Origin: Marsupella aquatica
Lineage: Eukaryota; Plantae; Marchantiophyta
Direction of reading: 5' to 3'
Length of the DNA: 64,000 bases
Assembly (NCBI GenBank): GCA_973895155.1
Contig: OZ316897.1
Coordinates: 22,977,455 to 23,041,454, forward strand
Shown: positions 1 to 64,000 of the stretch, piece by piece
Layout: every line of letters starts with the position of its first letter
How positions within the stretch are numbered: position 1 is the first letter of the stretch
Translations under genes and position numbers: made by a program
The notes under the pieces: generated by a model
What the model was told of the DNA's origin: nothing
What the model saw: only the letters and a program-made list of their open reading frames with translations
Database searches by the model: none

Positions 1-600
1 TTATGTGGGAGTTGAGAGACAAATGTGGCTTGATTGGTCCTGAACCTTTGGCGGTTATGACTGGATTGACTAACAATGCTCATGGTGGGATATTGGTTGG
101 TATTTTGCAGAGATTCTCAATTTGCTGAGGTTGTTGATAATATTAGAGATGTTGCTAACAAGATTACATCTGATAGAAAGCTATTTGTGGGGAGACTTCA
201 CAAGCTTTGTGTGATGTGAGTGTAATTATGGATTGCCTGCCTAAATAGGTGTTAATAAACATTGTTTGAGAGTGAACCAAAAATGCACAATTCTTTCTTT
301 TGTTGGTCTGAATTTTGGAGATTTGAGGGCTAGTTTCAATTGGATTCGTACCCTCACATTTTCTTCAGGTTCTACCGGTAAGAAAAGTATCTTTGCACTA
401 GTCATGCTTCCCTAAAATATACCTTTATTCTCACTATGAGGCCCCTCAAGAAAGAACTCATTTTTGTTGGCTGCATGCTTTGGGCAGGGATATTAATTAG
501 GGTGTGGGAAGATGTGAGGGTTTAGATGAAATAAATGTTCTAGATGAGGATAATACCCTTCTATAGATGTTTGCACCTCTCAGGAAATTATGAATCAAAG

Positions 601-674
601 ATGTTACAACTTAAGGCATTCTGATACACACATCCGCAAGGGTCGGTGTATTGTTTGACCCCAATTGTGACCTT
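601..674. repeat. ~75-bp structured dispersed repeat, copy A
   Basis: Near-identical to 4433-4505 (aaggcattctgRtacacacatccgMaagggtcggtgtaYtgtttgaccc), with self-complementary ends gttacaa...ttgtgac. Confidence 0.8.
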
Positions 675-3600
675 AACATCAATAAATTGCAAACTGTTGT
701 CATTTCAAATAAAATTATCAGTTCTATCAGCTGGACTCTACAATTGGCATTACTTGTTTTGTGGGTACAAATAACATTTGAGGAAGGTGATTATTGGGAT
801 TAATTTAGGGTTAAGATGGGACAACATTTCCTGGATGGCCATAATCATAAAGGTTAGCAAAGTAATTTCATTGTTAATTTACACTCAGGCTGTGTGGTAT
901 ATTGTAGACTATCTTTCAACTTTTGCTTTACAATTTGATTGGCATTTTGGGCTTTGTTTGCCTATTGTGCCCCCCTTCCAAAATAGTAATTATTTTTTTC
1001 TAAATATTTGCAAAAGGCCTGAACAAGGGTGTCAAGGTATGGTTGCGTTTTAGTCAACCCACTATTTCTTTGTTAACATGTTTTAGACAAACCCGTACTA
1101 TCCAATTGCTCACCTGGCCTCCTTAATTTGTGTGTGAGGGCTCTTCCCATCTTTGCTAGCCTACTGCCGCCATCCAATTCAACCATAAAAGAGCTTTGGA
1201 CGAATGTTTTCTCTAACCTGCTCCCCAAACTGATATGCGCAAACAACATCCAGAACCAACATTGTACATCTATGGGGGCTTTTCTTCAGGGTTCCAAGAA
1301 CAATAGAGAAAATTAGACTCCATAACCCTATATACAACATTGACAAGATGCTTAGATGGGCTCACAAAACCAGATTATCAGGGTTCTATGATTCCATAGG
1401 GGCATCTTGTCAACCTTTGTGTCGATGAGTGATAATACACACATCAAACTATGCTCCATAGCACAATTTAGGGGTATTTGGTTGCCCGTTTGGTTGATGG
1501 CCCCCCAAAAGAAAAGTGTTGCTCCATAGTACCCCTGAGTGATCCGAACCGTTGATTGACCATGATAGAGTTTCAATCAATGTTCCCCAAAACTCAAGAG
1601 TCCTATCAAGTAACAATGTTATCTTAACAGAGGGCCTTTGTGTTATTGTTGGGTCCGATTGTGCCCATCAGAGTTTCCAGAACCATTCTTTAGGTCTATG
1701 AGGGCTTTTCTCTAGGGTTTTGAGATCCAGAAACTCCTCAGGAATCTGAGCAGTGGTATCTTTTCTTGATTTTGTGCTCGATCTTTGCGATTCATTGTTT
1801 TCATGTTTGCTTCATTGAAATTGGAGCTCACTGTTCTCTTCATGGTCTACTACTGCACTATCTAAATTTTCTGTAGTCCGTTTATTATAAAGTTTGCGCC
1901 TCAAGTGTCTAAGGAATCTCCATTGAATTCTGGTATTGACTGGAGCAGAATCATCATCGCTGGTTTCAAGGGGATTATGCTGACCGTGCCTTTCAATGGA
2001 AAATCGAGCTGACCTATAGCCTACATCGTGCGTCTATAGTCATACACCCTACAGGCAAACTCTGTAAGTTTTTTCTCCTACTGTGAGAATATTGCTCTGT
2101 ATCAATTGTATGATTGTGCGAAGAGCATTTTTGGAATGGAATGATCCATCAAAAAGTGATTGGATGGTTGAAAGTCTACCTTCCTGCGCTACATCTCTAC
2201 GATGCACCAACATAGGGTTCACTCAAACCTGTAGTTGTCATCCTGGTCTTTTTTATGATTATCCTCAAGTCTAGTGGAAAAGGGAGGGCTATTGTTCTTC
2301 TTGGGCTATCCTATCGGGAATCCTAATTGGAAATCTCCCGGGAAATCTATGATCCATGCAATTGATCAAAATCTACTATTGACAGGTTTAAGACCGATTT
2401 CAGCCTCGATGCAATGACCTCAATCTCCTTGTTGTACGCTTTATCTAATATATCATTTTGTGGTTTTAACTTTACGACTAACTTCCATTCGCTCCCGTTG
2501 AATTATTCGCTCCCGTTGAATTCCAGTAGATCCTTAGTGGAAATTTGTCTAACGTGTGGACAATCGAATCTCTGTGTTTCCTCACACCTCCAGTGTCTGA
2601 ACTTCCTATCCGTTTGATCGGTGTTGCTGCTCCGGGTGCTGCTCCCTCAACAGATGAGAGTGCTAATATTTCTGACTGTGCAGTGCTATCTGGACCGCAT
2701 CTGAGCTATCTCCGACAGTCCTCAAATTATTTTTGACTCGGAGTCCAGCCCTGAATATAAGTTGAACTTGCACATCAGTGTCACTTATTCAAGAGTACCT
2801 AGTGTGTTAGTTAGTGTCGAAAGTCAGTGTCTTCAAATTAAATGGCTTGGAAACTTAAGAACCTGGCAAAGTATTCCCAATACAGTATCTAATGACGTAG
2901 ACCCATATTTCAAAAAGTTGTTGTTGATTGTTTCCGAAGCGACTTCATTCATAAGTGAATGAAATTAAACATCGCTTGAAACGGCGCAGCTTGAATACAT
3001 TGTCATTGGAGTGACATAATTGAACTTAATTTAACACCAGTTGACCAGATCGGCTGTACCTATTGCACAACACTTACCTAGGTGCACAGTTTCCGCCATC
3101 AGCTATTAATTTTGAATTGATAGCAATTGTGGATAGTCCTTGTGAGAGGCTATCAGCTTTCCAATGAACCATGTGCGACCGACTTAGCAGAATTGCAGAA
3201 AGAGTACATATATTACCCACGATGGAAGAGGATTTGCCGCTCATTACAGTTAGTTTGGGATCAAGGGAATGACAAATGGTCATGGAGGGTTCAATCAGTA
3301 GTGCTTACTTACGCATACATAAGGCCTTTCCAATTACTTGCAGCAGGCAAGGGTTCATGTAACTGTTTGTGCTACTTAAGTACTTAAGTTCTCTTCAGAG
3401 CACTGTCTTCACGCCCAATTGGGATCAGAGCACTCTCTAGTCAATCGTTTGTGTTTATTGCCCAGGTAAACAGCTAGTGACTGTAGCTACTGAATTGTCA
3501 ACCAGCACATAATGCAGCAGTGTGAACATCATAGAACATTAGACAGCGGCATGCCGTCTGGGAAAACATCTCTTCTCCTTTAGTGAGCACCGATCCTGTA

Positions 3601-4015
3601 CAGTCAAGTGCATTCTGGCGACCGTCCACTTTAGCAACCTGCTCAACTTCCCGTTGGAAGCCATTGCTGGGAAGGAGAACAAAATCATGTCATACGGTCC
3701 GAAAAGAGTACTGCTTGGGAGCTTCAAATTGGCAAACACACTATAAATCCTGATCGCTTTGCTGTCATCGAACTGTTTGTTTGGGGACCAGGTTAATGAA
3801 TATGCACTAGAGGTTTGCATATATGCGGTTTGAATATCACACCTACACTAGAGGAAGACAACAGAATATGGTTGAGCTAAGATTTGGCATACACCTTTGT
3901 GACAGGTAGCTGCACTAGGGGATGACAGCAAAACGTGGTTGAAGCTAAGGCTTGGCATACACCTATATTACAGGTATTTGCATGTGTATCAATCAAGGGA
4001 TGCTTTATCTTGCAG

Positions 4016-6011
4016 TTTGAGTTTCCTGTGGTCAACAGTACATTGACTAGGGCTTTGAAGAAGGGCTCTCAGCTAAGGAAGAGAGAGGAAGTGTCCATGG
4101 CAGTGTACTCACAGCCATTGCAATAGGTATTAATTTTGTATGTCTTTTATATCCCGTTCAATCCATCCTTGGTTGTGTGGTCTATGGAAAATAACCTAAC
4201 CTTTTATGGGTATCATGTTTCTAAGTTTTTTGTGTTATCCACTTGCAGATTGTGGACAACCTTGAAAGTTGGAACTTTATGAGAGGAAATAGACCTTTTG
4301 CTACGAGGCACATTTACTCTTCTCCTTCATACAAACAGCGCCAAAAAAGTAAGTATATCATGAGCCCCCGTTGGAGAAGAAAGTCTTGTCCTTGAAATAA
4401 CAAAATACATGCTTGAAAAAATTCTAAAACTTAGTCACAAATCAAGGCATTCTGGTACACACATCCGAAAGGGTCGGTGTACTGTTTGACCCGAGTTGTA
4501 ACTTTACAAACCTAAAAATATATGTTTGAATTTTTTTTTAAAGTTACAAATTAAAGCATTCTTGTAGACACATCTATAAGAGTTAGCATCTTGTTTGACC
4601 CAAGTTGTAACTTTATGAACTTAATAATTTTTGTTTTCTTGCAGATGGTCAAACGAAAAAAAATCACCTGATTGAAAATAAATGTGAAGCATGGGGAGAT
4701 GATTTCTCTGTTAATTTATTTGTTCAAATTTGGGTATACTTGAGCAAATTGCACCTTGGAAAAGAAAGGTTTGCACTGTCTTGGATTCTAAGAGACGAAA
4801 AAGTTCTTGTACTTTTTGTTACAAAAGTACTCAATGTCACGCTCAATAGATCCTCAAAGTTTTCCAAAGCTATACTTTGGAATGGGTATAAAAATTGCAA
4901 GGAAAGACAAAATGAAGTTCCTGTGTTCTGTCCGGATACATGGAAAGAAATTGATGAAATTTTTTCCAATCATCAATGTAGGTTGAACTTACCAAAACCC
5001 ATACGTCAGTTCATTGGAATGTTTTCTCACTATACTCAAAAAAAACTTCAAACTATGAGAAAAGTTCAAGAAACCTCTTGTGCTACAAGTAGTTTTTTTT
5101 CTAAAGTAGAAGTAACTGTCCATCGTATCTCTTCCTCTCGTGTTGCACATTACAAAGGGTGCATCCTTGGAGCATGGAATGGTAAGAAGACTAGTTCTTC
5201 CTCTGCTAATGCTGGGTTTATATTTAGGGACTTCCCTAATGATTTTGTGATTATGGACAAAACCCATAACTGTACATATTTTTACGATAGGTCAGGATCC
5301 AAGCCTTATCTTATAGCAGTGGTTGTACGCCATCAAAAACTATCATGTGAAACTATGAGTTTCATTCAAAGTTTATTAGTTTCCTTATTTGATTCACATT
5401 ACGAGATTAAAAGGGGAAAAAACAAGGCATCATTCGAGAGTTACATGACAGGATTTGGTCCTTTTGATAATCCATACAAGTCCAAAAGAGTATCTTTTTA
5501 TACTCACAAAACAAAAATCAGGCATCTCTTAACAGACTGTGCACAATCCATGACTTCCGCCTTTGAGGATTTAGTTGATAAGTACTCTCATCTTGAGCTT
5601 GTCAACATCATTTTGGCTCTCTATATGTGGTGGTGCCCTACAGTTTTGGAAAGTTATTTCAAATACTCCCACCCATATCTTGCTCCTGAAGACCACGATA
5701 TGTCATTTTTTGAGAAAGAATTGGAAAGCAAAGGGCCAAGCTCTTATCAACTTTACATCAGCAAAGATTTCTGCACCAAAATGCACGAAGATGAAGACAC
5801 GGCAAAGTTTACATTATGTTATGCTAGTCATCCAGATTCAACAATTTCGCCAATCGATTTTGTGATTCCTGAATATGGAATGCGTCTGGGAATTGAAGAT
5901 GGCAACCTCTTTGCTTTCCGGAGTGATGTTGTACATGGCACGGCATACAGGAGCTCAACTAGTAATGCCGCTTATGTAGGTGCTCTTACGATAAATAAAA
6001 AAACTGGATAG
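4016..6011 (+). pseudogene. TET/JBP-like 2OG-Fe(II) dioxygenase gene, multi-exon, 5' part decayed; probable Helitron cargo
   Basis: Exons 4016-4126, 4249-4348 and 4645-6011 join in frame via GT-AG introns, with one in-frame TAG at 4124. The C-terminus has HxD (MHEDED, 5784-5792), then DFVIPEYG...GNLFAF, then the distal His (VVHGT, 5934). An upstream KRG..YMTGFG motif is also present. This is the DSBH layout of Tet-like oxygenases. Confidence 0.65.
4433..4614. repeat. ~75-bp structured dispersed repeat, copies B (4433-4505) and C (4540-4614), inside intron 4349-4644
   Basis: Direct alignment with 601-674; terminal inverted AAGTTACAA/TTGTAACTT. Confidence 0.8.
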
Positions 6012-6166
6012 ATTGTTACAAAGGAATCATAGAAATACTTAAATTTGTTAGATTGTACATCCACTTATAAATCTTTCAAAAATGATTTCTTTGTAGTCTC
6101 TAGTAGTGATCATCAAAACTTAACATTGCTAGACCTTTACAAATGATTAAAAACATTTTTTTCAGT

Positions 6167-6994
6167 CTATTTTGCACTACATTTTTGACAACTTCTATTC
6201 TCAACTATTTGATAAACATCCCAAAGCTCTTCCAAAAGTTCCATACGAGCCTCTTCTTCCTGGAATGCTGGCTTGAAAAACATTTTCAGCAACCGATCAT
6301 ATTTCCATCGATACATGGCTTTTCCTTCACAACCTCCACTGACTAGCCCACTACGATGAATTCTTGGATTGTCTATGCATTCAGTTTGAGTACTAGTATT
6401 CATGCTGTAAACAGTCATAACACTAATGTCACATGAATTGCAACCAGACTCTTCACCTGAAACACATTTAAATTAACAGTCCAATCAAATTCACAGTACT
6501 ACTCAAAATGCAGTAATCTAGATTGTCTCACAAAGATATAATTGTCATAGTGACTATTCACTCAGGCAATTACTTTTTCTGTCACCGAATCAGTCATGTA
6601 CTTAAAAGGTAGTACAATATAGCGTGGTGAAATGTTTGTGTGTGCTGATCTCCACAAATTAAAGTAACAAATAGTCTCACGCTTATGATAACATCCACAT
6701 AACACTACATGTAGTTAAAACGTATGTGTTCTATGTACATTTATGTTTTCCTGGAGATACTTCTATCTTAATACTTCCAGGAAAGCTAGAAGTAGCACCA
6801 TCATCAAACAAAGAACGCTTAGGAATATCTCGTAATCCACCTGCATCTCGTTTGTTGTTCATTCGAGCAATGACTTTCCCTGCCTGGTTTGCTGTCAAAT
6901 TGACCAAAATGTCCACACGTACTTTGAATGAATGACGTAGCTGTCTCAACTGATCTATCGCTGCTCCTCTTGTATGACATTTTAGTAATTTCAT
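6167..6994 (-). other. Small ORFs/exons downstream of the Helitron helicase, unknown function
   Basis: ORFs 6731-6994 and 6167-6418. The latter is preceded by a tttcag acceptor near 6458 and is Cys-rich (CNSC...CQKC). Confidence 0.3.
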
Positions 6995-7149
6995 GCTCTC
7001 TTCCTTGTCAGTGTTTCATTATCAAATGAAATATGTTTGTAACGTAGACATTCTTTTACAATGCCTGCACACAAGTCCAGATGTACATAAGAATCACACA
7101 ATATATAATCTAGTAAAAAGAATTTGCCATGTTTATATAGCTAAACAAT

Positions 7150-10100
7150 TTAGAAAGTAAGATTCATACCAGATGCCGGATACTCTCCATGCATATCCAA
7201 AAACATTTGTTGCCATTCCTTTTTAGCATCAATGAGAAGACTCATGCCCTTCACACTTATACCACCTTCCCACTCTGTCATCTCTATCCCCAATGAATCT
7301 GCATAGCTAATTTGTTTTGGTGTAGGCTCCTTCATTGGTTCCTCCCCTTTATCTTCTGTGTCTTCATCCTTGATATCAACAAGGATCATTCGTAAAAACT
7401 CTTCGGCTGTCATAACTTACCCACAATTTTTAAATTCTTCCTGTTTGTAACACAACTCAACATCACATATGTTAGACCAGGAGCAAACGCTTCAGTTAGC
7501 ACAACCAGAACTTTTCCAGTTAAAGTACATCCTTGTGATTTATGTCCAGTCATCGAATATCCTAACATTAGTGGAAATGTTGACTTCTGGTAACTAATCA
7601 TGTTCTTGATTCTTTTGTATTTAGTACAAGATCTCACAACTCTTACTAGTTTGCCGTTACTATGCAGTTTAACAATTATTGTAGACAAGTCATTCTCATC
7701 AAAAAGCAAATCATGTACTTCTCCACTACTACCGTTAGCAGCTTCATTTGAAATATCAATATTCTCAGTCAATAAAACTCTACAACCAATAGCTATATGT
7801 GTTAATTGATGAAACTTTGTGTCAGAGATCCATTGCTTTTGACCACTCTCGGCAGGAGCATTTGTATGGACATTAACTTCTACTATATGATCTATAGGAA
7901 AAAAATTTAGTAAACACATTGTATTATATTTAGCCACGTTATCTCTATGCGAACAAATAATCATAGTATTCTCGTCAACAAATCTGTATCCTTCTTGTTC
8001 AGAGACAAAACATTGTTGCAGGCAGTCGTCTATTGCATGCTGACTAGGATTAGCTAGACGGATAGAATTTAAGACAGCTAAGAATTGAGGGTCAGATGCT
8101 TGACGAATAACAGATGTCAAGTGATACCGTTGCATATGTTTGTATAATGAATACGAAGATAAATGACACTGAGTACATATATACTCAGTTTCATGATTAC
8201 ACACAGGAGGCAATTGACACATATCTCCTACCAGAACAATTAGCTTCACTGTAAATGGATCATTTCCGCGATCGTTACCTTGAAGAACTTCATGCAATCG
8301 TGAAGCTATGCTTTTCATGATTTTTGGTGTAAGCATGCTACATTCATCAATAACTATAACATGAGAAGAAGCCAAAGAATCAAAAACACTATTACTTCTA
8401 TGCAACGGTAATAAAGCTCCTCTAATTGGTATTTTGAATGCATGATGGACAGTCGTTGCCGAAGCATCTGGTCTAATTGCAGCAACTGCTGTAGTGGATG
8501 TTAAAAGCACGTTCTTTCCTTGTTGCTCCCAATAGCTCTTCATAAAACCCATAAAAAAGGTTTTACCTGTTCCCGGGGAACCTGTAATCATATGTAGACC
8601 ACTCTTTTGAGATTTCAGTTTCAAGAACACTTATGACTGATCACAAGTCAGAGTAAAATCACTTAAAGACAAGTGTTGTGGTCTAATGGTAGTTGTCTGA
8701 ACTTCAGACTGTCTAAAACCTCTATTCGAAGCTACATAAGGACCTGCAAATGATTCATCCCACAATGTGGGTGGAATATGACTCTTAATTTTTACAATCA
8801 TCTCTGCTTTGTACAGAGAAGAGTATAGGTTTTTATCTGCGTAATCACATATCAGGTTTTCTATATCCTTATCACAACTAATTAATTTCCGATACACACA
8901 TTCATGGAGATATGTCCAATCAGAATCTGTCCTAAGCAATAGCTCAACTTCAGACCAAAAATGTACATGTCTAAGAAGAACATTATAAAAAAACTGATTA
9001 GAATGGTACACAGGGTGAAAGTCTGAAAAGCGTACCAACTTAGTAGTAGTGAACACATAGTTCCCTTGAAAGTCTACATCCACAAAATCTATTTCTCTAC
9101 TTTTTTCAGGCAACACTTCATAATTCCGAAAATACTCATAAAATGACAAGTTTCCTAACCTCAAAGGTCTCAAAGCATATACCTGGATAGGGTGAAGACA
9201 GACTACTGAAGCTTTTCGATATAGAGAAGTACGTCTATCTGGTGGAGAGGAATCCACAAGAGTGACGGATGATGATCTATGTATAGTAGAAATTTGTAAA
9301 CACGTTAGTGCTGCTTCTGTAGAAGAAATAGGTCTTGACAGAACAGCACTGGAAACCAACTTTAACTGGGTATCACTCAATGCATCTAATCCTAAAGACT
9401 TAGCATTTTCAAGATTAATATTCAATGAACCCATTGGTTCACATTTGATAGCATATTTAAGTAGGTAGAAAGACCATGCTTCATTTGTCACTCTTTGGAG
9501 GTTCATATGGGCACCCCACAATGATAAAATGACAGGATGATATGGAACAACATTTCTGTGTTCCACTCCTGGACGAAAATATCACCATTTTCCGCTTCGA
9601 GGGTCAATAGAAGGACTCAGTCTTCTCCATGTGCGGTTCATGCGGAAAACCCATTTTACAATATCGTAAACCGGTATCGCTATCAATATGAATACACACT
9701 CCTTCCTTGCAACGATGCAGTTGCTTTGAAGTGACATATCCATACAATAATTTAGTCATCGGGTTATCAAACTGTTCAATAAACTTACCAGAACTATCAT
9801 CAAAATGAGCTGGAATGTAAGCACAGATCTCACTACTGACCCTATCTACATCATCTAAAGTACACCAAAGCGGAATGTGTGCATGCAAAGAGTTCCTACC
9901 TTGGCATTCATACCGGACAATGTAATGTTCCACTTTTCCTAAGACACCATTTTCACCGCAATGAATGTACTTTCTAAGAAAACTTTGAACACGGGTATGG
10001 AATATCATTGCACACTCTACAGGACAATCTTTCCATGTTGAGGTTGCATTGATACACTTTACAACTTTCTCTAGGTCATCAATCTCTACCCATCTAGTAG

Positions 10101-11429
10101 GGCTCACTTCATCACAAGTAAGAGTGAGGAAAAAAGAAGGCAAACCCCAGTACTGAACCATGCACATCAGGTCCTTCAAATGACGACTGTGCCAACCTGG
10201 ACTACCCGGGACTGAGCATGATATATTCTGCTTTATCATTAATCGGAAAATTTCCTCTTCTGTTAGGTCTGGTTTAATGCTTCTAAGTGTACTATACTCT
10301 TTATCTAATATATAAGTTTTTGTCATTGAAGCTAGCTGTATTGCCTGTCGTAGTTGGTAACTAATAAGCATATATGGTTTGTACAACGTAAATGGACTAA
10401 ACAATTGTTGAGTTCTTCTCTTAATATACTCAGCAAATGTTAGACCACCGCAGTAATGACCATGTTGATAAGGGAATAAAAATGGAAACATTGTTGTCTC
10501 CAATGTCACATCCTGGTCTTCAGACACACCATCCCCGTTAGTCACCATTGGCTCTCTTAGTAATAAAGCATTCTTATAGTGCAGGTTTCCAGACTCAAAA
10601 AGATCATACTTACGCTTCCTAGATACAGGTATTGAATATGACACATCATGAAGTATTTGAATATCTGGATCATACGGATTGACTGTCATAGAATAAGTTG
10701 CAATCCCTTTTTCTCTTTGATTTTCTAAGATATTCTGCACTGCATCAGGTGTTAGAATACAAACTCCAAGTGAAGGATCCGGAGTTTCGAGCAGACAGAA
10801 ATATCTTTTAAATAGTTTGTTAACAAGCAAGTTAGTCGCAAACACCTCGTAAACCTGATTCATAATCATACCAATATTATTACACTGTAATGTATCCAGA
10901 TTCCAACAAATAAGCGGACTATCTAGTAAGCTCTCGTTGAGTACAAAACCTGAATGAAACCCATTAAACTTGTTTATTATCCCCAGTCGACAATCTATTA
11001 AAGATAAGAGTTGTAGATACAGGGGTTTTGCTTTTAGAATAGACCGAATATATGAAGGTGACATGAAGGATAATAGACTTCCTCTATCTCTATCCTTTAC
11101 ACAAGCCATGCACATATTGTAATGCATGTTATCAACGTGTATGTAAGGTATTAGAAATGCATTACAATATGCATACGGAGCTATCCTGTACTATCTACAC
11201 GCACAATTTCAAACAATTTCTGTTCTAAGTTATTTCCATAACATACAAATCCACAATTTCCACAGACTTTCATGTTCCGAATGGTTTTTTGACATAGGCC
11301 CTTCCATTCCCTACATAAGATATCAACATTCGGCCAATGCCTTGCAGACGGTCTAGTTGAATTCCTTTGCAGATTAAATGTTCGTTGTCGCGCAATTTCC
11401 CGACGCAGGTTTAATGAACGTAAAGACAT
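7150..11429 (-). mobile_element. Helitron RepHel gene (HUH Rep + PIF1/SF1B helicase), pseudogenised
   Basis: Rep motifs PSFFLTLTCDE, YECQGRNSLHAHIPLW (HUH) and YLLKYAIK. Helicase motifs GSPGTGKT, IVIDECSM, GDMCQLPPV, RQASD, FPLMLGYSMTGHKSQG and YVMLS. Broken by a stop at 8631-8633 and frameshifts near 9570-9604, 11130-11180 and 7410. Termini not identified. Confidence 0.92.
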
Positions 11430-11756
11430 AGCTCATAGAGAATATTTACCTCTCACCAATCTGTCGCAAAAATGCAAAGCTCAGGAATGTTGATCGTAGC
11501 TAGCGTGCAAACAGCTCAAGATCTTGCACTAAACACAATAGATAAATCTGCATTGTGACATGTAAAGTAACACATATCAATGACAGACAAAAATGATCAA
11601 GTGACCCACAAAGCAAAGTAGTCCAGAACTTAACATAGAATCAAACATCGTCAATTGTGCGTAAAAGTTAGACACTTACTTTGTCAAATGCATCAAACAT
11701 AGACTGAAGTGGCCAACTTATACTCAGTCAGTCCACTTGAACTGTGTGAGCATGCC

Positions 11757-11862
11757 TTGGATACCCGTTTGAACAGCTTGGATACCCGTTCGAACAACTT
11801 GGATACCCGTTTGAACACCGCACACATCTGACTTATGAACACATTGGATACCCGTTCGAACA
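11757..11862. repeat. Four copies of ttggatacccgtt(t/c)gaaca, three in 21-bp tandem phase
   Basis: Copies start at 11757, 11778, 11799 and 11844. Confidence 0.9.
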
Positions 11863-13486
11863 CCTAACACATCTTATCTACCTACATAGTAGTAAATCTA
11901 CTTAGACAACAAATCCAACTAATTCATCCATATATGGCGGTGCTTTATAATTGTCTTTGTTGGGTATAATTGTCTGTGGTGGGTTGTTTAAAGACCCAAA
12001 AAAAAGCATTAGTGAAACATTACGCTTGGCCCTTATTTAATGTTTTCACGCACCTTCACAATAAGGCTACTTGAAGGTGTTATGCATGTCTCATAAATAC
12101 AAGGATAAAGGTACAATAACAAACTCTAGACAAAGAATCTATCGAAATATGGCGGCGTAACATAGCCGAGTTCATTGACACATATTGGACACAACCTAAT
12201 TGTAACTTCACAAACAATAATTATCACTTTGCGCGTGGCAAGTGGCATCAACCCCACACGCGTTACAATTCTCGCACGCCTTATTGGTCAAACACACATT
12301 ACATTTTTTGTACAAGTAAAACCTGTCCATTGATTACGGACTAAACCACGTTACACAGTGATGACCATTGATAAAACACTATCAACGGTTCTAAATAAAT
12401 TCTTGTCACATTTTTGCCTTATGTACTATCCAAGTTTATATTAGAATTTGGCACCATAAAACATGTATCATTTGTGCATAGAAACGATCAATATTCTTCA
12501 TGCTAGTCACACGTGTGTTCTCAACCATCACACGAGTGACAACCCACGTTGCACGATCTACACCATCGATAAATAAAATCCAACGAACATGAATTGCCTG
12601 GTGACGTGCAATTTTCTTGTTATTTATAAATTTACAAGAGTCTCTAACTGGACCCGTAAACATCAGCTGCTTTTGGGTAGATGTTTCACTACTGAGAAAA
12701 TATCCCAAGTAATTTTTGCAGACTCCTTGACCAGCTGTAAAATGTTAGCTTTTTGCAGACTTGTGCATCTGATTTTTGGAAGACTTGGAAATCTATTTGG
12801 ACAATTTTTGGATTTTTCAATCTCTTGCCTGACAAAGTTTGAGATTTTTTTTTAGACCATTTGCTTCAATGCCTATGAGTGCAAAATTGGACAGATGTTA
12901 TAAACCAAATTGTTAACGTCTTGAGTAGTTTGGCAACAGCTCCAAAACTATGCTTAAATTGGGAAGGACATTTTATGAAGGATACCCTGAGAAGTTTGGG
13001 CATGAGCAACTACTTATCACTTTGAGAAGAACACTTCACTTTTGTCAATACAACTGGAGTAGTTTGTCCATGAGCAAACTTAACATCACATACACGGTCA
13101 GGACCAACGCAAACTGACATGAATCTGTTTACAGTTCACATTTCAGTCAAAATTGTAAATTGTGTTATCCAAATATTTCTTGATGTTCTCTGTCAGTCCA
13201 TCCCAACTTTGGGAATTTAGGGCTTCACAGCAAGCCCCTCAGTCCATCCGGGCTAAATATTTGTTTATTCATGTTCAAAATAATACATGTACTGGAAAAT
13301 CAGTGTTTATATCAGAAGTCTTAGCACGCTCTTAACATTACATTGCATCATAAAAAACACCCAAAAAAACATTATATCACAAAATTCTTTCTAGGTTGAA
13401 GAACTCTAAAATATTTTGTCAATGATATCTAAAATTTTAATAACTTATTATGTTTTGAGTGGATCTGAGCTTTTACGTTAGTCTGT

Positions 13487-13678
13487 AAAGTCACTCTTTG
13501 CTAGTCAAATTCTACAATTTGTTTTCTCTACCAGTGGGATATGCAAATAAGAAAGTCACTCTTTGCTAGCCAAATCTACATTTTGTCTTTTGTACCAGTG
13601 GGATATGCATATAAGAAAGTCACTCTTTGCTAGTCAAATTCTACAATGTCTTTTGTACCAGTGGGATATGCACATAAG
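13487..13678. repeat. Tandem repeat, 3 x ~64 bp
   Basis: Unit aaagtcactctttgctag...ccagtgggatatgca.ataag at 13487, 13552 and 13616. Confidence 0.9.
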
Positions 13679-13843
13679 ATCAGGAATGTAGAGTAGAGTA
13701 CCTAAATCCCTTATGACTTTTCAATTGTAGATATTTGTACTTTATGGAAGAGAATGGAAGAGAATGCCCAGTGCAAGGGCATTTGTGTACAGTAATGTAC
13801 TTGTATGAAGGCCAAGTGCAGAACCTTATGGCAAAATGACTAG

Positions 13844-16570
13844 GGAGTCTCAAAGTTGGCAATTTGATGTATCTTAACTCCCTTAAAAGTTATGTATTAC
13901 AAAATTCATAGTCCATAACTTTTTGCCATAAGGACTGGTCTTATGTCATAACCATTAGTTAATCTAGAGGCTGGTGAAAGAAAAAAACAAAAAAAAGTTT
14001 ACAAAGTCTTGTGACAAAATTATGACCTATTCTTTATGACCAAATGTCATAGTCCTTAATTTCCAAGCTTTGAGACTCCCTCACAAAGGGAGAGAGCTCT
14101 ACATCAAATCCTGAATACTTGTTGAATTCTAAAAAACCAGTCAATCATTCTGTGCTTGAACACACAAACAAGTGTATGACATGAAAACAATCTTATACCA
14201 ACATCCTTCCGCAATGAATCACCGACGTACTGTGATCTCAACTGTTAAAACTTTCAAGACATTGTTCAATGGGCCAATGCTACCACAAGATATTCAAGGC
14301 ATTTAGAGATTCATTCCATTGCTAGCAACCAAGGGTTAGAAGTGAGATCAGGCAAATGTTTTTTCACCCAGGCATGGTTGGCTTAGATCTAGAATACATT
14401 TGTTCTGGGCAGTTTTTCCGCTACAGTAGTTGTAACACCCTTACCCCAACCTGGGGTCCAGCTACATGCACACCTATAGCAGCATAGCAAGGGCAGTAAC
14501 AACAGGAAAAGAGGTGAAATATGCAGCAGGAGCATCGTCAAATATCTCTCTCCCCCTTGCTATCAAAATATTTTGAAGACTCTATTATTGGTTAGGTGGG
14601 CTCCTTTGACAGGCAGCTCAAGATTGTCCCACATAGGCTGGTTCCACAGGATCACCACTATCCATTTTGACAAGGCAGTTCCCTCAGCGGATTATGAAGT
14701 CATTACAACATGCTCAAATCTGAGTGATCATTGTAGATCTATAGGGAGTGGGTACTACCACACTTAACGAAGACTTGCAGATTTGTTTTGACAATAGACG
14801 TATACCATTAGATCATCACACTACTAGAGCCCGGTAGATCTTTATTTCTTTATTTTTGTCTTCTTTCTAAGTTTTTCCACATTGCATTTGCCCACTTCTT
14901 TCCACTTTTTGTGTTTGTCCTTTCTTGACCCCTTTTGCTTTTACTACTTGACGTTTGTTGGGCACTATTTAGTAAACTGGTCCTTTTTCCCCTCAGCCCC
15001 TACATGAGGCAATGTCTTCAGAAAAAGCATCCCAGCCTACCTGTAGCTTTATTCAAGACAATGCCATACTGTGATTGAGTGAAATTCCTCCTTGGAATGT
15101 CATTTGTGGCATTTGTACAATCCGTTGCCCGAGTCACAAAAGCTTGTCTTATCCCCACTTTTGGGTGGGTTTTGGTGTTTAGGGCTTTCACACATGGTGG
15201 GTTTCAAACCCACTACCTGTGCCTTCCCACTCAGCTCGACACTGCTATGCACTCCGCTTGCTGCTGGGAAATGGGGATCTATTTTTGGTATTCATTTTTA
15301 TAGTAAACATCCAGTCCGGGCAGCATCAGGTGGGCAGCAGTATGGAGAGTCATTAATGACTTGCACGGGACGGGTAGCCCTGAGTCCATAGTGAGAAGGC
15401 TGGATGTGCAATTTCCAATGACCACTTCATCCATTGATGTCACAAACAGGACCAGGCAAGTTTGCCCCCTACAATCCGAATCATCTTTTAGTGAGGCCTA
15501 GGCAGATCTAGAATGCAGTACTTTACTGTATTTTGTTCTTGATTTGCTGACGTGCTGACAGCGTTCATGACCCAAGTGTGTGCGTTGAGGGAGGGGGGGT
15601 GGCGGGCGCACTACTATAAGAGCTCTCCCACTGGTTCCTCTTAAAAACCCATTGCCTAAAGTGGCTTTTGAGGCAGGCAACCAGCCTGGTTCGACCCCTG
15701 GTAGTGTACCGCCACTGGCTCGGAAGCAAAACCTTGTGAATCCAGATTCTCAAAATTAGTCGATGATGTCGGCTTCCCCCAACCTGGTGGAGAGTGGCAG
15801 TTTAAATTTTGTACTTGAATTTTGTGTAACACAAGGATCTAGGAGCACTGGACTCCTTAGTGATTACCTTTTGCTCACTTCTTTTTTGGTTTGGTTTTGT
15901 TCACTTGGGCCCTCTTTTGTTTGTTTTTTTATATTCTGTTTGGTCCCTTTGTATATAAAAAGTGTGTATATTCCATCTAGGAGCAGGGACAAGTATGGAA
16001 GTTGGGGCCACTCTGCTGCTTGGGAGCCCTATGCTGAATTCTACTAAAATGGAGCACAGTTGTTGCATGGGGATGGGGCAACCCCAGGGTGGAGGACATC
16101 TCCCTGCCGGTTTCTGGAAGGTAAGAGTGGTGAGCCCGACCCCCACAAAGGTGGGCATGGGATATATTTTAAGCTCCAACAGGCCAAAGGCATCCCCGCC
16201 GGCGTGTTAGGTGGAGTGCTTTAACTTGTAAGTATATATAAATTGCAAGACATGCGTTGTTGAAACAATTCATGGAAGTAAAAATAATAAATACATTTTG
16301 TTGTTGCATTTTTATCTTTGTGAGGTCTGTTTGATATGGATGATGGCCATAAAGTAATGGTGATAACTTTTCACAAGGTTGCTGTAGTTTTTTAATTTGT
16401 TTTTTCTTTGACCAACCTTTACAATTACTAAAGCTAAAGGCATAAGACCAATCCTTCTGGGAAAAAATTATGGACTATGACTTTTGTGGGTCATAACTTT
16501 TTGTCTCCTTTTAACACATAGCTAGGGACTAGGGAGTCAAGGTCCATCAAATTGTGCGCTTTGAGACCCC
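13844..16570. mobile_element. Non-autonomous TIR DNA element, ~110-130-bp imperfect TIRs, possible 3-bp TSD TAG (PIF/Harbinger-like)
   Basis: 13844-13947 is the reverse complement of about 16439-16570 (ggagtctcaaag...atttgatg...aaaagttatg...catagtccataa...ggtcttatg). TAG flanks both ends. A further inverted end, ctttgagactccc, lies at 14068-14080. Confidence 0.6.
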
Positions 16571-17598
16571 TAGAAGTGAAGTATCCAATCCAGACACACT
16601 TCTTAGCTTAGCCAAAGAGAGGTAAGACTCCCGTGCGATTGACAAAGTGCGTTCTCCGTTTGGGCTGTTTCAATTGCAACGTTCGTTTGCGGGTGAACTT
16701 CTTTCGCTCTGCCCCAGGGGAGCTGGTCCGAAGTGTATGGACCCAAAGGGATTCGAGGTCGTTTCAGTGTCACTCGGGCTATGGAGGACTCTCCCTTGTC
16801 CCTGCGGCGATTGATTCTTGGGAAGGCATCCGGCCAAAGGCCATGAAGAAGGTGTCATAGGCGCGTCCTCACACTACCAGAAAGGCACCACCTTCCTGAA
16901 TCCTGACGTTCTCAGGGGGCCCATCTTGCCGCAGTGCAACCTAAATCTGTGGAGACTGATGGTAAAGAGTCGGAGAGTATCAAAACTATCAAACGAGTGG
17001 GGACCCACCTCCTTCGCTCGCTCGTTCCGTCCATCCCGGAGGCGGAGCAATCCTCCAGCCAGCCTATCAAGTCCGCAGGAGTCGGGAGTTCGGGACGCAA
17101 CCCAACGAGAAAAAGCTCCCGGCCGGGAGATTTGCCGGGAGGGGGCAAGTAATTGGTAATTGGTAGGACTCGTGCGTGTGCCAGTGCGCCTCGTCCCCCA
17201 CACGGCGAGAAAAGCGCCCATTCCAACCTCTCGTGCAACAACTATGGTCCCCATCGCAACTGGCGACGCAGGGAGTCGTAGTAGTTTGCAGGGCAACGGG
17301 CGAAAGGGGCAAAAGGCCGCAGGGCGTTTTGAGGAGCTAGCTGAAGAGCGTAAATAGTCAACTCCATTTTGCCGTTCCATCCTTCCATCGTTCAGTTCAA
17401 TTTGGAGGCCTGCGAGTTCAGGCACGTTAGGATCGACGAGGTGTGTGTGGCGCTGTTGTAGTGTGGCTGCATCGATGCAGTCAGCTCGGAGGATGCAGGA
17501 GTGATCATGCTTTAGCGGCGAAGGAGGCTAGTCCGTGGGCTTCTCGTGCTTTTGGGAGGCGCAGTAGAGAAGCGCCATTTCTCTGAAGTGGTGAAGCT

Positions 17599-20499
17599 AT
17601 GGCGGACACAAGCAAGGAGGCGGGGGCGACCAAGCCGGGCCCGATGAATTTCGACGACTTGCAGAATGAGTCCGTGGACCTGGAGCACATCCCCGTGGAG
17701 GAGGTCTTTACGCAGCTCCGATGCACGAGGGAAGGGCTGTCCATGGAAGAAGGGGAGGCTCGGTTGCAGGTATTCGGCCCCAACAAGCTCCAGGAATTTT
17801 CGGAGAGTAAAATTCTGAAGTTTCTGGGGTTCATGTGGAATCCGTTGTCATGGGTCATGGAGGCTGCCGCAATCATGGCTATTGCGCTTGCTAATGGTCA
17901 GGGAGCGCCGCCCGATTGGCAAGATTTCATCGGTATCCTTACGTTGCTTCTTATCAATTCGACTATCAGTTTTATTGAGGAGAACAACGCAGGTAATGCT
18001 GCTGCTGCTTTGATGGCCCGGCTGGCGCCGAAGACGAAGGTGTTGCGAGATGGGAAGTGGGGAGAGCAGGACGCTTCCATTCTTGTCCCGGGAGACATCA
18101 TTAGCATCAAGTTGGGAGACATTGTCCCTGCTGATGCTCGTCTGCTCGAAGGTGATCCCTTAAAAATTGACCAGTCCTCTCTGACTGGAGAGTCGCTTCC
18201 TGTCACCAAGAAACCAGGCGATGAGGTTTTCTCAGGATCGACCTGCAAGCAAGGAGAAATTGAAGCCGTGGTCATTGCCACAGGGGTGCACACCTTCTTC
18301 GGCAAGGCTGCCTATCTCGTGGATAGTACCAAGTCCGTGGGGCATTTCCAAAAAGTCCTCTCAGCTATCGGAAGTTTCTGTATTTGCACAATTGCATTGG
18401 GCATTATTATTGAGCTTATCGTCATGTACCCCATCCAAAAACGACGGTATCGTGCAGGAATTAACAATCTTTTGGTTTTGCTTATCGGTGGTATCCCTAT
18501 TGCTATGCCCACTGTGCTCTCTGTTACCATGGCTATTGGCTCTCACAAGCTGTCCCAACAGGGTGCAATCACGAAGCGAATGACTGCTATCGAGGAGATG
18601 GCAGGTATGGATGTGCTTTGCAGTGACAAGACGGGTACTTTGACCCTGAACAAATTGTCTGTGGACAAGAATCTCATAGAAGTCTTCACGAAAGGTGTGG
18701 ATAGAGATTTCATCGTGCTGTCTGCAGCTAGAGCAGCGAGGACGGAGAATCAGGACGCCATTGACACTGCCATCATAGGCATGTTGGGAGATCCTAAAGA
18801 AGCTCGTGCAGGCATCCAGGAAGTTCACTTCCTGCCTTTCAATCCCGTCGACAAGCGCACGGCCATTACTTTCATCGATGAAGATGGGATCTGGCACAGG
18901 GCTAGCAAGGGGGCTCCGGAGGAGATCCTTCACTTGGCCCACAACGAGGCCGAAATTGCTGCCAGGGTGCACAGCGTGATTGATAAATTTGCTGAGCGTG
19001 GCCTTCGATCGCTCGCAGTCGCCAGGCAGCAAGTGCCAGAGAAAAGCAAGGAAAGTGACGGTGGTCCATGGGAGTTTCTCGGATTGCTACCCCTCTTCGA
19101 CCCCCCGCGACACGACAGTGCTGAAACCATTCGTGAGGCTCTCAAGTTGGGAGTCAATGTGAAGATGATTACAGGTGATCAGCTCGCCATTGCCAAAGAA
19201 ACGGGCCGAAGGCTTGGCATGGGTTCCAACATGTATCCGTCTGCAAGCTTGCTTGGAAAGAGCAAGGACGAATCTATCGAAGGACTCGACGTTGATGAGC
19301 TGATATACAAGGCCGACGGGTTTGCTGGCGTATTTCCGGAGCACAAGTACGAAATTGTGAAGCGACTCCAAGGCCAGAACCACATCTGTGGAATGACGGG
19401 AGATGGCGTGAATGATGCACCGGCGTTGAAGAAAGCAGATATAGGCATCGCTGTCTCCGATGCAACTGATGCAGCTCGTGGTGCTTCAGATATCGTGCTG
19501 ACGGAGCCTGGTCTCAGCGTCATCATCCACGCTGTGCTCACTAGTCGAGCCATCTTCCAGAGGATGAAGAACTACACCATCTACGCGGTGTCTATCACGG
19601 TCCGTATCGTCCTGGGCTTCCTCCTCCTGGCTCTGATTTGGAAGTTTGACTTCTCTCCATTTATGGTTCTGGTCATTGCCATCCTGAACGACGGTACGAT
19701 CATGACCATCTCCAAAGACAGAGTTGTTCCGTCTCCTCTCCCTGACAGTTGGAAGCTGAAAGAGATTTTTGCCACTGGAGTAGTGATTGGCACTTACTTG
19801 GCCTTGATGACGGTCCTTTTCTTCTGGGCAGCCGATAAGACTAACTTCTTCTCTAAGAGCTTTGGCGTGAGGTCAATCAGAGGTAGCAAGAGCCAACTCA
19901 CTGCCGCTGTGTATCTGCAAGTAAGTATCATCAGCCAAGCTTTGATCTTCGTGACTCGCTCGCGAGGCTTCTCTTACTTGGAACGCCCGGGCATGCTCCT
20001 GCTGCTTGCCTTCTGCCTCGCCCAACTTGTGGCAACCTTCCTGGCTGTCTATGCTGTTTGGGGATTTGCTACCATCAGAGGAGTGGGCTGGGGATGGGCT
20101 GGAGTCATCTGGCTGTACAGCATCGTCACATACATTCCTCTAGATTTCATTAAGTTTGCCATCTTCTACGTTTTGAGCGGAAGGGGTTGGGAGTTGCTGC
20201 TCGAGAACAAGACTGCGTTCACTTCGGAGAAGAACTTCGGAAAGGAGAACCGGGAGGCTCAGTGGGCACATGCACAGCGAACTCTTCACGGTCTGCACGA
20301 AGGTGGTGGAGAAGCACAAGGCTCGTCGCCATCCTTCCCACCAGCGAACGCGGATGTTCCTGCGATCGCGCAGTTGGCTCAGAGGCGTGCAGAAATTGCA
20401 AAGTTGAGGGAGCTTCACACTCTCAAGGGACATGTAGAATCTGTCGTAAAGATGAAAGGTTTGAATATGGAGCACATCCAGCAGTCATACACGGTATAG
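17599..20499 (+). CDS. AHA: Plasma-membrane H+-ATPase (P3A), 966 aa, single exon, penultimate-Thr type
   Basis: Motifs [19 protein letters not shown] and [20 protein letters not shown]; C-terminal 14-3-3 site QQSYTV. Confidence 0.97.
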
Positions 20500-21142
20500 T
20501 ATTGATTAGAGGCAAGGTGTTGATCGTACTCCCGTTTTTGACATTATCTGACAGGTTAAGAGATTAAGATTAGATGGACGAAAGAATTGTTGTTTGACAT
20601 GAATATTTCGTCGTGTATTATCCTACTCGTCATTTCTTCCACTTGCCCCTCGAGTTGAGGTGGATCGACACCTTCACTTAGTTTGGAAGGATGTTTTCCA
20701 CAGCCCCTGGACGGACAAGAACTAGTCCCTGTCCAGGTTTAGGCGGTGCGTGTAAATATATATTGCCTGATTAGGTTACTTTAGAGGAGAAGGTAAAAAT
20801 ACCAACTCCTCTTTGCAAATCGAGGACAGGATGGCATTGAGAAATAGTCTCCCCAGAATAGTCAATTGATCATTCTTGGGGACGAATTGAAAGTCTAATC
20901 GTATTCCGTTCTTCGATACGAGCATAGAGCCTTGTTCGGTTTTGTTTCTTTCTGCCTGAGGGAATTAAAGAATCGTACGAGACGGACTCCAAAAAGAAAT
21001 CAGGGACTGCTTTGCAGGGCGAAACTGGAGTCAGATGCATGTACAGTAGTCAGGGAGAATACTAGACACGAACAATGAAGTACATTTTCCGAGGTGGGCG
21101 CTTGACCGGTAATCTCGTATGCAATCCCCATTCACGGCTTCA

Positions 21143-21351
21143 AGAACTATTGCGCGAACGTCGTGACTATGAATTGTGAAGAAAACTACTATAGATTATT
21201 TATATGTGCCAGATTCATGCAGAGATCAGTCCATGCCTTGCTACGTTCCATCCCAAATACTACTTCGCGAACGTCGTGACCAGGAATTGTGAAGAAAAGT
21301 ACTGTAGATTAATCACATACACAGCCGATTTCATGCAGAGACCAGTCCAGG
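21143..21351. repeat. Diverged tandem duplication, ~110-bp period
   Basis: cgcgaacgtcgtgac...gaattgtgaagaaaa.tact.tagatta...ttcatgcagaga.cagtcca occurs twice. Confidence 0.75.
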
Positions 21352-22416
21352 AGACCTACACTATTCAACATAATCAATGGTGTGCAAGAGTTAGTGCTAG
21401 TAAGACTAATTGGGTGAAACTGACCGTGAATGCAAACCAACCTCTAATTCTTTTGTTGGTTTTTCAAGGTAACTTTTACACACTTGTTTACAAAGAAAGA
21501 CGGTAATTAGCACGAATAGTAACTATTTTCGCTTTTTTGCCACGGTAGTGCGAATTGCACTAATTGGAGACCACAGTAGAGCCCTGAAATAATGTTCGGA
21601 ACAAGTATAAGTAACACTTTTTAAGGTGAACAGAATCTGTGTATACATGCAAAATCCCCTGTTTCTAGACGTGTGTACATCAGGGTTTGGACCCCTAATA
21701 AGTACATGTGATACGCAAAAGTCTCGCCACCACCGGGTTAAAATAGAATACAGTGGCAGCGGAAGGGAAAGATAATATCGTGCGGGCCCGCGCGAGCCCG
21801 CGCGAGCTCCTCCTCGGGCCGCCATATATCGGCAAGATACCTGGTGCCTGGTGGATACCTGGATCGAATACCATACCGTGTTCTGTCCGTTATGCAAAGC
21901 GCATTTGCAATCTGTCAATCAGGGAGGCAAGCATGGCGGGCCCGATCAGAAAAGGATATGAAGAGTGTGTACGAAAAGCAGTGAAGTCCGGCATTTTGCC
22001 CGAGCACGATTCTCGATAGGGCTGAGCTGATAGGGCTATGGTTGAGTGGGGCAGCTGCTCTCCTCATCTGCCGTCGGCATGGGGCTTGCCAAATGCTCAC
22101 TCGACCAACGTCATTATTATTCTCTTGTAGCAACCATTCGAGGGCACTGGTGTGTGCACTGCTCGCTGAAACTGCCATAGCTTGGATGTCAACCCACAGG
22201 CGCAGGGCTCACCCGATAAATTCTCCTGAGACTTGTGTCTTGATGTTAAACATTCGATTGGGACTTGAATTTGGACTTTTGGGTCCACGGTAGTATCATG
22301 ACTTTGGACGCCATAGAGTTTGAAATTGGTCTCTCGAGAGTGAATCTCAGTTGCACTATTAGCCCACTTTTAGTTACCCAATCCTAAACGGTAAACGTCG
22401 AATAGTATTTGGTATA

Positions 22417-22647
22417 CTCTAGTGCCATCCACTAGAAATAAATATTATTAAAATTTTACAAAGGATTTTAGAGTGGTTGATACCCGAGTAGACCAGGCCC
22501 GCGAAACCATTCAACCCCCATGGATAGACACCCTTCCCCTTCCCCGAAAAAATTTAACAGCAAAATTGGACCTTCAATAGTGCTGTTACTATCCAACTGA
22601 AATTAATATTTTGTGCAGGTCCTGTATCAACCTGGATGGCACTAGGG
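22417..22647. mobile_element. Tc1/mariner-type MITE
   Basis: TIRs ctctagtgccatcca / tggatggcactaggg, flanked by TA on both sides. Confidence 0.7.
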
Positions 22648-23699
22648 TATCTTTCACTTAGTGTCCATATAGGGATTCTGGTGCGGGGAAGAGTAATTTC
22701 CAGGTCCAGCTTGTCAAGTTAAGGTTGCAAAACTGAACTCTTAGCTATTTTTTAAGTATCTTTCTGGTCCTTCCAGATACCAATGCATCTCAAGCTCCAT
22801 TTTGTGACAAATCTCACTCTTTCTATGTTCCTTGTCTGTTTCATTCTTCGACTTTCTGTGCCTCTTGAAATGATGGCAAAAACTTTCGTCAACGAAGCGA
22901 AACCTAAAGACGAAGGCGAAAATTTCGTGGGCTCACATCATTAATTTGTTGTCAGTGTCTAATCATTAGTTTTCCTGTCGTTTATTGTGAGCAAAATTTT
23001 GTGTAAAAGTATGAACGTGTGGCCAGAAATTCCCCCCATATCCAGGGTAATCTTTTAAGTGTTTTTAAAAATAGCCAGTGTCGCGAATGTTACCTTGCTT
23101 TAGGGGGGGAGGGGGTGTGCTAAGAATCTTCCTTTATCAATTTCCTATATTGACTCCTGACCAGTAGATCTCCCTATATGTATTTATGAAAATTCAGATT
23201 GTGGCTACGGAGATTTGGTGTCAAGGGAAAGTGGCGAATGAGACGGACCCCCCCCCCCCCCAAATGGAAATTTTTAGCCAGGAGTAGAGAATAATTCAGG
23301 GAGTGGGTGAAATTTGACCAACCTGGGGACGGGGTATCCGCGATTCCCTTTCTTATGTGGGGCCGGGTATCAGACCAAAAGAAGGAGAAGGAACTTACCA
23401 AAGAAGGCCTAAACAAATTGTAAGGAAGAAAATTTCGAAACTTTAAAGCCAAACAGCCCCTTTTTGCTTCGAAAGTTCTCCCCAAGGAATCACTTATGAG
23501 TTAGCAAAAAGAACATGCAAATATATAAAGTTCTCCTTTGGTTCAAGAAAAGCGAATGCTTTTCACCACTTGACTCCTTCCATAATAAAGCACCAATTTT
23601 CTCGGGACATGAGTAAAAACATGAATAATAAAACTGACGCACAAAGATTCTTAGCTGGTAGTTAGAACTTTATGTCAGAGTCCAAAGGGCAAGAAACAC

Positions 23700-24910
23700 C
23701 AAACTGGGAAATAAGATCCCAAAGGCAAAGCAACCCAATGAAGGGGAGGAAAAGAGGGGCAAGGGCCCCAAGAAAAAACATAGCCAAGGTGTCCCTAACC
23801 CAAAAGCCAACAAAAATGTAACCTATAAAGTAGTTGTGAAGGTTAACACCCTACTGAGTGGGGAACTGAAAAGTCTGGTAGAGCTCCGGAGTAAACCGCA
23901 AAGGAGGGTCCCGAAACGGAACCTGACAGGAGGCCCAAAAACCAACTGCCTCAGCCCTACAAAGGAGGATGAAAGCCTGGGCCCATTGAAGAGCCACAGA
24001 CACCCGCTGCCGAAAAAAGGCAGTGAGTACAGAAACAAGAGGGAAAGGCCTCTCAATACAATAAACATCGTAGGCCTGTAGGAACTGGTCAAAGGTAGGG
24101 TAGAGAGCACCAAAAATCTCAATGTCAAAGGGGTATAAAAGACCCCCCGAGTAGTGAACTGCATAGGCCTCCTCCGTGAGTCGGGCCGCCTTGGCAGCTG
24201 CATGGCCAGGCACATGGGCGGCAGCCGTGACATGGCTCCCCCCGGTAGGGTCAGCAACTACCACATCCTCAAGAGCACAAACCCCAGCTCTAGAAAAGAC
24301 CAGATCCACCTACTGCTGGGCAGGAAGACCACCCCAAGGGGGGAGGACATGTCGTTGCTCCATGGCGACATGGTAACCAGAGTCTTGGGCAATGGCAACC
24401 ACCACGTCCCGAATATCATCATGGGTGGCAATCCTCTCGCTCCCATGGCCACACCTCAGACAAGAAGAACATGACCTGCAGATCCAAAGCAGTGCGACAC
24501 CCAAACAGCAGCGGCCAGACAAGGATCTCCAACACATGGGGCCGAGGCACCCCAGACCGGACACCAGGCAGCCGAACCTCCACAACGGCCTCCGGTCAGC
24601 AGGTCACACGAGAAGGGAGTTGAGCAAAACGCCACGACAATGGCACCAAGGCGATGCTGCAAGCGACAAACCAAACGGGAAACGAATCTACAGAGACAAA
24701 AAAGGGATGGACACATGTCAACACGGGAATGGGGTTTAGGGCATGCACGGCCACCAAACCTGAATGAGGCAGGGGCGCAAGGCCACCCCCGGCAAGTGAC
24801 CTCCCACAGGCAAGCCATTATGGCATTAAATGCTCCCGCCTGGCGAGAAGGCCCTCCAGGCTTGGGGGGCACACGCGTGCTCTCCCCCTCCCCAAACCCC
24901 TGCGCACCTG
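23700..24910 (-). mobile_element. 3' fragment of an RLE-type (CRE-like) non-LTR retrotransposon, degenerate
   Basis: Zinc-knuckle region CLRCGHGSERIATHDDIRDVV..IA..SGYHV..EQ, followed by a PD-(D/E)xK-like RLE (*MDLVF...DVVVADP...AA..AA....E.AY....YPFDIEIFG). Boundaries approximate. Confidence 0.7.
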
Positions 24911-26604
24911 GCCACCACACGTCTTTGCTGTTCTCTGCCTCTGCCTCCGCGATTTCAGATGCAACATAAAGACCATAATACAAAAATGACTAAAATACTA
25001 AAAGCTTGACCATACAGATCGGATATCTACTCTGTTCACCGTAATTAGTGTGACTAACACTAATTCGAGAGCACCCATTCAGGGTCTAGTCACACTATTT
25101 TTGCGCACATGAGTTAGTGTTACTGTGGTCTTAAGAGTGGAAAGATAGAGAGAAAAACACTATTTTAGAAAATCCACAACAATTAGTGTTCCTTTGGACT
25201 CAAGATCATCCATTTTTTACAAGCAATTTAAACTAAAGTGGAAAAAATGTTTAATTGAAAACTGACAAAAATTAGTGTTACTTGGACTCAAAATCAGTTT
25301 TACCACCCGCGGTTTGTTTGGAGTTCATTTTGATTTGGAGACTAAGCTTTCCTTGTCACGTGAGATTTTCAATTTTGTCTTCCTTCATCTATTGCGTCTT
25401 TCAGCAAGTGACATTTTGGGGATGCGTTTGAGTATGCGGCATATTGCTTCTCTCCCAATGACTCTACATCTGGGGTTTCTCAGCTATTTCAGGTCTTTGC
25501 TCATAGTGAGGTCTATTTTTATGGCAATTACTTGGTTCTTGGGAGCTTGTCCACTTTTTGTAGAGGTTAACTCAGTCTTGGGTTGAACTATGGTCAGTAT
25601 GTTAACTAGAATTTTCTCTAACCCTAGTTGAAGAGATTGGTCCTTATCTTCCAAGTTCTAAACGGTGTGAACACACACAAGAGAGTTCTTAAGAGAGAAC
25701 AGAGGGCATATAGCAAGCGATGAGAGCTATGGTGATGCTTGAGTAGACACATAACCATTAAAAAAGCTTTGTCTTCCCATGGACATAGTTGACCTTGAGG
25801 CAAATCACGTAACTATTGAGCAAGTGTATGTTTGGAGTGTTTTTCCTGATCTGATTTCTCCCCACACGTTTGACCATGGCCAAGGAGACAATCATGGGGT
25901 GTTTGGGCCCTGGCTATTGGAGAGATTTTGTATTACCTACTTTGTAGATGGGTTTGCTTACAAATGCGGGTGAAAGGCATTTACTTCTTAGGACTATAAT
26001 AATTATTGTAGTTAGGCTAATTGTAGGCACTTGATGAGGTTAGTCATGCACTAATCGATATATGCACTAGCAACAGTTAACATGGAACTGAAGCTCATTG
26101 CTAAGGAGCCATCTCAGACCTAGGAGAACTGTATTGTGGAGACTTGGTACTCCCAACCAACCTATTTAGACTATAGTACAGCTCTCATATGTGTTCCGAA
26201 GGAGTAGCCTCTTGGGGGTGAATTACTTATTTCTTTTGTTGACTTCTTATTTGTTGGATGTTCACATGTGCATAATGTTGTGAATGATTGTGCTCAACTC
26301 AATGACCATTTTGCAAAAAACCATCATATTAAGTAGACTGTCATAAAATTCATATATGTTCAATACATGTACAAAACTTGTGTTCTCTGTTTATGTACCA
26401 TCCGTGGTCTAATACCATTGGTGCACTAATGCTGACTGGGCCTAAGCATTGATCCCTTACAATAGCACTAACCCTCCTTGTTCCAAATCATGTATAGGTG
26501 GGTGCTGCAATGCTTGAGGAGATATTAGTATCTCCGGCCCAAGCATTGAAGAGGTGTTGCAAAGAGTATCTAGTGTTGAGAAAATATCAATATCTCCCAA
26601 ACCC

Positions 26605-26740
26605 GTGCTTAGCAAAAATAACATTCACAATGACAAACCCATGATCATCCAACACACAAGTAATCAACACCAAGAGATACATGGTTCACCTCAACATATA
26701 TAGGCTACGTCCATGGGAACACAAAAGAAGTCTACAACAC
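26605..26740 (-). mobile_element. Copia LTR fragment, same family as the solo LTR at 37061-37404
   Basis: Aligns with the reverse complement of about 37275-37404 (cccatga.catccaac.cacaa...gagatac.tg.ttcacctc...ggctacgtcca.gggaacac). Confidence 0.65.
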
Positions 26741-26783
26741 GTATTCGTAATACAAGATCTCACATAACATGCTTTCAGTTATG

Positions 26784-27590
26784 ATGTTGGGGGTCACAAC
26801 TATGACTACATCATTCTCCTGCACTCCCTTCAAAGTTTCCTTTATGTACTTCCAGTTTTCATAAGGTGCTTCTTTTATCCATAATCGATTAGGGCTACCA
26901 GAGCAGATGTTGGGGGTCACAACTATGACTACATCATTCTCCTGCACTCCCTTCAAAGTTTCCTTTATGTACTTCCAGTTTTCATATGGTGCTCCTTTTA
27001 TCCATAATCGATCAGGGCTACCAAAGCAGATTTTCACCGCGTTCTCCATGTAGGCAATGAAGCTCACGCGAACTACCATGTTGGGGGTCACAACTATGAC
27101 TACATCATTCTCCTGCACTCCCTTCAAAGTTTCCTTTATGTACTTCCAGTTTTCATATGGTGCTCCTTTTATCCATAATCGATCAGGGCTACCAAAGCAG
27201 ATTTTCACCGCGTTCTCCATGTAGGCAATGAAGCTCACGCGAACTACCATGTTGGGGGTCACAACTATGACTACATCATTCTCCTGCACTCCCTTCAAAG
27301 TTTCCTTTATGTACTTCCAGTTTTCATATGGTGCTCCTTTTATCCATAATCGATCAGGGCTACCAAAGCAGATTTTCACCGCGTTCTCCATGTAGGCAAT
27401 GAAGCTCACGCGAACTACCATGTTGGGGGTCACAACTATGACTACATCATTCTCCTGCACTCCCTTCAAAGTTTCCTTTATGTACTTCCAGTTTTCATAT
27501 GGTGCTCCTTTTATCCATAATCGATCAGGGCTACCAAAGCAGATTTTCACCGCGTTCTCCATGTAGGCAATGAAGCTCACGCGAACTACC
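26784..27590. repeat. Tandem array: four essentially identical 171-bp units plus one 123-bp truncated unit
   Basis: Units start at 26784 (short), 26907, 27078, 27249 and 27420. The array creates the repetitive 293-aa minus-strand ORF. Confidence 0.95.
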
Positions 27591-29018
27591 TGGAATTCAT
27601 ACTCACTACGCACTGTTTGAATTCATACTCTAGGTTGTTCGAGTGAGCTTCATTTCATACATGTAGAACCTGATGAAAATCTGCTATATCTACGCACTGT
27701 TCGAATTCAGGTATGAACAGTGCCTAGTAAGCTTAGCCTCTTCAAGAGTCAAGAAGTGCAATTCTCTGCACATGCAATTTTTGTGAAGTTTGCTCTCACC
27801 GACAAGCGCAACCTATTGTCGACTCCCGTGTCTGAATTGCAATTATCAAGGTGAATTGTATAGGGGGTTGTGCAGTTTTCACATTGTGCTCCACATTTCA
27901 ATCACTCAGTAAATAAAGAAAGCAAACTATGTGCAGTTTTCTGCAATTGCAACAATCTGTTTTCAATATTCGAAGTAAATTGTGCACTTCTCACTCTGTG
28001 AATTGCAACTAGCTGTAAGAGCAATTTCAAGTAAATGTTGCGCTTTTTGAGTATTGTCAGTACTCGGTGCAAGCTAGGGTACTAACAAATTTGCACTTAG
28101 CAAGGGATGAACAAATGACTGCACTAATGCCAGTCAGCATCTAAACCCGGTGTCCATTTAGGCCTTATGACCACATCTCGAGTCAAGAAACTCCAGACAT
28201 GTGATGCCACCCACATTCAATTAGTGCAGATTCCGACCATTCAAAGCTTAGATTACGCAAAAAGGAGATTGGGTGTTGTACACAGAAAAATTGATCCTAA
28301 TTTCTCAGCAGCAAAGGCCATCCCTAACTTTTTGAAAGCTCTACCTTGAGATCCGTCTATAGCCTAACTTCTCGGAGCGTATCGACGACGATGGCCTGAT
28401 AATGGTCGAACTACAACCTAAATATCATGTTACTCGATGCCTCCAGTCTAAGAACAGACTTCACTCACAGAGAACAATGGAACCTCGAGGAAATCCTATG
28501 TCAAATCGCAGATGCTCACATTCCGCGCTGGAGGCTGCTGTCTCCATCCGATTTGTGGGGGGATCAAATCGGTACAGAACCACTTGTGCACTGCCATGAA
28601 ATCTGTGCTAAATTCTGCTCCCAAGTCCTCTCTGGCATCTGTCTTGAAGTCTGCCCTAGTTCTGCACCGAAGCATGATCTGGAGGAAGCATTCAATTTGA
28701 ACATAGGATTCCCCAGTATCCCTAAAGTTGGTCCCCCATTGTGTCGCGATGGAGAATATCGAGAGAATGTATCTTGTGTCCCTCCCCGCGCAAATATTAA
28801 TAACCTACCATACACAATTTGCAGTTCACAATCAGAAAGAAAGGAATGAAGGTTTGACCTAAAACCGATTCACTCATTCACTAGAAAGGAAGTCTAAATG
28901 TACCTCTAATAAGGTGGCAAAATAGATATCGGCTGAGACCGGAAGACTAGATAAGGTAGAGTAGAAAAAATATGACAATCGATAAACTCGCCGAGTTACC
29001 TTTTTCGAGTGAGATCAA

Positions 29019-29477
29019 TCAGCGCAGATAGGCAGGGATCTTGATGCGAACGAACAGAATGCTCATGATGTAAGCAATCGAGACAAACGAAACTCCTGCG
29101 GCGACGAACGAAAGCCGCACACTGCGGGCGCGCGTCTTGTCCGTGGCCAGATCCAGCATCACAATTCCCACTCCGCCCAGCACAAACATGAAGCCGGACG
29201 AGAGCCCCTCGATGATGTACTGTCCATTGACGCGACCGGGAAGAAAAACCACAGGGCGGACCGCCCCTGTGACGGGATCCTGCGTGCTGCCAATGCTGGG
29301 CGGCTCAACGATCACATCATACACGAATCCGGAAATGACGAGGAAATACGAAACCAGGACGAGAGCGAAGACCGTCATCGCTGTGGGCAGCGATAGTGCC
29401 GGCACTTTGAGGCGCAATCGGGGCACTCGCAGTGCATGGTAGGGTAGCTGCAGCAGTAACAGCACCGGATCCGCCAT
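29019..29477 (-). CDS. OSTC: Oligosaccharyltransferase complex subunit OSTC/DC2, single exon
   Basis: SYFLVISGFVYDVIVEPPSIGS...RPVVFLPGRVNGQYIIEGLSSGFMF...KIPAYL. Likely start MADP at 29477. Confidence 0.93.
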   Translation of the reverse strand: MADPVLLLLQLPYHALRVPRLRLKVPALSLPTAMTVFALVLVSYFLVISGFVYDVIVEPPSIGSTQDPVTGAVRPVVFLPGRVNGQYIIEGLSSGFMFVLGGVGIVMLDLATDKTRARSVRLSFVAAGVSFVSIAYIMSILFVRIKIPAYLR

Positions 29478-29697
29478 CGCTGCTGGAACTTCGCTCTTCG
29501 TCTCTGAAAGTCGAGAGAGGCAGCTCTTGAATTCAATTTCTGAAACGGGAGTTTGCACCAACGAACGTTTTGCCTTACAAATCAATGGCTCCCTCTACTT
29601 GGGAAGGAAGCAGAGGATCACCGTTCTGCATCTTCAGTGAACAGAGGACGGCCGAGAAAACAGGAAGTGCGCATTAAGTCCACGCGAGTGAAGTGTA

Positions 29698-30124
29698 CAG
29701 TCGTCTCTCTCTAAGTGCACAACCCGTGGGCAGTACACGGGGGTTTGCACTACCGGTTAAGTGCAAACCTGTAGAATAGTGCATTTATGGATAAGTGTGC
29801 ATGGTTTACATCTCTTTCTTAAATGTGCAACGCATTTCCCTCGATGAACAGTCGTATAACTCCCACCCTACCCCGTGCAATTTTCACTTTACTCAAAAAT
29901 ACTAAGCACTTATCAGGAAGCAAAATTTGATGGAATTGTGTGCTTACTGAGAAGTGTTCATGTACACTTATAAAGGGTTTGCATTCATGAATTTCTTTTA
30001 TCTAAAAAATTCAGGTTATTATTACTTTACAAAGGTGCAAAGTATGGGCACAAAAGGGAAGCATGTGACCCCTTGCAGTTATTTATTTGCACTTAAGGTA
30101 TGTTCACTTAGGGAGAGATGACGG
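29698..30124. mobile_element. Tc1/mariner-type MITE
   Basis: TIRs cagtcgtctctctctaagtgcac / gttcacttagggagagatgacgg, with TA on both sides. Confidence 0.75.
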
Positions 30125-33023
30125 TACTGGATGGACAGTGCTGAGCTTCCGGCCCACAGTGCCACAGTGAGTGAGGAAGAGGCAAGGAGAAAACGGCTCT
30201 TCTTTGTCTTCATTTATGTTACAAAACTTGTTTTTTGAGTCATCCTAGCTAGTCCATTAGCAGTGACATTATTATGGCTCTCCAATGTGAGAAAAGGAAA
30301 AGTAGAAATCAATAGTTGATGAGGAAAAATCATTTCATTTCCCACCCCAGAATATGGTTGGTTTCCTGTCTAGAAGCCAACCATTGGGGCTATGGTCTAG
30401 AGTTAAGCTTCTAGACCACAGCCCTTCATCTAGCCTCTAGTCTCAATTTTATCGTCAGGTTGATAAAAGCTAACAGATCGAGTGTGACTTGCTACCACTA
30501 GAATAAAGTTAAGGGCACACTACAAGACCACTGAGACAGTCTGAGGCGACTGACAAGGATACCGAGGGTGTGCATAAGTCTGTTGGGTTTCCTTACATGA
30601 GACGGAGACCTGTACTTTTTTTTTTCCTTTGCACGAATAGGAAATCCATTTTTCCATCCATCCAAATGATTGATTATCATTGAAGTCTCGAAACTACACT
30701 GCACTGCGCACGTAGACGGAGAACACATTCAGAGGGATGACAACGTGGTAGGCCTTCAGGGAAACGCGCAGAGCCAGAATTGGTCCCACTGAAATTAGCT
30801 AATGGGGGGGGGGGGCGAGGGTAGAGCTGGTCAGATGGATGCAAGCGTTGCCAACATGAAGAATGAAGGATTCATCTGACTGTGGCTACCAATGGCTATC
30901 TTGTAGCATGTACCATAAACATTTAGTGTCACGTTCTACTCTTACGGGAAAGAATCCAACTTGTTTTTTGGTCAGATGATTGTTTGGGGAGAATCCCTAC
31001 CGGCCGTTCATGACTGAGTTCAAAAAACTTAATAAACTTACAATTTAAGGATCTCCACAATCCCATGGACAAATAGCTGACCTGGCCTTGATAATTTATG
31101 TGATCCAAGACATGATTTATCTGGTATTTGTGGTGTACGGACATGTCCTTACTGCGACTCTGCTTGCTGAATGTGAGGAAGGCATGTCTGTAGTCAATGG
31201 TATCATAGGTATCCTTTATGTACTAAGGAAAATTGCCATTATTTCTACATCGAACTGGGCGTAACTTGTCGTTTAGGTCTGCACCCAAGCCGCAACTTTA
31301 GTTCACAAAACGCAACTTTAGTTCACAAAATGTGCAGGTCCAGGATTATGCAAAATCAGCGGGTAGTGTTACCCTCGAAGGAGGCCTGAAGCCAGCATAT
31401 TTTTATCATACTCCAGAGGGTATTGAATTGCGGATTGAGACTCGGAGTTTTCTTTGGTCATGAATGAAAAACCGATTCCTCGCATTTCATTGGAGACTTT
31501 GTAAAGCTAAAAAAAGCCAGTTCTGGAGGAATTTGTTAGGTCAGTAGTAGCTCACCAACTTTCAATCAGCACTGTGAAAGAACTCCATGAACCTGACGTC
31601 TTAGGTAATGGGTGTCCGCTATTTAACTCGTAATTCCCTTGGTTTGTGTTTGGTCTCTGGAATGACGGACCATTTCATTATGACTCTAGTGCACAGTTGT
31701 GATTTGCTTCATGGAGTTCTCTCCTCGCTTTTCCAAATACGGGCTGAGAGGAAGACCCACAGATCTTGGATTGGGTTTGCTAACGAAAACTTGGACAAGC
31801 GATGTGTTTCTCAACATGGAGCAGCGTGCACTGTAGTTCTCAGGTAGGCCGTATGCATTGTCTGCTGAGTCTTCTGCTCAAAGAGAGGTGGAATGTTGAT
31901 GGGATCACAAATGGCAACGAGTCATCAATAGTGACGGTAGCAGCCGCATCCATCGAGGCTCCTCGGTCAGTCGGATCGATATAAATAAAGATGGCACCAA
32001 TCAAAACTGATCATCGTTGCCAGGCGTCCATACATCGATCAACCACTCTTTCTCCGTTTCATTGACGATGTCTGAAACCGAACTTCATAACCGTGACCAG
32101 GCTATCTACATCAATTTAAAGAGAAATTAAGTCATTGAGAGACTCCAGACAACGGTGACACATATGTGCACCATGGAATAACTCTATACATTTGAATGTT
32201 TCTTTCGTGTACACAAAATCGACAGCTTTTCGAGATAAAGGAGAATTTTGGGGTCAAATTGCTTTACAAAAGGTCCAATGTCGTTCGTGATTACGAGTAA
32301 GTATCCATCCTGGCCACGGTCCATGCTCCGGAGCCATTCTAGGTTGAGCTCATGAGGTGGAAGTATACCAGAGCTGAATAAAGCTTGTTACAGCACTTCA
32401 GCCTACCCCACCAAGTTGCCTCTTCGTAACTTGACACGAAGGCCGCCAAGGACGGTGCTTAACGACGGAGAAGATAGCAACGAAGCATATTAGAATTCTG
32501 ACCGGAAGGTTATGATGATAGACTTTTCTGCTGCAAAATGATGCACAGAGCGCATCTCTTCGCCTTTCTCTCCCTTCTATAATAGCTAATCCCATTATCT
32601 GGGTGAGTAATGCATTGCTCTTTTTTACACCAGGAGCTGTAATAATCCCCTCCACCCAAGCGTCTGGTTGGATGGCTTCGACAAACGCTCCGTAAGAATA
32701 GTGTCTCTCTCTTCTAGGAATTTGAAGATAGCGCCACGAATACAATAACTGACTTGTCATTACGAACTCTTGCAGTCATAAGATTAATGAATGGCAGTCT
32801 AGGGAAGAGAACTCACACTGAGCTCTGTATCAGTCCACCTTAAGGGCAGATGGATAAATCGCTTGGAAGCACGCACAAGTGCTCCTTTCGCTGGTCCCCA
32901 CGAATATCACCTCCCATGATCACTTCTGAATGAAGACAGTCTTCCCAGGATTGCTTTGACTTCCATATCCAATCCAAGCAGCTTTCCAGTACTGTACTGT
33001 CCCCTGCAATCCACACTGGCAGG

Positions 33024-34200
33024 CTACCGCAAATGAGTTTCTGCGCGTCGTCGATTGTCAGGAGAGTTGGGTCCATACGGGCCGGGATATGATTGCTGAC
33101 GACGAATATCAGGGGAGCTGGGTACATACAATCCCGAACTCGAGTGTCGGCGAAGGTCTGGAGAATTCGGCACGTTTAGTGAACCTGAGCCAGAGGGATA
33201 GCGGCCGCCAATAATCGGAGAAACTGGCACGAATTGTCCAGATGGTCCGAGGGATAACTTTCTTATGTCGGGAGATTGGGGAGCTACCGCTGCTCGCCTG
33301 ATTGGAGAACTAGAAGGCGAGGGGAGTACAAATTGATCGTCTGAGCCAGTCACCTCTCGCAAAACGTCATCAACAGCCCTCTCCAAGTCCTCTATTCGCA
33401 TCGCCATCTCGTCGAGTGGAAGGAATGTGGTCAAGGTGTCCACTTTTTCAGAGCAATAGCATCACATCACGCAGACACTCGTCATCGACAGTTCTTAACA
33501 ATTTAACAATCAACCCAAATGGCCCCCAAGCAAAAGCGTGGTAATGTTTTATTCTAATACTGACCTATAAAATATACATGAATGGTTTGCCCACATAGAC
33601 CGAAATGGAGGATATTTCTCACGAGAATGGCGTCCGACATCGATTGAAATCTCGATTGCTGTATTACAGAGCAAGGCAAGACGAAAACACAGGTGAGTCT
33701 TACGAACATATGGCATGACATTTCGTAAGACGGAGCCATAATGATGACCAAAATAGATGTTCAGTACGACTTTATTCAGTCCCGGTAATACCGAAGTATA
33801 TGTTATGGAGACGCTTGAAACAGGTGCAATCAAAGCAACCTCAGTACTTCGCGCAAAAACCACGAACTCACCATTTGTTGGAGAAGATTTTGAACCTGAC
33901 AAAAGACCAACACGGACATATTAGCACTCGCCGAATAATATATGGATCTCTCCCTGTTAAAATTAGAGACGTGCGGAATAAAAAACATGTCGGAGGAAAG
34001 GCCATAGCTTCGTAATGTCTTACAAAAGCGGTGAGGTCAGCGGTGCTCTGCTGATGGTCAGTGGCCGAGATCGCTTCTTGTCCCACGGGTTCATGCAAGG
34101 CAGGCCCGAGGGAAAAACTGGAACTGGTCCCATATTTGGCTTCTTGAGCGCGAAGGAAAGGGGAATCCATTGGATTCCTCATGAAGGGAGAATCCTTCAC
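33024..34200 (-). CDS. HSBP: Heat shock factor-binding protein (HSBP1-like) with a long S/P-rich C-terminal extension; start uncertain
   Basis: Spliced QSTADLTAF|VQNLLQQM|QSRFQSMSDAILVR|IDEMAMRIEDLE. Exons ~34200-34024, 33895-33872, 33658-33616 and 33415-33024. Confidence 0.85.
33416..33615 (-). other. U12-type AT-AC intron of HSBP
   Basis: 5' end ATATCCTC, branch point CCTTGAC about 15 nt from the end, terminal AC. Removing it restores R-I-D-E-M in frame. Confidence 0.88.
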
Positions 34201-35466
34201 ACATTTCCCACAGACAAAATCAGAACTCTTGCTGTCGCATTTGCAAGACCGAACGCAAGTAGACAGCCAACACAGCGTAACACAGCTTGTGGATCAACAA
34301 CTAGGTTGCGACAGCTAGTATTTCCACTGGAGTACAGATCCGAGTAATAAAGTAATTGTTCACGGCTGGAAGGCAGATGTAGCGTCTTTCAAACAAAGCC
34401 GTTAACTAGAAACACAGACCAGACAGGAATACCAGCACATTACAGAGATGTTTTTAAAGCTTCCCATTCATACTGCGTCGCAGAATATAAGCTGAATCGT
34501 TAACTCACTCACTCACTCACTTAGACACGCACCATACATGTAAATCGCCATTTTACATATTCTCAGAAGCACAGGATACATACGCAAACCGCCACTTCAT
34601 ATGAACAAGGCTAAATTCTGGTATCACCACTTTGCACACACAAAAGTCTCTACTCTTCAATGCGATGGAAAGAGTCTGTAAGGTAGGCAGGTACCATGAC
34701 CCCTGGGCGAACAGTGTGCACTCAAAACAATTGATGCTCCTACTCTCCGCGATTCTCTTGGTTTTCGATCTTCTCGTCGGAATGGCAGGCATTTCCCGAC
34801 ATCTTCAATCCCGGACGTCGTCACAGACTCGTGCTCACGTCGAAGAAACCCACGCCCTGCCCTGCCTTCATTTATTTCTCTTGTGTCAAGCCTCCTGTCC
34901 TACGCCTCCATGTGTTGTGAGACTGACAACGGAATGATGTTTCCTCCGATGCAATTTGGGTGACAGAAAGCTCACGAAGTCCTCCTCCCTAAAGCCATGC
35001 TGCTGCACCCACGTCCTGCCACCCCTCCCCTCCACACAGACAAAGGGGAGAGAACTAGAGAAGTACTCCTTCCGAGTTCCACAACGTGCACTCGCTTGAG
35101 CCCCCAAAATTAGAAGTTAGCAGTGGAATGTCCCCAAACAGCGAGAGAAGACAGGGAGGGGAAGTTAATGAGGTGAAGTTATTAGCCTCCGAGCATCATT
35201 CTGACAAGCTCGCGGCACGACTGTCGTCGTCAGAGAGCCACCCGCTGCAGTGCTGCACGGTACAGCCGACGACAAACGTCGCGCACATTGGTGAGGTCTG
35301 TGCGGTCTGTGACTCTGTGAGGTCTGTGAGGCGGAGGCGATCCAGCGCTCTCTCTGGTTGCCCTCCCACCGACTCCACACCAGACTGATCTAGTCTGGCG
35401 CTCTGCTCAGCTCAGCTCAGCTCACTTCTGCTGAGTTGGGCTGAGTCGCGTTGAGCAGAGCAGGGT

Positions 35467-35656
35467 ATGAAATGACAGGATTGGAATGGCGAGGAGCTGA
35501 CGAGAGAGGATCACGCACCGCCGGGGCATGAAATGACAGGAATAATGGAACGGCGAGCAGCTGACGAGAGAGGATCACGCACCGCCGGGGCATGAAATGA
35601 CTGGAATGGAACGGCGAGCAGCTGAGCAGCTGAGCAGAGAGGATCATGCAGCGCCG
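35467..35656. repeat. GC-rich tandem repeat, 3 x 61-64 bp, upstream of HSBP
   Basis: atgaaatgac...ggaa.ggcgag.agctga.gagagaggatca.gca at 35467, 35528 and 35592. Confidence 0.85.
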
Positions 35657-36086
35657 CTGTTCTCTCCTTTCCTGTCTACAGTGCTTCCACCTTCGGCAGT
35701 CGGCACTCTATCCACTCCCGCTGCCTTTTCAGATTGCGCATGGGACCCGCACACTACGAGACGCGGACCTACCCCTACTTCGCACCCCCAGACCCCAGAG
35801 GCCCAGACTACCTCAGTTTCTTGTACACCCACGATCTACGGTATTCGCCACGCTCGTATACAGAAAAGTATGAAAAAAGTATGAAAAAATAAATGAATCT
35901 GAAGCCCAGATGGACTGAGGTGTTGTCCCTGCCCACCCCCATAGACCGCATAAACTTATCAGTGAGTTAACATTGAAAAGGAAAGGAGACTGGGTGCGTT
36001 TTGAAAGGAAATTTGGGGCGGGGTCTTGTTTTTGTGGAAGGCACCTTCAGGAGTTTGGGCCTGAGCAATAAACTAACACTTCGGGA

Positions 36087-36182
36087 AATGACGTTTCACT
36101 ATTGTGAATAAGGCCCTGATAAGTCCTTTACTGCTCTTGCCCAGACTACTCAGGGCCTTATTCACAAAAGTGAAACATCATT
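36087..36182. repeat. Inverted repeat with ~38-bp arms (small MITE or hairpin)
   Basis: aatgacgtttcactattgtgaataaggccctga / tcagggccttattcacaaaagtgaaacatcatt. Confidence 0.8.
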
Positions 36183-36862
36183 GTTGTTTCCTATATACAA
36201 TTGGTACTATATGTGAATTGGTAATTTGGACTACCTGGAGTACTTAAACAGGATCTTGTCGTTTTGACTTATTGAAGACATCTCCCAGCCTTAGTCATTT
36301 GCACCAGCAGTACAACTAAGTTCGTGGTCAAAATCATTTTGAGACTCTTTGCTAAGTTATGATTGAACACATCACATGCTTAGCAGTGTAAAGAAGAAGA
36401 AAGACATACAAATGTTGTGTATGTTGTGAGCAACTGAAGGCACTTACATAACACCTCTTCAAGGGTTTTAAATGCTTTCCATGTGAAGTGATGCGCACTG
36501 TTCTTTGCAACTGTTGTCTGCTTGCTGCCGTGTCAAATGATCTCCCAAATAGCATGGAGTCTATCAACTTGACGGGTTACCTTTCTTGGAACTCCAAGTC
36601 TCACTTTCTTTCCAATTTATGCATATATAGTCAAAACCAAAACCACTAAAAAAAAGGTCAAGAGAGCCAATGGAGGCAAAATACAAAAGTAGGAAAGAGG
36701 CAAATGAATTCACAAAGGGAATAAATAAAGATTGAATGAACGACAAATCTAGAAATTGAAATTTATGAAATCTAAGAGATTTGCGCAAATGGGGCTCAAA
36801 CTGCACCATCTCAAACTGCGCCATCATCCCCCTTCCCCCCCCCCCCCCCACTGCCCGCCCCC

Positions 36863-37414
36863 TTTTTGAAAATATGTGTTTATTAGAGAAGCCACCATGG
36901 TGAAGACCAGCGAGGCAGAAACAAACCAGATAGAGGGCCCCACACACCCCACAGCTACTAAACGCCAAAAACCACCCCAACAGTACACAAGGTCACCTCC
37001 TAAAGAAGGGCCAAGGGGGGAGAAAGGAAACAATTAAGTTACACAACAGGCAAACAAGGCTGTTAGATATTGCTCTAGTCTTGTGACTCATGAGCTAACT
37101 ACAGTTAGTCTAACTTGGGTTAGGACTTAGCTAATGTTAGCGGTAGTGCTATTGTGCATATAGCCAGGGCTGATGCCAGACCCTTGTGGAACCTAGGCTC
37201 ATTGTTACGGAGCTAGTTGAGAGATAGGGAGAGCTTGTGCTGTGGATGCTTGGTATGGCCGGTCGGCCTAGAGTGCAGTAAAGCTCTTGTGTGTTCCCGT
37301 GGACGTAGCCTCATGTGGAGGTGAATCACGTATCTCTCTGTGTCGACTATTGTGCGTTGGATGGTTCATGGGCTTACCGTTACGAATGTCGTCTATGCTC
37401 AATAAAGGCACCGT
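36863..37414 (-). mobile_element. Short retroposed (LINE/SINE-like 3') insertion with 12-bp TSD, interrupted by a solo LTR
   Basis: ctgcccgccccc at 36851-36862 and 37415-37426; minus-strand AATAAA plus A5 at the left end. Confidence 0.5.
37061..37404 (+). mobile_element. Copia solo LTR
   Basis: Starts TGTTAG and ends ...CAATA (CA to TA). 5-bp TSD AAGGC at 37056-37060 and 37405-37409. Contains the cccgtggacgtag...gaatcacgta Copia LTR motif. Confidence 0.75.
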
Positions 37415-39251
37415 CTGCCCGCCCCCAAACTGCACCATCATCCCCCCTTGTCTACTACCCAATTTATAATGTGAGTACGAGTGTCCATACTATGCAGCAT
37501 GTAACAATGTAGACCTGTCACCACACTGCAGTACCACAGTAGTCAAGGAAAATGCTGAAAAACTCACAACAACATTGCTGTTTGGAGTGAGGAAGTTGGG
37601 AACATTGAAGGGTAATTCCACTTATAATAATATTATATTTACTGAAGTGGTTTTGAATCCCTAACTCAAAGTGAGTTTTGAATGAATTTAGGTGTCAAGA
37701 GCAGCCACATCAATTCTGAAGGGTGAAACATTACAAAACAAAATCAATCGGCTCATGTAATCAAACACACACATGTTCTAGGGGAAATGGATTCAACCCT
37801 GTGGAATCTGTGCATTGAACTTCATGGAGCCTGCTGAGACATGAAAATAACATGCAAGTGCCACCCTCCCAGAATCAGAAATGTCAATTTGTACTTTGCT
37901 ATCAATTTGCTGACATTGTCTGCAGGATAAGCCTCCCCAGCTATCAATTTGCTTTTATGTACATATTACTGCCACCTTTGAGTCCTATAGTGACAACCAG
38001 GTTAGCAAGTGAACAAATAATTACAACTTTTAATTCAACGATATTCAAATTTATAATATTGCTACGGTTTTCTTTGTATTTATAAATATGCCACTGTTTC
38101 GTATAAAGACAATAAGTTAACAAAGTAACCAGGATAGGAATATACTACAACCGTGACATATTTGTAAATATAACAAAAACAACGACAATATTATGCGCCA
38201 TTGTTTGTAGAGAGCCTAGTGCATTGAGTTTGTAACAGTTCCTCTTGGAGTCCTCTCTTGCTGTTGAGGTTGTAGTCCACTTATTTATGGCAGTGCGAGC
38301 TATTGCCCATGGATACTTGGATTTTCAGAGCTTTGCTAACTGCCTCCGGAAGTCCAATTTTTCAGTGCGCTAGCTGGCCTGGCTTTGCAGTTGTGATTAC
38401 TTATTTTGCTGTGCTCTTCATCTTGACAACAAGGCATTGATCAACATGGTCCAACTTTTGATGGCTCATCAAAGGAACATGGTTGCATTTGAATAAAAGT
38501 TGCAGGAGATTTTGATTTTTGTGCATAGTTCTTTGTGAATCAAACTAGTTGGAATCAATCGATTGTTGTCTCTGCTGGTGATTTCATGGTGACGAGGTTG
38601 ACTCTCACCCGTAGCTTTGCTTAAAAGCATCATAGCATAATCAGGGACCATGAACCAATTATAAGATAGAAGTACTTTAATTAGGTCAGAATCACACCTA
38701 ATATTGTAACCCCCAAGTTTCGCTTTCTCTTCGCCACTTTTTCAATCACACGTTACAAAGCTTTAGGTGGAGGCAAACCTTAGCAAAAAGTTTGTCTGGT
38801 CATGTTAGATCTTTGTATGGTCAGATCTGGATCGCTGATTTTGGCAAATAATCACTAAATGTAGTACCCTAAACCCTAAACCTCTTGATATTATTTGCCA
38901 GCCACTTCACCCCGGTAGCTACGCTAATGTGCAGAAAATTGGCACAGAAAGGAAACACAGGGTTGAAGGGTGTTCTCCAATGGGGCAAAAAGGAACCCAA
39001 AAACAAGGGTAAATAGGGATAATTAAAACTTTTATGGCAATTCTGCGATTTTCCACCCGTCTCTGTAAGCCTTGAAACCATTCCCTAGTTTCAGAATGGT
39101 GTAATGCACTTTCACCCGTCTTGATCACAAACCCAACCCACTTGCGAACTTACTATCCTCGAATCCAATTGGAGCTCCACTTCACTGGCGAAGAATGAAT
39201 TTGTCTTGGCGTTGAGAGTGTGCCCGCAAGGCTGTGAATTTCGAAAGAGCG

Positions 39252-41551
39252 ATGATGGCAAGTCATGCGTGCTTTGCTGCTCTACAGCCGAGGCCGTTCT
39301 GCGCTTTGACTTCACTGTCGACAATTCCTTCGTGTGGTGCGCGCACGTTGAAGAGCTCATCACTGTCATTGAGTCCAGGGCATGGTCTAAAGCGACATCA
39401 TTTCTCATCGGGAGCCAGGAGGTCGTCATGGAGACCTGTGTTCTCTAGAAGCGAGATCAAACCCACTTCATCGCCTACGCAAGAACCTGTGAAGCCGGTG
39501 TCTGTGGTAGATAAGGACGGAAAGGTTGGGGGCGTCATTCAAGTGGAGCAGGAGGACAAACTGCCTCAACCAACTTGGGGGTGAGTGTCTTTATTCGCCA
39601 TATCCGAAGCTTTTGGGATTAGTCATTGCATTAGAAAATGATATGAAATTCTACATCTGTGACATCGTGAGGACCTGTCATAAAATCAAGCTTGAGGGTT
39701 GACTGTTGACGGCGCAGCACTCTAGTGTGTTCGATTAAACTGCAGTTGTACAAGGTGCCTGGAATGAGCTAAGCTGTAGGGTTTATTGACTGTATAGTGA
39801 CATTCTGCTGAATCTGATTCAACCAACCGTCACAACCAGCGAATTGAATGATACGTGTAATAGCTGAACTCCTAAGACACATATATAAACTATATTCGAT
39901 CTACTAATACACTGTTAATATTGGACTCCTTGATGGAGCTGGCTTTGAACAAAATTCTTGAAGCTTTCGTTTTCTACTGTTGTGAATGTGAATGCTAAAC
40001 TCCCGGCTACAGCGGAATTTTTACACAATTCTCATTAAATAGCAGCTTATCATGTATGACTCTCACCCATATGTGACCTTGTGCCTTATCATGTATCCCT
40101 CTCAGCCATAGCTTAAGTGTAAGCTTGTTTATATAAGTTTTTTCGCCTAATCGCATGTGTTCATCAACATTTTTGAGCACTTGCTTCGAGTACCAGCGTT
40201 GCTCACATATTCTTGGGCAATTGGTTGTCCGCACCAAATGTCTAAGACTGACTCCTTGCATGCTAACGCTTTTAGAGAGTACCTTTCTCATGAATTTTCT
40301 ATCAGTTTTGACCCGAGAGCAAATTTCTCAGGAGGATTTACACTTTAGCTGCTGGAGATGTGGCGTTTTTACTGCTCTTTGCGGCAATTGGTCGGTTGAG
40401 TCATGGGTTTTCAGTTCTAGATTGGGACACTGTCCGGACTGCAGATCCCTTCCTTGCAGGTTCTTCTTTTCCTGCCATCTCACATGCCTTCCTAGTAGTT
40501 AGCGCCGCGCTCCTTTCCTGCTTGAACTCGTCTTTTAATTGCTGCTCTGACTTTCAATTCGGAATTTCCTGAATCGTCAAAAATTCTCGGGTCGTGAACT
40601 TTTTCGAGTATCCATTGGCTACTTTAGCAAAAACACTTGGATTTCAAACAGTATCTCTCTTCTGGACTGAATTTCAATTAATGCACCTCTCACCTGGAAT
40701 TGCCTTTGACAAGTTTGTGGATCTGGCGGCAGGCTGGTTCGTAGGTTCCTATTTCTTAGGTGGCTATGGACCTGAGGGACAGGGTCTCAAGGGACTGAAA
40801 ACTGCTTCAGCATCAGCAGTTAAATCTTGGGCTGTTGCGTTACCAGTGAGTCTACATGAACCTACAACAGCCGTAGTTTCCACTCAATCGTGGTGTTTGA
40901 TCCCCATTCAATATCTAGCTGTTTTCTTCAAGGCTGGTGTTAAACAAACTGACTGTCGTAATATTCTTGACTTGTACAATTTCGGGTCGATGCTAAAACC
41001 AGATAGCTTTGGCGATTCGAGGATTTACGATCGGGCACGTTCCACCCACACCTTTCATCGTGGTCTCGTTAGCAAGCACATTCGTTTTGCAAGTGGGTTG
41101 GCGGACGGCCTTCACTGCAGTTTTCCCCAACGATGAGAAGGCTTTCCAGAAGAAAAAGGATAATCGAAAGGGTACTGCTTTCGAATTTTTTGAGGTTCGT
41201 TATTTGAACTCGTTACAATCGTTTTCAACAGCATTGTGGCTCAGACTTGTGATATGGGGATCAGATTTTCATTCCATAATGTGTCTGTTCACATTGACTT
41301 GTAATATGGGGATCAGATTTTCATTCCATAATTTGTCTGTTCACATTGACTTGTGATATGGGGATCAGATTCTCATTCCATAATGTGTCTGTTCACATGG
41401 ACTTGTGATATGGGGATCAGATTTTCATTCTATAATGTGTCTGTTCACGCTCAAAATATGTATTTCCGTATAAAATGTCTTATTTTGGTATCTGACATTT
41501 AACATAATGTGGAATACCCAGCTGCTTACGTCACTTGTGAAGAGGTGGTGA
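39252..41551 (+). CDS. DUF3054-family membrane protein with a transit-peptide-like N-terminus, 5 exons
   Basis: AGDVAFLLLFAAIGRLSHG...TADPFLA|GWFVGSYFLGGY...KSWAVALP|...PPTPFIVVSL...GWR...RKGTAFEFFE|LLTSLVKRW*. Confidence 0.85.
41244..41448. repeat. Intronic tandem repeat, ~4 x 52 bp
   Basis: gacttgtgatatggggatcagattttcattccataatgtgtctgttcacatt at 41244, 41296, 41348 and 41400. Confidence 0.93.
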
Positions 41552-42362
41552 AGTCGAGGGAGTATTTCTCCAACTGGGTGTTTAAAGTCCAAACAAGGAT
41601 TTTATTCGTCTTTGTACTACATAGGTTCAGAACATAGTCAAGAGAACAAAGAACGCATCCAATGATGTGGGTCCCGACTTTACGTTTATGTAATAAATCC
41701 TCTCCTCATACACCTTACTGTTCAGGTGTGCCCAAGCTGTCCGCAAGCATGATGCAAAATTTATGAAAGACGGTTCTTGGTACTCTTATACTGGAGTAGG
41801 CAAAATTCTGATATAAGTCAAATCCTATCTCAAAGGAATTTTTAAAGGTTCATCTGTTGAGGTCTCTTGAACCCACACACTTCTGGTTCTTCAATGCTCC
41901 GGGCTAAGACATCGTCTTCGAAGATGATCTCGACCAGACGTGATAAGGGAGATAGGTAGAACACGTATTGTCGAGTAAAAAACGTCCGTGCCGCTTCCTG
42001 GAATTGTGACGACAATGACTCTAAAGTTCAAAGACTAGGAATCTGTAGGGGCAAGTCTGTTTTGAGGGAATCAACATGGTCTAAAATGTTGCCTTGACTA
42101 AAATTACATCGCCGCAGTGGTCAAGCATCAATAAGTAGTACACTTAAGCCTGCGAAGATAGGAGTTCAAAGGCATACACAAGGATAAGTATCAGACGGTT
42201 CAGGAATCAATTAGGCTCTGGCATGTCGGTCAGCTAGGGTGATGCAAGAACTGTGATCAAACAATTATCAGATCCACAAAACAGCGACCGTTTATGGCAA
42301 TATGTACAATTTTTCGGCTGAGCTATCAAATGATCTCTGGGATGTTTCATACCATTGCAAGT

Positions 42363-45300
42363 TCAGCTTTTACGAAATGCTTGAGTATCCGTATCCTTTA
42401 CTACAACTAGATTTTGTCTATCGGCATCCATGTCTCCGACTTTGATTGGCAAAATAAGCTGCTCCTCCTCAAGATCCTTGGAACCAGGCCGGAGGGAGAC
42501 TACTTTATCACCTCTTGCTAAACTCGACATATATGACTTGGAGTACAAAGCGCCAAAGACCACTATCTGCACATTGACAAGGCTTTCGTTCGTCAAAGAG
42601 CTAGCCCAATACCCTAAGAGGTATTCCATAATTCGTGATAGCTGACAAGCCATAACACAAAAGCACTGAAGTAACACAGAGTGCGATAAAAAACTTGACC
42701 AGATGAATTCCAGAAGGTCAAACTTAGAAGTAGAAGAAGTCAATGATGTTAGAGACACCATCCACGATCTACTGGACCGAAATATGGAAATTGAGAACTC
42801 ACCGCTGCCCCCCATTGTTGTGCTGTCAGAGGATGAGCAAAAAGTATACAAGATAAGATTATGCTCAGCAGCTGTCGTTCAGATAACCACAGCAACAGGC
42901 AATCAGCAAAGATAAACAAGCTAACGGTAGTTTTCTGTCAGATGCTCCTTTTACACATATCAAGACGTCAAACCTACACACAGGTCAGAGAGGTGGTGTC
43001 TATGCCACTACCTGCCCAAAACACTGAAGCTCTAAAATAAAAACAGAAATTCCACAAATAATCTGGAAACCTGTCTGGTGGTCATCAAGGTGGCGAAAAA
43101 CAGAGCTCCAAACGTCCGAATCGTATATGATATAAAAAATTGGCTTGTTGTTGCAGCCTACAAGCCAAGATAGACAGTTCTTACAGTGTCCCCCTTGCGA
43201 TGAAATTGGACAGGCAACTTCATGACAAGATTAATAAACAGAAGCCTCTACATATACTTGTTCGTTACTAATAGAACTTCAGCAAGCGGAATGATAGGAT
43301 GAGTTCTATAAACCTATTGACTAGGGTCTCGTACGTTACACAAGGAAAAGACCACGAAAGCAGCAATCTGCGCTGCCGATTAAACTCACACAGGACAGAA
43401 GAAGTATGTCATAGAGACATTTGGGATGTCGAATTACAAAATCAATGGCCAGCCACCACTGCCCTTGACTTACCAGCCCTGCATACATATATCAACACAT
43501 GAGATTAGAGAGATACTGCAAACAATAGTTCCCTGTAAATGCTCCAAAGCAAACAGGGCCCTTCCACTCCCGTAGTAGCACTTGAAAATCTGGTATGGCA
43601 CCACAATTTAGAGATCGAAGTTGGATCGTTCATTCACTCCAAATAATCATACTTTGTGTGAGGAAATCAAAAGAGTGCAGCCCCAGGAAAACATAAGCGC
43701 CTATCTAGATGTCATCCCAAGGGAAGGCGGACCTCACCAATAATACTGAGGACACCAGAGCATAGGGTTGTATAGAGGATCTGGTTAAAAATATCCATGT
43801 TATAACCCTTGAACAGTTTGTCCTGGAATGTACTTGTGAAGCCATCAAATCTGCAAAAAATTCCATGTCTGTGAGATACGAAACTGTGACATCTAAAATA
43901 CAGACCTCGAAACTACCATCAATATGATGTAAGGAAGGGTTACAAAGGCCTGCAGGAGATGAAAGCAGAAAATCGACCTGGATTTACCATTCTTATCAGA
44001 CGATTCATTTATTTCAATACGGCCGACTAAAGAAGTCATTTTCAAGGGACCAAAATGAGCTTTATAATTAGTGAGATGTTGCAGTACATAATGAATCTAG
44101 AAATCTGACCTCGTCCCCAAACTCCAATTCTACGCCTGGAGGCATGTGAGTCACTGTGGAGGACGGGTTCTAGTCCCTATACCTGAACTGGTCTTTCGTG
44201 TGATCTTAGTGCTTAGTTGAGACCAGAAGGGAAAAAGCAAAGAAATTTACCCTAAGTAGCCTGACATAAGGGCAATACCCCAAAAAGTACTTTCGGTCTC
44301 TCTGCGCAAAGGTGCCGATGCCTGTCCAGACACGATGCGAAAGCACAGGTGAATTTTCAGGCCATTTGGAATTTCACAAGCAGGATGCAGTCACGCAGAG
44401 TATTATAGAGGAAGATAATTGAGGGCTAGAAACCAAACCAATAGTCAATATCAACAACAAAGACCTTGAAGCTATCCTGACTTAACAAAATATCCTCGAT
44501 CAGGTCAATTTCAGAGAAAACACACAACGCAAATAACTAATTAGCAACATGGGACTCATCAAATAGATGCTGACCACGCTTTACTCAAACATGAAGGCAT
44601 CTCAAGAATAGACAGAGACTCTAAATGATGGGAGTGGCATACAAGATCATACTGCAGTTAGGAAAAACACTGCACAGCCAACAGTAACCAAGCCAGATAC
44701 CAAGTAATCCTTCGTGCTGTATCTCTTCCGTGATATAAACGTACCCCATACCTGCAAGCAAGTCGTGTTGAATGAGGCAGAATTGAAACGAATCACATTC
44801 ACAAATATCATTTAGCAAATGCTGGAAGATGGACAGTGACCTTAACACAATGTCATGACTAAAAGGCCAGAGTATGCTCATGCTCTGTAGTTTTCTAAAT
44901 AAAACTTGTTAAGATCATGCTTCTGCAGAAAGAATCCTTCCAATTTGAGTTACATTATAAATGTTCAATACGATGAACGTCGAGAAAGAACAATAAACCC
45001 ATGGAATGAATTGATAGTCAATAGGCTCAGGGAGTCAATAAACCCACCATGACTGGTAGGGTTTTTGCACATTTCCCGAGTGTCTGTACTGGGAAACTCA
45101 CATGCTTCAACGCCTGCAAAACCATCACGCAGTGCTAAGTGCTCACCAAATGATAATTATTTCGACAGAAAAATAGTTGATCAATTATCAAGACGATTTC
45201 ATGCCTGCATTATGGAAAGCCACCAGTACCGTGCAAGTATTTAGAGAGCGGCTACTGCGACCATCACGTTGACGTCATCGAGTACTTTACTCTGGATCGG

Positions 45301-46296
45301 TTGATATGTGTGGACAAATCAGAATCGGGTCCAGAAAATCGAAGTTATACCTCGTATTGACAAGTAGTTGCGAGAACGTTGGAAAGAGAAACAGCTCCAT
45401 ATTTGTACACAGGAGCCACCGGAGCAATATCCTTCCTCGCTATCTAGTCTCAGAAAATGAGAGAAGTTCGGAAACTGTTAAAATGAGAGAATTTGTTCTT
45501 CAAAACAGAGTGACATGGACATTCCTCTTTTCGCAAGTATGCACAGTAGTAGAATGGGACTTCTCCAGGTGAGGGCAAATCGAACGAGGGGCCAAAATGG
45601 TGTTCGATAAGAACATACCAACATGTAGAGCGCAGCTATGACAGAGGTCAACACCCTGTTGAACAAAACAATAAGCAACGAGTATTTCATATACTCCTTT
45701 TTCTCACCGTAGGGCGATTTCATGATCCGCTCCTGCACACGAGAACGGCGAAAGTAGATGATAATGAGACTCTTTAAACTCAATCGGACTCTCTAATTGC
45801 AGTTATTCGGTCTTTGCTCGTTCAATTGAAACATGTCAACGGACGCCCTGGAAAGATTACGACAAGACAATAAGAGTCAACTCCCACTGCCTTTTCGGCT
45901 GGCGACACCTCACGTAAACATTCACAGGAGCGCCAGAGGTCTCGATAAACAAGTTGCCGAAACATTTCACAGCACCAATTCAGGTCATCGCAACGCTATT
46001 ATATTATCAAAATTGCAAGTATGAACCAACAGGTCAAACGTTTTATGGAAAAATGAGACGGTTTCACAAGGTGCCGGCGGAGAGTTGAGAGACAGGGCAG
46101 GTCAAGCACAGAAAGCGACCTGCAGAAGACCATAGAGGAGAAGTGTGGACATGACTCCCGCGACACAGAACACCAATTTGGTAACCTTCGATTGCCCAAC
46201 GGCATGGAAGCAAAACTGAGTGAATTCCACGATTTTCGTCCTCATCATCCTCGACTTGCGCCGCACAAGCGAATGCCGTCGTAGTAAATGCCTCAT
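42363..46296 (-). CDS. UAA-family nucleotide-sugar/PAPS transporter (UTr5 / SLC35B2-like), multi-exon
   Basis: Exons encode TLLLYGLLQ|ERIMKSPYG..LFNRVLTS, APVYKY..SNVLATTCQYE, ALKHVSFPVQTLGKCAK..PVM, FDGFTSTFQDKLF, IRTFGALFFATLMTTRQ, LLSIILSCILFAHPLT and IVVFGALY. Confidence 0.9.
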
Positions 46297-47232
46297 TCAT
46301 TCTTCATTCGTCGTTCGTTCTTCAATCGAACTGATGGACTCGGCCGATTCGCAGTACCTCCGTATAGAATCGCGGTTGTAAGAGAATGCCGGCAGAGCTG
46401 AGCTCTGTAAATCCTTGTGCTTCAAAATTCCCTTTGGCAGGCACTCGAGAACAAAGTCGAACAAAGTCGAACAGTTCTCAGATTACACCCGGGTATGACT
46501 ACCATGCAAGGAAACAGGAAAAAAAATGCTCGTAACAGGATTTTATTTGCTGTAAGAAGTTCTTTTGGCAAAATGGGCCCTTTTTCTCTCATATCAAGGT
46601 TCAGATGTAAACCCGCTAGTAATAACTTGCCTCGCTAGCCAAAAATGGCCGAGCAGTTTGTTTGGATTTATCAGAGAAGGTCCTGTAAGCTAAGCACAAT
46701 TCAGGCAAACATTACTAACGGTCTGGAGTTCTACTTTTCATTTCCAACTAGGGGATCGACATGGGCAATCATACACATGAGACCACCCCACTACAAACAT
46801 GATATTCCACCTTATGAGGGGAAAATAACCTCGCCATTCATAGTCTGATACAATCACACCTCATTCAATAATGTATATGATTCAGGCATCCTATTTCGTA
46901 TGCACAAGGAAAAACAACAAGAGTGTTTCTCTGAATAACCACCATTTGTTCAAATAATACACCATAAATGAACTCTTTTTAAAATGAAGGCTAGCAACCT
47001 CGCTAGCAAAAAACAACCAACATATGGTATTTTTACATATGCTTGAAAAGAACATTCCTTTATTAATGGAAATATCTATACTCACAACTTAGAAACAAAA
47101 TATTCTACTCCTTATGGTAATGATATCATGGTCAAAATATCTCACCCTCCGAGAAATCTAAATTAATTAAAACAAAATCCAACTTACTTCTCACTTAAAA
47201 ACAAAACTCTTTCCAAAGAGGACCTGTCCATC

Positions 47233-50200
47233 TCAAACCTCAATTGCCCGTTGAGTAAGATCGGAAATTTCAGCTATGGTTAAAATAGGCTGCTTAACAA
47301 TGTCATCACTATCCAAGTTCAAACGGGAACATTCTTAAAAATCCAAAGAATATGTTTGCAAGACATATAAGGTTTTCCATGCGAATGCCGCTTGAAGAAA
47401 TCTGGACAGGAACAACAAGGAAAAGAGCACAACTGAATCCAATATTTACTCGACTTACTTGGATTGTTTTCATGAGTAGCAATCAAAAACTGTGATCCCC
47501 ATCCGTTTCCTTGGACGACTTTCTCAGAAGCTACGACCCTCATTTGTTCGTCATTTGCAGCCTGAATCCTTTTCAAGAGTTCTCCTGTGAAGTTGAAACA
47601 TTGTCGAGTACCTTTTCCATTCCGTGTCTTCATTCGTCTATTTGGGTAGGTTACATCAACCTTCTCTGGAAAAGAGTTCACGTCAATGCGAAGTTCCACC
47701 CGGTTTGGAGGAGAAACAATGCCATCTGGTTGGCAGTCCATGTAGTAGAGACCCTCAATTTGAAAACCCATCTGAATCAAGAAGTTGATTTCAGGAGGTG
47801 TTAACCCTGTCCCTCGATGAACTTTCAGAGATTCAGGAACTAAAGGAAGTTGGGAAATCGACTTGCGACCCCTTGTTTTGTGACAGATATTGTTTGGACA
47901 GAAGTACAGAAGTTGAGTGTGCGGCGAAGTGATCCTCAAACCGTGGATGGCAACCCCAACAACACCGCATGATCTTTTGTGATACCCGACTTCCTTGATG
48001 AAGTTCCTACACTCGTCTCTTCCAGAAATGGTTCGATCCATAGACCCATTGCAGACTGGACCATTTCCGTGTCCACACCTCCGGAAGTGCCAAGTCCCAA
48101 ATGGTATGTCTACTTCATGTACAGCTGGTATTTGCCGAGGTGGAATATGAATCGGTTCCCCTGTACCAAGAGGAGATACAACTTCTTCATGCAACGGCCT
48201 TGGAATTTCTTGAGTGTCATCAATCGACATATCAGTGCCATTTTCTTCATTATCAGAAAGAAGGATCACAACGGATGGGTCCGAAACAACTTCTGGACCT
48301 CTAGACAACATTGAGTGATGGAGTATTCCGGAAGTTTCCAAAACATCTTGCTTATCGTCCACCACTTTCACACTTCCAAAATCCGAATATAGATTTCTAG
48401 GATGTACCCCCCTGGTCACTGCCTCGGTTTGCATTACCCTATCATGTCGATGAGAGTCTTCAGCACCAACTCTTGCGGAAGCAGGACCTTTTCGCTTTCC
48501 AGACTTTGTGCAAAGATCCCCGTGAAGTGGTTGGGTACGATGGAAATCGTACTTTGGAGACGACTCAAGCAAAAGATTTGATGCTTTCTCGAAAGCATCA
48601 AGAGATCCAAGAGTATCCGCATTCCGATATGCAAGTTCAAAAATGGTTGGTCCATGTCCCCTGTGACATCCCTCAATGTACGCAGCAAAGGCAGCAATCT
48701 GTCCACCAGCTCGATTTTGATCCAATTCACACGCTTCCAACAATCCAATCTTCCTCTTCATTTGACAGGCTCTCATTGACGCATGTACATATTCCGCTCC
48801 AGTACAATTTGGCATCAATGCTGACTCCTTTGTTGTTTGAGTCTGAAATCCAACACAAAAACAACATAAGATTGTGTATCATGATGAAAGGCCCCAAACA
48901 TAAACTCCCACTTAACCAGAATGCTAGCGACCTCGCTAGCCAACTCAAGTGGTTTACTTCACTTACCAGTCTGAAGTAGTTTCCCCATTGTCGCCAACGA
49001 ACAACCCACCAGGCAATCCAGCCTTGCAAAGCCCTCAATTTACCATGATGACAATTCCCAGATTTCCACCACTCTTGAATCTCGTCTGCCACTCTGTATG
49101 CCTCAACATATGTTGGAGCGTTCCGAAATTTCTCCCACATCTTGTAATGCTCTGAATGTTTCCCGTCACGAATTCCCTCCAATGTATGCCGTCTCAGAGA
49201 CTGAGACAAATGGAATGCATCACTATGTTCTCTTTCTGGGAACCGGACACCATCAAAGAAAACATTTCTCACAACAATCCATCCAGCTTCAGCATTGTCA
49301 GCCATAAAACCTGCTATCTCTACCTCACTAATACCATTCTCAGCAGCAACCTCCAACATTAAACGCCATGCAGTTTCCAAAGAGTCAGCATCCTCTGCTT
49401 TCAATTCACAAGTGAATATTGTACAAAGGGCACGGTAAGTGTGATCATAAACATGAGCACTGAAAGTGAGCCAACCTGTTGTTATCCTATGCATCACGTC
49501 AAAACTCACTTATGCCCCCTCTAAAGTTCCTCCTCTTTGCATGCGACGGAGAATGTCAACACCTGAACCTGGACCCTTGGTACTCATCTTGAACACATGA
49601 GCCCGGATGGACTTCCCAGCCTGTCCCGGGAACATGAACCTCTGAAGGAATGGAAATCTCACATGCATTTGCATCTCACGAAGTGAATCCAACTCACCTT
49701 TCTTGGGATTTCCTATCTTAACACTTCGAAAAATTGCATGGAACTTTGCCGGCGATGACACAACTTTCATTGAATTCCACAATTCAACCTCCTCTTCTTT
49801 TGAAAGATCTTGGCATGACTCGGGATGCAAAAGCGATATCAATGTACCTATCAAAATGTTCTTCACCCTGGAGGGTGTTGCTAGTGGATGAGCTATCTGA
49901 ACGCCTTGAATAACTTCTTCTGCTTTCTTCTTGGCAACTCGACACTTCCCTGTTCGAACTGGATGATCGTGAAATCCCATATGCACAGCAAGTCGAGACA
50001 TATGCTTTGATATATGTGAATCCAAGGCCGGTTTAGCGTACACATAAAACATCTTAGCAGGACAGGGCCTTACACAAAAAGGTCTTTCGTCACAAAACCC
50101 ACAAACCAAACCTCCTTCGGGAACAAGGGAACCCGGCTGGAAGACATCTGTAAGAAGAGACCTTCCTGGGAATGCAGCTTCATTCTTGGCCCCAGTCTCT

Positions 50201-51039
50201 TTGAATTTTGAACAATTCAAATTTTGACATTCAATAACACCTGTGCAGCGGACCTTGAAAACAGACCAGTGGTCGCGTGGCTTCAGATTAGCAGATGTGG
50301 TGACCAATCTTGTCCATGGGTATCCATCATTATCACGGTCCATGTCTAGAAGCCCTTGCCCTCGACCAAATCTAGATTCCACCGGAGGAAGCTCATAGAC
50401 CTTGTCTCCATTGTAACTTGTGGGAAGTCGGTCAACTTGGAAATCAACCCACGCAACATCTCTTCTGAATCTAGCAAGCTCACTGGCCCCAGTAATCTTC
50501 AAGAATGCTTCAAATGCACCAATTCTGTAGACCTTGGTCAATGTATCAGAACCCACAGCCTTAGGTTCAACCACGTCCTCCTTCAAGTTGTCCACCACAA
50601 TTGTTGACCCCATAACCGACACCTCATCATTAATTCCTATAGACTCTAGAGGGTCCAGGTCCACAAAAACCCGTTCATGAATCATCTTAGAATTCCGTCC
50701 AAGGAAAGGGATCCCTGGAACATCTGCAAATGACTTGGGATCTTCATCCTTTCCGGAAACAAGCTCAACAATATCTCCAGACTCGACCTCCCAAACTCTT
50801 CCTCCATCAAGACTTCTTGGAATGAATTCATCCTTTCGAGCACCATGAACAGAAACAAGAAAAAATAGCTTTGAGATGTAGTCACCATTCGTGATACCAA
50901 ATCTCGTCAAGAGGAATGACTCAGTCACCGGGGTGATCTTCCTCATGGAAGACACCTCCAAGTTAACAACATCACCATTGCTCCTTCGCCAGAATATGAC
51001 CACCAAAGCCATCGAATGGAGATGAAGAAACATTACCAA
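47233..51039 (-). pseudogene. MULE transposase: GCM/WRKY-like Zn domain + DDE + SWIM finger
   Basis: CTGVIECQNLNC...CGFC..C...C.A...HMGFHDHPV; SFD...GFMADNA...DAFH...WW..RW..WG; intron 48966-48843; NCTGAEYVH; SWIM CSCPDF...CKHILW. Stop at 49510-49512 and frameshift near 47325. Confidence 0.85.
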
Positions 51040-52198
51040 AGGTAGTGGTATAGAAGATATGTAAGAAAGCCCAAAACTACATCTAACGGGATTAAATGTG
51101 AATGTTGAGGGAATGTTGAATAAACGACAAAATGTCCAACGGATACATTAAATCAAGGAGATAGAATATAGCTAGCGATGTCGCTAGCTAAAACCTCTCA
51201 ATTTTTATTAACCAGTAGACATGTCATATTCTATATAGAGAGATAATTTAGAGACTATTTAGAGACCATTTAGGGACATGAAGGGTACAATTTAAGGGAA
51301 TATTCTGTCAAGCCCTTCATTTTGGGGAAAAGACAAAGGAAATATAGAAGATTAGTTTTAAAGACTACTTTTTGTCAAACTTCACAAACCAAAACCTTCA
51401 ACTCAGAAAGAATGTATTGCCAGCGATCTCGCCTGCAAAAATCGAGACGGTCCTAGAGGATCCATTGAGTCAATGACTAATACATAAAGTTGTCAAATAA
51501 ACCCTAGTCATCAGGTCAGCGATGTCGCTAGCAAAATCACCAATATTCATCTTATCTCTTTGATGTAGTAAAGGTCAGTATCCCTAATATTTTGGTGTCT
51601 TATTCAATACCCTAGTTAAGCTAGCGATCTCGCTACCCATAATGGATGACCAGGAAACAACGAGTTAACAGATATTTTTCCATCTCACATCTTCAATGTT
51701 TATACTTTCTTTAGACAAATGTTGGTTTGGGGAAAGGCATTTAGAGTCCCTCAAAATTAAACAAGAATAAGAAACTCTCAAGATACCCTAAAACATTCTT
51801 GTGTGTTAATATATTACCGTTGAAAATCTGATGTCCATTTGGATAGCGATCTCGCTGGCTAAAATCTCAAACTTTAATGACCAGGAAATATATGGGTATG
51901 GTTTAGTCTTAAGTCTTTCCCAACGGAAACCCAACGGTAAAATAGAAGGTTGGTCAACGTTAAAATTGATAGTTTCCCGTTAACAACCTCTAAAGGGAAC
52001 GTTGCATGGGGTTAATGTTGAATATTATGGTTATTCTAGTTGCTCAGCGTATTCATGACGTTCCAACTTAAACCGATGATGTTCAAAAGAGACTTGCATT
52101 TTTTATTGCCATCTGTGACGGACGTTGTATTATTCCCTGTCAATGTCAGATATCCAGTTCACTGTATGTGGATTACTTAGGATTCTCCCTCTAATCCA

Positions 52199-52311
52199 AC
52201 TTTGGATTCCCAGCTCGGTCCTTCGCTAATCTCGATTGTCCTCCTCTGTTTTACTTTGGATACTCTCTCGAATGAGACTTTGGATACTCCTTCTAATCTG
52301 ACTTTGGATAC
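52199..52311 (+). repeat. actttggat(ac) x4 just upstream of the ParB-MTase start codon
   Basis: Starts at 52199, 52253, 52277 and 52301 (24-bp spacing for the last three). Confidence 0.75.
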
Positions 52312-52383
52312 CAATTAGAAGCCACCGTACCCGCTGCAACGCTTTGTTCGTGTGTTACTCCCTTCCATTTTCTTTATCAGCCG

Positions 52384-55300
52384 ATGGCAAATTTTGCATC
52401 ACCAGAGTCTATCTCTTCTCAAGCTTCACAGTCTGCAGCTTCTCAGCGTCGAGAGACAAGGTCTTCGACTACCAACAAGGCACTAGCTTCGGGTTTGAAG
52501 ACACCTCGTCGAAGGAAACTTGTTGATCCGATGGAGATTTTGCCACCACCGATGGAGTCTTATAAGTCGGAACCATTCTTCGTGGTGATCAACCGTCACC
52601 TCTACCACTTTGGGCCAAATGAATTTGGGTATCCCCTTGTTCCCCCTCGAATTCCACTATGTAGGATGCGAAACATGCAGCTCGTCAGGTCGCTGCAGAC
52701 TGATTCCAATGCAATCGAAACCCTCAAGAATGAGTTTCGAGCTCAGGGTTACATTGAGGACGCGCCCAGATTTTACGTTCAGATGACGAACGAGAATGGT
52801 GAGGTTCAGTTCATCAACGACACCATTTGAATGTGTTGGGATCCGATATGGGCGTTGCAGAACGAAGATTTTGAGAGAGAGTGTGATTCTCATCCAGACT
52901 TTGCTGTATTGAAGGACAAAATGTTTTATGTTTTTGACGGTAATCATCGTCTATACTCGTGGAATCTGCTGGCCATCGAGAATCCACATGATATCAAATA
53001 TCATCCTCGTGTTGTCACCAAGATTTTCAAAGGGGAGAAAGACACGTTTGTGCAGATTGAATCTGCAATGCATGCCCTGAATCGGTGAGCATCGGATCTG
53101 TTCTTATTGATTCAATGTTGTCTATCACTTCACATTTCGGGTTTTCTTATCTCTGATTTGTACTCGAAACATCTTTGATACTTTTGTTCATTGGCAGGCT
53201 CACTCAATGCCACGTTGAGAATTCATGGGTCCTTGAAGCAGATCGTGTCCAGAAGATACTGAACACGGACTTGTCGGTCTACAAGGATTTGATTGATGCA
53301 GACAATTTCAAGTTGTTCCAACAAAAGATGCAAAATGTGAAGAAACCCTCTTGGTATTCAAAAAATATGACCCTCGATGCTTGTATTTACATTCTTTCCG
53401 CTGCAAATATAGCTTCCCAGACTGCGGATTTGTAGAAGAAGTTTTCTCTCAAGGAGGATCTTGGCGAACCTTTGTCAAAAGCTGCGAAGGACACTGCTCT
53501 ATGAGAAATGATGAAGGAGCAACTATCTGATTGGAATGTTAAAGTTCCAAAAATTGCTCCTCTTCTCAATCCCGAATTCAGGGATTTCTTTCAGAAATGT
53601 GTGGAGATGCATAACTACTGTGAGAAAGAACGGAAGGAAGCACAAAGGATTGATGATAAAGGGAGAGGCAATGTCTCATGTGGTCTTGATCGAGCGAGGC
53701 TTTTCACCGGGGTAACATCTCTCAGCCCACTACTTCGTTGCAATCTACTTGAAGCGCAGTGCAAGCCCGAGCTACGAAAGCAATATTTTCATCCTGGGCA
53801 ATTCTCAGATAGTGAGACTAAACTCTGGCTGCACAGGTGGGCTACGTGGGAACAAGTAGAGTCGATTGCTAGATCTCTTTTGTCCGAAGCTGTTTCAGAA
53901 ATGATTCTAAGTGTCCCTAAATCTCGAGTTCTTTCAGCCTCAGAGAAGAACAAGGCGTCACTTGTTCTTGATATTAGTGATGAGTTTGAGGACTTTTTGC
54001 AGCGAGTTAAATCCAGGTTTTTCAAGAGCATTAGGGCCCCAAAAGTAGGGGAAAAGATAGATATTGTCGCATTTTGGAGAAGGGCAAAAAGATATGTATA
54101 CCGATTTTTTGTTGACCGGGAGGTGGCCAATAGAGCATTCTGGTGGTGTTACCCCGCGTGTTTCTCCCAGTGGGCCGAATACGTGACTGACGATTTAGGA
54201 AATCAAAACTGTGGTGACTACTCAATGTACCCTTGTGAAGACGTTGAGCCACTCCGGAAGATGAGTGAATGGGAGGTTTTACATTGTCCATGGTACTTAG
54301 ATTCAGAGAATTGGTCACTGACATTTGATGGGACAAAGAAGCTTGCTTTGCAGAAGATAAATCGTGGGTTAGTCCCAGAGTTTTATATATCTGAATCAAA
54401 AATGCCCAGCCTCGAAGCAGTGCAGGCCGGGTGTGAGGCTATGGAGCAGGCTTGCCTTGGTGTTGCACCAATTGTTGATAGAAGCCGTTCCTGAAAATTG
54501 AAGAAGGACGTTGTGAAGGAGGTGTCAAAAGAGACCTCTCAGGTTTCCGGCAGGAGAAGTAAGTGTGCTCATCATCCTAACTCTCGATCGGCTTCTAATG
54601 TTTAGTCCTTTCTTTGCAAATTCTTGTTTTCTGAGGTTTTTGGTTATCTTTTTTTTCCAGAAAAGAGAAGATCGACTGGTTCAGAGAGTGTCCAGACCGT
54701 GCAGAATCGTGGGCGACAGGATCCCATTGAACCTGAATCTCCGGATTTTGATATTGTGACAAAACCGATTGGTGATAAGCTTAAGAAGAAGAGAAAGGTT
54801 TAAGTGCTCTCAGATTCAGAAGATGAGGAAGGGTCGATCAGTGAGGGTGTGATGAGGATATGTGGACTTCAACTGGATGGGAATCGACATTTCTTTGCCA
54901 GGAGTAATTTGCATTTCACAACAGACTCAATTGCTTTGAAGAAAGTTTGACCTTCGTGGATGGGGGAGGGGGATCGCTGGCTGAGTGAGATTTTGAGTTC
55001 TTCAGAACATCCGAACCCCCTAAGAATCAATGGCAAGCCTTACACCGGTACCAGTGCCCATCTTGGGTTCATTGCTCTTCCTACAGGACTAAGGCCTCGT
55101 GTTACTGATGTGAAGGTGCCAAAATGGAATGTTTGGATGGAGAAACTTCCTTATTACTTCTTCGGAGTCATGAGGCCGATGTTGTCCGATGATGGATATG
55201 TGGTTGTTCTCCATAGTGGAGAATTTAACCACATGAAGCAGATTTTTGCTGCCATTGAGCAGAAGAATAAATTCAAACATCTTTGCCAGTACCACGTTTT

Positions 55301-56421
55301 GTTGAGTAGCCCAATGTGGATGCCAGACATCGATGTTGAGGTGAGATGTCAAGATTTTTGGTTTAAATTATAGGTCTTTTTTGCCAGTGAGGTTGCTAGC
55401 CTTCACAGCCTCAGTATTTGACATATTTTTTGCTTTTCCAGGTTTGCAATCTCAGTCTGGATGTGTTTTGTCAAACTGAATTCGATGGGAAGATCCCCAA
55501 GGACCCGAAGTACATCCCCATGGCAACATCTGAGGATGCATCTCATAAGAAGTTACTCAGTCTTTGTTACCCGAAAATCAATGTCAGGACTGAGTTAGCT
55601 TTTGCAGGGTCTTGTCGATTATCTGTTGGATTCATGCAGGCAGTGATGGAGCTTTTGACAAAGCCAAGAGACATTGTGCTAGATTGGAATGTTGGAGATG
55701 GAAGTTCATTCCGAGCGGGGGAACTCTCCGGGAGGTTTGTAGTTGGGGTTGAGGATAGGGAATTTCTCCATGATGCTGCACAGGAGTCGTTGAAGTTGGT
55801 TTTGGATCGTCATAAGAAAATTGAAGACATCACTATTGGGATGGGTACTGAGTCATTGGAGGACGGGGATTCAGATGACGAGTTTACTCTTGCTGGATCG
55901 AGTGGTGGAAGAACGAAAGTTCCTGCTCCGGATGGGAAAGATGACCACGATGAATTTGACCTGGAGTAATGTACTTATCCTGTCTCATACCAAATCCAAC
56001 TGTGTTTAGAAAGTAAAGTTCAGTTTTTTCCACCTTGAATTAATCGGCTGCTGATTTTGCTTTTTATAGTGATCGACGTGTAGATTGGTTCTCGGAGGAG
56101 AGATTTTGGCTCCGAAAGGAAATTGAGGGCGCTTTTCTCTTCTCGCCTGAGAAATCGTTCACTCTACCTTGCTATGCGGAGAAGTCTGCAATTGAAGCAG
56201 ATGACACTTTTGTTATGACTTGGGAAGGAAAAGGTCGGAGGTCAGATCGTGGCGCTCGGAGGAATTTGTACAGCCTTCCTTTCATTGATGTTGAGGCGGG
56301 TCATGTGAAGAGATATGTGGACGAGTCGGCTGAGTCAACTGATAGGGAGTTTAGCAGTGAGGAAATCAATAGTAGTAGTATGAATGATTTGGAATCAGGT
56401 GAAAGTCATTCCACAAATTAG
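52384..56421 (+). pseudogene. MULE cargo gene: ParB/Srx-like domain + beta-class amino (N4C/N6A) DNA methyltransferase-like domain, ~1200 codons, 5 exons
   Basis: Exons 52384-53084, 53198-54558, 54661-55340, 55442-55965 and 56070-56421 splice in frame. Motifs: FYVFDGNHRL; KKKRKV; LGFIALPTG..P.WN...LSDDGYVVV; FMQAVMELLTKPRDIVLDWNVGDGSSFRAGELSGRFVVGVE. Six in-frame stops. Confidence 0.75.
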
Positions 56422-58037
56422 TGTGAAGTTTTATTCTGCTTGTGTGTCCCCTGAATGGGAAGCAGCAGAATAAGCTTGATCTCTTTAGCCATTCTGGAGA
56501 AATTACTCTCAGTTTCAATAAAGTAATCGAGGAAGCCAATTTTGATGAGTGGGAAATGTCTGTAACTTGAGTATAGTCTTTATTGGTTTTCTTGTTTTGA
56601 TCAGTTTTGTGTATGATGGAAGGCTAGCGCCCTCGCTTACAACCCATGTGCATTATGAAAGTTTTGACAAATGCTTAGTTTGGTTGTGTGAAATCCTTTC
56701 GAGGCACTAAATATGCCATTCAAAAAATGACATATCCCTCGCTAGCAAAGCTCATGTCGCTAGCAATTTCTCCTGTTTCCTTGCATGGTACAAACCCCCA
56801 TTACACCCAAACCATCCCCTTACACCAGATCGTCAGTCGATCGTCAGTCGAAGGGTCTACAGCCGCTAGAGCACTAGAAAAGGCAGACACTGTCTCTTTA
56901 TAAACGCCAATTGGGGCCTAGGCTTGTACTGTAGATTGGGGCCTAGGCTTCTAGAGTGAATACATTTTTGGAGTTTTGGGACCTAGTCAGGCCAATTGGG
57001 GCCTACTGTAGTCTTCTAGAGTGAAGACACTTTTGGGGTTTTGGGGCATAGTCTTCTAGAGTGAAATCTCTAAAGTGAAGATTCGAGACACCAACTTCAT
57101 GGCTCATCATGTGTATGAGAAAACTCATCAATGTATGAATGATAATCATGCATGTTTTTTGTGATGATTTTTATTTACATTAAAAAAAATCTTATCATGT
57201 GAATAAGAAAGCTCATGAATATATGTTAAATGATGATATTTGTATTACAAAATGAACTCTAATGCCCCACCATAACATATGTACATAGAAAGAGGGATGT
57301 GCATAGAAAAGAGTATGATATGTTCTGTATGATTATTAAAATGATGACATGCATGATGGATTTTTATCATTTCATTAACAATCAAAAAATGTGAATAAAA
57401 ATTATATTTTGGTGACATATTTATTGTACTCCCTGCTATTCAGGTTCAAAGAACAGGTAGTGAGGGCTAGTAGATAACAATGTCAAGGACCAAAAAGTGT
57501 CAAACTTGGAAACACTATCCCACGGGTCAAGAGACCCAATAACCAATTTTTTCCAACATTGCCTGACTTGCTCATGAATGTTATTTTCATAGGTAGTTAT
57601 TTCATTTTAAATCTTGCTTTAGGGTAGTCCATGCTTTGTAGTGCCTGACCTTTTGAATATACACAAACACCCTTAAAAGATTTCCTTCCCTTTTATTCTT
57701 TTATATGAATTCATATGTAAAGTACCTTCACCTCTGTCCCAATGCCTTGGCGTTTCTTCATTGAGAGGGGCTATGTCTTCTACTAGCTTCAAACCCTTGA
57801 CCTTCACTCCCCAGCCTACTCCTTCAACCATTGGGCTGAGGACTAATGCTGACATTCAATGGTTATTAAGTGTATTTAGTAACTTCATTCAAATTTCTGT
57901 TATTTTCCATTTTCATTGTTTTTCTTGATATATAGCTGGCCCATTCTATGACATGGCTATTTTGTTTTATTTGAGCTATTAAGAAATAGTATTTATTGTT
58001 GCATGATTGTTAAAGTGACAAAACAAAATCTCTATAT

Positions 58038-61000
58038 TGTTAGACTCTACCTGGTGACCGGACGACCGGACCAGCCAGTCACCGGACCGGCACCACTACA
58101 TGTACCAAACACCATAGACTATACATCATTCATTCTATTCTCACACGTTATCAGCACGAAGCCTCAGCCAGCGGAGCGAGATAGAAAGGAGAAGACCAGG
58201 GAAGATTGAATTTTTTTTTGAATGGGGGATCGAGAGGACGACTTTAACATCTAAGGAGCACAAAGACATTGGATCCAAGATCAAAGAGTCGAGGGCAGAA
58301 AAACAAATTTCGAGAGAAAGGTCGAGCACTATAAAGGCATCGAGAATTGAAGGGAACAAAAATGAAGATGGATGTGAGCACTAGAAAATGAAGATTGCAG
58401 ATTGCACGAAGCAACAGATTCGTGAAGGGAGCCAAAGCTTTATCATCTAAGACTCGGCCTCGAAAGATCGCAGCACAAAATGAGAAGATAGAGTAAGCCA
58501 TTGATGCAGAAGAGAGCACTTCAGGGAATTTCCAAGTAGACACTATCGTAAGGGCAGAAGGACCAGGCCGAGATCGAGAAATAAAGAGAAAACAAGAAGA
58601 CAGCCCTGGAGGAAGCATCGACCTACGCCCTTTCAATTGCTCTTTGATAAGGAACATCGAATAGAAAATAAGACCGTCCTCACTTTGAAAATTGAAGATC
58701 GGGAAGACTGGAAAACATTGAACGTGCCAGGCAGGCAGGCAAGCGTTTTGATACGAACGAAAGACATCGGACCTAGGTGGAGAGGCAAAGAAAAACAAAA
58801 GGGAAGCATCGATCAGGAGCAGAAGGGCAGCATCGATCGAGGACCTACACAAGATGCTGTAAAGCGAAATTGACAGAAGACCAATAAGAGGCATAAGGCA
58901 ACAACGATAGAAGGCAATGAAGGGAGAAGCCCAAGAGTAGAGGTCGCGAGCGGACACAAGCAAAAAAGCACAAGAACAACCCAAACACATCGAGAGAACG
59001 TCGAAGAAAACTCAAACCACTAAGTGCACGCTCCATAACCGCACACAACCGCAAAACCCTCTTTAACTGCAAAATCCGTCAAATAGATTTCAGTTACAAA
59101 GGAAAAGTTGCACTTAACCATAACTGCAAAACCTAAGCGCACATCCGCATAACTGCACACCGTAACCAAGAAAATTTTACTTAAAACCTAAATCCTTAGT
59201 GCAAACCCTAAAATTGAATTCCGGATTTGCATGCTCTCTCCTCCCAGCACCACCTTGCATGCCGCAGAAATGTGCTTTGTCGTTTCTTACTATACTTACT
59301 AGTATATAAGCCTCAACTACCATTAAAATGAATCAAGCCATCAACCCAATGACCAACCTAGAGAAATTAACATTTCCAGCCCTAGACATCGATGGTAGCA
59401 ACTACCTGGAATGGTCAATGAATCTCAGAGAGAACCTAACCTCGCTAACCCTACTCCTAGCCATAGGGATGGCTCAACCTATACTAGCTGGCGAACCCCA
59501 ACCAGACCCGTTAACTAAAGCCAATGAATCGAAGGCCCTAGTATTCCTGAGACGCCATATCCATAGATTCCTACAAAGACAATACATGCACCTCTCAACC
59601 CCTCGTGAACTATGGACAGCGCTCCAAACCCGATTCGACCACCAAAAATTTGTTGAACTACCTAAAGCCAGGCAAGACTGGCTAAACCTGTGAGTCCAAG
59701 ACTTTACCTCTATTTCAGCCTACAATAGCGAACTCTTTAGAATAACATCAACCCTCGCACTATGTGGCGAGCCGGTCACAGACAAGGATCTGCTAGAGAA
59801 GACCTTGTCGACATTTCATTCATCGAATGTGTGGCTATCAACACAGTATCGAAACATGAAGTTCGGGCAATACTCCGAGCTCATAGCCCACCTCCTAGTC
59901 ACCGAAAGAAACCAAGAACTTCTTTTCGTAAACTCTAGAAAACAACCTGCGGGCACAATGCCCTCAGGACAACAGAATGAAACCCATAACATAGAAAATG
60001 ATGAACCCTCCACATCGAGGCAAGACATTAAATGCACTAAGAATAGCAACCGGAGAAACACCCACAACAGGGGAAGTTTCTATAACCAACGTCCACAATA
60101 TAACTCCCAACGGACCTTTAGAGGACGTGGAGGACGAGAAGGACGTGGAGGACGTGGAGGACGTGGTGGACGAGAAGGACGTGGAGGACGTGGAGGACGA
60201 GGAGGACGTGGTGGACATGGCGGACGCGGAGGACGCAGCGGTGGTAGAACATATAACAACAACCGTAGAAATGATTGGTCACAATCCCGACAACAACGGG
60301 AACGACCGAAATGCCATGAATGTGGCATGACAAACCACCTAGCGAGAAACTGTAGAATCCCGCAACACCTTAGAGATCTATACCAACGGTCCATCCAGGA
60401 TGGACAAACCTCTAGGACACCACCCCGTGAAACCCACGGGGCGTTCATGGAGTCTAGTGACCCATTCCAAGACTTTTCAGACCTACCTGTCCAACCCGAG
60501 GCACACTTAGTGGCAAGTAGCTCCACTACACCAGATTTAAATAGCCCAAGCACATGTATTATCGACAGTGCGACCACGCATACTATCCTCGGGGATAGGC
60601 ACCTTTTCCACAAGATTACACCCTCACGTAGATCCTTGACCACTATAAATGGCCCTAGCCAAATAGAAGAAGGCTTCGGCCCAGCTTCCATTAGACTACC
60701 GCAGGGTACAGCGATTCACATAGAATCTGTCATTTTCGCCCCGAACGCAACCCGTAATCTCCTCAGTTTTAGAGATATACGAGCAAATGGACTACATGTC
60801 CAGACGGGCGATACAAGAGACCAGGAAGTGATACACTTGGTTGAAAATACCCCTACGGGGAAAATCATTAAAGAAACACTTTTCTCGTACCCCTACGGGT
60901 TTTATGTAACTCATATTGAATGCCTGCATAACAATGCCAACACAAGCGAATTGCATGCGCTTTGGCATGCACGCCTCGGCCACCCCGGCCAATCAATGCT

Positions 61001-64000
61001 AACCAAAATCATTAAGAATTCAAGAGGCATTCCAATCAATACACGCCACATTCCAGCAAGCACCCCATGCACTGCATGCTCACGCGGCAAACTAATAACA
61101 AGGCCCACGGCATCAAAATTGCCAACTAAAATACCCCAATTCTTGGAAATCATCCATGCAGATGTTTGCAGAACAATTAACCCACCGAGCGGACCATTCC
61201 GCTACTTTATGGTATTAATCGACGCATCAACTAAATGGTCAAATGTGACACTGCTTTCAACGAGGAACATGGTTATGCCTCGCATTTTGGCGCAAATCTT
61301 GCACATGAAAGCACAATTCCCAGATCACCCCATTAAGACACTAAGGGTGGACAATGCAGGGGAATTCACATCCAAAACATTTGATAACTTGTGTACATCA
61401 CTTGGCATCGACGTACAATATCTTGTACCTCACGTGCATTTTCAGAACGGATTAGCTGAAGCAGTCATTAAACGCCTTCAGTTAATTGCATGCCCATTAT
61501 TAATGCAGTCAAAACTCCCCGTCTCAGCATGGGGACATGCCATATTACAGGCTAATGCATTAATCCAATACCGCCCATCGGCTTTTAATACCTATAGCCC
61601 ATACCAAATTGCTAATGGTATCAAACCTGACCTATCACATCTTCGTTCATTTGGATGTCAAGTAATGGTCCCCATTACTCTACCCAAACGAACCAAGATG
61701 GGACCCCAACGACAGTTGGGGATATACATCGGATTCGACTCTCCGTCCATAATTCGATATATGGAGCCAACAACTGGCGACGTTTTTAAATCCAGATTTC
61801 TAGATTGCCATTTTGATGAACACATTTACCCACCATTAATAACCCCTGAACACCCACAACCACTTTTGGAGTGGGAAAGACACTCACCATTTTGGCAAGA
61901 CCTTAGAACCAATCAAGGGGAGAAAGAAGTTCAACGAATTTTACAACTCCACAAGATTGTGGAAGAACTTCCCGATACTTTCGTTGATACATCACAAGTT
62001 AGCTGCTCACATATTCTAGCTGCGAGAGCACCTGCTCGCATTGAATTATCAAGTGAGCCAGCAAGTACATCCCAGCCTCGTGCCAAACGAGGTAGACCTT
62101 TGGGATCAAAAGATAAACAACCACGAAGGCGTGGTTCATCTATACCACCTTCACCTGATGTCGATCATAACGAATCTACATCCCATATCTCTATCCACTA
62201 CGCACACACAGGTGCGATGTGGGATAGAAATACTACTTCAATAGATGATGCTTTTGCATTAATGGTGGCAACACATATCACTGACGATACACCCGAACTA
62301 ATATCTATCTTAGAATGCCAAAAGAGACCAGATTGGCCTGAATGGCAAAAAGCTATAAATGGAGAATTAGATTCCCTACTTAGCAGACACACTTTTGGCC
62401 CAGTCGAGCCAACACCGCAAAATGTACACCTAATTGGCTACAAGTGGACATTTGTCCGCAAAAGAAATGATAAAGGCCAAGTTGTATGCTATAAAGCACG
62501 TCTGGTAGGGAAAGGATTTACCCAACAACCGGGAATTCATTACGATGAAACCTATTCACCGGTTATGGATAGCACAACATTCCGATACCTTATCGGATTT
62601 GCCATTTTCCATAAACTACAAATGCGACAACTGGATGTTGCGACCGCATATCTATATGGAACTTTAGACACTTGTCTGTACATGCGATCACCTCCTGAGT
62701 TGGAGCAACGTCGCCGAGCTTTAGCTCAAGGCGCTAAATCGCATATCCCATATTTACATAAGATTATAAAACAATTATCTCAAGTTACACCTCATGTGTC
62801 ATCTACACATGTAACTCATAATAACGACACCGCTGTGTCAACCGTACGGAATACTCGCTGTGGACTAGCTATCCGCGTGTTGAAGGCATTATATGGCCTG
62901 AAACAAAGTGGCAGAGTATGGTATCAAAGATTTACTAATGAAATGATTGCCATGGGTTTTTCCCATGATGCCATTACACCATGTTTATTTATTAAACATG
63001 TGGATGATGAATATGTCATCGTTTCTATTTATGTTGATGACTTAAATATATTTGGGACACCCCAACTTACAGAAGACACTATTACCAGTCTTAAATCCAC
63101 ATTTGAGATGAAAGACCTTGGACATACAAACTTTTGCTTAGGCTTACAACTAGAGATCCTACCCACTGGCATGATGCTCCATCAGACAACACAAATTGAA
63201 AAAATCCTAAAACAGTTCAATATGAACCTAGCACACCCATTGACGTCACCAATGGTTGTACGTTCATTAGAAAACAATACTGATGTTTTTCGCAAGCGCA
63301 AAGAACATGAACCACTATTAGGACCAGAAACTCCATATCTTTCTGCGATAGGAACATTAATGTATCTAGCAAATCAGACACAACCAGACATTGCATTTAC
63401 AATTAACTTACTAGCTAGACATAGTGCAACTCCCACAGCCAAACACTAGAACAGAGTTAAGCACTATTTAGGTATCTGCGTGGCACCACCGATACAGGGT
63501 TATTTTACCCATTCGGTGCAAACCACGAACTCATAGGATACGCGGATGCCGGATATCTTTCTGACACTGACACCGCAAAATCGTACCCCCTTTTCTTGGA
63601 AAAGCGTGAAACAGACCCTAACAGCAACGTCATCGAATCACTTAGAAATCTTAGCTCTACATGAGGCTAGTCGTGAAGCCGTTTGGTTACGATCCTTTAT
63701 AAATCACATCAACACCAAATGCGGCCTACCACCACTAACGAAGCCTACTAACATTTTTGAGGATAATGTAGCATGTATACAGTAGATCACGAAAGGATTC
63801 ATCAAAGGCGATCGCGTGAAGCATATAGCTCCAAAGTTTTTCTACACCCACGAGTTACATGGAAAAGAGATCAACATTTTGCAGATTTCAAGTGCAGACA
63901 ACTGTGCGGATCTCTTCACCAAATCACTATTGCCATCAATTCATCACCGACACTGCCAAGCGATTAGACTACGGAGCGTGCGACGCATGATGACCGTGGA
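58038..64000 (+). mobile_element. Ty1/Copia LTR retrotransposon (Bianca-like), 3' end outside the window
   Basis: Probable short 5' LTR 58038-58145 (TG..CA), then PBS CGTTATCAGCACG at 58146, then gag-pol. Confidence 0.88.
59328..63990 (+). pseudogene. Copia gag-pol (gag, CCHC, protease, integrase, RT, RNase H), disrupted
   Basis: KLTFPALDIDGSNYLEW; CHECGMTNHLARNC; IIDSATTH; WHARLGHPG; RVDNAGEF; YKARLV; YGLKQSGR; YVDDL; IFEDN. Stops at 59691 and 63447, plus frameshifts and stops in RNase H. Confidence 0.93.

Follow-up and report, generated by a model that had tools for sequence, protein, structure and literature searches.

A decayed Mutator-like element of a liverwort carries a putative ParB-like and methyltransferase-like gene and an 18-bp palindrome confined to its non-coding parts

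This locus raises the question of why a plant transposon should carry, opposite its transposase gene, a second gene (gene B) that seems to join a ParB-like domain to an amino-methyltransferase, and whether the product could mark or recognize the element's own DNA. In the 64-kb stretch of DNA that we analysed (the window), the segment 46491..56799 is a Mutator-like element (MULE) of 10.3 kb (Table 1). The 9-mer ATTACACCC occurs three times in the window, two of these occurrences flanking the element ends as a 9-bp target-site duplication, and the ends carry inverted-repeat arms of 24 nt (46500-46523 and 56767-56790, 96% match) that reach about 33 bp in total with the terminal GGG. Both ends are common to contigs with other flanks: the alignment of a contig from run X1 starts exactly at 46491 and is preceded by eight unrelated letters, and that of a contig from run X6 stops exactly at 56799 and is followed by 54 unrelated letters. 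The transposase gene and the spliced gene B lie head-to-head, 1,353 bp apart. End repeats and gene layout thus confirmed the target-site duplication, short terminal inverted repeats and two divergent genes of the original prediction, which had called the element intact-ended. Only the ends are intact: one premature stop in the transposase gene and six in gene B mark the copy as dead.

Table 1. Features of the element, in window coordinates
Feature	Position	Strand	Remarks
Left target-site duplication, 9 bp	46482..46490	+	ATTACACCC; 9-mer repeat search
Left terminal inverted repeat, about 33 bp	46491..46523	+
Left subterminal palindrome	46990..47007	.	half-site 46632-46639
Transposase exon 2	47319..48842	-	candidate catalytic Glu codon 706; C-terminal SWIM-type Cys/His motif
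Transposase intron, 124 nt	48843..48966	-	perfect palindrome at 48923-48940
Transposase exon 1	48967..51033	-	start codon assumed; Cys/His-rich N-terminal region
Divergent promoter region common to both genes	51034..52386	.	holds five palindromes
Promoter-region palindromes, five	51171, 51419, 51515, 51620, 51842	.
Gene B exon 1	52387..53084	+	putative ParB/Srx-like domain; DGNHR 52936-52950; premature stop 52828
Gene B exon 2	53198..54558	+	middle region; premature stops 53433, 53502, 54492
Gene B exon 3	54661..55340	+	KKKRKV 54783-54800; premature stops 54801, 54948; first methyltransferase half, ALPT 55074-55085
Gene B intron 3	55341..55441	+	palindrome at 55383-55400
Gene B exon 4	55442..55969	+	SAM-binding half; motif I 55670-55705; acidic motif II 55751
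Possible gene B exon 5	56070..56421	+	required for 1,204-aa model only
Right subterminal palindrome	56623-56640	.	half-sites 56739, 56757; region 56623..56764
Right terminal inverted repeat, about 33 bp	56767..56799	+
Right target-site duplication, 9 bp	56800..56808	+	ATTACACCC

There is moderate support for a MULE-type DDE core in the putative transposase. An Atlas search gave MULE as first match (0.92) and placed 23 of 30 matches in the MULE set, with 156 shared features, fewer than the 170 typical of true members, and a Pfam search of three pieces gave no matches. Exon 1 contains candidate residues Asp 512 and Asp 579 and a DxxH motif, which together with the Glu and SWIM-type residues of exon 2 we take, from MULE motifs, to be the pattern of the family; their catalytic roles are those of candidates. 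The premature stop falls at codon 508 (49510-49512) in exon 1, and a single-sequence model of the N-terminal part (pLDDT 31.5) was set aside.

Gene B has four GT-AG introns (113, 102, 101 and 104 nt) and, once spliced, reads without a frameshift through exactly 1,205 codons, or 1,089 if the last exon is omitted, giving a protein of 1,204 or 1,088 aa; exon 4 either terminates at the stop at 55967-55969 or splices onward at 55965. The predicted length of about 1,200 codons depends on the last exon, which lacks support, with matches in none of 52 proteins compared (E<=1e-3). The motifs DGNHR, KKKRKV and DIVLDWNVGDGS (at 55670) are where they had been placed in gene B. None of the 15 joints listed (of 27) matched the predicted introns, a result that says nothing for or against expression. 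Exon 2, the middle part of the gene, belongs to no known family.

The C-terminal part of gene B is predicted to have the fold of a beta-class amino-methyltransferase. The model concerned is of the liverwort relative P0010 rather than gene B's own protein (pLDDT 61); its first Foldseek matches were beta-class amino-methyltransferases (E 4e-6 to CcrM), a structural comparison with CcrM gave Z 11.2 over 193 residues (rmsd 4.4), and its top 11 structural matches were all to beta-class enzymes (Z 8.8-11.2). The circularly permuted Rossmann fold of this model and the order of motifs in gene B, with motif IV before motif I, agree with the N4/N6 class originally proposed. The PF01555 match to gene B itself (E 2.7e-4, 21.4 bits) lies below the 26.7 cut-off, and its methylase part matched bacterial adenine enzymes with E-values of 1e-6 to 6e-5, versus 0.19 for N4CMT. 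Both SAM-binding motifs are present in the family: motif I as the variant D-W-x-x-G-x-G, its Asp kept in 28 of 29 aligned rows, and the acidic residue of motif II, likewise kept in 28 of 29, the alignment having taken in 28 of 50 matches.

The catalytic motif is another matter. Beta-class motif IV is defined as [DNSH]PP[YFW] (PMC4738411), in which the polar residue forms a hydrogen bond with the amino group of the target and the aromatic one stacks (PMC10406627); in gene B it was predicted at the right position, but the sequence there reads ALPT. This register comes from sequence alignment, and an ungapped match of P0044 (72-140), a relative from Riccia, to window positions 55053-55259 agrees with it, the profile comparisons having aligned only the SAM-binding half; a reading as LPTG was set aside because alignments with relatives place ALPT there. 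Across the six sequences that cover the motif (gene B and five relatives) it reads ALPT, ALPT, FLPN, FLPN, CLPN and DPPT, the full consensus occurring in none and the polar residue being absent from five. As the sole listed sibling change in the ALPT codons is synonymous, ALPT is not a product of decay in this copy. With ALPT in place of DPPY and no family member out of six keeping the catalytic motif, writing of 4mC or 6mA by the gene B protein is doubtful, which weakens the proposal that the element marks its own DNA. Catalysis could still occur: an aromatic residue in a conserved PxWN, 11-13 residues past ALPT, could stand in for that of motif IV, and P0044 retains DPP and aligns along the full length of methylase profiles from Pfam (E 3e-5) and PHROG (E 8e-9).

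At the N-terminus, a putative ParB/Srx-like domain is suggested by the GxxR motif, which is the nucleotide-binding motif of ParB and Srx proteins and follows a hydrophobic strand both in gene B (FYVFDGNHRL) and in its relative L001 (FSMFDGNHRL). Two of the three NCBIfam matches to L001 were DGQHR models (E 0.082 and 0.13, far below their cut-offs), and the N-terminal region of gene B had no ParB match in Pfam, PHROGs, the PDB or annotated phages.

In other runs many divergent contigs align over the two genes, and gene B is covered as deeply as the transposase gene in four of four; in run X1 summed contig depth, which is not usable as copy number, was 342-3,125 inside the element versus 75 for a flank contig. 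No aligned contig spanned both genes in a sibling copy. Synonymous changes made up 19 of 37 listed sibling differences in gene B versus 22-28% expected (P 1e-4 to 2e-3; the listing is of the best-supported 40 of 48 rows and may favour synonymous changes), and identity to L001, which has intron 1 in the same place, was 0.57-0.78 at the first two codon positions and 0.23-0.39 at the third. These substitution patterns show the imprint of purifying selection on gene B. Intact copies were not seen among sibling contigs or in L001, as no more than 14-71% of sibling depth carries a sense base in place of the stop at 54948, and the L001 reading frame is itself interrupted by a stop. None of 680, 175 and 6,403 candidates was a significant full-length relative, which is weak evidence; when metagenomes were scanned with the methylase alignment, none of 103 pattern matches was confirmed, and a scan with the gene B N-terminal region gave two loci, L001 and L002, the latter dropped as a chance-like match of only 11 residues. 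No gene B match was found in 15 viral contigs. In annotated liverwort genomes the relatives are listed as ordinary unnamed genes.

The element also has a sequence signature, an 18-bp palindrome that matches nine times in the window versus 0.06 expected. All nine sites lie inside the element and in non-coding DNA, in an element that is 70% coding (P about 2e-5); two are within introns, one in each gene, and at the site in gene B intron 3 sibling copies are one base nearer the consensus (row 55388). The palindrome was missed in the original prediction and is, in our opinion, the best clue to mechanism. It is a candidate binding site for the gene B protein. Confinement of an element-specific motif to non-coding parts, seen here for nine of nine sites, is the pattern of the VANC proteins, accessory products of Arabidopsis MULEs, of which VANC21 binds a short motif found in introns, between genes and near the ends of its element (PMC5735166). 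Unlike the sites here, VANC motifs are 8-9 bp, non-palindromic and often in tandem, and the cited sections, in which demethylation is demonstrated for VANC, describe no methyltransferase or ParB domain.

We favour, tentatively and at somewhat short of an even chance, the reading that the element, a dead member of a repeated family of two-gene Mutator-like transposons, has in gene B a likely self-recognition helper. Its putative ParB-like domain would attach to the palindromes of the element, the predicted methylase fold, lacking its catalytic motif, would probably serve to bind SAM or DNA and not to write 4mC or 6mA, and the protein would keep the shared promoter and the ends active as an anti-silencing factor; the ParB identity, loss of catalysis, the binding of the palindromes and this outcome are all deduced steps.

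The palindromes may instead be bound by the transposase, with gene B helping in some other way (end bridging, reading modified DNA or as an RNA-binding factor), which we consider rather unlikely. Full or half-sites near both ends (46632, 46990, 56623, 56739, 56757) and the Cys/His-rich N-terminal region of the transposase would fit this, as would two precedents: the AtMu1 transposase alone activates its cognate copies in a sequence-specific manner (10.64898/2026.08.24.746577), and DIRS1 retrotransposons keep N6A-methylase domains that are likely inactive and may have RNA or polymerase as binding partners (PMC4738411). However, seven of the nine full sites are internal, in the promoter region and two introns, the kind of places bound by VANC (PMC5735166), and the two-fold symmetry of the site suits a dimer such as ParB, which binds inverted repeats (10.1101/2025.02.11.637652).

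That the gene B protein is an active enzyme of non-canonical type, writing 4mC or 6mA on its own element as originally proposed, strikes us as unlikely. The beta-class fold and motif order, the SAM-binding residues (28 of 29 rows), the conserved Trp after the motif and the whole-profile matches of the DPP-bearing P0044 speak for it, and a writing role was proposed for algal elements (PMC12477816; 10.1101/2025.02.11.637652), but the residue that bonds the amino group and the stacking aromatic (PMC10406627) are both replaced in gene B, none of six sequences has the full motif, and none of the cited passages shows activity for such a transposon protein. It is very improbable that gene B is mere cargo of Pack-MULE type, taken whole or in part from the host and with no role in the element, even though it has plant-type introns and its liverwort relatives are annotated as ordinary genes. 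It is not a one-off captured fragment in few copies and without a transposase: it is covered as deeply as the transposase gene in all four runs, has a synonymous excess among copies and a palindrome within its own intron, and lies beside a full-length transposase gene.

The favoured reading, a self-recognition helper, has relatives in print. The accessory-gene architecture is known from algal transposons; the palindrome is new here. The accessory gene of Ectocarpus Sola1-1_Ec32 encodes 1,104 aa with ParB-like and N4/N6 methyltransferase domains, opposite the transposase, and its product was suggested to bind the element that encodes it and to modify that DNA (PMC12477816). By description, gene B resembles it in size (about 1,100 aa), opposite strand and methylase fold; it differs in being in a land plant and a Mutator-like element rather than a brown alga and the Sola-1 superfamily, and the passage on Sola1-1_Ec32 is silent on catalytic motif and binding sites. 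Green algal transposons with such cassettes are cited there (PubMed 21507349, via PMC12477816). In red algal Plavaka elements a PF01555 methylase and a ParB-like domain are cargo of the genes PAG2 and PAG3, homologs of which occur in Chondrus Mutator elements (10.1101/2025.02.11.637652). The ParB call for PAG3 is also weak (HHpred E 0.29) and inverted repeats adjoin that gene too, but as tandem arrays rather than dispersed single palindromes, and the domains are spread over two genes (methylase with SET; ParB with 2OG oxygenase) instead of one fused gene. Marchantia DN4MT1 and bdelloid N4CMT are likewise eukaryotic proteins with a beta-class fold that came from prokaryotes (Z 9.5 for N4CMT), but they are active host enzymes that keep SPPY (10.1101/2021.02.12.428880, PMC10406627), whereas gene B has ALPT and is transposon cargo. 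DIRS1 shares with it a transposon-borne amino-methyltransferase fold retained despite replaced catalytic residues; its domain, however, is of the PCIF1-derived group, in a retrotransposon polyprotein, and the cited description includes no ParB-like domain (PMC4738411). The original prediction knew of no description of this arrangement in plant MULEs. We found no published report of such a cassette in land plants, though preprint supplements may describe liverwort relatives, and the two algal reports are precedents.

The element thus extends a kind of transposon cargo, ParB-like and methylase domains, from algae to a land plant, and it provides a defined 18-bp candidate binding site restricted to non-coding parts. 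Its motif IV, altered but conserved in the altered form, would lead one to expect that the protein binds and does not methylate in the canonical way. More widely, we speculate, as a somewhat improbable reading, that this is a land-plant Mutator self-recognition system, in which a prokaryote-type ParB-methylase fusion loads through its ParB-like domain on parS-like palindromes spread over promoter, introns and ends, and its methylase fold, with a catalytic motif rewired under selection, protects DNA, reads it or puts a non-standard mark on it, so that the element escapes silencing. If true, this would be a second anti-silencing chemistry, unrelated to VANC, and would link the elements of plants with the ParB-methylase cassettes of algae. 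If the gene B protein does target the palindrome it would offer a new sequence-specific chromatin tool, and if it writes 4mC or 6mA it would be an unusual enzyme.

The transposon picked out in the original prediction (46491-56799) is real, and its proposed ends were borne out by a target-site duplication (ATTACACCC on both flanks), by the inverted repeat formed by its terminal 33 bp and, independently, by contigs of public sequencing runs: the alignment of a run X1 contig begins exactly at 46491, with different letters preceding, and that of a run X6 contig stops exactly at 56799, followed by unrelated sequence. In runs X2 and X4 position 56797 is joined back to 56764, probably as both inverted ends in one contig or as a variant end. 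A Pfam search with gene A, the transposase (1,196 aa, one premature stop), gave no match; the Atlas entries nearest to its core were MULE transposases (0.92; 23 of 30 matches; 156 shared features, a modest number), its sequence shows what we take to be the D, D, DxxH, E pattern as well as a SWIM-type motif, and Mutator-like is a fair label for the element.

Features in and around the element and elsewhere in the window
Feature	Position	Strand	Remarks
Gene A	51033-48967 + 48842-47319	minus	start assumed
Gene B, exon 5	56070-56421		
Target-site duplication	46482-46490; 56800-56808		
Tandem repeats just outside the duplication	46449-46473; 56828-56851		10-bp x2.5; 11-bp x2.2
466-aa open frame	4611-6011	plus	tail-to-tail with Helitron
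Helitron Rep/helicase	7413-11190	minus	three open frames with stops between; Helitron_like_N E 6e-23, PIF1 E 4.5e-23
P-type ATPase	17587-20496	plus	970 codons without introns; E1-E2_ATPase (Pfam) E 1e-44
Four tandem units	26907-27590	minus (open frame kept)	171 bp, 100% identical
Copia-type gag-pol	59310-63446	plus	one stop between two open frames; RVT_2 E 1e-48

Elsewhere in the window, the 466-aa frame ends in an HxD...H pattern (MHEDED ... VVHGT) which presumably resembles that of 2OG-Fe oxygenases of the TET/JBP kind; Pfam (E<=10) gave no match to this frame and PDB none of any meaning, and it is possibly a second transposon-borne DNA-modifying cargo. The ATPase reads like a plasma-membrane proton pump (subtype by eye), its single-exon copy being a possible retrocopy, and the 171-bp units are either a recent duplication or an assembly artefact.

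Gene B, divergent to gene A, comprises 1,205 codons through four GT-AG introns (101-113 nt), with no frameshifts and six premature stops. The position of intron 1 is common to gene B and its metagenome relative L001, and intron 3 coincides with the junction in two annotated Calypogeia proteins; exon 5 was supported by none of 52 proteins, and without it the product is 1,088 aa. Because one protein relative (P0042) carries both the beginning of the N-terminal region and, in the same frame, the methylase end (45% over 82 aa) and another (P0037) combines a piece of the middle region with the methylase (E 3e-5), these comparisons support N-terminal, middle and methylase parts forming one gene. The DGNHR motif is conserved in L001, two of whose three NCBIfam matches are to DGQHR models (E 0.082 and 0.13, weak and well short of cut-offs), presumably of the ParB/Srx group, a match that leans on the same motif that prompted the ParB idea. 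This half matched nothing in Pfam, PHROGs, PDB or annotated phages, and ParB is a plausible but putative identity for it.

The predicted methyltransferase fold holds: exon 4 matches PF01555 at E 2.7e-4, under its cut-off, its Atlas matches are clusters of N6_N4_Mtase (0.94), and the predicted model of relative P0010 (mean pLDDT 61) found CcrM, M.BceJIV, M.MboIIA, M.PvuII, M.RsrI and N4CMT as its first structural matches (Z 11.2 to 9.5). A cluster-representative search with the methylase half gave 50 matches, 31 of them <1e-10; among 30 looked up, four had a named organism, in each case a liverwort (Calypogeia fissa for three, Riccia sorocarpa for the fourth), which hints at a liverwort-like host. 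In an alignment taking in 28 of the 50, the motif I Asp and the motif II acidic residue were each kept in 28 of 29 rows. Unlike these SAM-binding residues, the catalytic motif is not kept: with the Riccia protein matching free of gaps, which fixes the register, the six members covering it have ALPT (window), ALPT, FLPN, FLPN, CLPN and DPPT, the comparison enzymes having DPPF in phage and DPPY in bacterial ones. The defining motif is [DNSH]PP[YFW], whose aromatic residue stacks on the target base (PMC4738411), and the amino group is held by the first residue and the proline carbonyl (PMC10406627). The ALPT codons have one sibling change among the rows listed, and it is synonymous. Since a PxWN is conserved 11-13 residues downstream, the active site may be an altered one. 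The Riccia sorocarpa protein (P0044, KAL3696265.1), the sole one of the six with DPP in motif IV, matches methylase profiles across the whole domain; of the members it is the strongest candidate for activity, and it makes a natural control.

Contigs of four runs aligned to the element (781, 1,431, 2,446 and 145; >99% to <90% alike) cover 30, 30, 30 and 28 of its 30 bins, genes A and B alike; none spans both genes, and we therefore infer their linkage in sibling copies. At 54740-55140, the 40 of 48 sibling differences listed, a set biased to well-supported rows, comprise 19 synonymous, 16 missense, 2 nonsense and 3 at the window's own stops, a synonymous excess (19/37 vs 22-28% expected; P 1e-4 to 2e-3). 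In place of the 54801 stop, all four runs have a sense codon at full depth; the stop at 54948 is sense at only 14-71% of depth, so many siblings are broken too. Gene B coding differences among the best 40 of 1,377 rows number 13, mostly private to the window copy, and three are synonymous, the decay expectation. In a comparison with L001 over 322 codons, codon positions 1-2 show identities of 0.57-0.78 and position 3 of 0.23-0.39; two of the window's gene B stops are Lys codons in L001, which carries one stop of its own. Together, the synonymous excess and codon-position identities indicate long purifying selection on gene B; the window copy is dead.

A palindrome, GCTAGCGA-NN-TCGCTAGC, occurs nine times in the window at <=3 mismatches (0.06 expected; none of 100 shuffles reached nine), and its exact half-site ten times (0.55 expected); the pattern was derived from the repeats themselves, so these figures show the repeat to be real, but do not amount to a confirmed prediction. 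All nine lie inside the element, which makes up 16% of the window, and all are non-coding, although the element is 70% coding (P about 2e-5): five are in the shared promoter region, one per gene in an intron and the remainder subterminal. The one in gene B intron 3 is one base closer to consensus in essentially all depth of all four runs (row 55388). VANC21 sites are reported to be distributed alike, in introns, intergenic and terminal regions (PMC5735166).

We tentatively favour gene B as a helper whose putative ParB-like domain would bind the palindromes, with the catalytically altered methylase fold serving as a binding module, and which would keep the element active. It is rather unlikely that the transposase binds the palindromes instead, a reading for which AtMu1 is a precedent (10.64898/2026.08.24.746577). 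The original prediction of a 4mC/6mA writer keeps its methylase fold, but the substituted catalytic motif makes the writer role doubtful, and an active, non-canonical writer seems a little less probable still; that gene B is a passenger is highly improbable.

In Ectocarpus, the transposon Sola1-1_Ec32 has a 1,104-aa gene with ParB-like and N4/N6 methyltransferase domains on the strand opposite its transposase, and the product is proposed to bind and modify its own element (PMC12477816). According to a Bostrychia preprint (10.1101/2025.02.11.637652), Plavaka elements carry one gene with PF01555 and another that is ParB-like and adjoined by inverted-repeat arrays, and Chondrus Mutator elements carry homologs of the Plavaka genes. 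A literature search, with most subscription papers outside reach, found no land-plant case of such a transposon gene, and the available part of PMC12344493 added nothing on transposon-borne 4mC enzymes; Marchantia DN4MT1, with TSPPY, is a different thing from gene B (10.1101/2021.02.12.428880). The element is a variant of a kind already known, whose function there is putative, and its non-coding palindromes make a direct experiment possible.

Follow-up and report, generated by a model that had tools for sequence, protein, structure and literature searches.

Anatomy and state of the element

The window, that is, the whole 64-kb stretch of DNA that was analysed, contains a Mutator-like DNA transposon in which a cargo gene diverges from that for the transposase (Table 1), in agreement with the anatomy claimed in an earlier sequence-only reading. 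The element ends in terminal inverted repeats (TIRs) and is flanked by a target-site duplication (TSD). The 9-bp TSD ATTACACCC lies within the 8–11 bp of Mutator-like elements (MULEs), and the GGG-starting TIRs have the G-rich ends of this group, although they are short for it. Public contigs aligned along the whole element, with a summed depth mostly several- to tens-fold higher than that of the left flank, a ratio that is not a copy number; the element is a copy of a multi-copy family. Both genes are interrupted by stop codons, one in the transposase and six in the cargo gene, and the copy is dead, so that it could respond only to protein supplied in trans.

A conserved D..D..DxxH pattern and a SWIM-like motif are visible in the transposase, and exon 2 presumably comprises the region of the third catalytic residue and the C-terminal CxC..CxH SWIM-like motif. 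As a lead, the Atlas placed the transposase homolog P0002 closest to clusters of the MULE family PF10551, at a score of 0.88 and with nine of its ten best named matches in one clan. The Pfam search of the transposase gave no MULE match.

Table 1. Features of the element and its palindromic sites (positions in the window)
Feature	Position	Strand	Remarks
Mutator-like DNA transposon	46491..56799		10,309 bp, two divergent genes; delimited by TSD and TIRs
Left TSD, 9 bp	46482..46490	+	identical to 56800-56808
Right TSD, 9 bp	56800..56808	+	identical to left copy
Left TIR, ~33 bp	46491..46523	+	starts GGG; 24-bp core 96% complementary; no half-site inside
Right TIR	56767..56799	-	no half-site inside
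Transposase exon 1	48967..51033	-	689 codons; single premature stop, codon 508
Transposase intron	48843..48966	-	GT-AG, phase 0; similarity to homologs P0002-P0004 breaks off at this point
Transposase exon 2	47319..48842	-	
Cargo exon 1	52384..53084	+	ParB/Srx-fold domain, DGNHR motif; one premature stop
Cargo exon 2	53198..54558	+	helical region, three premature stops; in the homolog model aligns to ParB HTH domain with insertions
Cargo exon 3	54661..55340	+	linker and N-terminal half of methyltransferase-like domain; two premature stops
Cargo exon 4	55442..55969	+	SAM-binding half of N6/N4 DNA methyltransferase-like domain
Exact half-site TCGCTAGC	46632..46639	+	2-mismatch half-site 19 bp upstream, at 46613
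Palindrome, 1 mismatch	46990..47007		3' of transposase gene
Palindrome, perfect arms	48923..48940		within transposase intron
Palindrome, perfect arms	51171..51188		intergenic
Palindrome, 3 mismatches	51419..51436		intergenic
Palindrome, 2 mismatches	51515..51532		intergenic
Palindrome, 1 mismatch	51620..51637		intergenic
Palindrome, 2 mismatches	51842..51859		intergenic
Palindrome, 3 mismatches	55383..55400		within cargo intron 55341-55441
Palindrome, 3 mismatches	56623..56640		right subterminal region
Two exact half-sites, 18 bp apart	56739..56764	+	immediately inside right TIR

A cargo protein predicted to be ParB-like and methylase-like

The fold of the cargo protein was evaluated on an AlphaFold model of an intact homolog from the liverwort Riccia (551 aa, pLDDT 81, ~30% identical to the window protein). 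Intact cargo homologs occur in assemblies of Riccia sorocarpa and Adiantum, KAL3677308.1 being one of them. Residues 21–392 of the model aligned to essentially the full nucleotide-binding plus helix-turn-helix (HTH) constructs of ParB and Noc, with Z 8.6 and rmsd 6.2 over 178/180 residues for 7bm8, and Z 8.3 and rmsd 6.0 over 199/199 residues for 6sdk. The top 13 rows of the structural ranking were ParB-family proteins and the best unrelated row had Z 4.7; the ranking is a re-alignment of Foldseek matches, in which Z 8.6 barely exceeds the tool's 'common' level and rmsd values are 5.5–6.2 Å. Top matches from Foldseek and VIA were ParB, Noc, Srx and PadC, with Foldseek E-values above 0.001. Among the cargo homologs, the GxxR-type P motif (DGNHR) is conserved: G126 occurs in 100 and R129 in 90 of ~107 rows. 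An Asn resembling that of box III is conserved as well, in 80 of 86 rows. For 109 cargo homologs, neither ParB_N nor HTH_ParB was among the 25 Pfam families listed of 42. Word-based protein searches with both cargo domains gave no match, and PDB sequence searches returned nothing useful. The homolog-model alignments lend modest support (Z 8.3–8.6) to the ParB-like fold that had been proposed from the letters and to a probable HTH region, and from this model the cargo is predicted to carry a ParB-type nucleotide-binding domain and an HTH region. According to the available passages of PMC12704722, the ParB-CTPase fold binds CTP, ATP or GTP, and which nucleotide is bound is not predictable from sequence or models.

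The C-terminal half of the cargo was matched by PF01555, NF010253 and phrog_3008, all under the curated cut-offs where these are given; in detail, exon 4 gave PF01555 at E 3e-4 (below cut-off) and NF010253 at E 7e-5. Motif IV precedes the SAM-binding motif I, the permuted order of beta-class N4C/N6A methyltransferases. However, the catalytic motif of this class is [DNSH]PP[YFW] (PMC4738411), while each of the six homolog rows spanning motif IV departs from it (DLPT, DMPS, DMPT, DFPI, DVPF), and the motif reads ALPT in exon 3 of the window copy, and therefore, as regards the beta class, the cargo is methylase-like only. A methyltransferase-like C-terminus, as suggested before, is supported by the PF01555 and NF010253 matches; it resembles the beta-class N4/N6 type. 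The closest named look-alikes of the full-length cargo homolog were phage ParB_N + N6_N4 methylase fusions (Atlas 0.82–0.83, taken as leads). A single-sequence model of the methylase-like domain (pLDDT 33) was left out of all readings. The domain may write 4mC or 6mA, or may act only as a base-binding shield.

An 18-bp palindrome confined to the non-coding DNA of the element

The element holds nine copies of the 18-bp palindrome GCTAGCGA-NN-TCGCTAGC (≤3 mismatches) and three lone half-sites. A recount reproduced all nine coordinates given previously, with 0–3 mismatches, as well as the placement of five copies between the two genes and of one in each of the transposase and cargo introns. Seven of the nine full sites lie more than 2 kb from either end. 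The half-sites said to lie near both TIRs are indeed found near both ends, but they are outside the TIRs and asymmetric, 142 bp in from the left end and 36 and 54 bp in from the right, in one orientation throughout (+ strand) and without mirror symmetry about the element ends. Either GCTAGC or AGCGA occurs in every arm, offering A and C as possible targets.

No copy of the palindrome was found elsewhere in the 64 kb, as had been stated. In 100 dinucleotide shuffles (≤3 mismatches), a mean of 0.06 and a maximum of 2 copies were obtained vs. nine observed, and the exact half-sites of the window (10 of 10) all fall inside the element. When a half-site matrix with the 2-bp spacer was applied, the best non-element score was 13.4 bits vs. 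20.5–29.4 bits for the nine copies, whose own scores are circular because the matrix was derived from them; with other spacers (0, 1, 3, 4) nothing exceeded 12.2 bits. An unbiased scan for spaced 5-mer palindromes detected AGCGA-NN-TCGCT five times in the element, compared with a best count of 1–2 in five of six other blocks, 4 in the remaining one, where it overlapped a tandem array, and a maximum of 3 in 30 Markov simulations. All 12 full and half sites are located in non-coding DNA, which makes up 33% of the element (P ~2e-6); the limits of intron 1 used in this count deviate by 3 bp, in a stretch without any site. Within the 64-kb window, the motif behaves as a family-specific one placed in the element's non-coding DNA, as in VANC-type systems.

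Conservation of the sites and search for relatives

The 30-bp flanks of the palindrome copies were at background identity (32% vs. 30%), indicating that the motif itself has been kept, and not a recently duplicated block. Recent tandem duplication as the full origin of the copies was rejected, as the flanks are unrelated and no tandem array contains the motif; the build-up as tandem repeats that is typical of VANC-type motifs is likewise absent. CG is kept in 15 of the 18 arms although the element is CG-poor (o/e 0.61).

In public contigs from runs X3 and X4, which belong to one study, bins overlapping the motif (9 of 30) had a ~3.2-fold higher summed depth (rank 1 of 30 circular shifts each), adjacent bins being mutually dependent, while run X1 was without the depth signal (ratio 1.24, rank 3 of 30) and run X2 was flat. 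An additional depth peak at 51234–51285 contains no motif. Of 136 related-copy differences, 40 were listed, and among these only one fell inside the motif, where 4.7 were expected (P 0.044); this single difference yields a half-site variant present elsewhere in the element. At position 55388, all four public runs carried the consensus base, unlike the window copy at 55383..55400. From these sequence comparisons, the palindrome sites seem to be better conserved than the rest in related copies from the public runs.

Related loci were also searched for, and 1 of 266 candidate stretches from metagenomes (L015, 3.5 kb), 0 of 27 from viral contigs and 0 of 45 from prokaryote genomes proved related to the element; these searches yielded no sister element with DNA of sufficient length for comparing motif and cargo. 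The exact motif occurred at 14 loci in viral contigs, one site each; these look like chance hits, with no relationship to the element seen in tblastn or blastn.

Comparison with known systems

Similar to the case described here, the Arabidopsis VANC/VANDAL system combines a Mutator-like element and an accessory gene with a family-specific short motif in introns, intergenic and terminal non-coding DNA, where VANC21 binds (PMC5735166, in part). However, the VANC motifs in those passages are 8–9-bp words in tandem repeats, compared with a dispersed 18-bp two-fold site with unrelated flanks here, and the stem 'palindrom' has no occurrence in the main text of that paper as available. In addition, the cargo here is ParB/methylase-like by its matches.

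PAG3 of red algal Plavaka elements is likewise a ParB-like accessory protein on a DNA transposon, and inverted repeats were proposed as its own binding sites (bioRxiv 10.1101/2025.02.11.637652, in part); but it is fused to a 2OG oxygenase, its repeats are tandem arrays beside the gene, and its host element is EnSpm/Plavaka. In Sola1-1_Ec32 of the brown alga Ectocarpus, a ~1,100-aa ParB-like + N4C/N6A methyltransferase fusion is transcribed opposite the transposase, and binding and modification of the element that encodes it were proposed as its role (passages of PMC12477816, in which no binding motif is mentioned for it); this element is of the Sola superfamily, and its fusion is similar to the present cargo by description.

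With bacterial ParB-parS and Noc-NBS, as described in parts of PMC12704722, the cargo shares a predicted ParB-CTPase fold, a probable HTH region and a palindromic site of similar length, while it differs in large HTH-region insertions, a methylase-like tail that replaces the dimerisation domain, and a eukaryotic host. Only two genes are present, without ParA and with no apparent segregation role, and so the element is not a ParABS system and at most works like its ParB-parS part. TnpA of Spm/CACTA and the AtMu1 transposase are encoded by their own elements, bind family-specific motifs that occur in clusters, and relieve silencing, but these motifs cluster at termini or TIRs (10.64898/2026.08.24.746577, in part), whereas most full sites here are internal.

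Which protein reads the palindromes

We consider it probable that the palindromes are family-specific loading sites for the element's own ParB-like cargo protein, VANC-like in logic. The site is two-fold with a fixed 2-bp spacer and clustered, as the 16–18-bp sites of ParB-parS systems are, and it is distributed over introns, intergenic and terminal DNA as VANC targets are; the parS-like form and the VANC-like placement seen in the sequence-only reading both stand. In this view, a dimer of the cargo protein would contact both arms, in the way in which ParB and Noc recognise their palindromes, with most loading expected at the five copies between the divergent promoters and further loading at the intronic and subterminal ones. 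After nucleotide binding, it might spread along the element. Such loading may serve to protect copies of the family from silencing by host 5mC, leaving them transcribable or labelled as self, a role that VANC has for VANDAL.

Binding of the palindromes by the element's transposase had been offered as the alternative; it is retained as a rival, though an unlikely one, in which this protein, with its large cysteine/histidine-rich N-terminal region, would act in self-activation of the two promoters or in end pairing. Mutator transposases can be sequence-specific activators themselves, and that of AtMu1c binds its own family sequence-specifically and activates without an accessory protein, but AtMu1 transposase ChIP peaks lie at TIRs (available parts of 10.64898/2026.08.24.746577), where the palindrome is missing here. 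This absence from the TIRs weakens the transposase reading, as does the lack of mirror symmetry. Two exact half-sites do adjoin the TIR at the right end, and faint similarity to them is seen in the subterminal DNA at the left; yet the similarity is insignificant, so a longer TIR taking in the half-sites was dropped (P 0.09), and the end-proximal half-sites are co-oriented at both ends rather than inward-facing. The seven full sites far from the ends also argue against it, and so does the distant relative L015, in which neither the motif nor an own repeated palindrome was found, in a view that covers the transposase only and is short for a control.

Restriction-modification-like self-marking, in which the methylase-like domain itself would recognise and methylate the motif and the ParB part would be regulatory only, is improbable: the phage fusion look-alikes, as leads, and the A and C in the arm words would suit it, but motif IV is non-canonical in the six homolog rows and in the window, and GCTAGC alone occurs nine times outside the element within the window. 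Moreover, an 18-bp two-fold, fixed-spacer site suits a dimeric HTH reader better than a methylase, whose sites are of 4–8 bp. A host transcription or chromatin factor exploited by the element might explain why five of nine copies sit in the shared promoter region, but copies are also found in introns and 3′ regions, none lies near host genes in the remaining 54 kb of the window, and the element itself encodes a plausible palindrome reader, leaving this account quite improbable. Copying did spread the motif to some extent, as 46990 and 55383 share 29 bp at 93% and the right-end half-sites are a pair 18 bp apart; still, a neutral account, with the copies left behind by short duplications of old date or by hairpin-templated repair inside the element, is highly improbable, given cores kept between flanks at background identity, strict avoidance of coding DNA, a fixed spacer and the footprint-like conservation in related copies.

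Significance

Family-specific escape from host silencing has, to our knowledge, been demonstrated in no more than a handful of Arabidopsis systems (VANC, TnpA, AtMu1). The hypothesis that a transposon's protein binds its own element is already in print for red and brown algal transposons, and is less new than the sequence-only reading implied; in the available passages on the algal ParB-like proteins, neither a dispersed target motif nor a test of the proposal is given. Within the literature covered, most subscription papers being outside it, no palindrome array was described in a land-plant ParB-carrying transposon. The present element offers a concrete 18-bp site with its positions, and a predicted model lends structural support to the idea that a land plant encodes a ParB-type reader, so that the self-binding proposal becomes a direct binding experiment.

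It is possible, although we regard it as doubtful, that land-plant transposons carry a ParB sliding clamp of bacterial type, gated by a nucleotide, for which parS-like palindromes in the promoters and introns of the element serve as loading sites. The clamp would spread along the element, drag a methylase-like domain along and mark or shield its own family alone against silencing by the host, each family having its own spelling, which would yield orthogonal, programmable chromatin-painting modules in eukaryotes. If true, a eukaryotic ParB clamp on chromatin would be new, and the family-specific protein-site pair could be used as an epigenome-editing tool.

Palindromes within and outside the element

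The palindromes are real and, within the window, specific to the 10,309-bp Mutator-like element. When the 18-bp palindrome GCTAGCGANNTCGCTAGC, composed of two arms (half-sites) around a 2-bp spacer, was searched with ≤3 mismatches, the same nine full copies listed by the sequence-only reading were recovered and no more in 64 kb; as that reading had also claimed, zero full copies were found at this threshold in the window's other 54 kb. Dinucleotide shuffles (n = 100) gave ≤2 matches vs. 9 in the real sequence. All exact half-sites of the window (10/10) fall within the element, as do 26/55 when one mismatch is allowed, and a spacer scan of the half-sites yielded a score at 2 bp alone. Each of the 18 arms has the first G and the G of AGCG. 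The AGCGA core is close to invariant and positions 2–3 differ between arms; the 5 bp outside each arm have an A/T content of 79% vs. 62% in the element's non-coding DNA. An unbiased palindrome scan ranked AGCGA-NN-TCGCT as the top palindrome of the element with 5 copies, compared with a maximum of 3 in 30 simulations; the same scan found 1–2 in five of six other blocks and 4 in one block.

All full sites and lone half-sites (12/12) lie in non-coding DNA, which makes up 33% of the element (P about 2e-6). In detail, five copies are located between the genes and two within introns (124 and 101 bp long), in agreement with the earlier assignment, and the rest are subterminal; two of the four introns carry no motif. 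Half-sites had further been reported near both TIRs, and they do occur near both ends, at distances of 142 bp (left) and of 36 and 54 bp (right), all in identical orientation on the + strand, but outside the TIRs, neither of which holds any half-site. Two other intergenic repeats, with 24-bp and 11-bp units, were observed (see table), which could represent binding sites of another type.

The element and its genes

The minus-strand transposase gene has two exons, ~1,196 codons and one premature stop. Its product was unrecognised by Pfam; three homologs were found with 37–42% identity across the searched N-terminal part, and the protein-cluster resource Atlas placed one of them beside MULE transposases (similarity 0.88, a lead). 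The divergent plus-strand cargo gene comprises four exons of consistent splice phase (worked out by hand); it is ~1,089 codons long and interrupted by six premature stops. Parts of the element are present in public contigs of three coded organisms from four studies. Contigs of the four aligned runs span its full length and include many diverged variants, so that the element represents one degraded copy of a multi-copy family.

Features of the window and of the element's intergenic region
Position	Strand	Feature	Remark
4611-6011	+	466-aa ORF	unknown kind
7410-11190	-	three in-line ORF pieces (528, 316, 406 aa), broken by stops	presumably Helitron Rep-helicase (HxH and PIF1-like motifs)
17587-20499	+	970-aa intronless ORF resembling plasma-membrane P-type H+-ATPase	homologs in plants are typically intron-rich
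26732-27622	-	tandem array, ~171-bp unit	open throughout as 296-aa repeat ORF
29019-29594	-	intronless ORF	taken to resemble oligosaccharyltransferase subunit OSTC/DC2
46491-56799		element	perfect 9-bp target duplication, TIRs ~33 bp
51232-51277		11-bp repeat unit, intergenic	under a depth peak without palindrome
52175-52312		24-bp unit with ACTTTGGAT cores, intergenic	2.5 copies plus one upstream
57008-57418		short AT-rich high-copy repeat close to the right of element	from contig depth, very high in two runs (8,116 and 12,637)
58060-64000	+	decayed Copia-like retrotransposon, runs past window end	gag, integrase and reverse-transcriptase-like stretches by eye

Conservation of the motif

Around the nine copies, the 30-bp flanks showed a mean identity of 32% vs. 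30% for random non-coding pairs, and no tandem arrays holding the motif were found. The copies starting at 46990 and 55383 have 29 bp in common, therefore copying once spread the motif. CG is retained in 15/18 arms (element CG o/e 0.61), although choosing the copies by similarity makes this count partly circular.

Contigs of four public runs (X1–X4) were aligned on 51130-51900, where 9/30 bins overlap motifs, and depths were compared with 30 shifts. Summed depth, a crude proxy with one further peak lacking a motif, was ~3.2-fold higher in motif bins in X3 and X4, which are one study (rank 1 of 30 shifts); X1 showed no clear effect (ratio 1.24, rank 3 of 30), and the X2 profile was flat. Among the 40 differences shown (of 136) in this region, 1 fell within motifs vs. 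4.7 expected (P 0.044). In the alignment along the whole element, 40 of 1,722 rows were shown and two of these fell in motif copies, at 55388, where all four runs carry the consensus base, and at 56638, where the change yields a half-site variant also present at 51515. The footprint evidence for conservation is moderate rather than decisive.

The cargo protein

Used as the query of an exhaustive search, cargo exon 1 matched 256 proteins at E ≤0.001 (150 listed). The host is a land plant and, as the named cargo homologs belong to Riccia (a liverwort) and Adiantum (a fern), likely a non-seed one. The intact Riccia protein P0157 (1,207 aa) matches the four cargo exons in order at 25–32% identity. 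Conserved across the family are IPLCR..VR, GY, DGNHR and an Asn further downstream, which by our residue mapping would fit ParB boxes I–III as labelled in PMC12704722.

Residues 1–551 of the homolog P0159 were modelled from 109 aligned rows (pLDDT 81). The best solved Foldseek matches were Noc, ParB and sulfiredoxin, none with E <0.001, and the viral matches were ParB-like (best E 2.5e-3). With a second-look aligner, model residues 21–392 cover nearly every residue of ParB/Noc nucleotide-binding plus HTH constructs, with Z of 7.9–8.6 for the top seven alignments (rmsd 5.5–6.2 for six, 11.4 for one). These two-domain alignments outscore matches limited to the nucleotide-binding domain (PadC 7.1, Srx 5.7) as well as folds of other kinds (4.7), so that the cargo protein probably has a ParB-type DNA-reading region with insertions.

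At the C-terminus, similarity to profiles of beta-class DNA methyltransferases is weak; for the full-length homolog, the Atlas clusters with a name that lie closest are fusions of ParB and methylase from phages (0.82–0.83, leads). Methylase activity of the cargo is doubtful, because the catalytic motif departs from the expected [DNSH]PP[YFW] (PMC4738411) in 6/6 homolog rows covering the site and in the window's copy. In P0096 (Adiantum capillus-veneris) of the same family, a C-terminal NIF/FCP1-like phosphatase domain is annotated (E 2e-12), which may reflect either a genuine exchange of domains or a fusion in the gene model.

Proposed reader of the palindromes

A two-fold site with fixed spacer, restricted to the element's non-coding DNA, adjoins the gene for a protein whose predicted fold is ParB-like, and we regard this cargo protein as the rather likely reader of the palindromes. 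A cargo dimer would recognise the palindrome and load at the promoter cluster of sites, nucleotide-gated spreading might follow, and the element would be protected from silencing. The transposase is a less probable but serious alternative, since the AtMu1c transposase binds the elements of its family and activates them; the AtMu1c peaks, however, lie at TIRs, where the motif is missing here (10.64898/2026.08.24.746577). A methylase target, a host factor and a neutral relic together share the little likelihood left over. One related locus only, of 3.5 kb, was recovered. When the family was still active, the palindromes probably had a function.

Ectocarpus Sola elements carry a ParB-like accessory gene with methylase opposite the transposase (PMC12477816), red algal Plavaka elements have ParB-like accessory genes adjoining inverted-repeat arrays proposed as binding sites (bioRxiv 2025.02.11.637652), and binding of VANC, the anti-silencing proteins of Arabidopsis VANDAL elements, to non-coding motifs is experimentally shown (PMC5735166). 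In the literature searched, a palindrome array of this kind was not described in a land-plant element. The array would be a form of a known concept, sites by which the accessory protein of a transposon recognises its own element, with a specific, testable ParB-parS-like twist.
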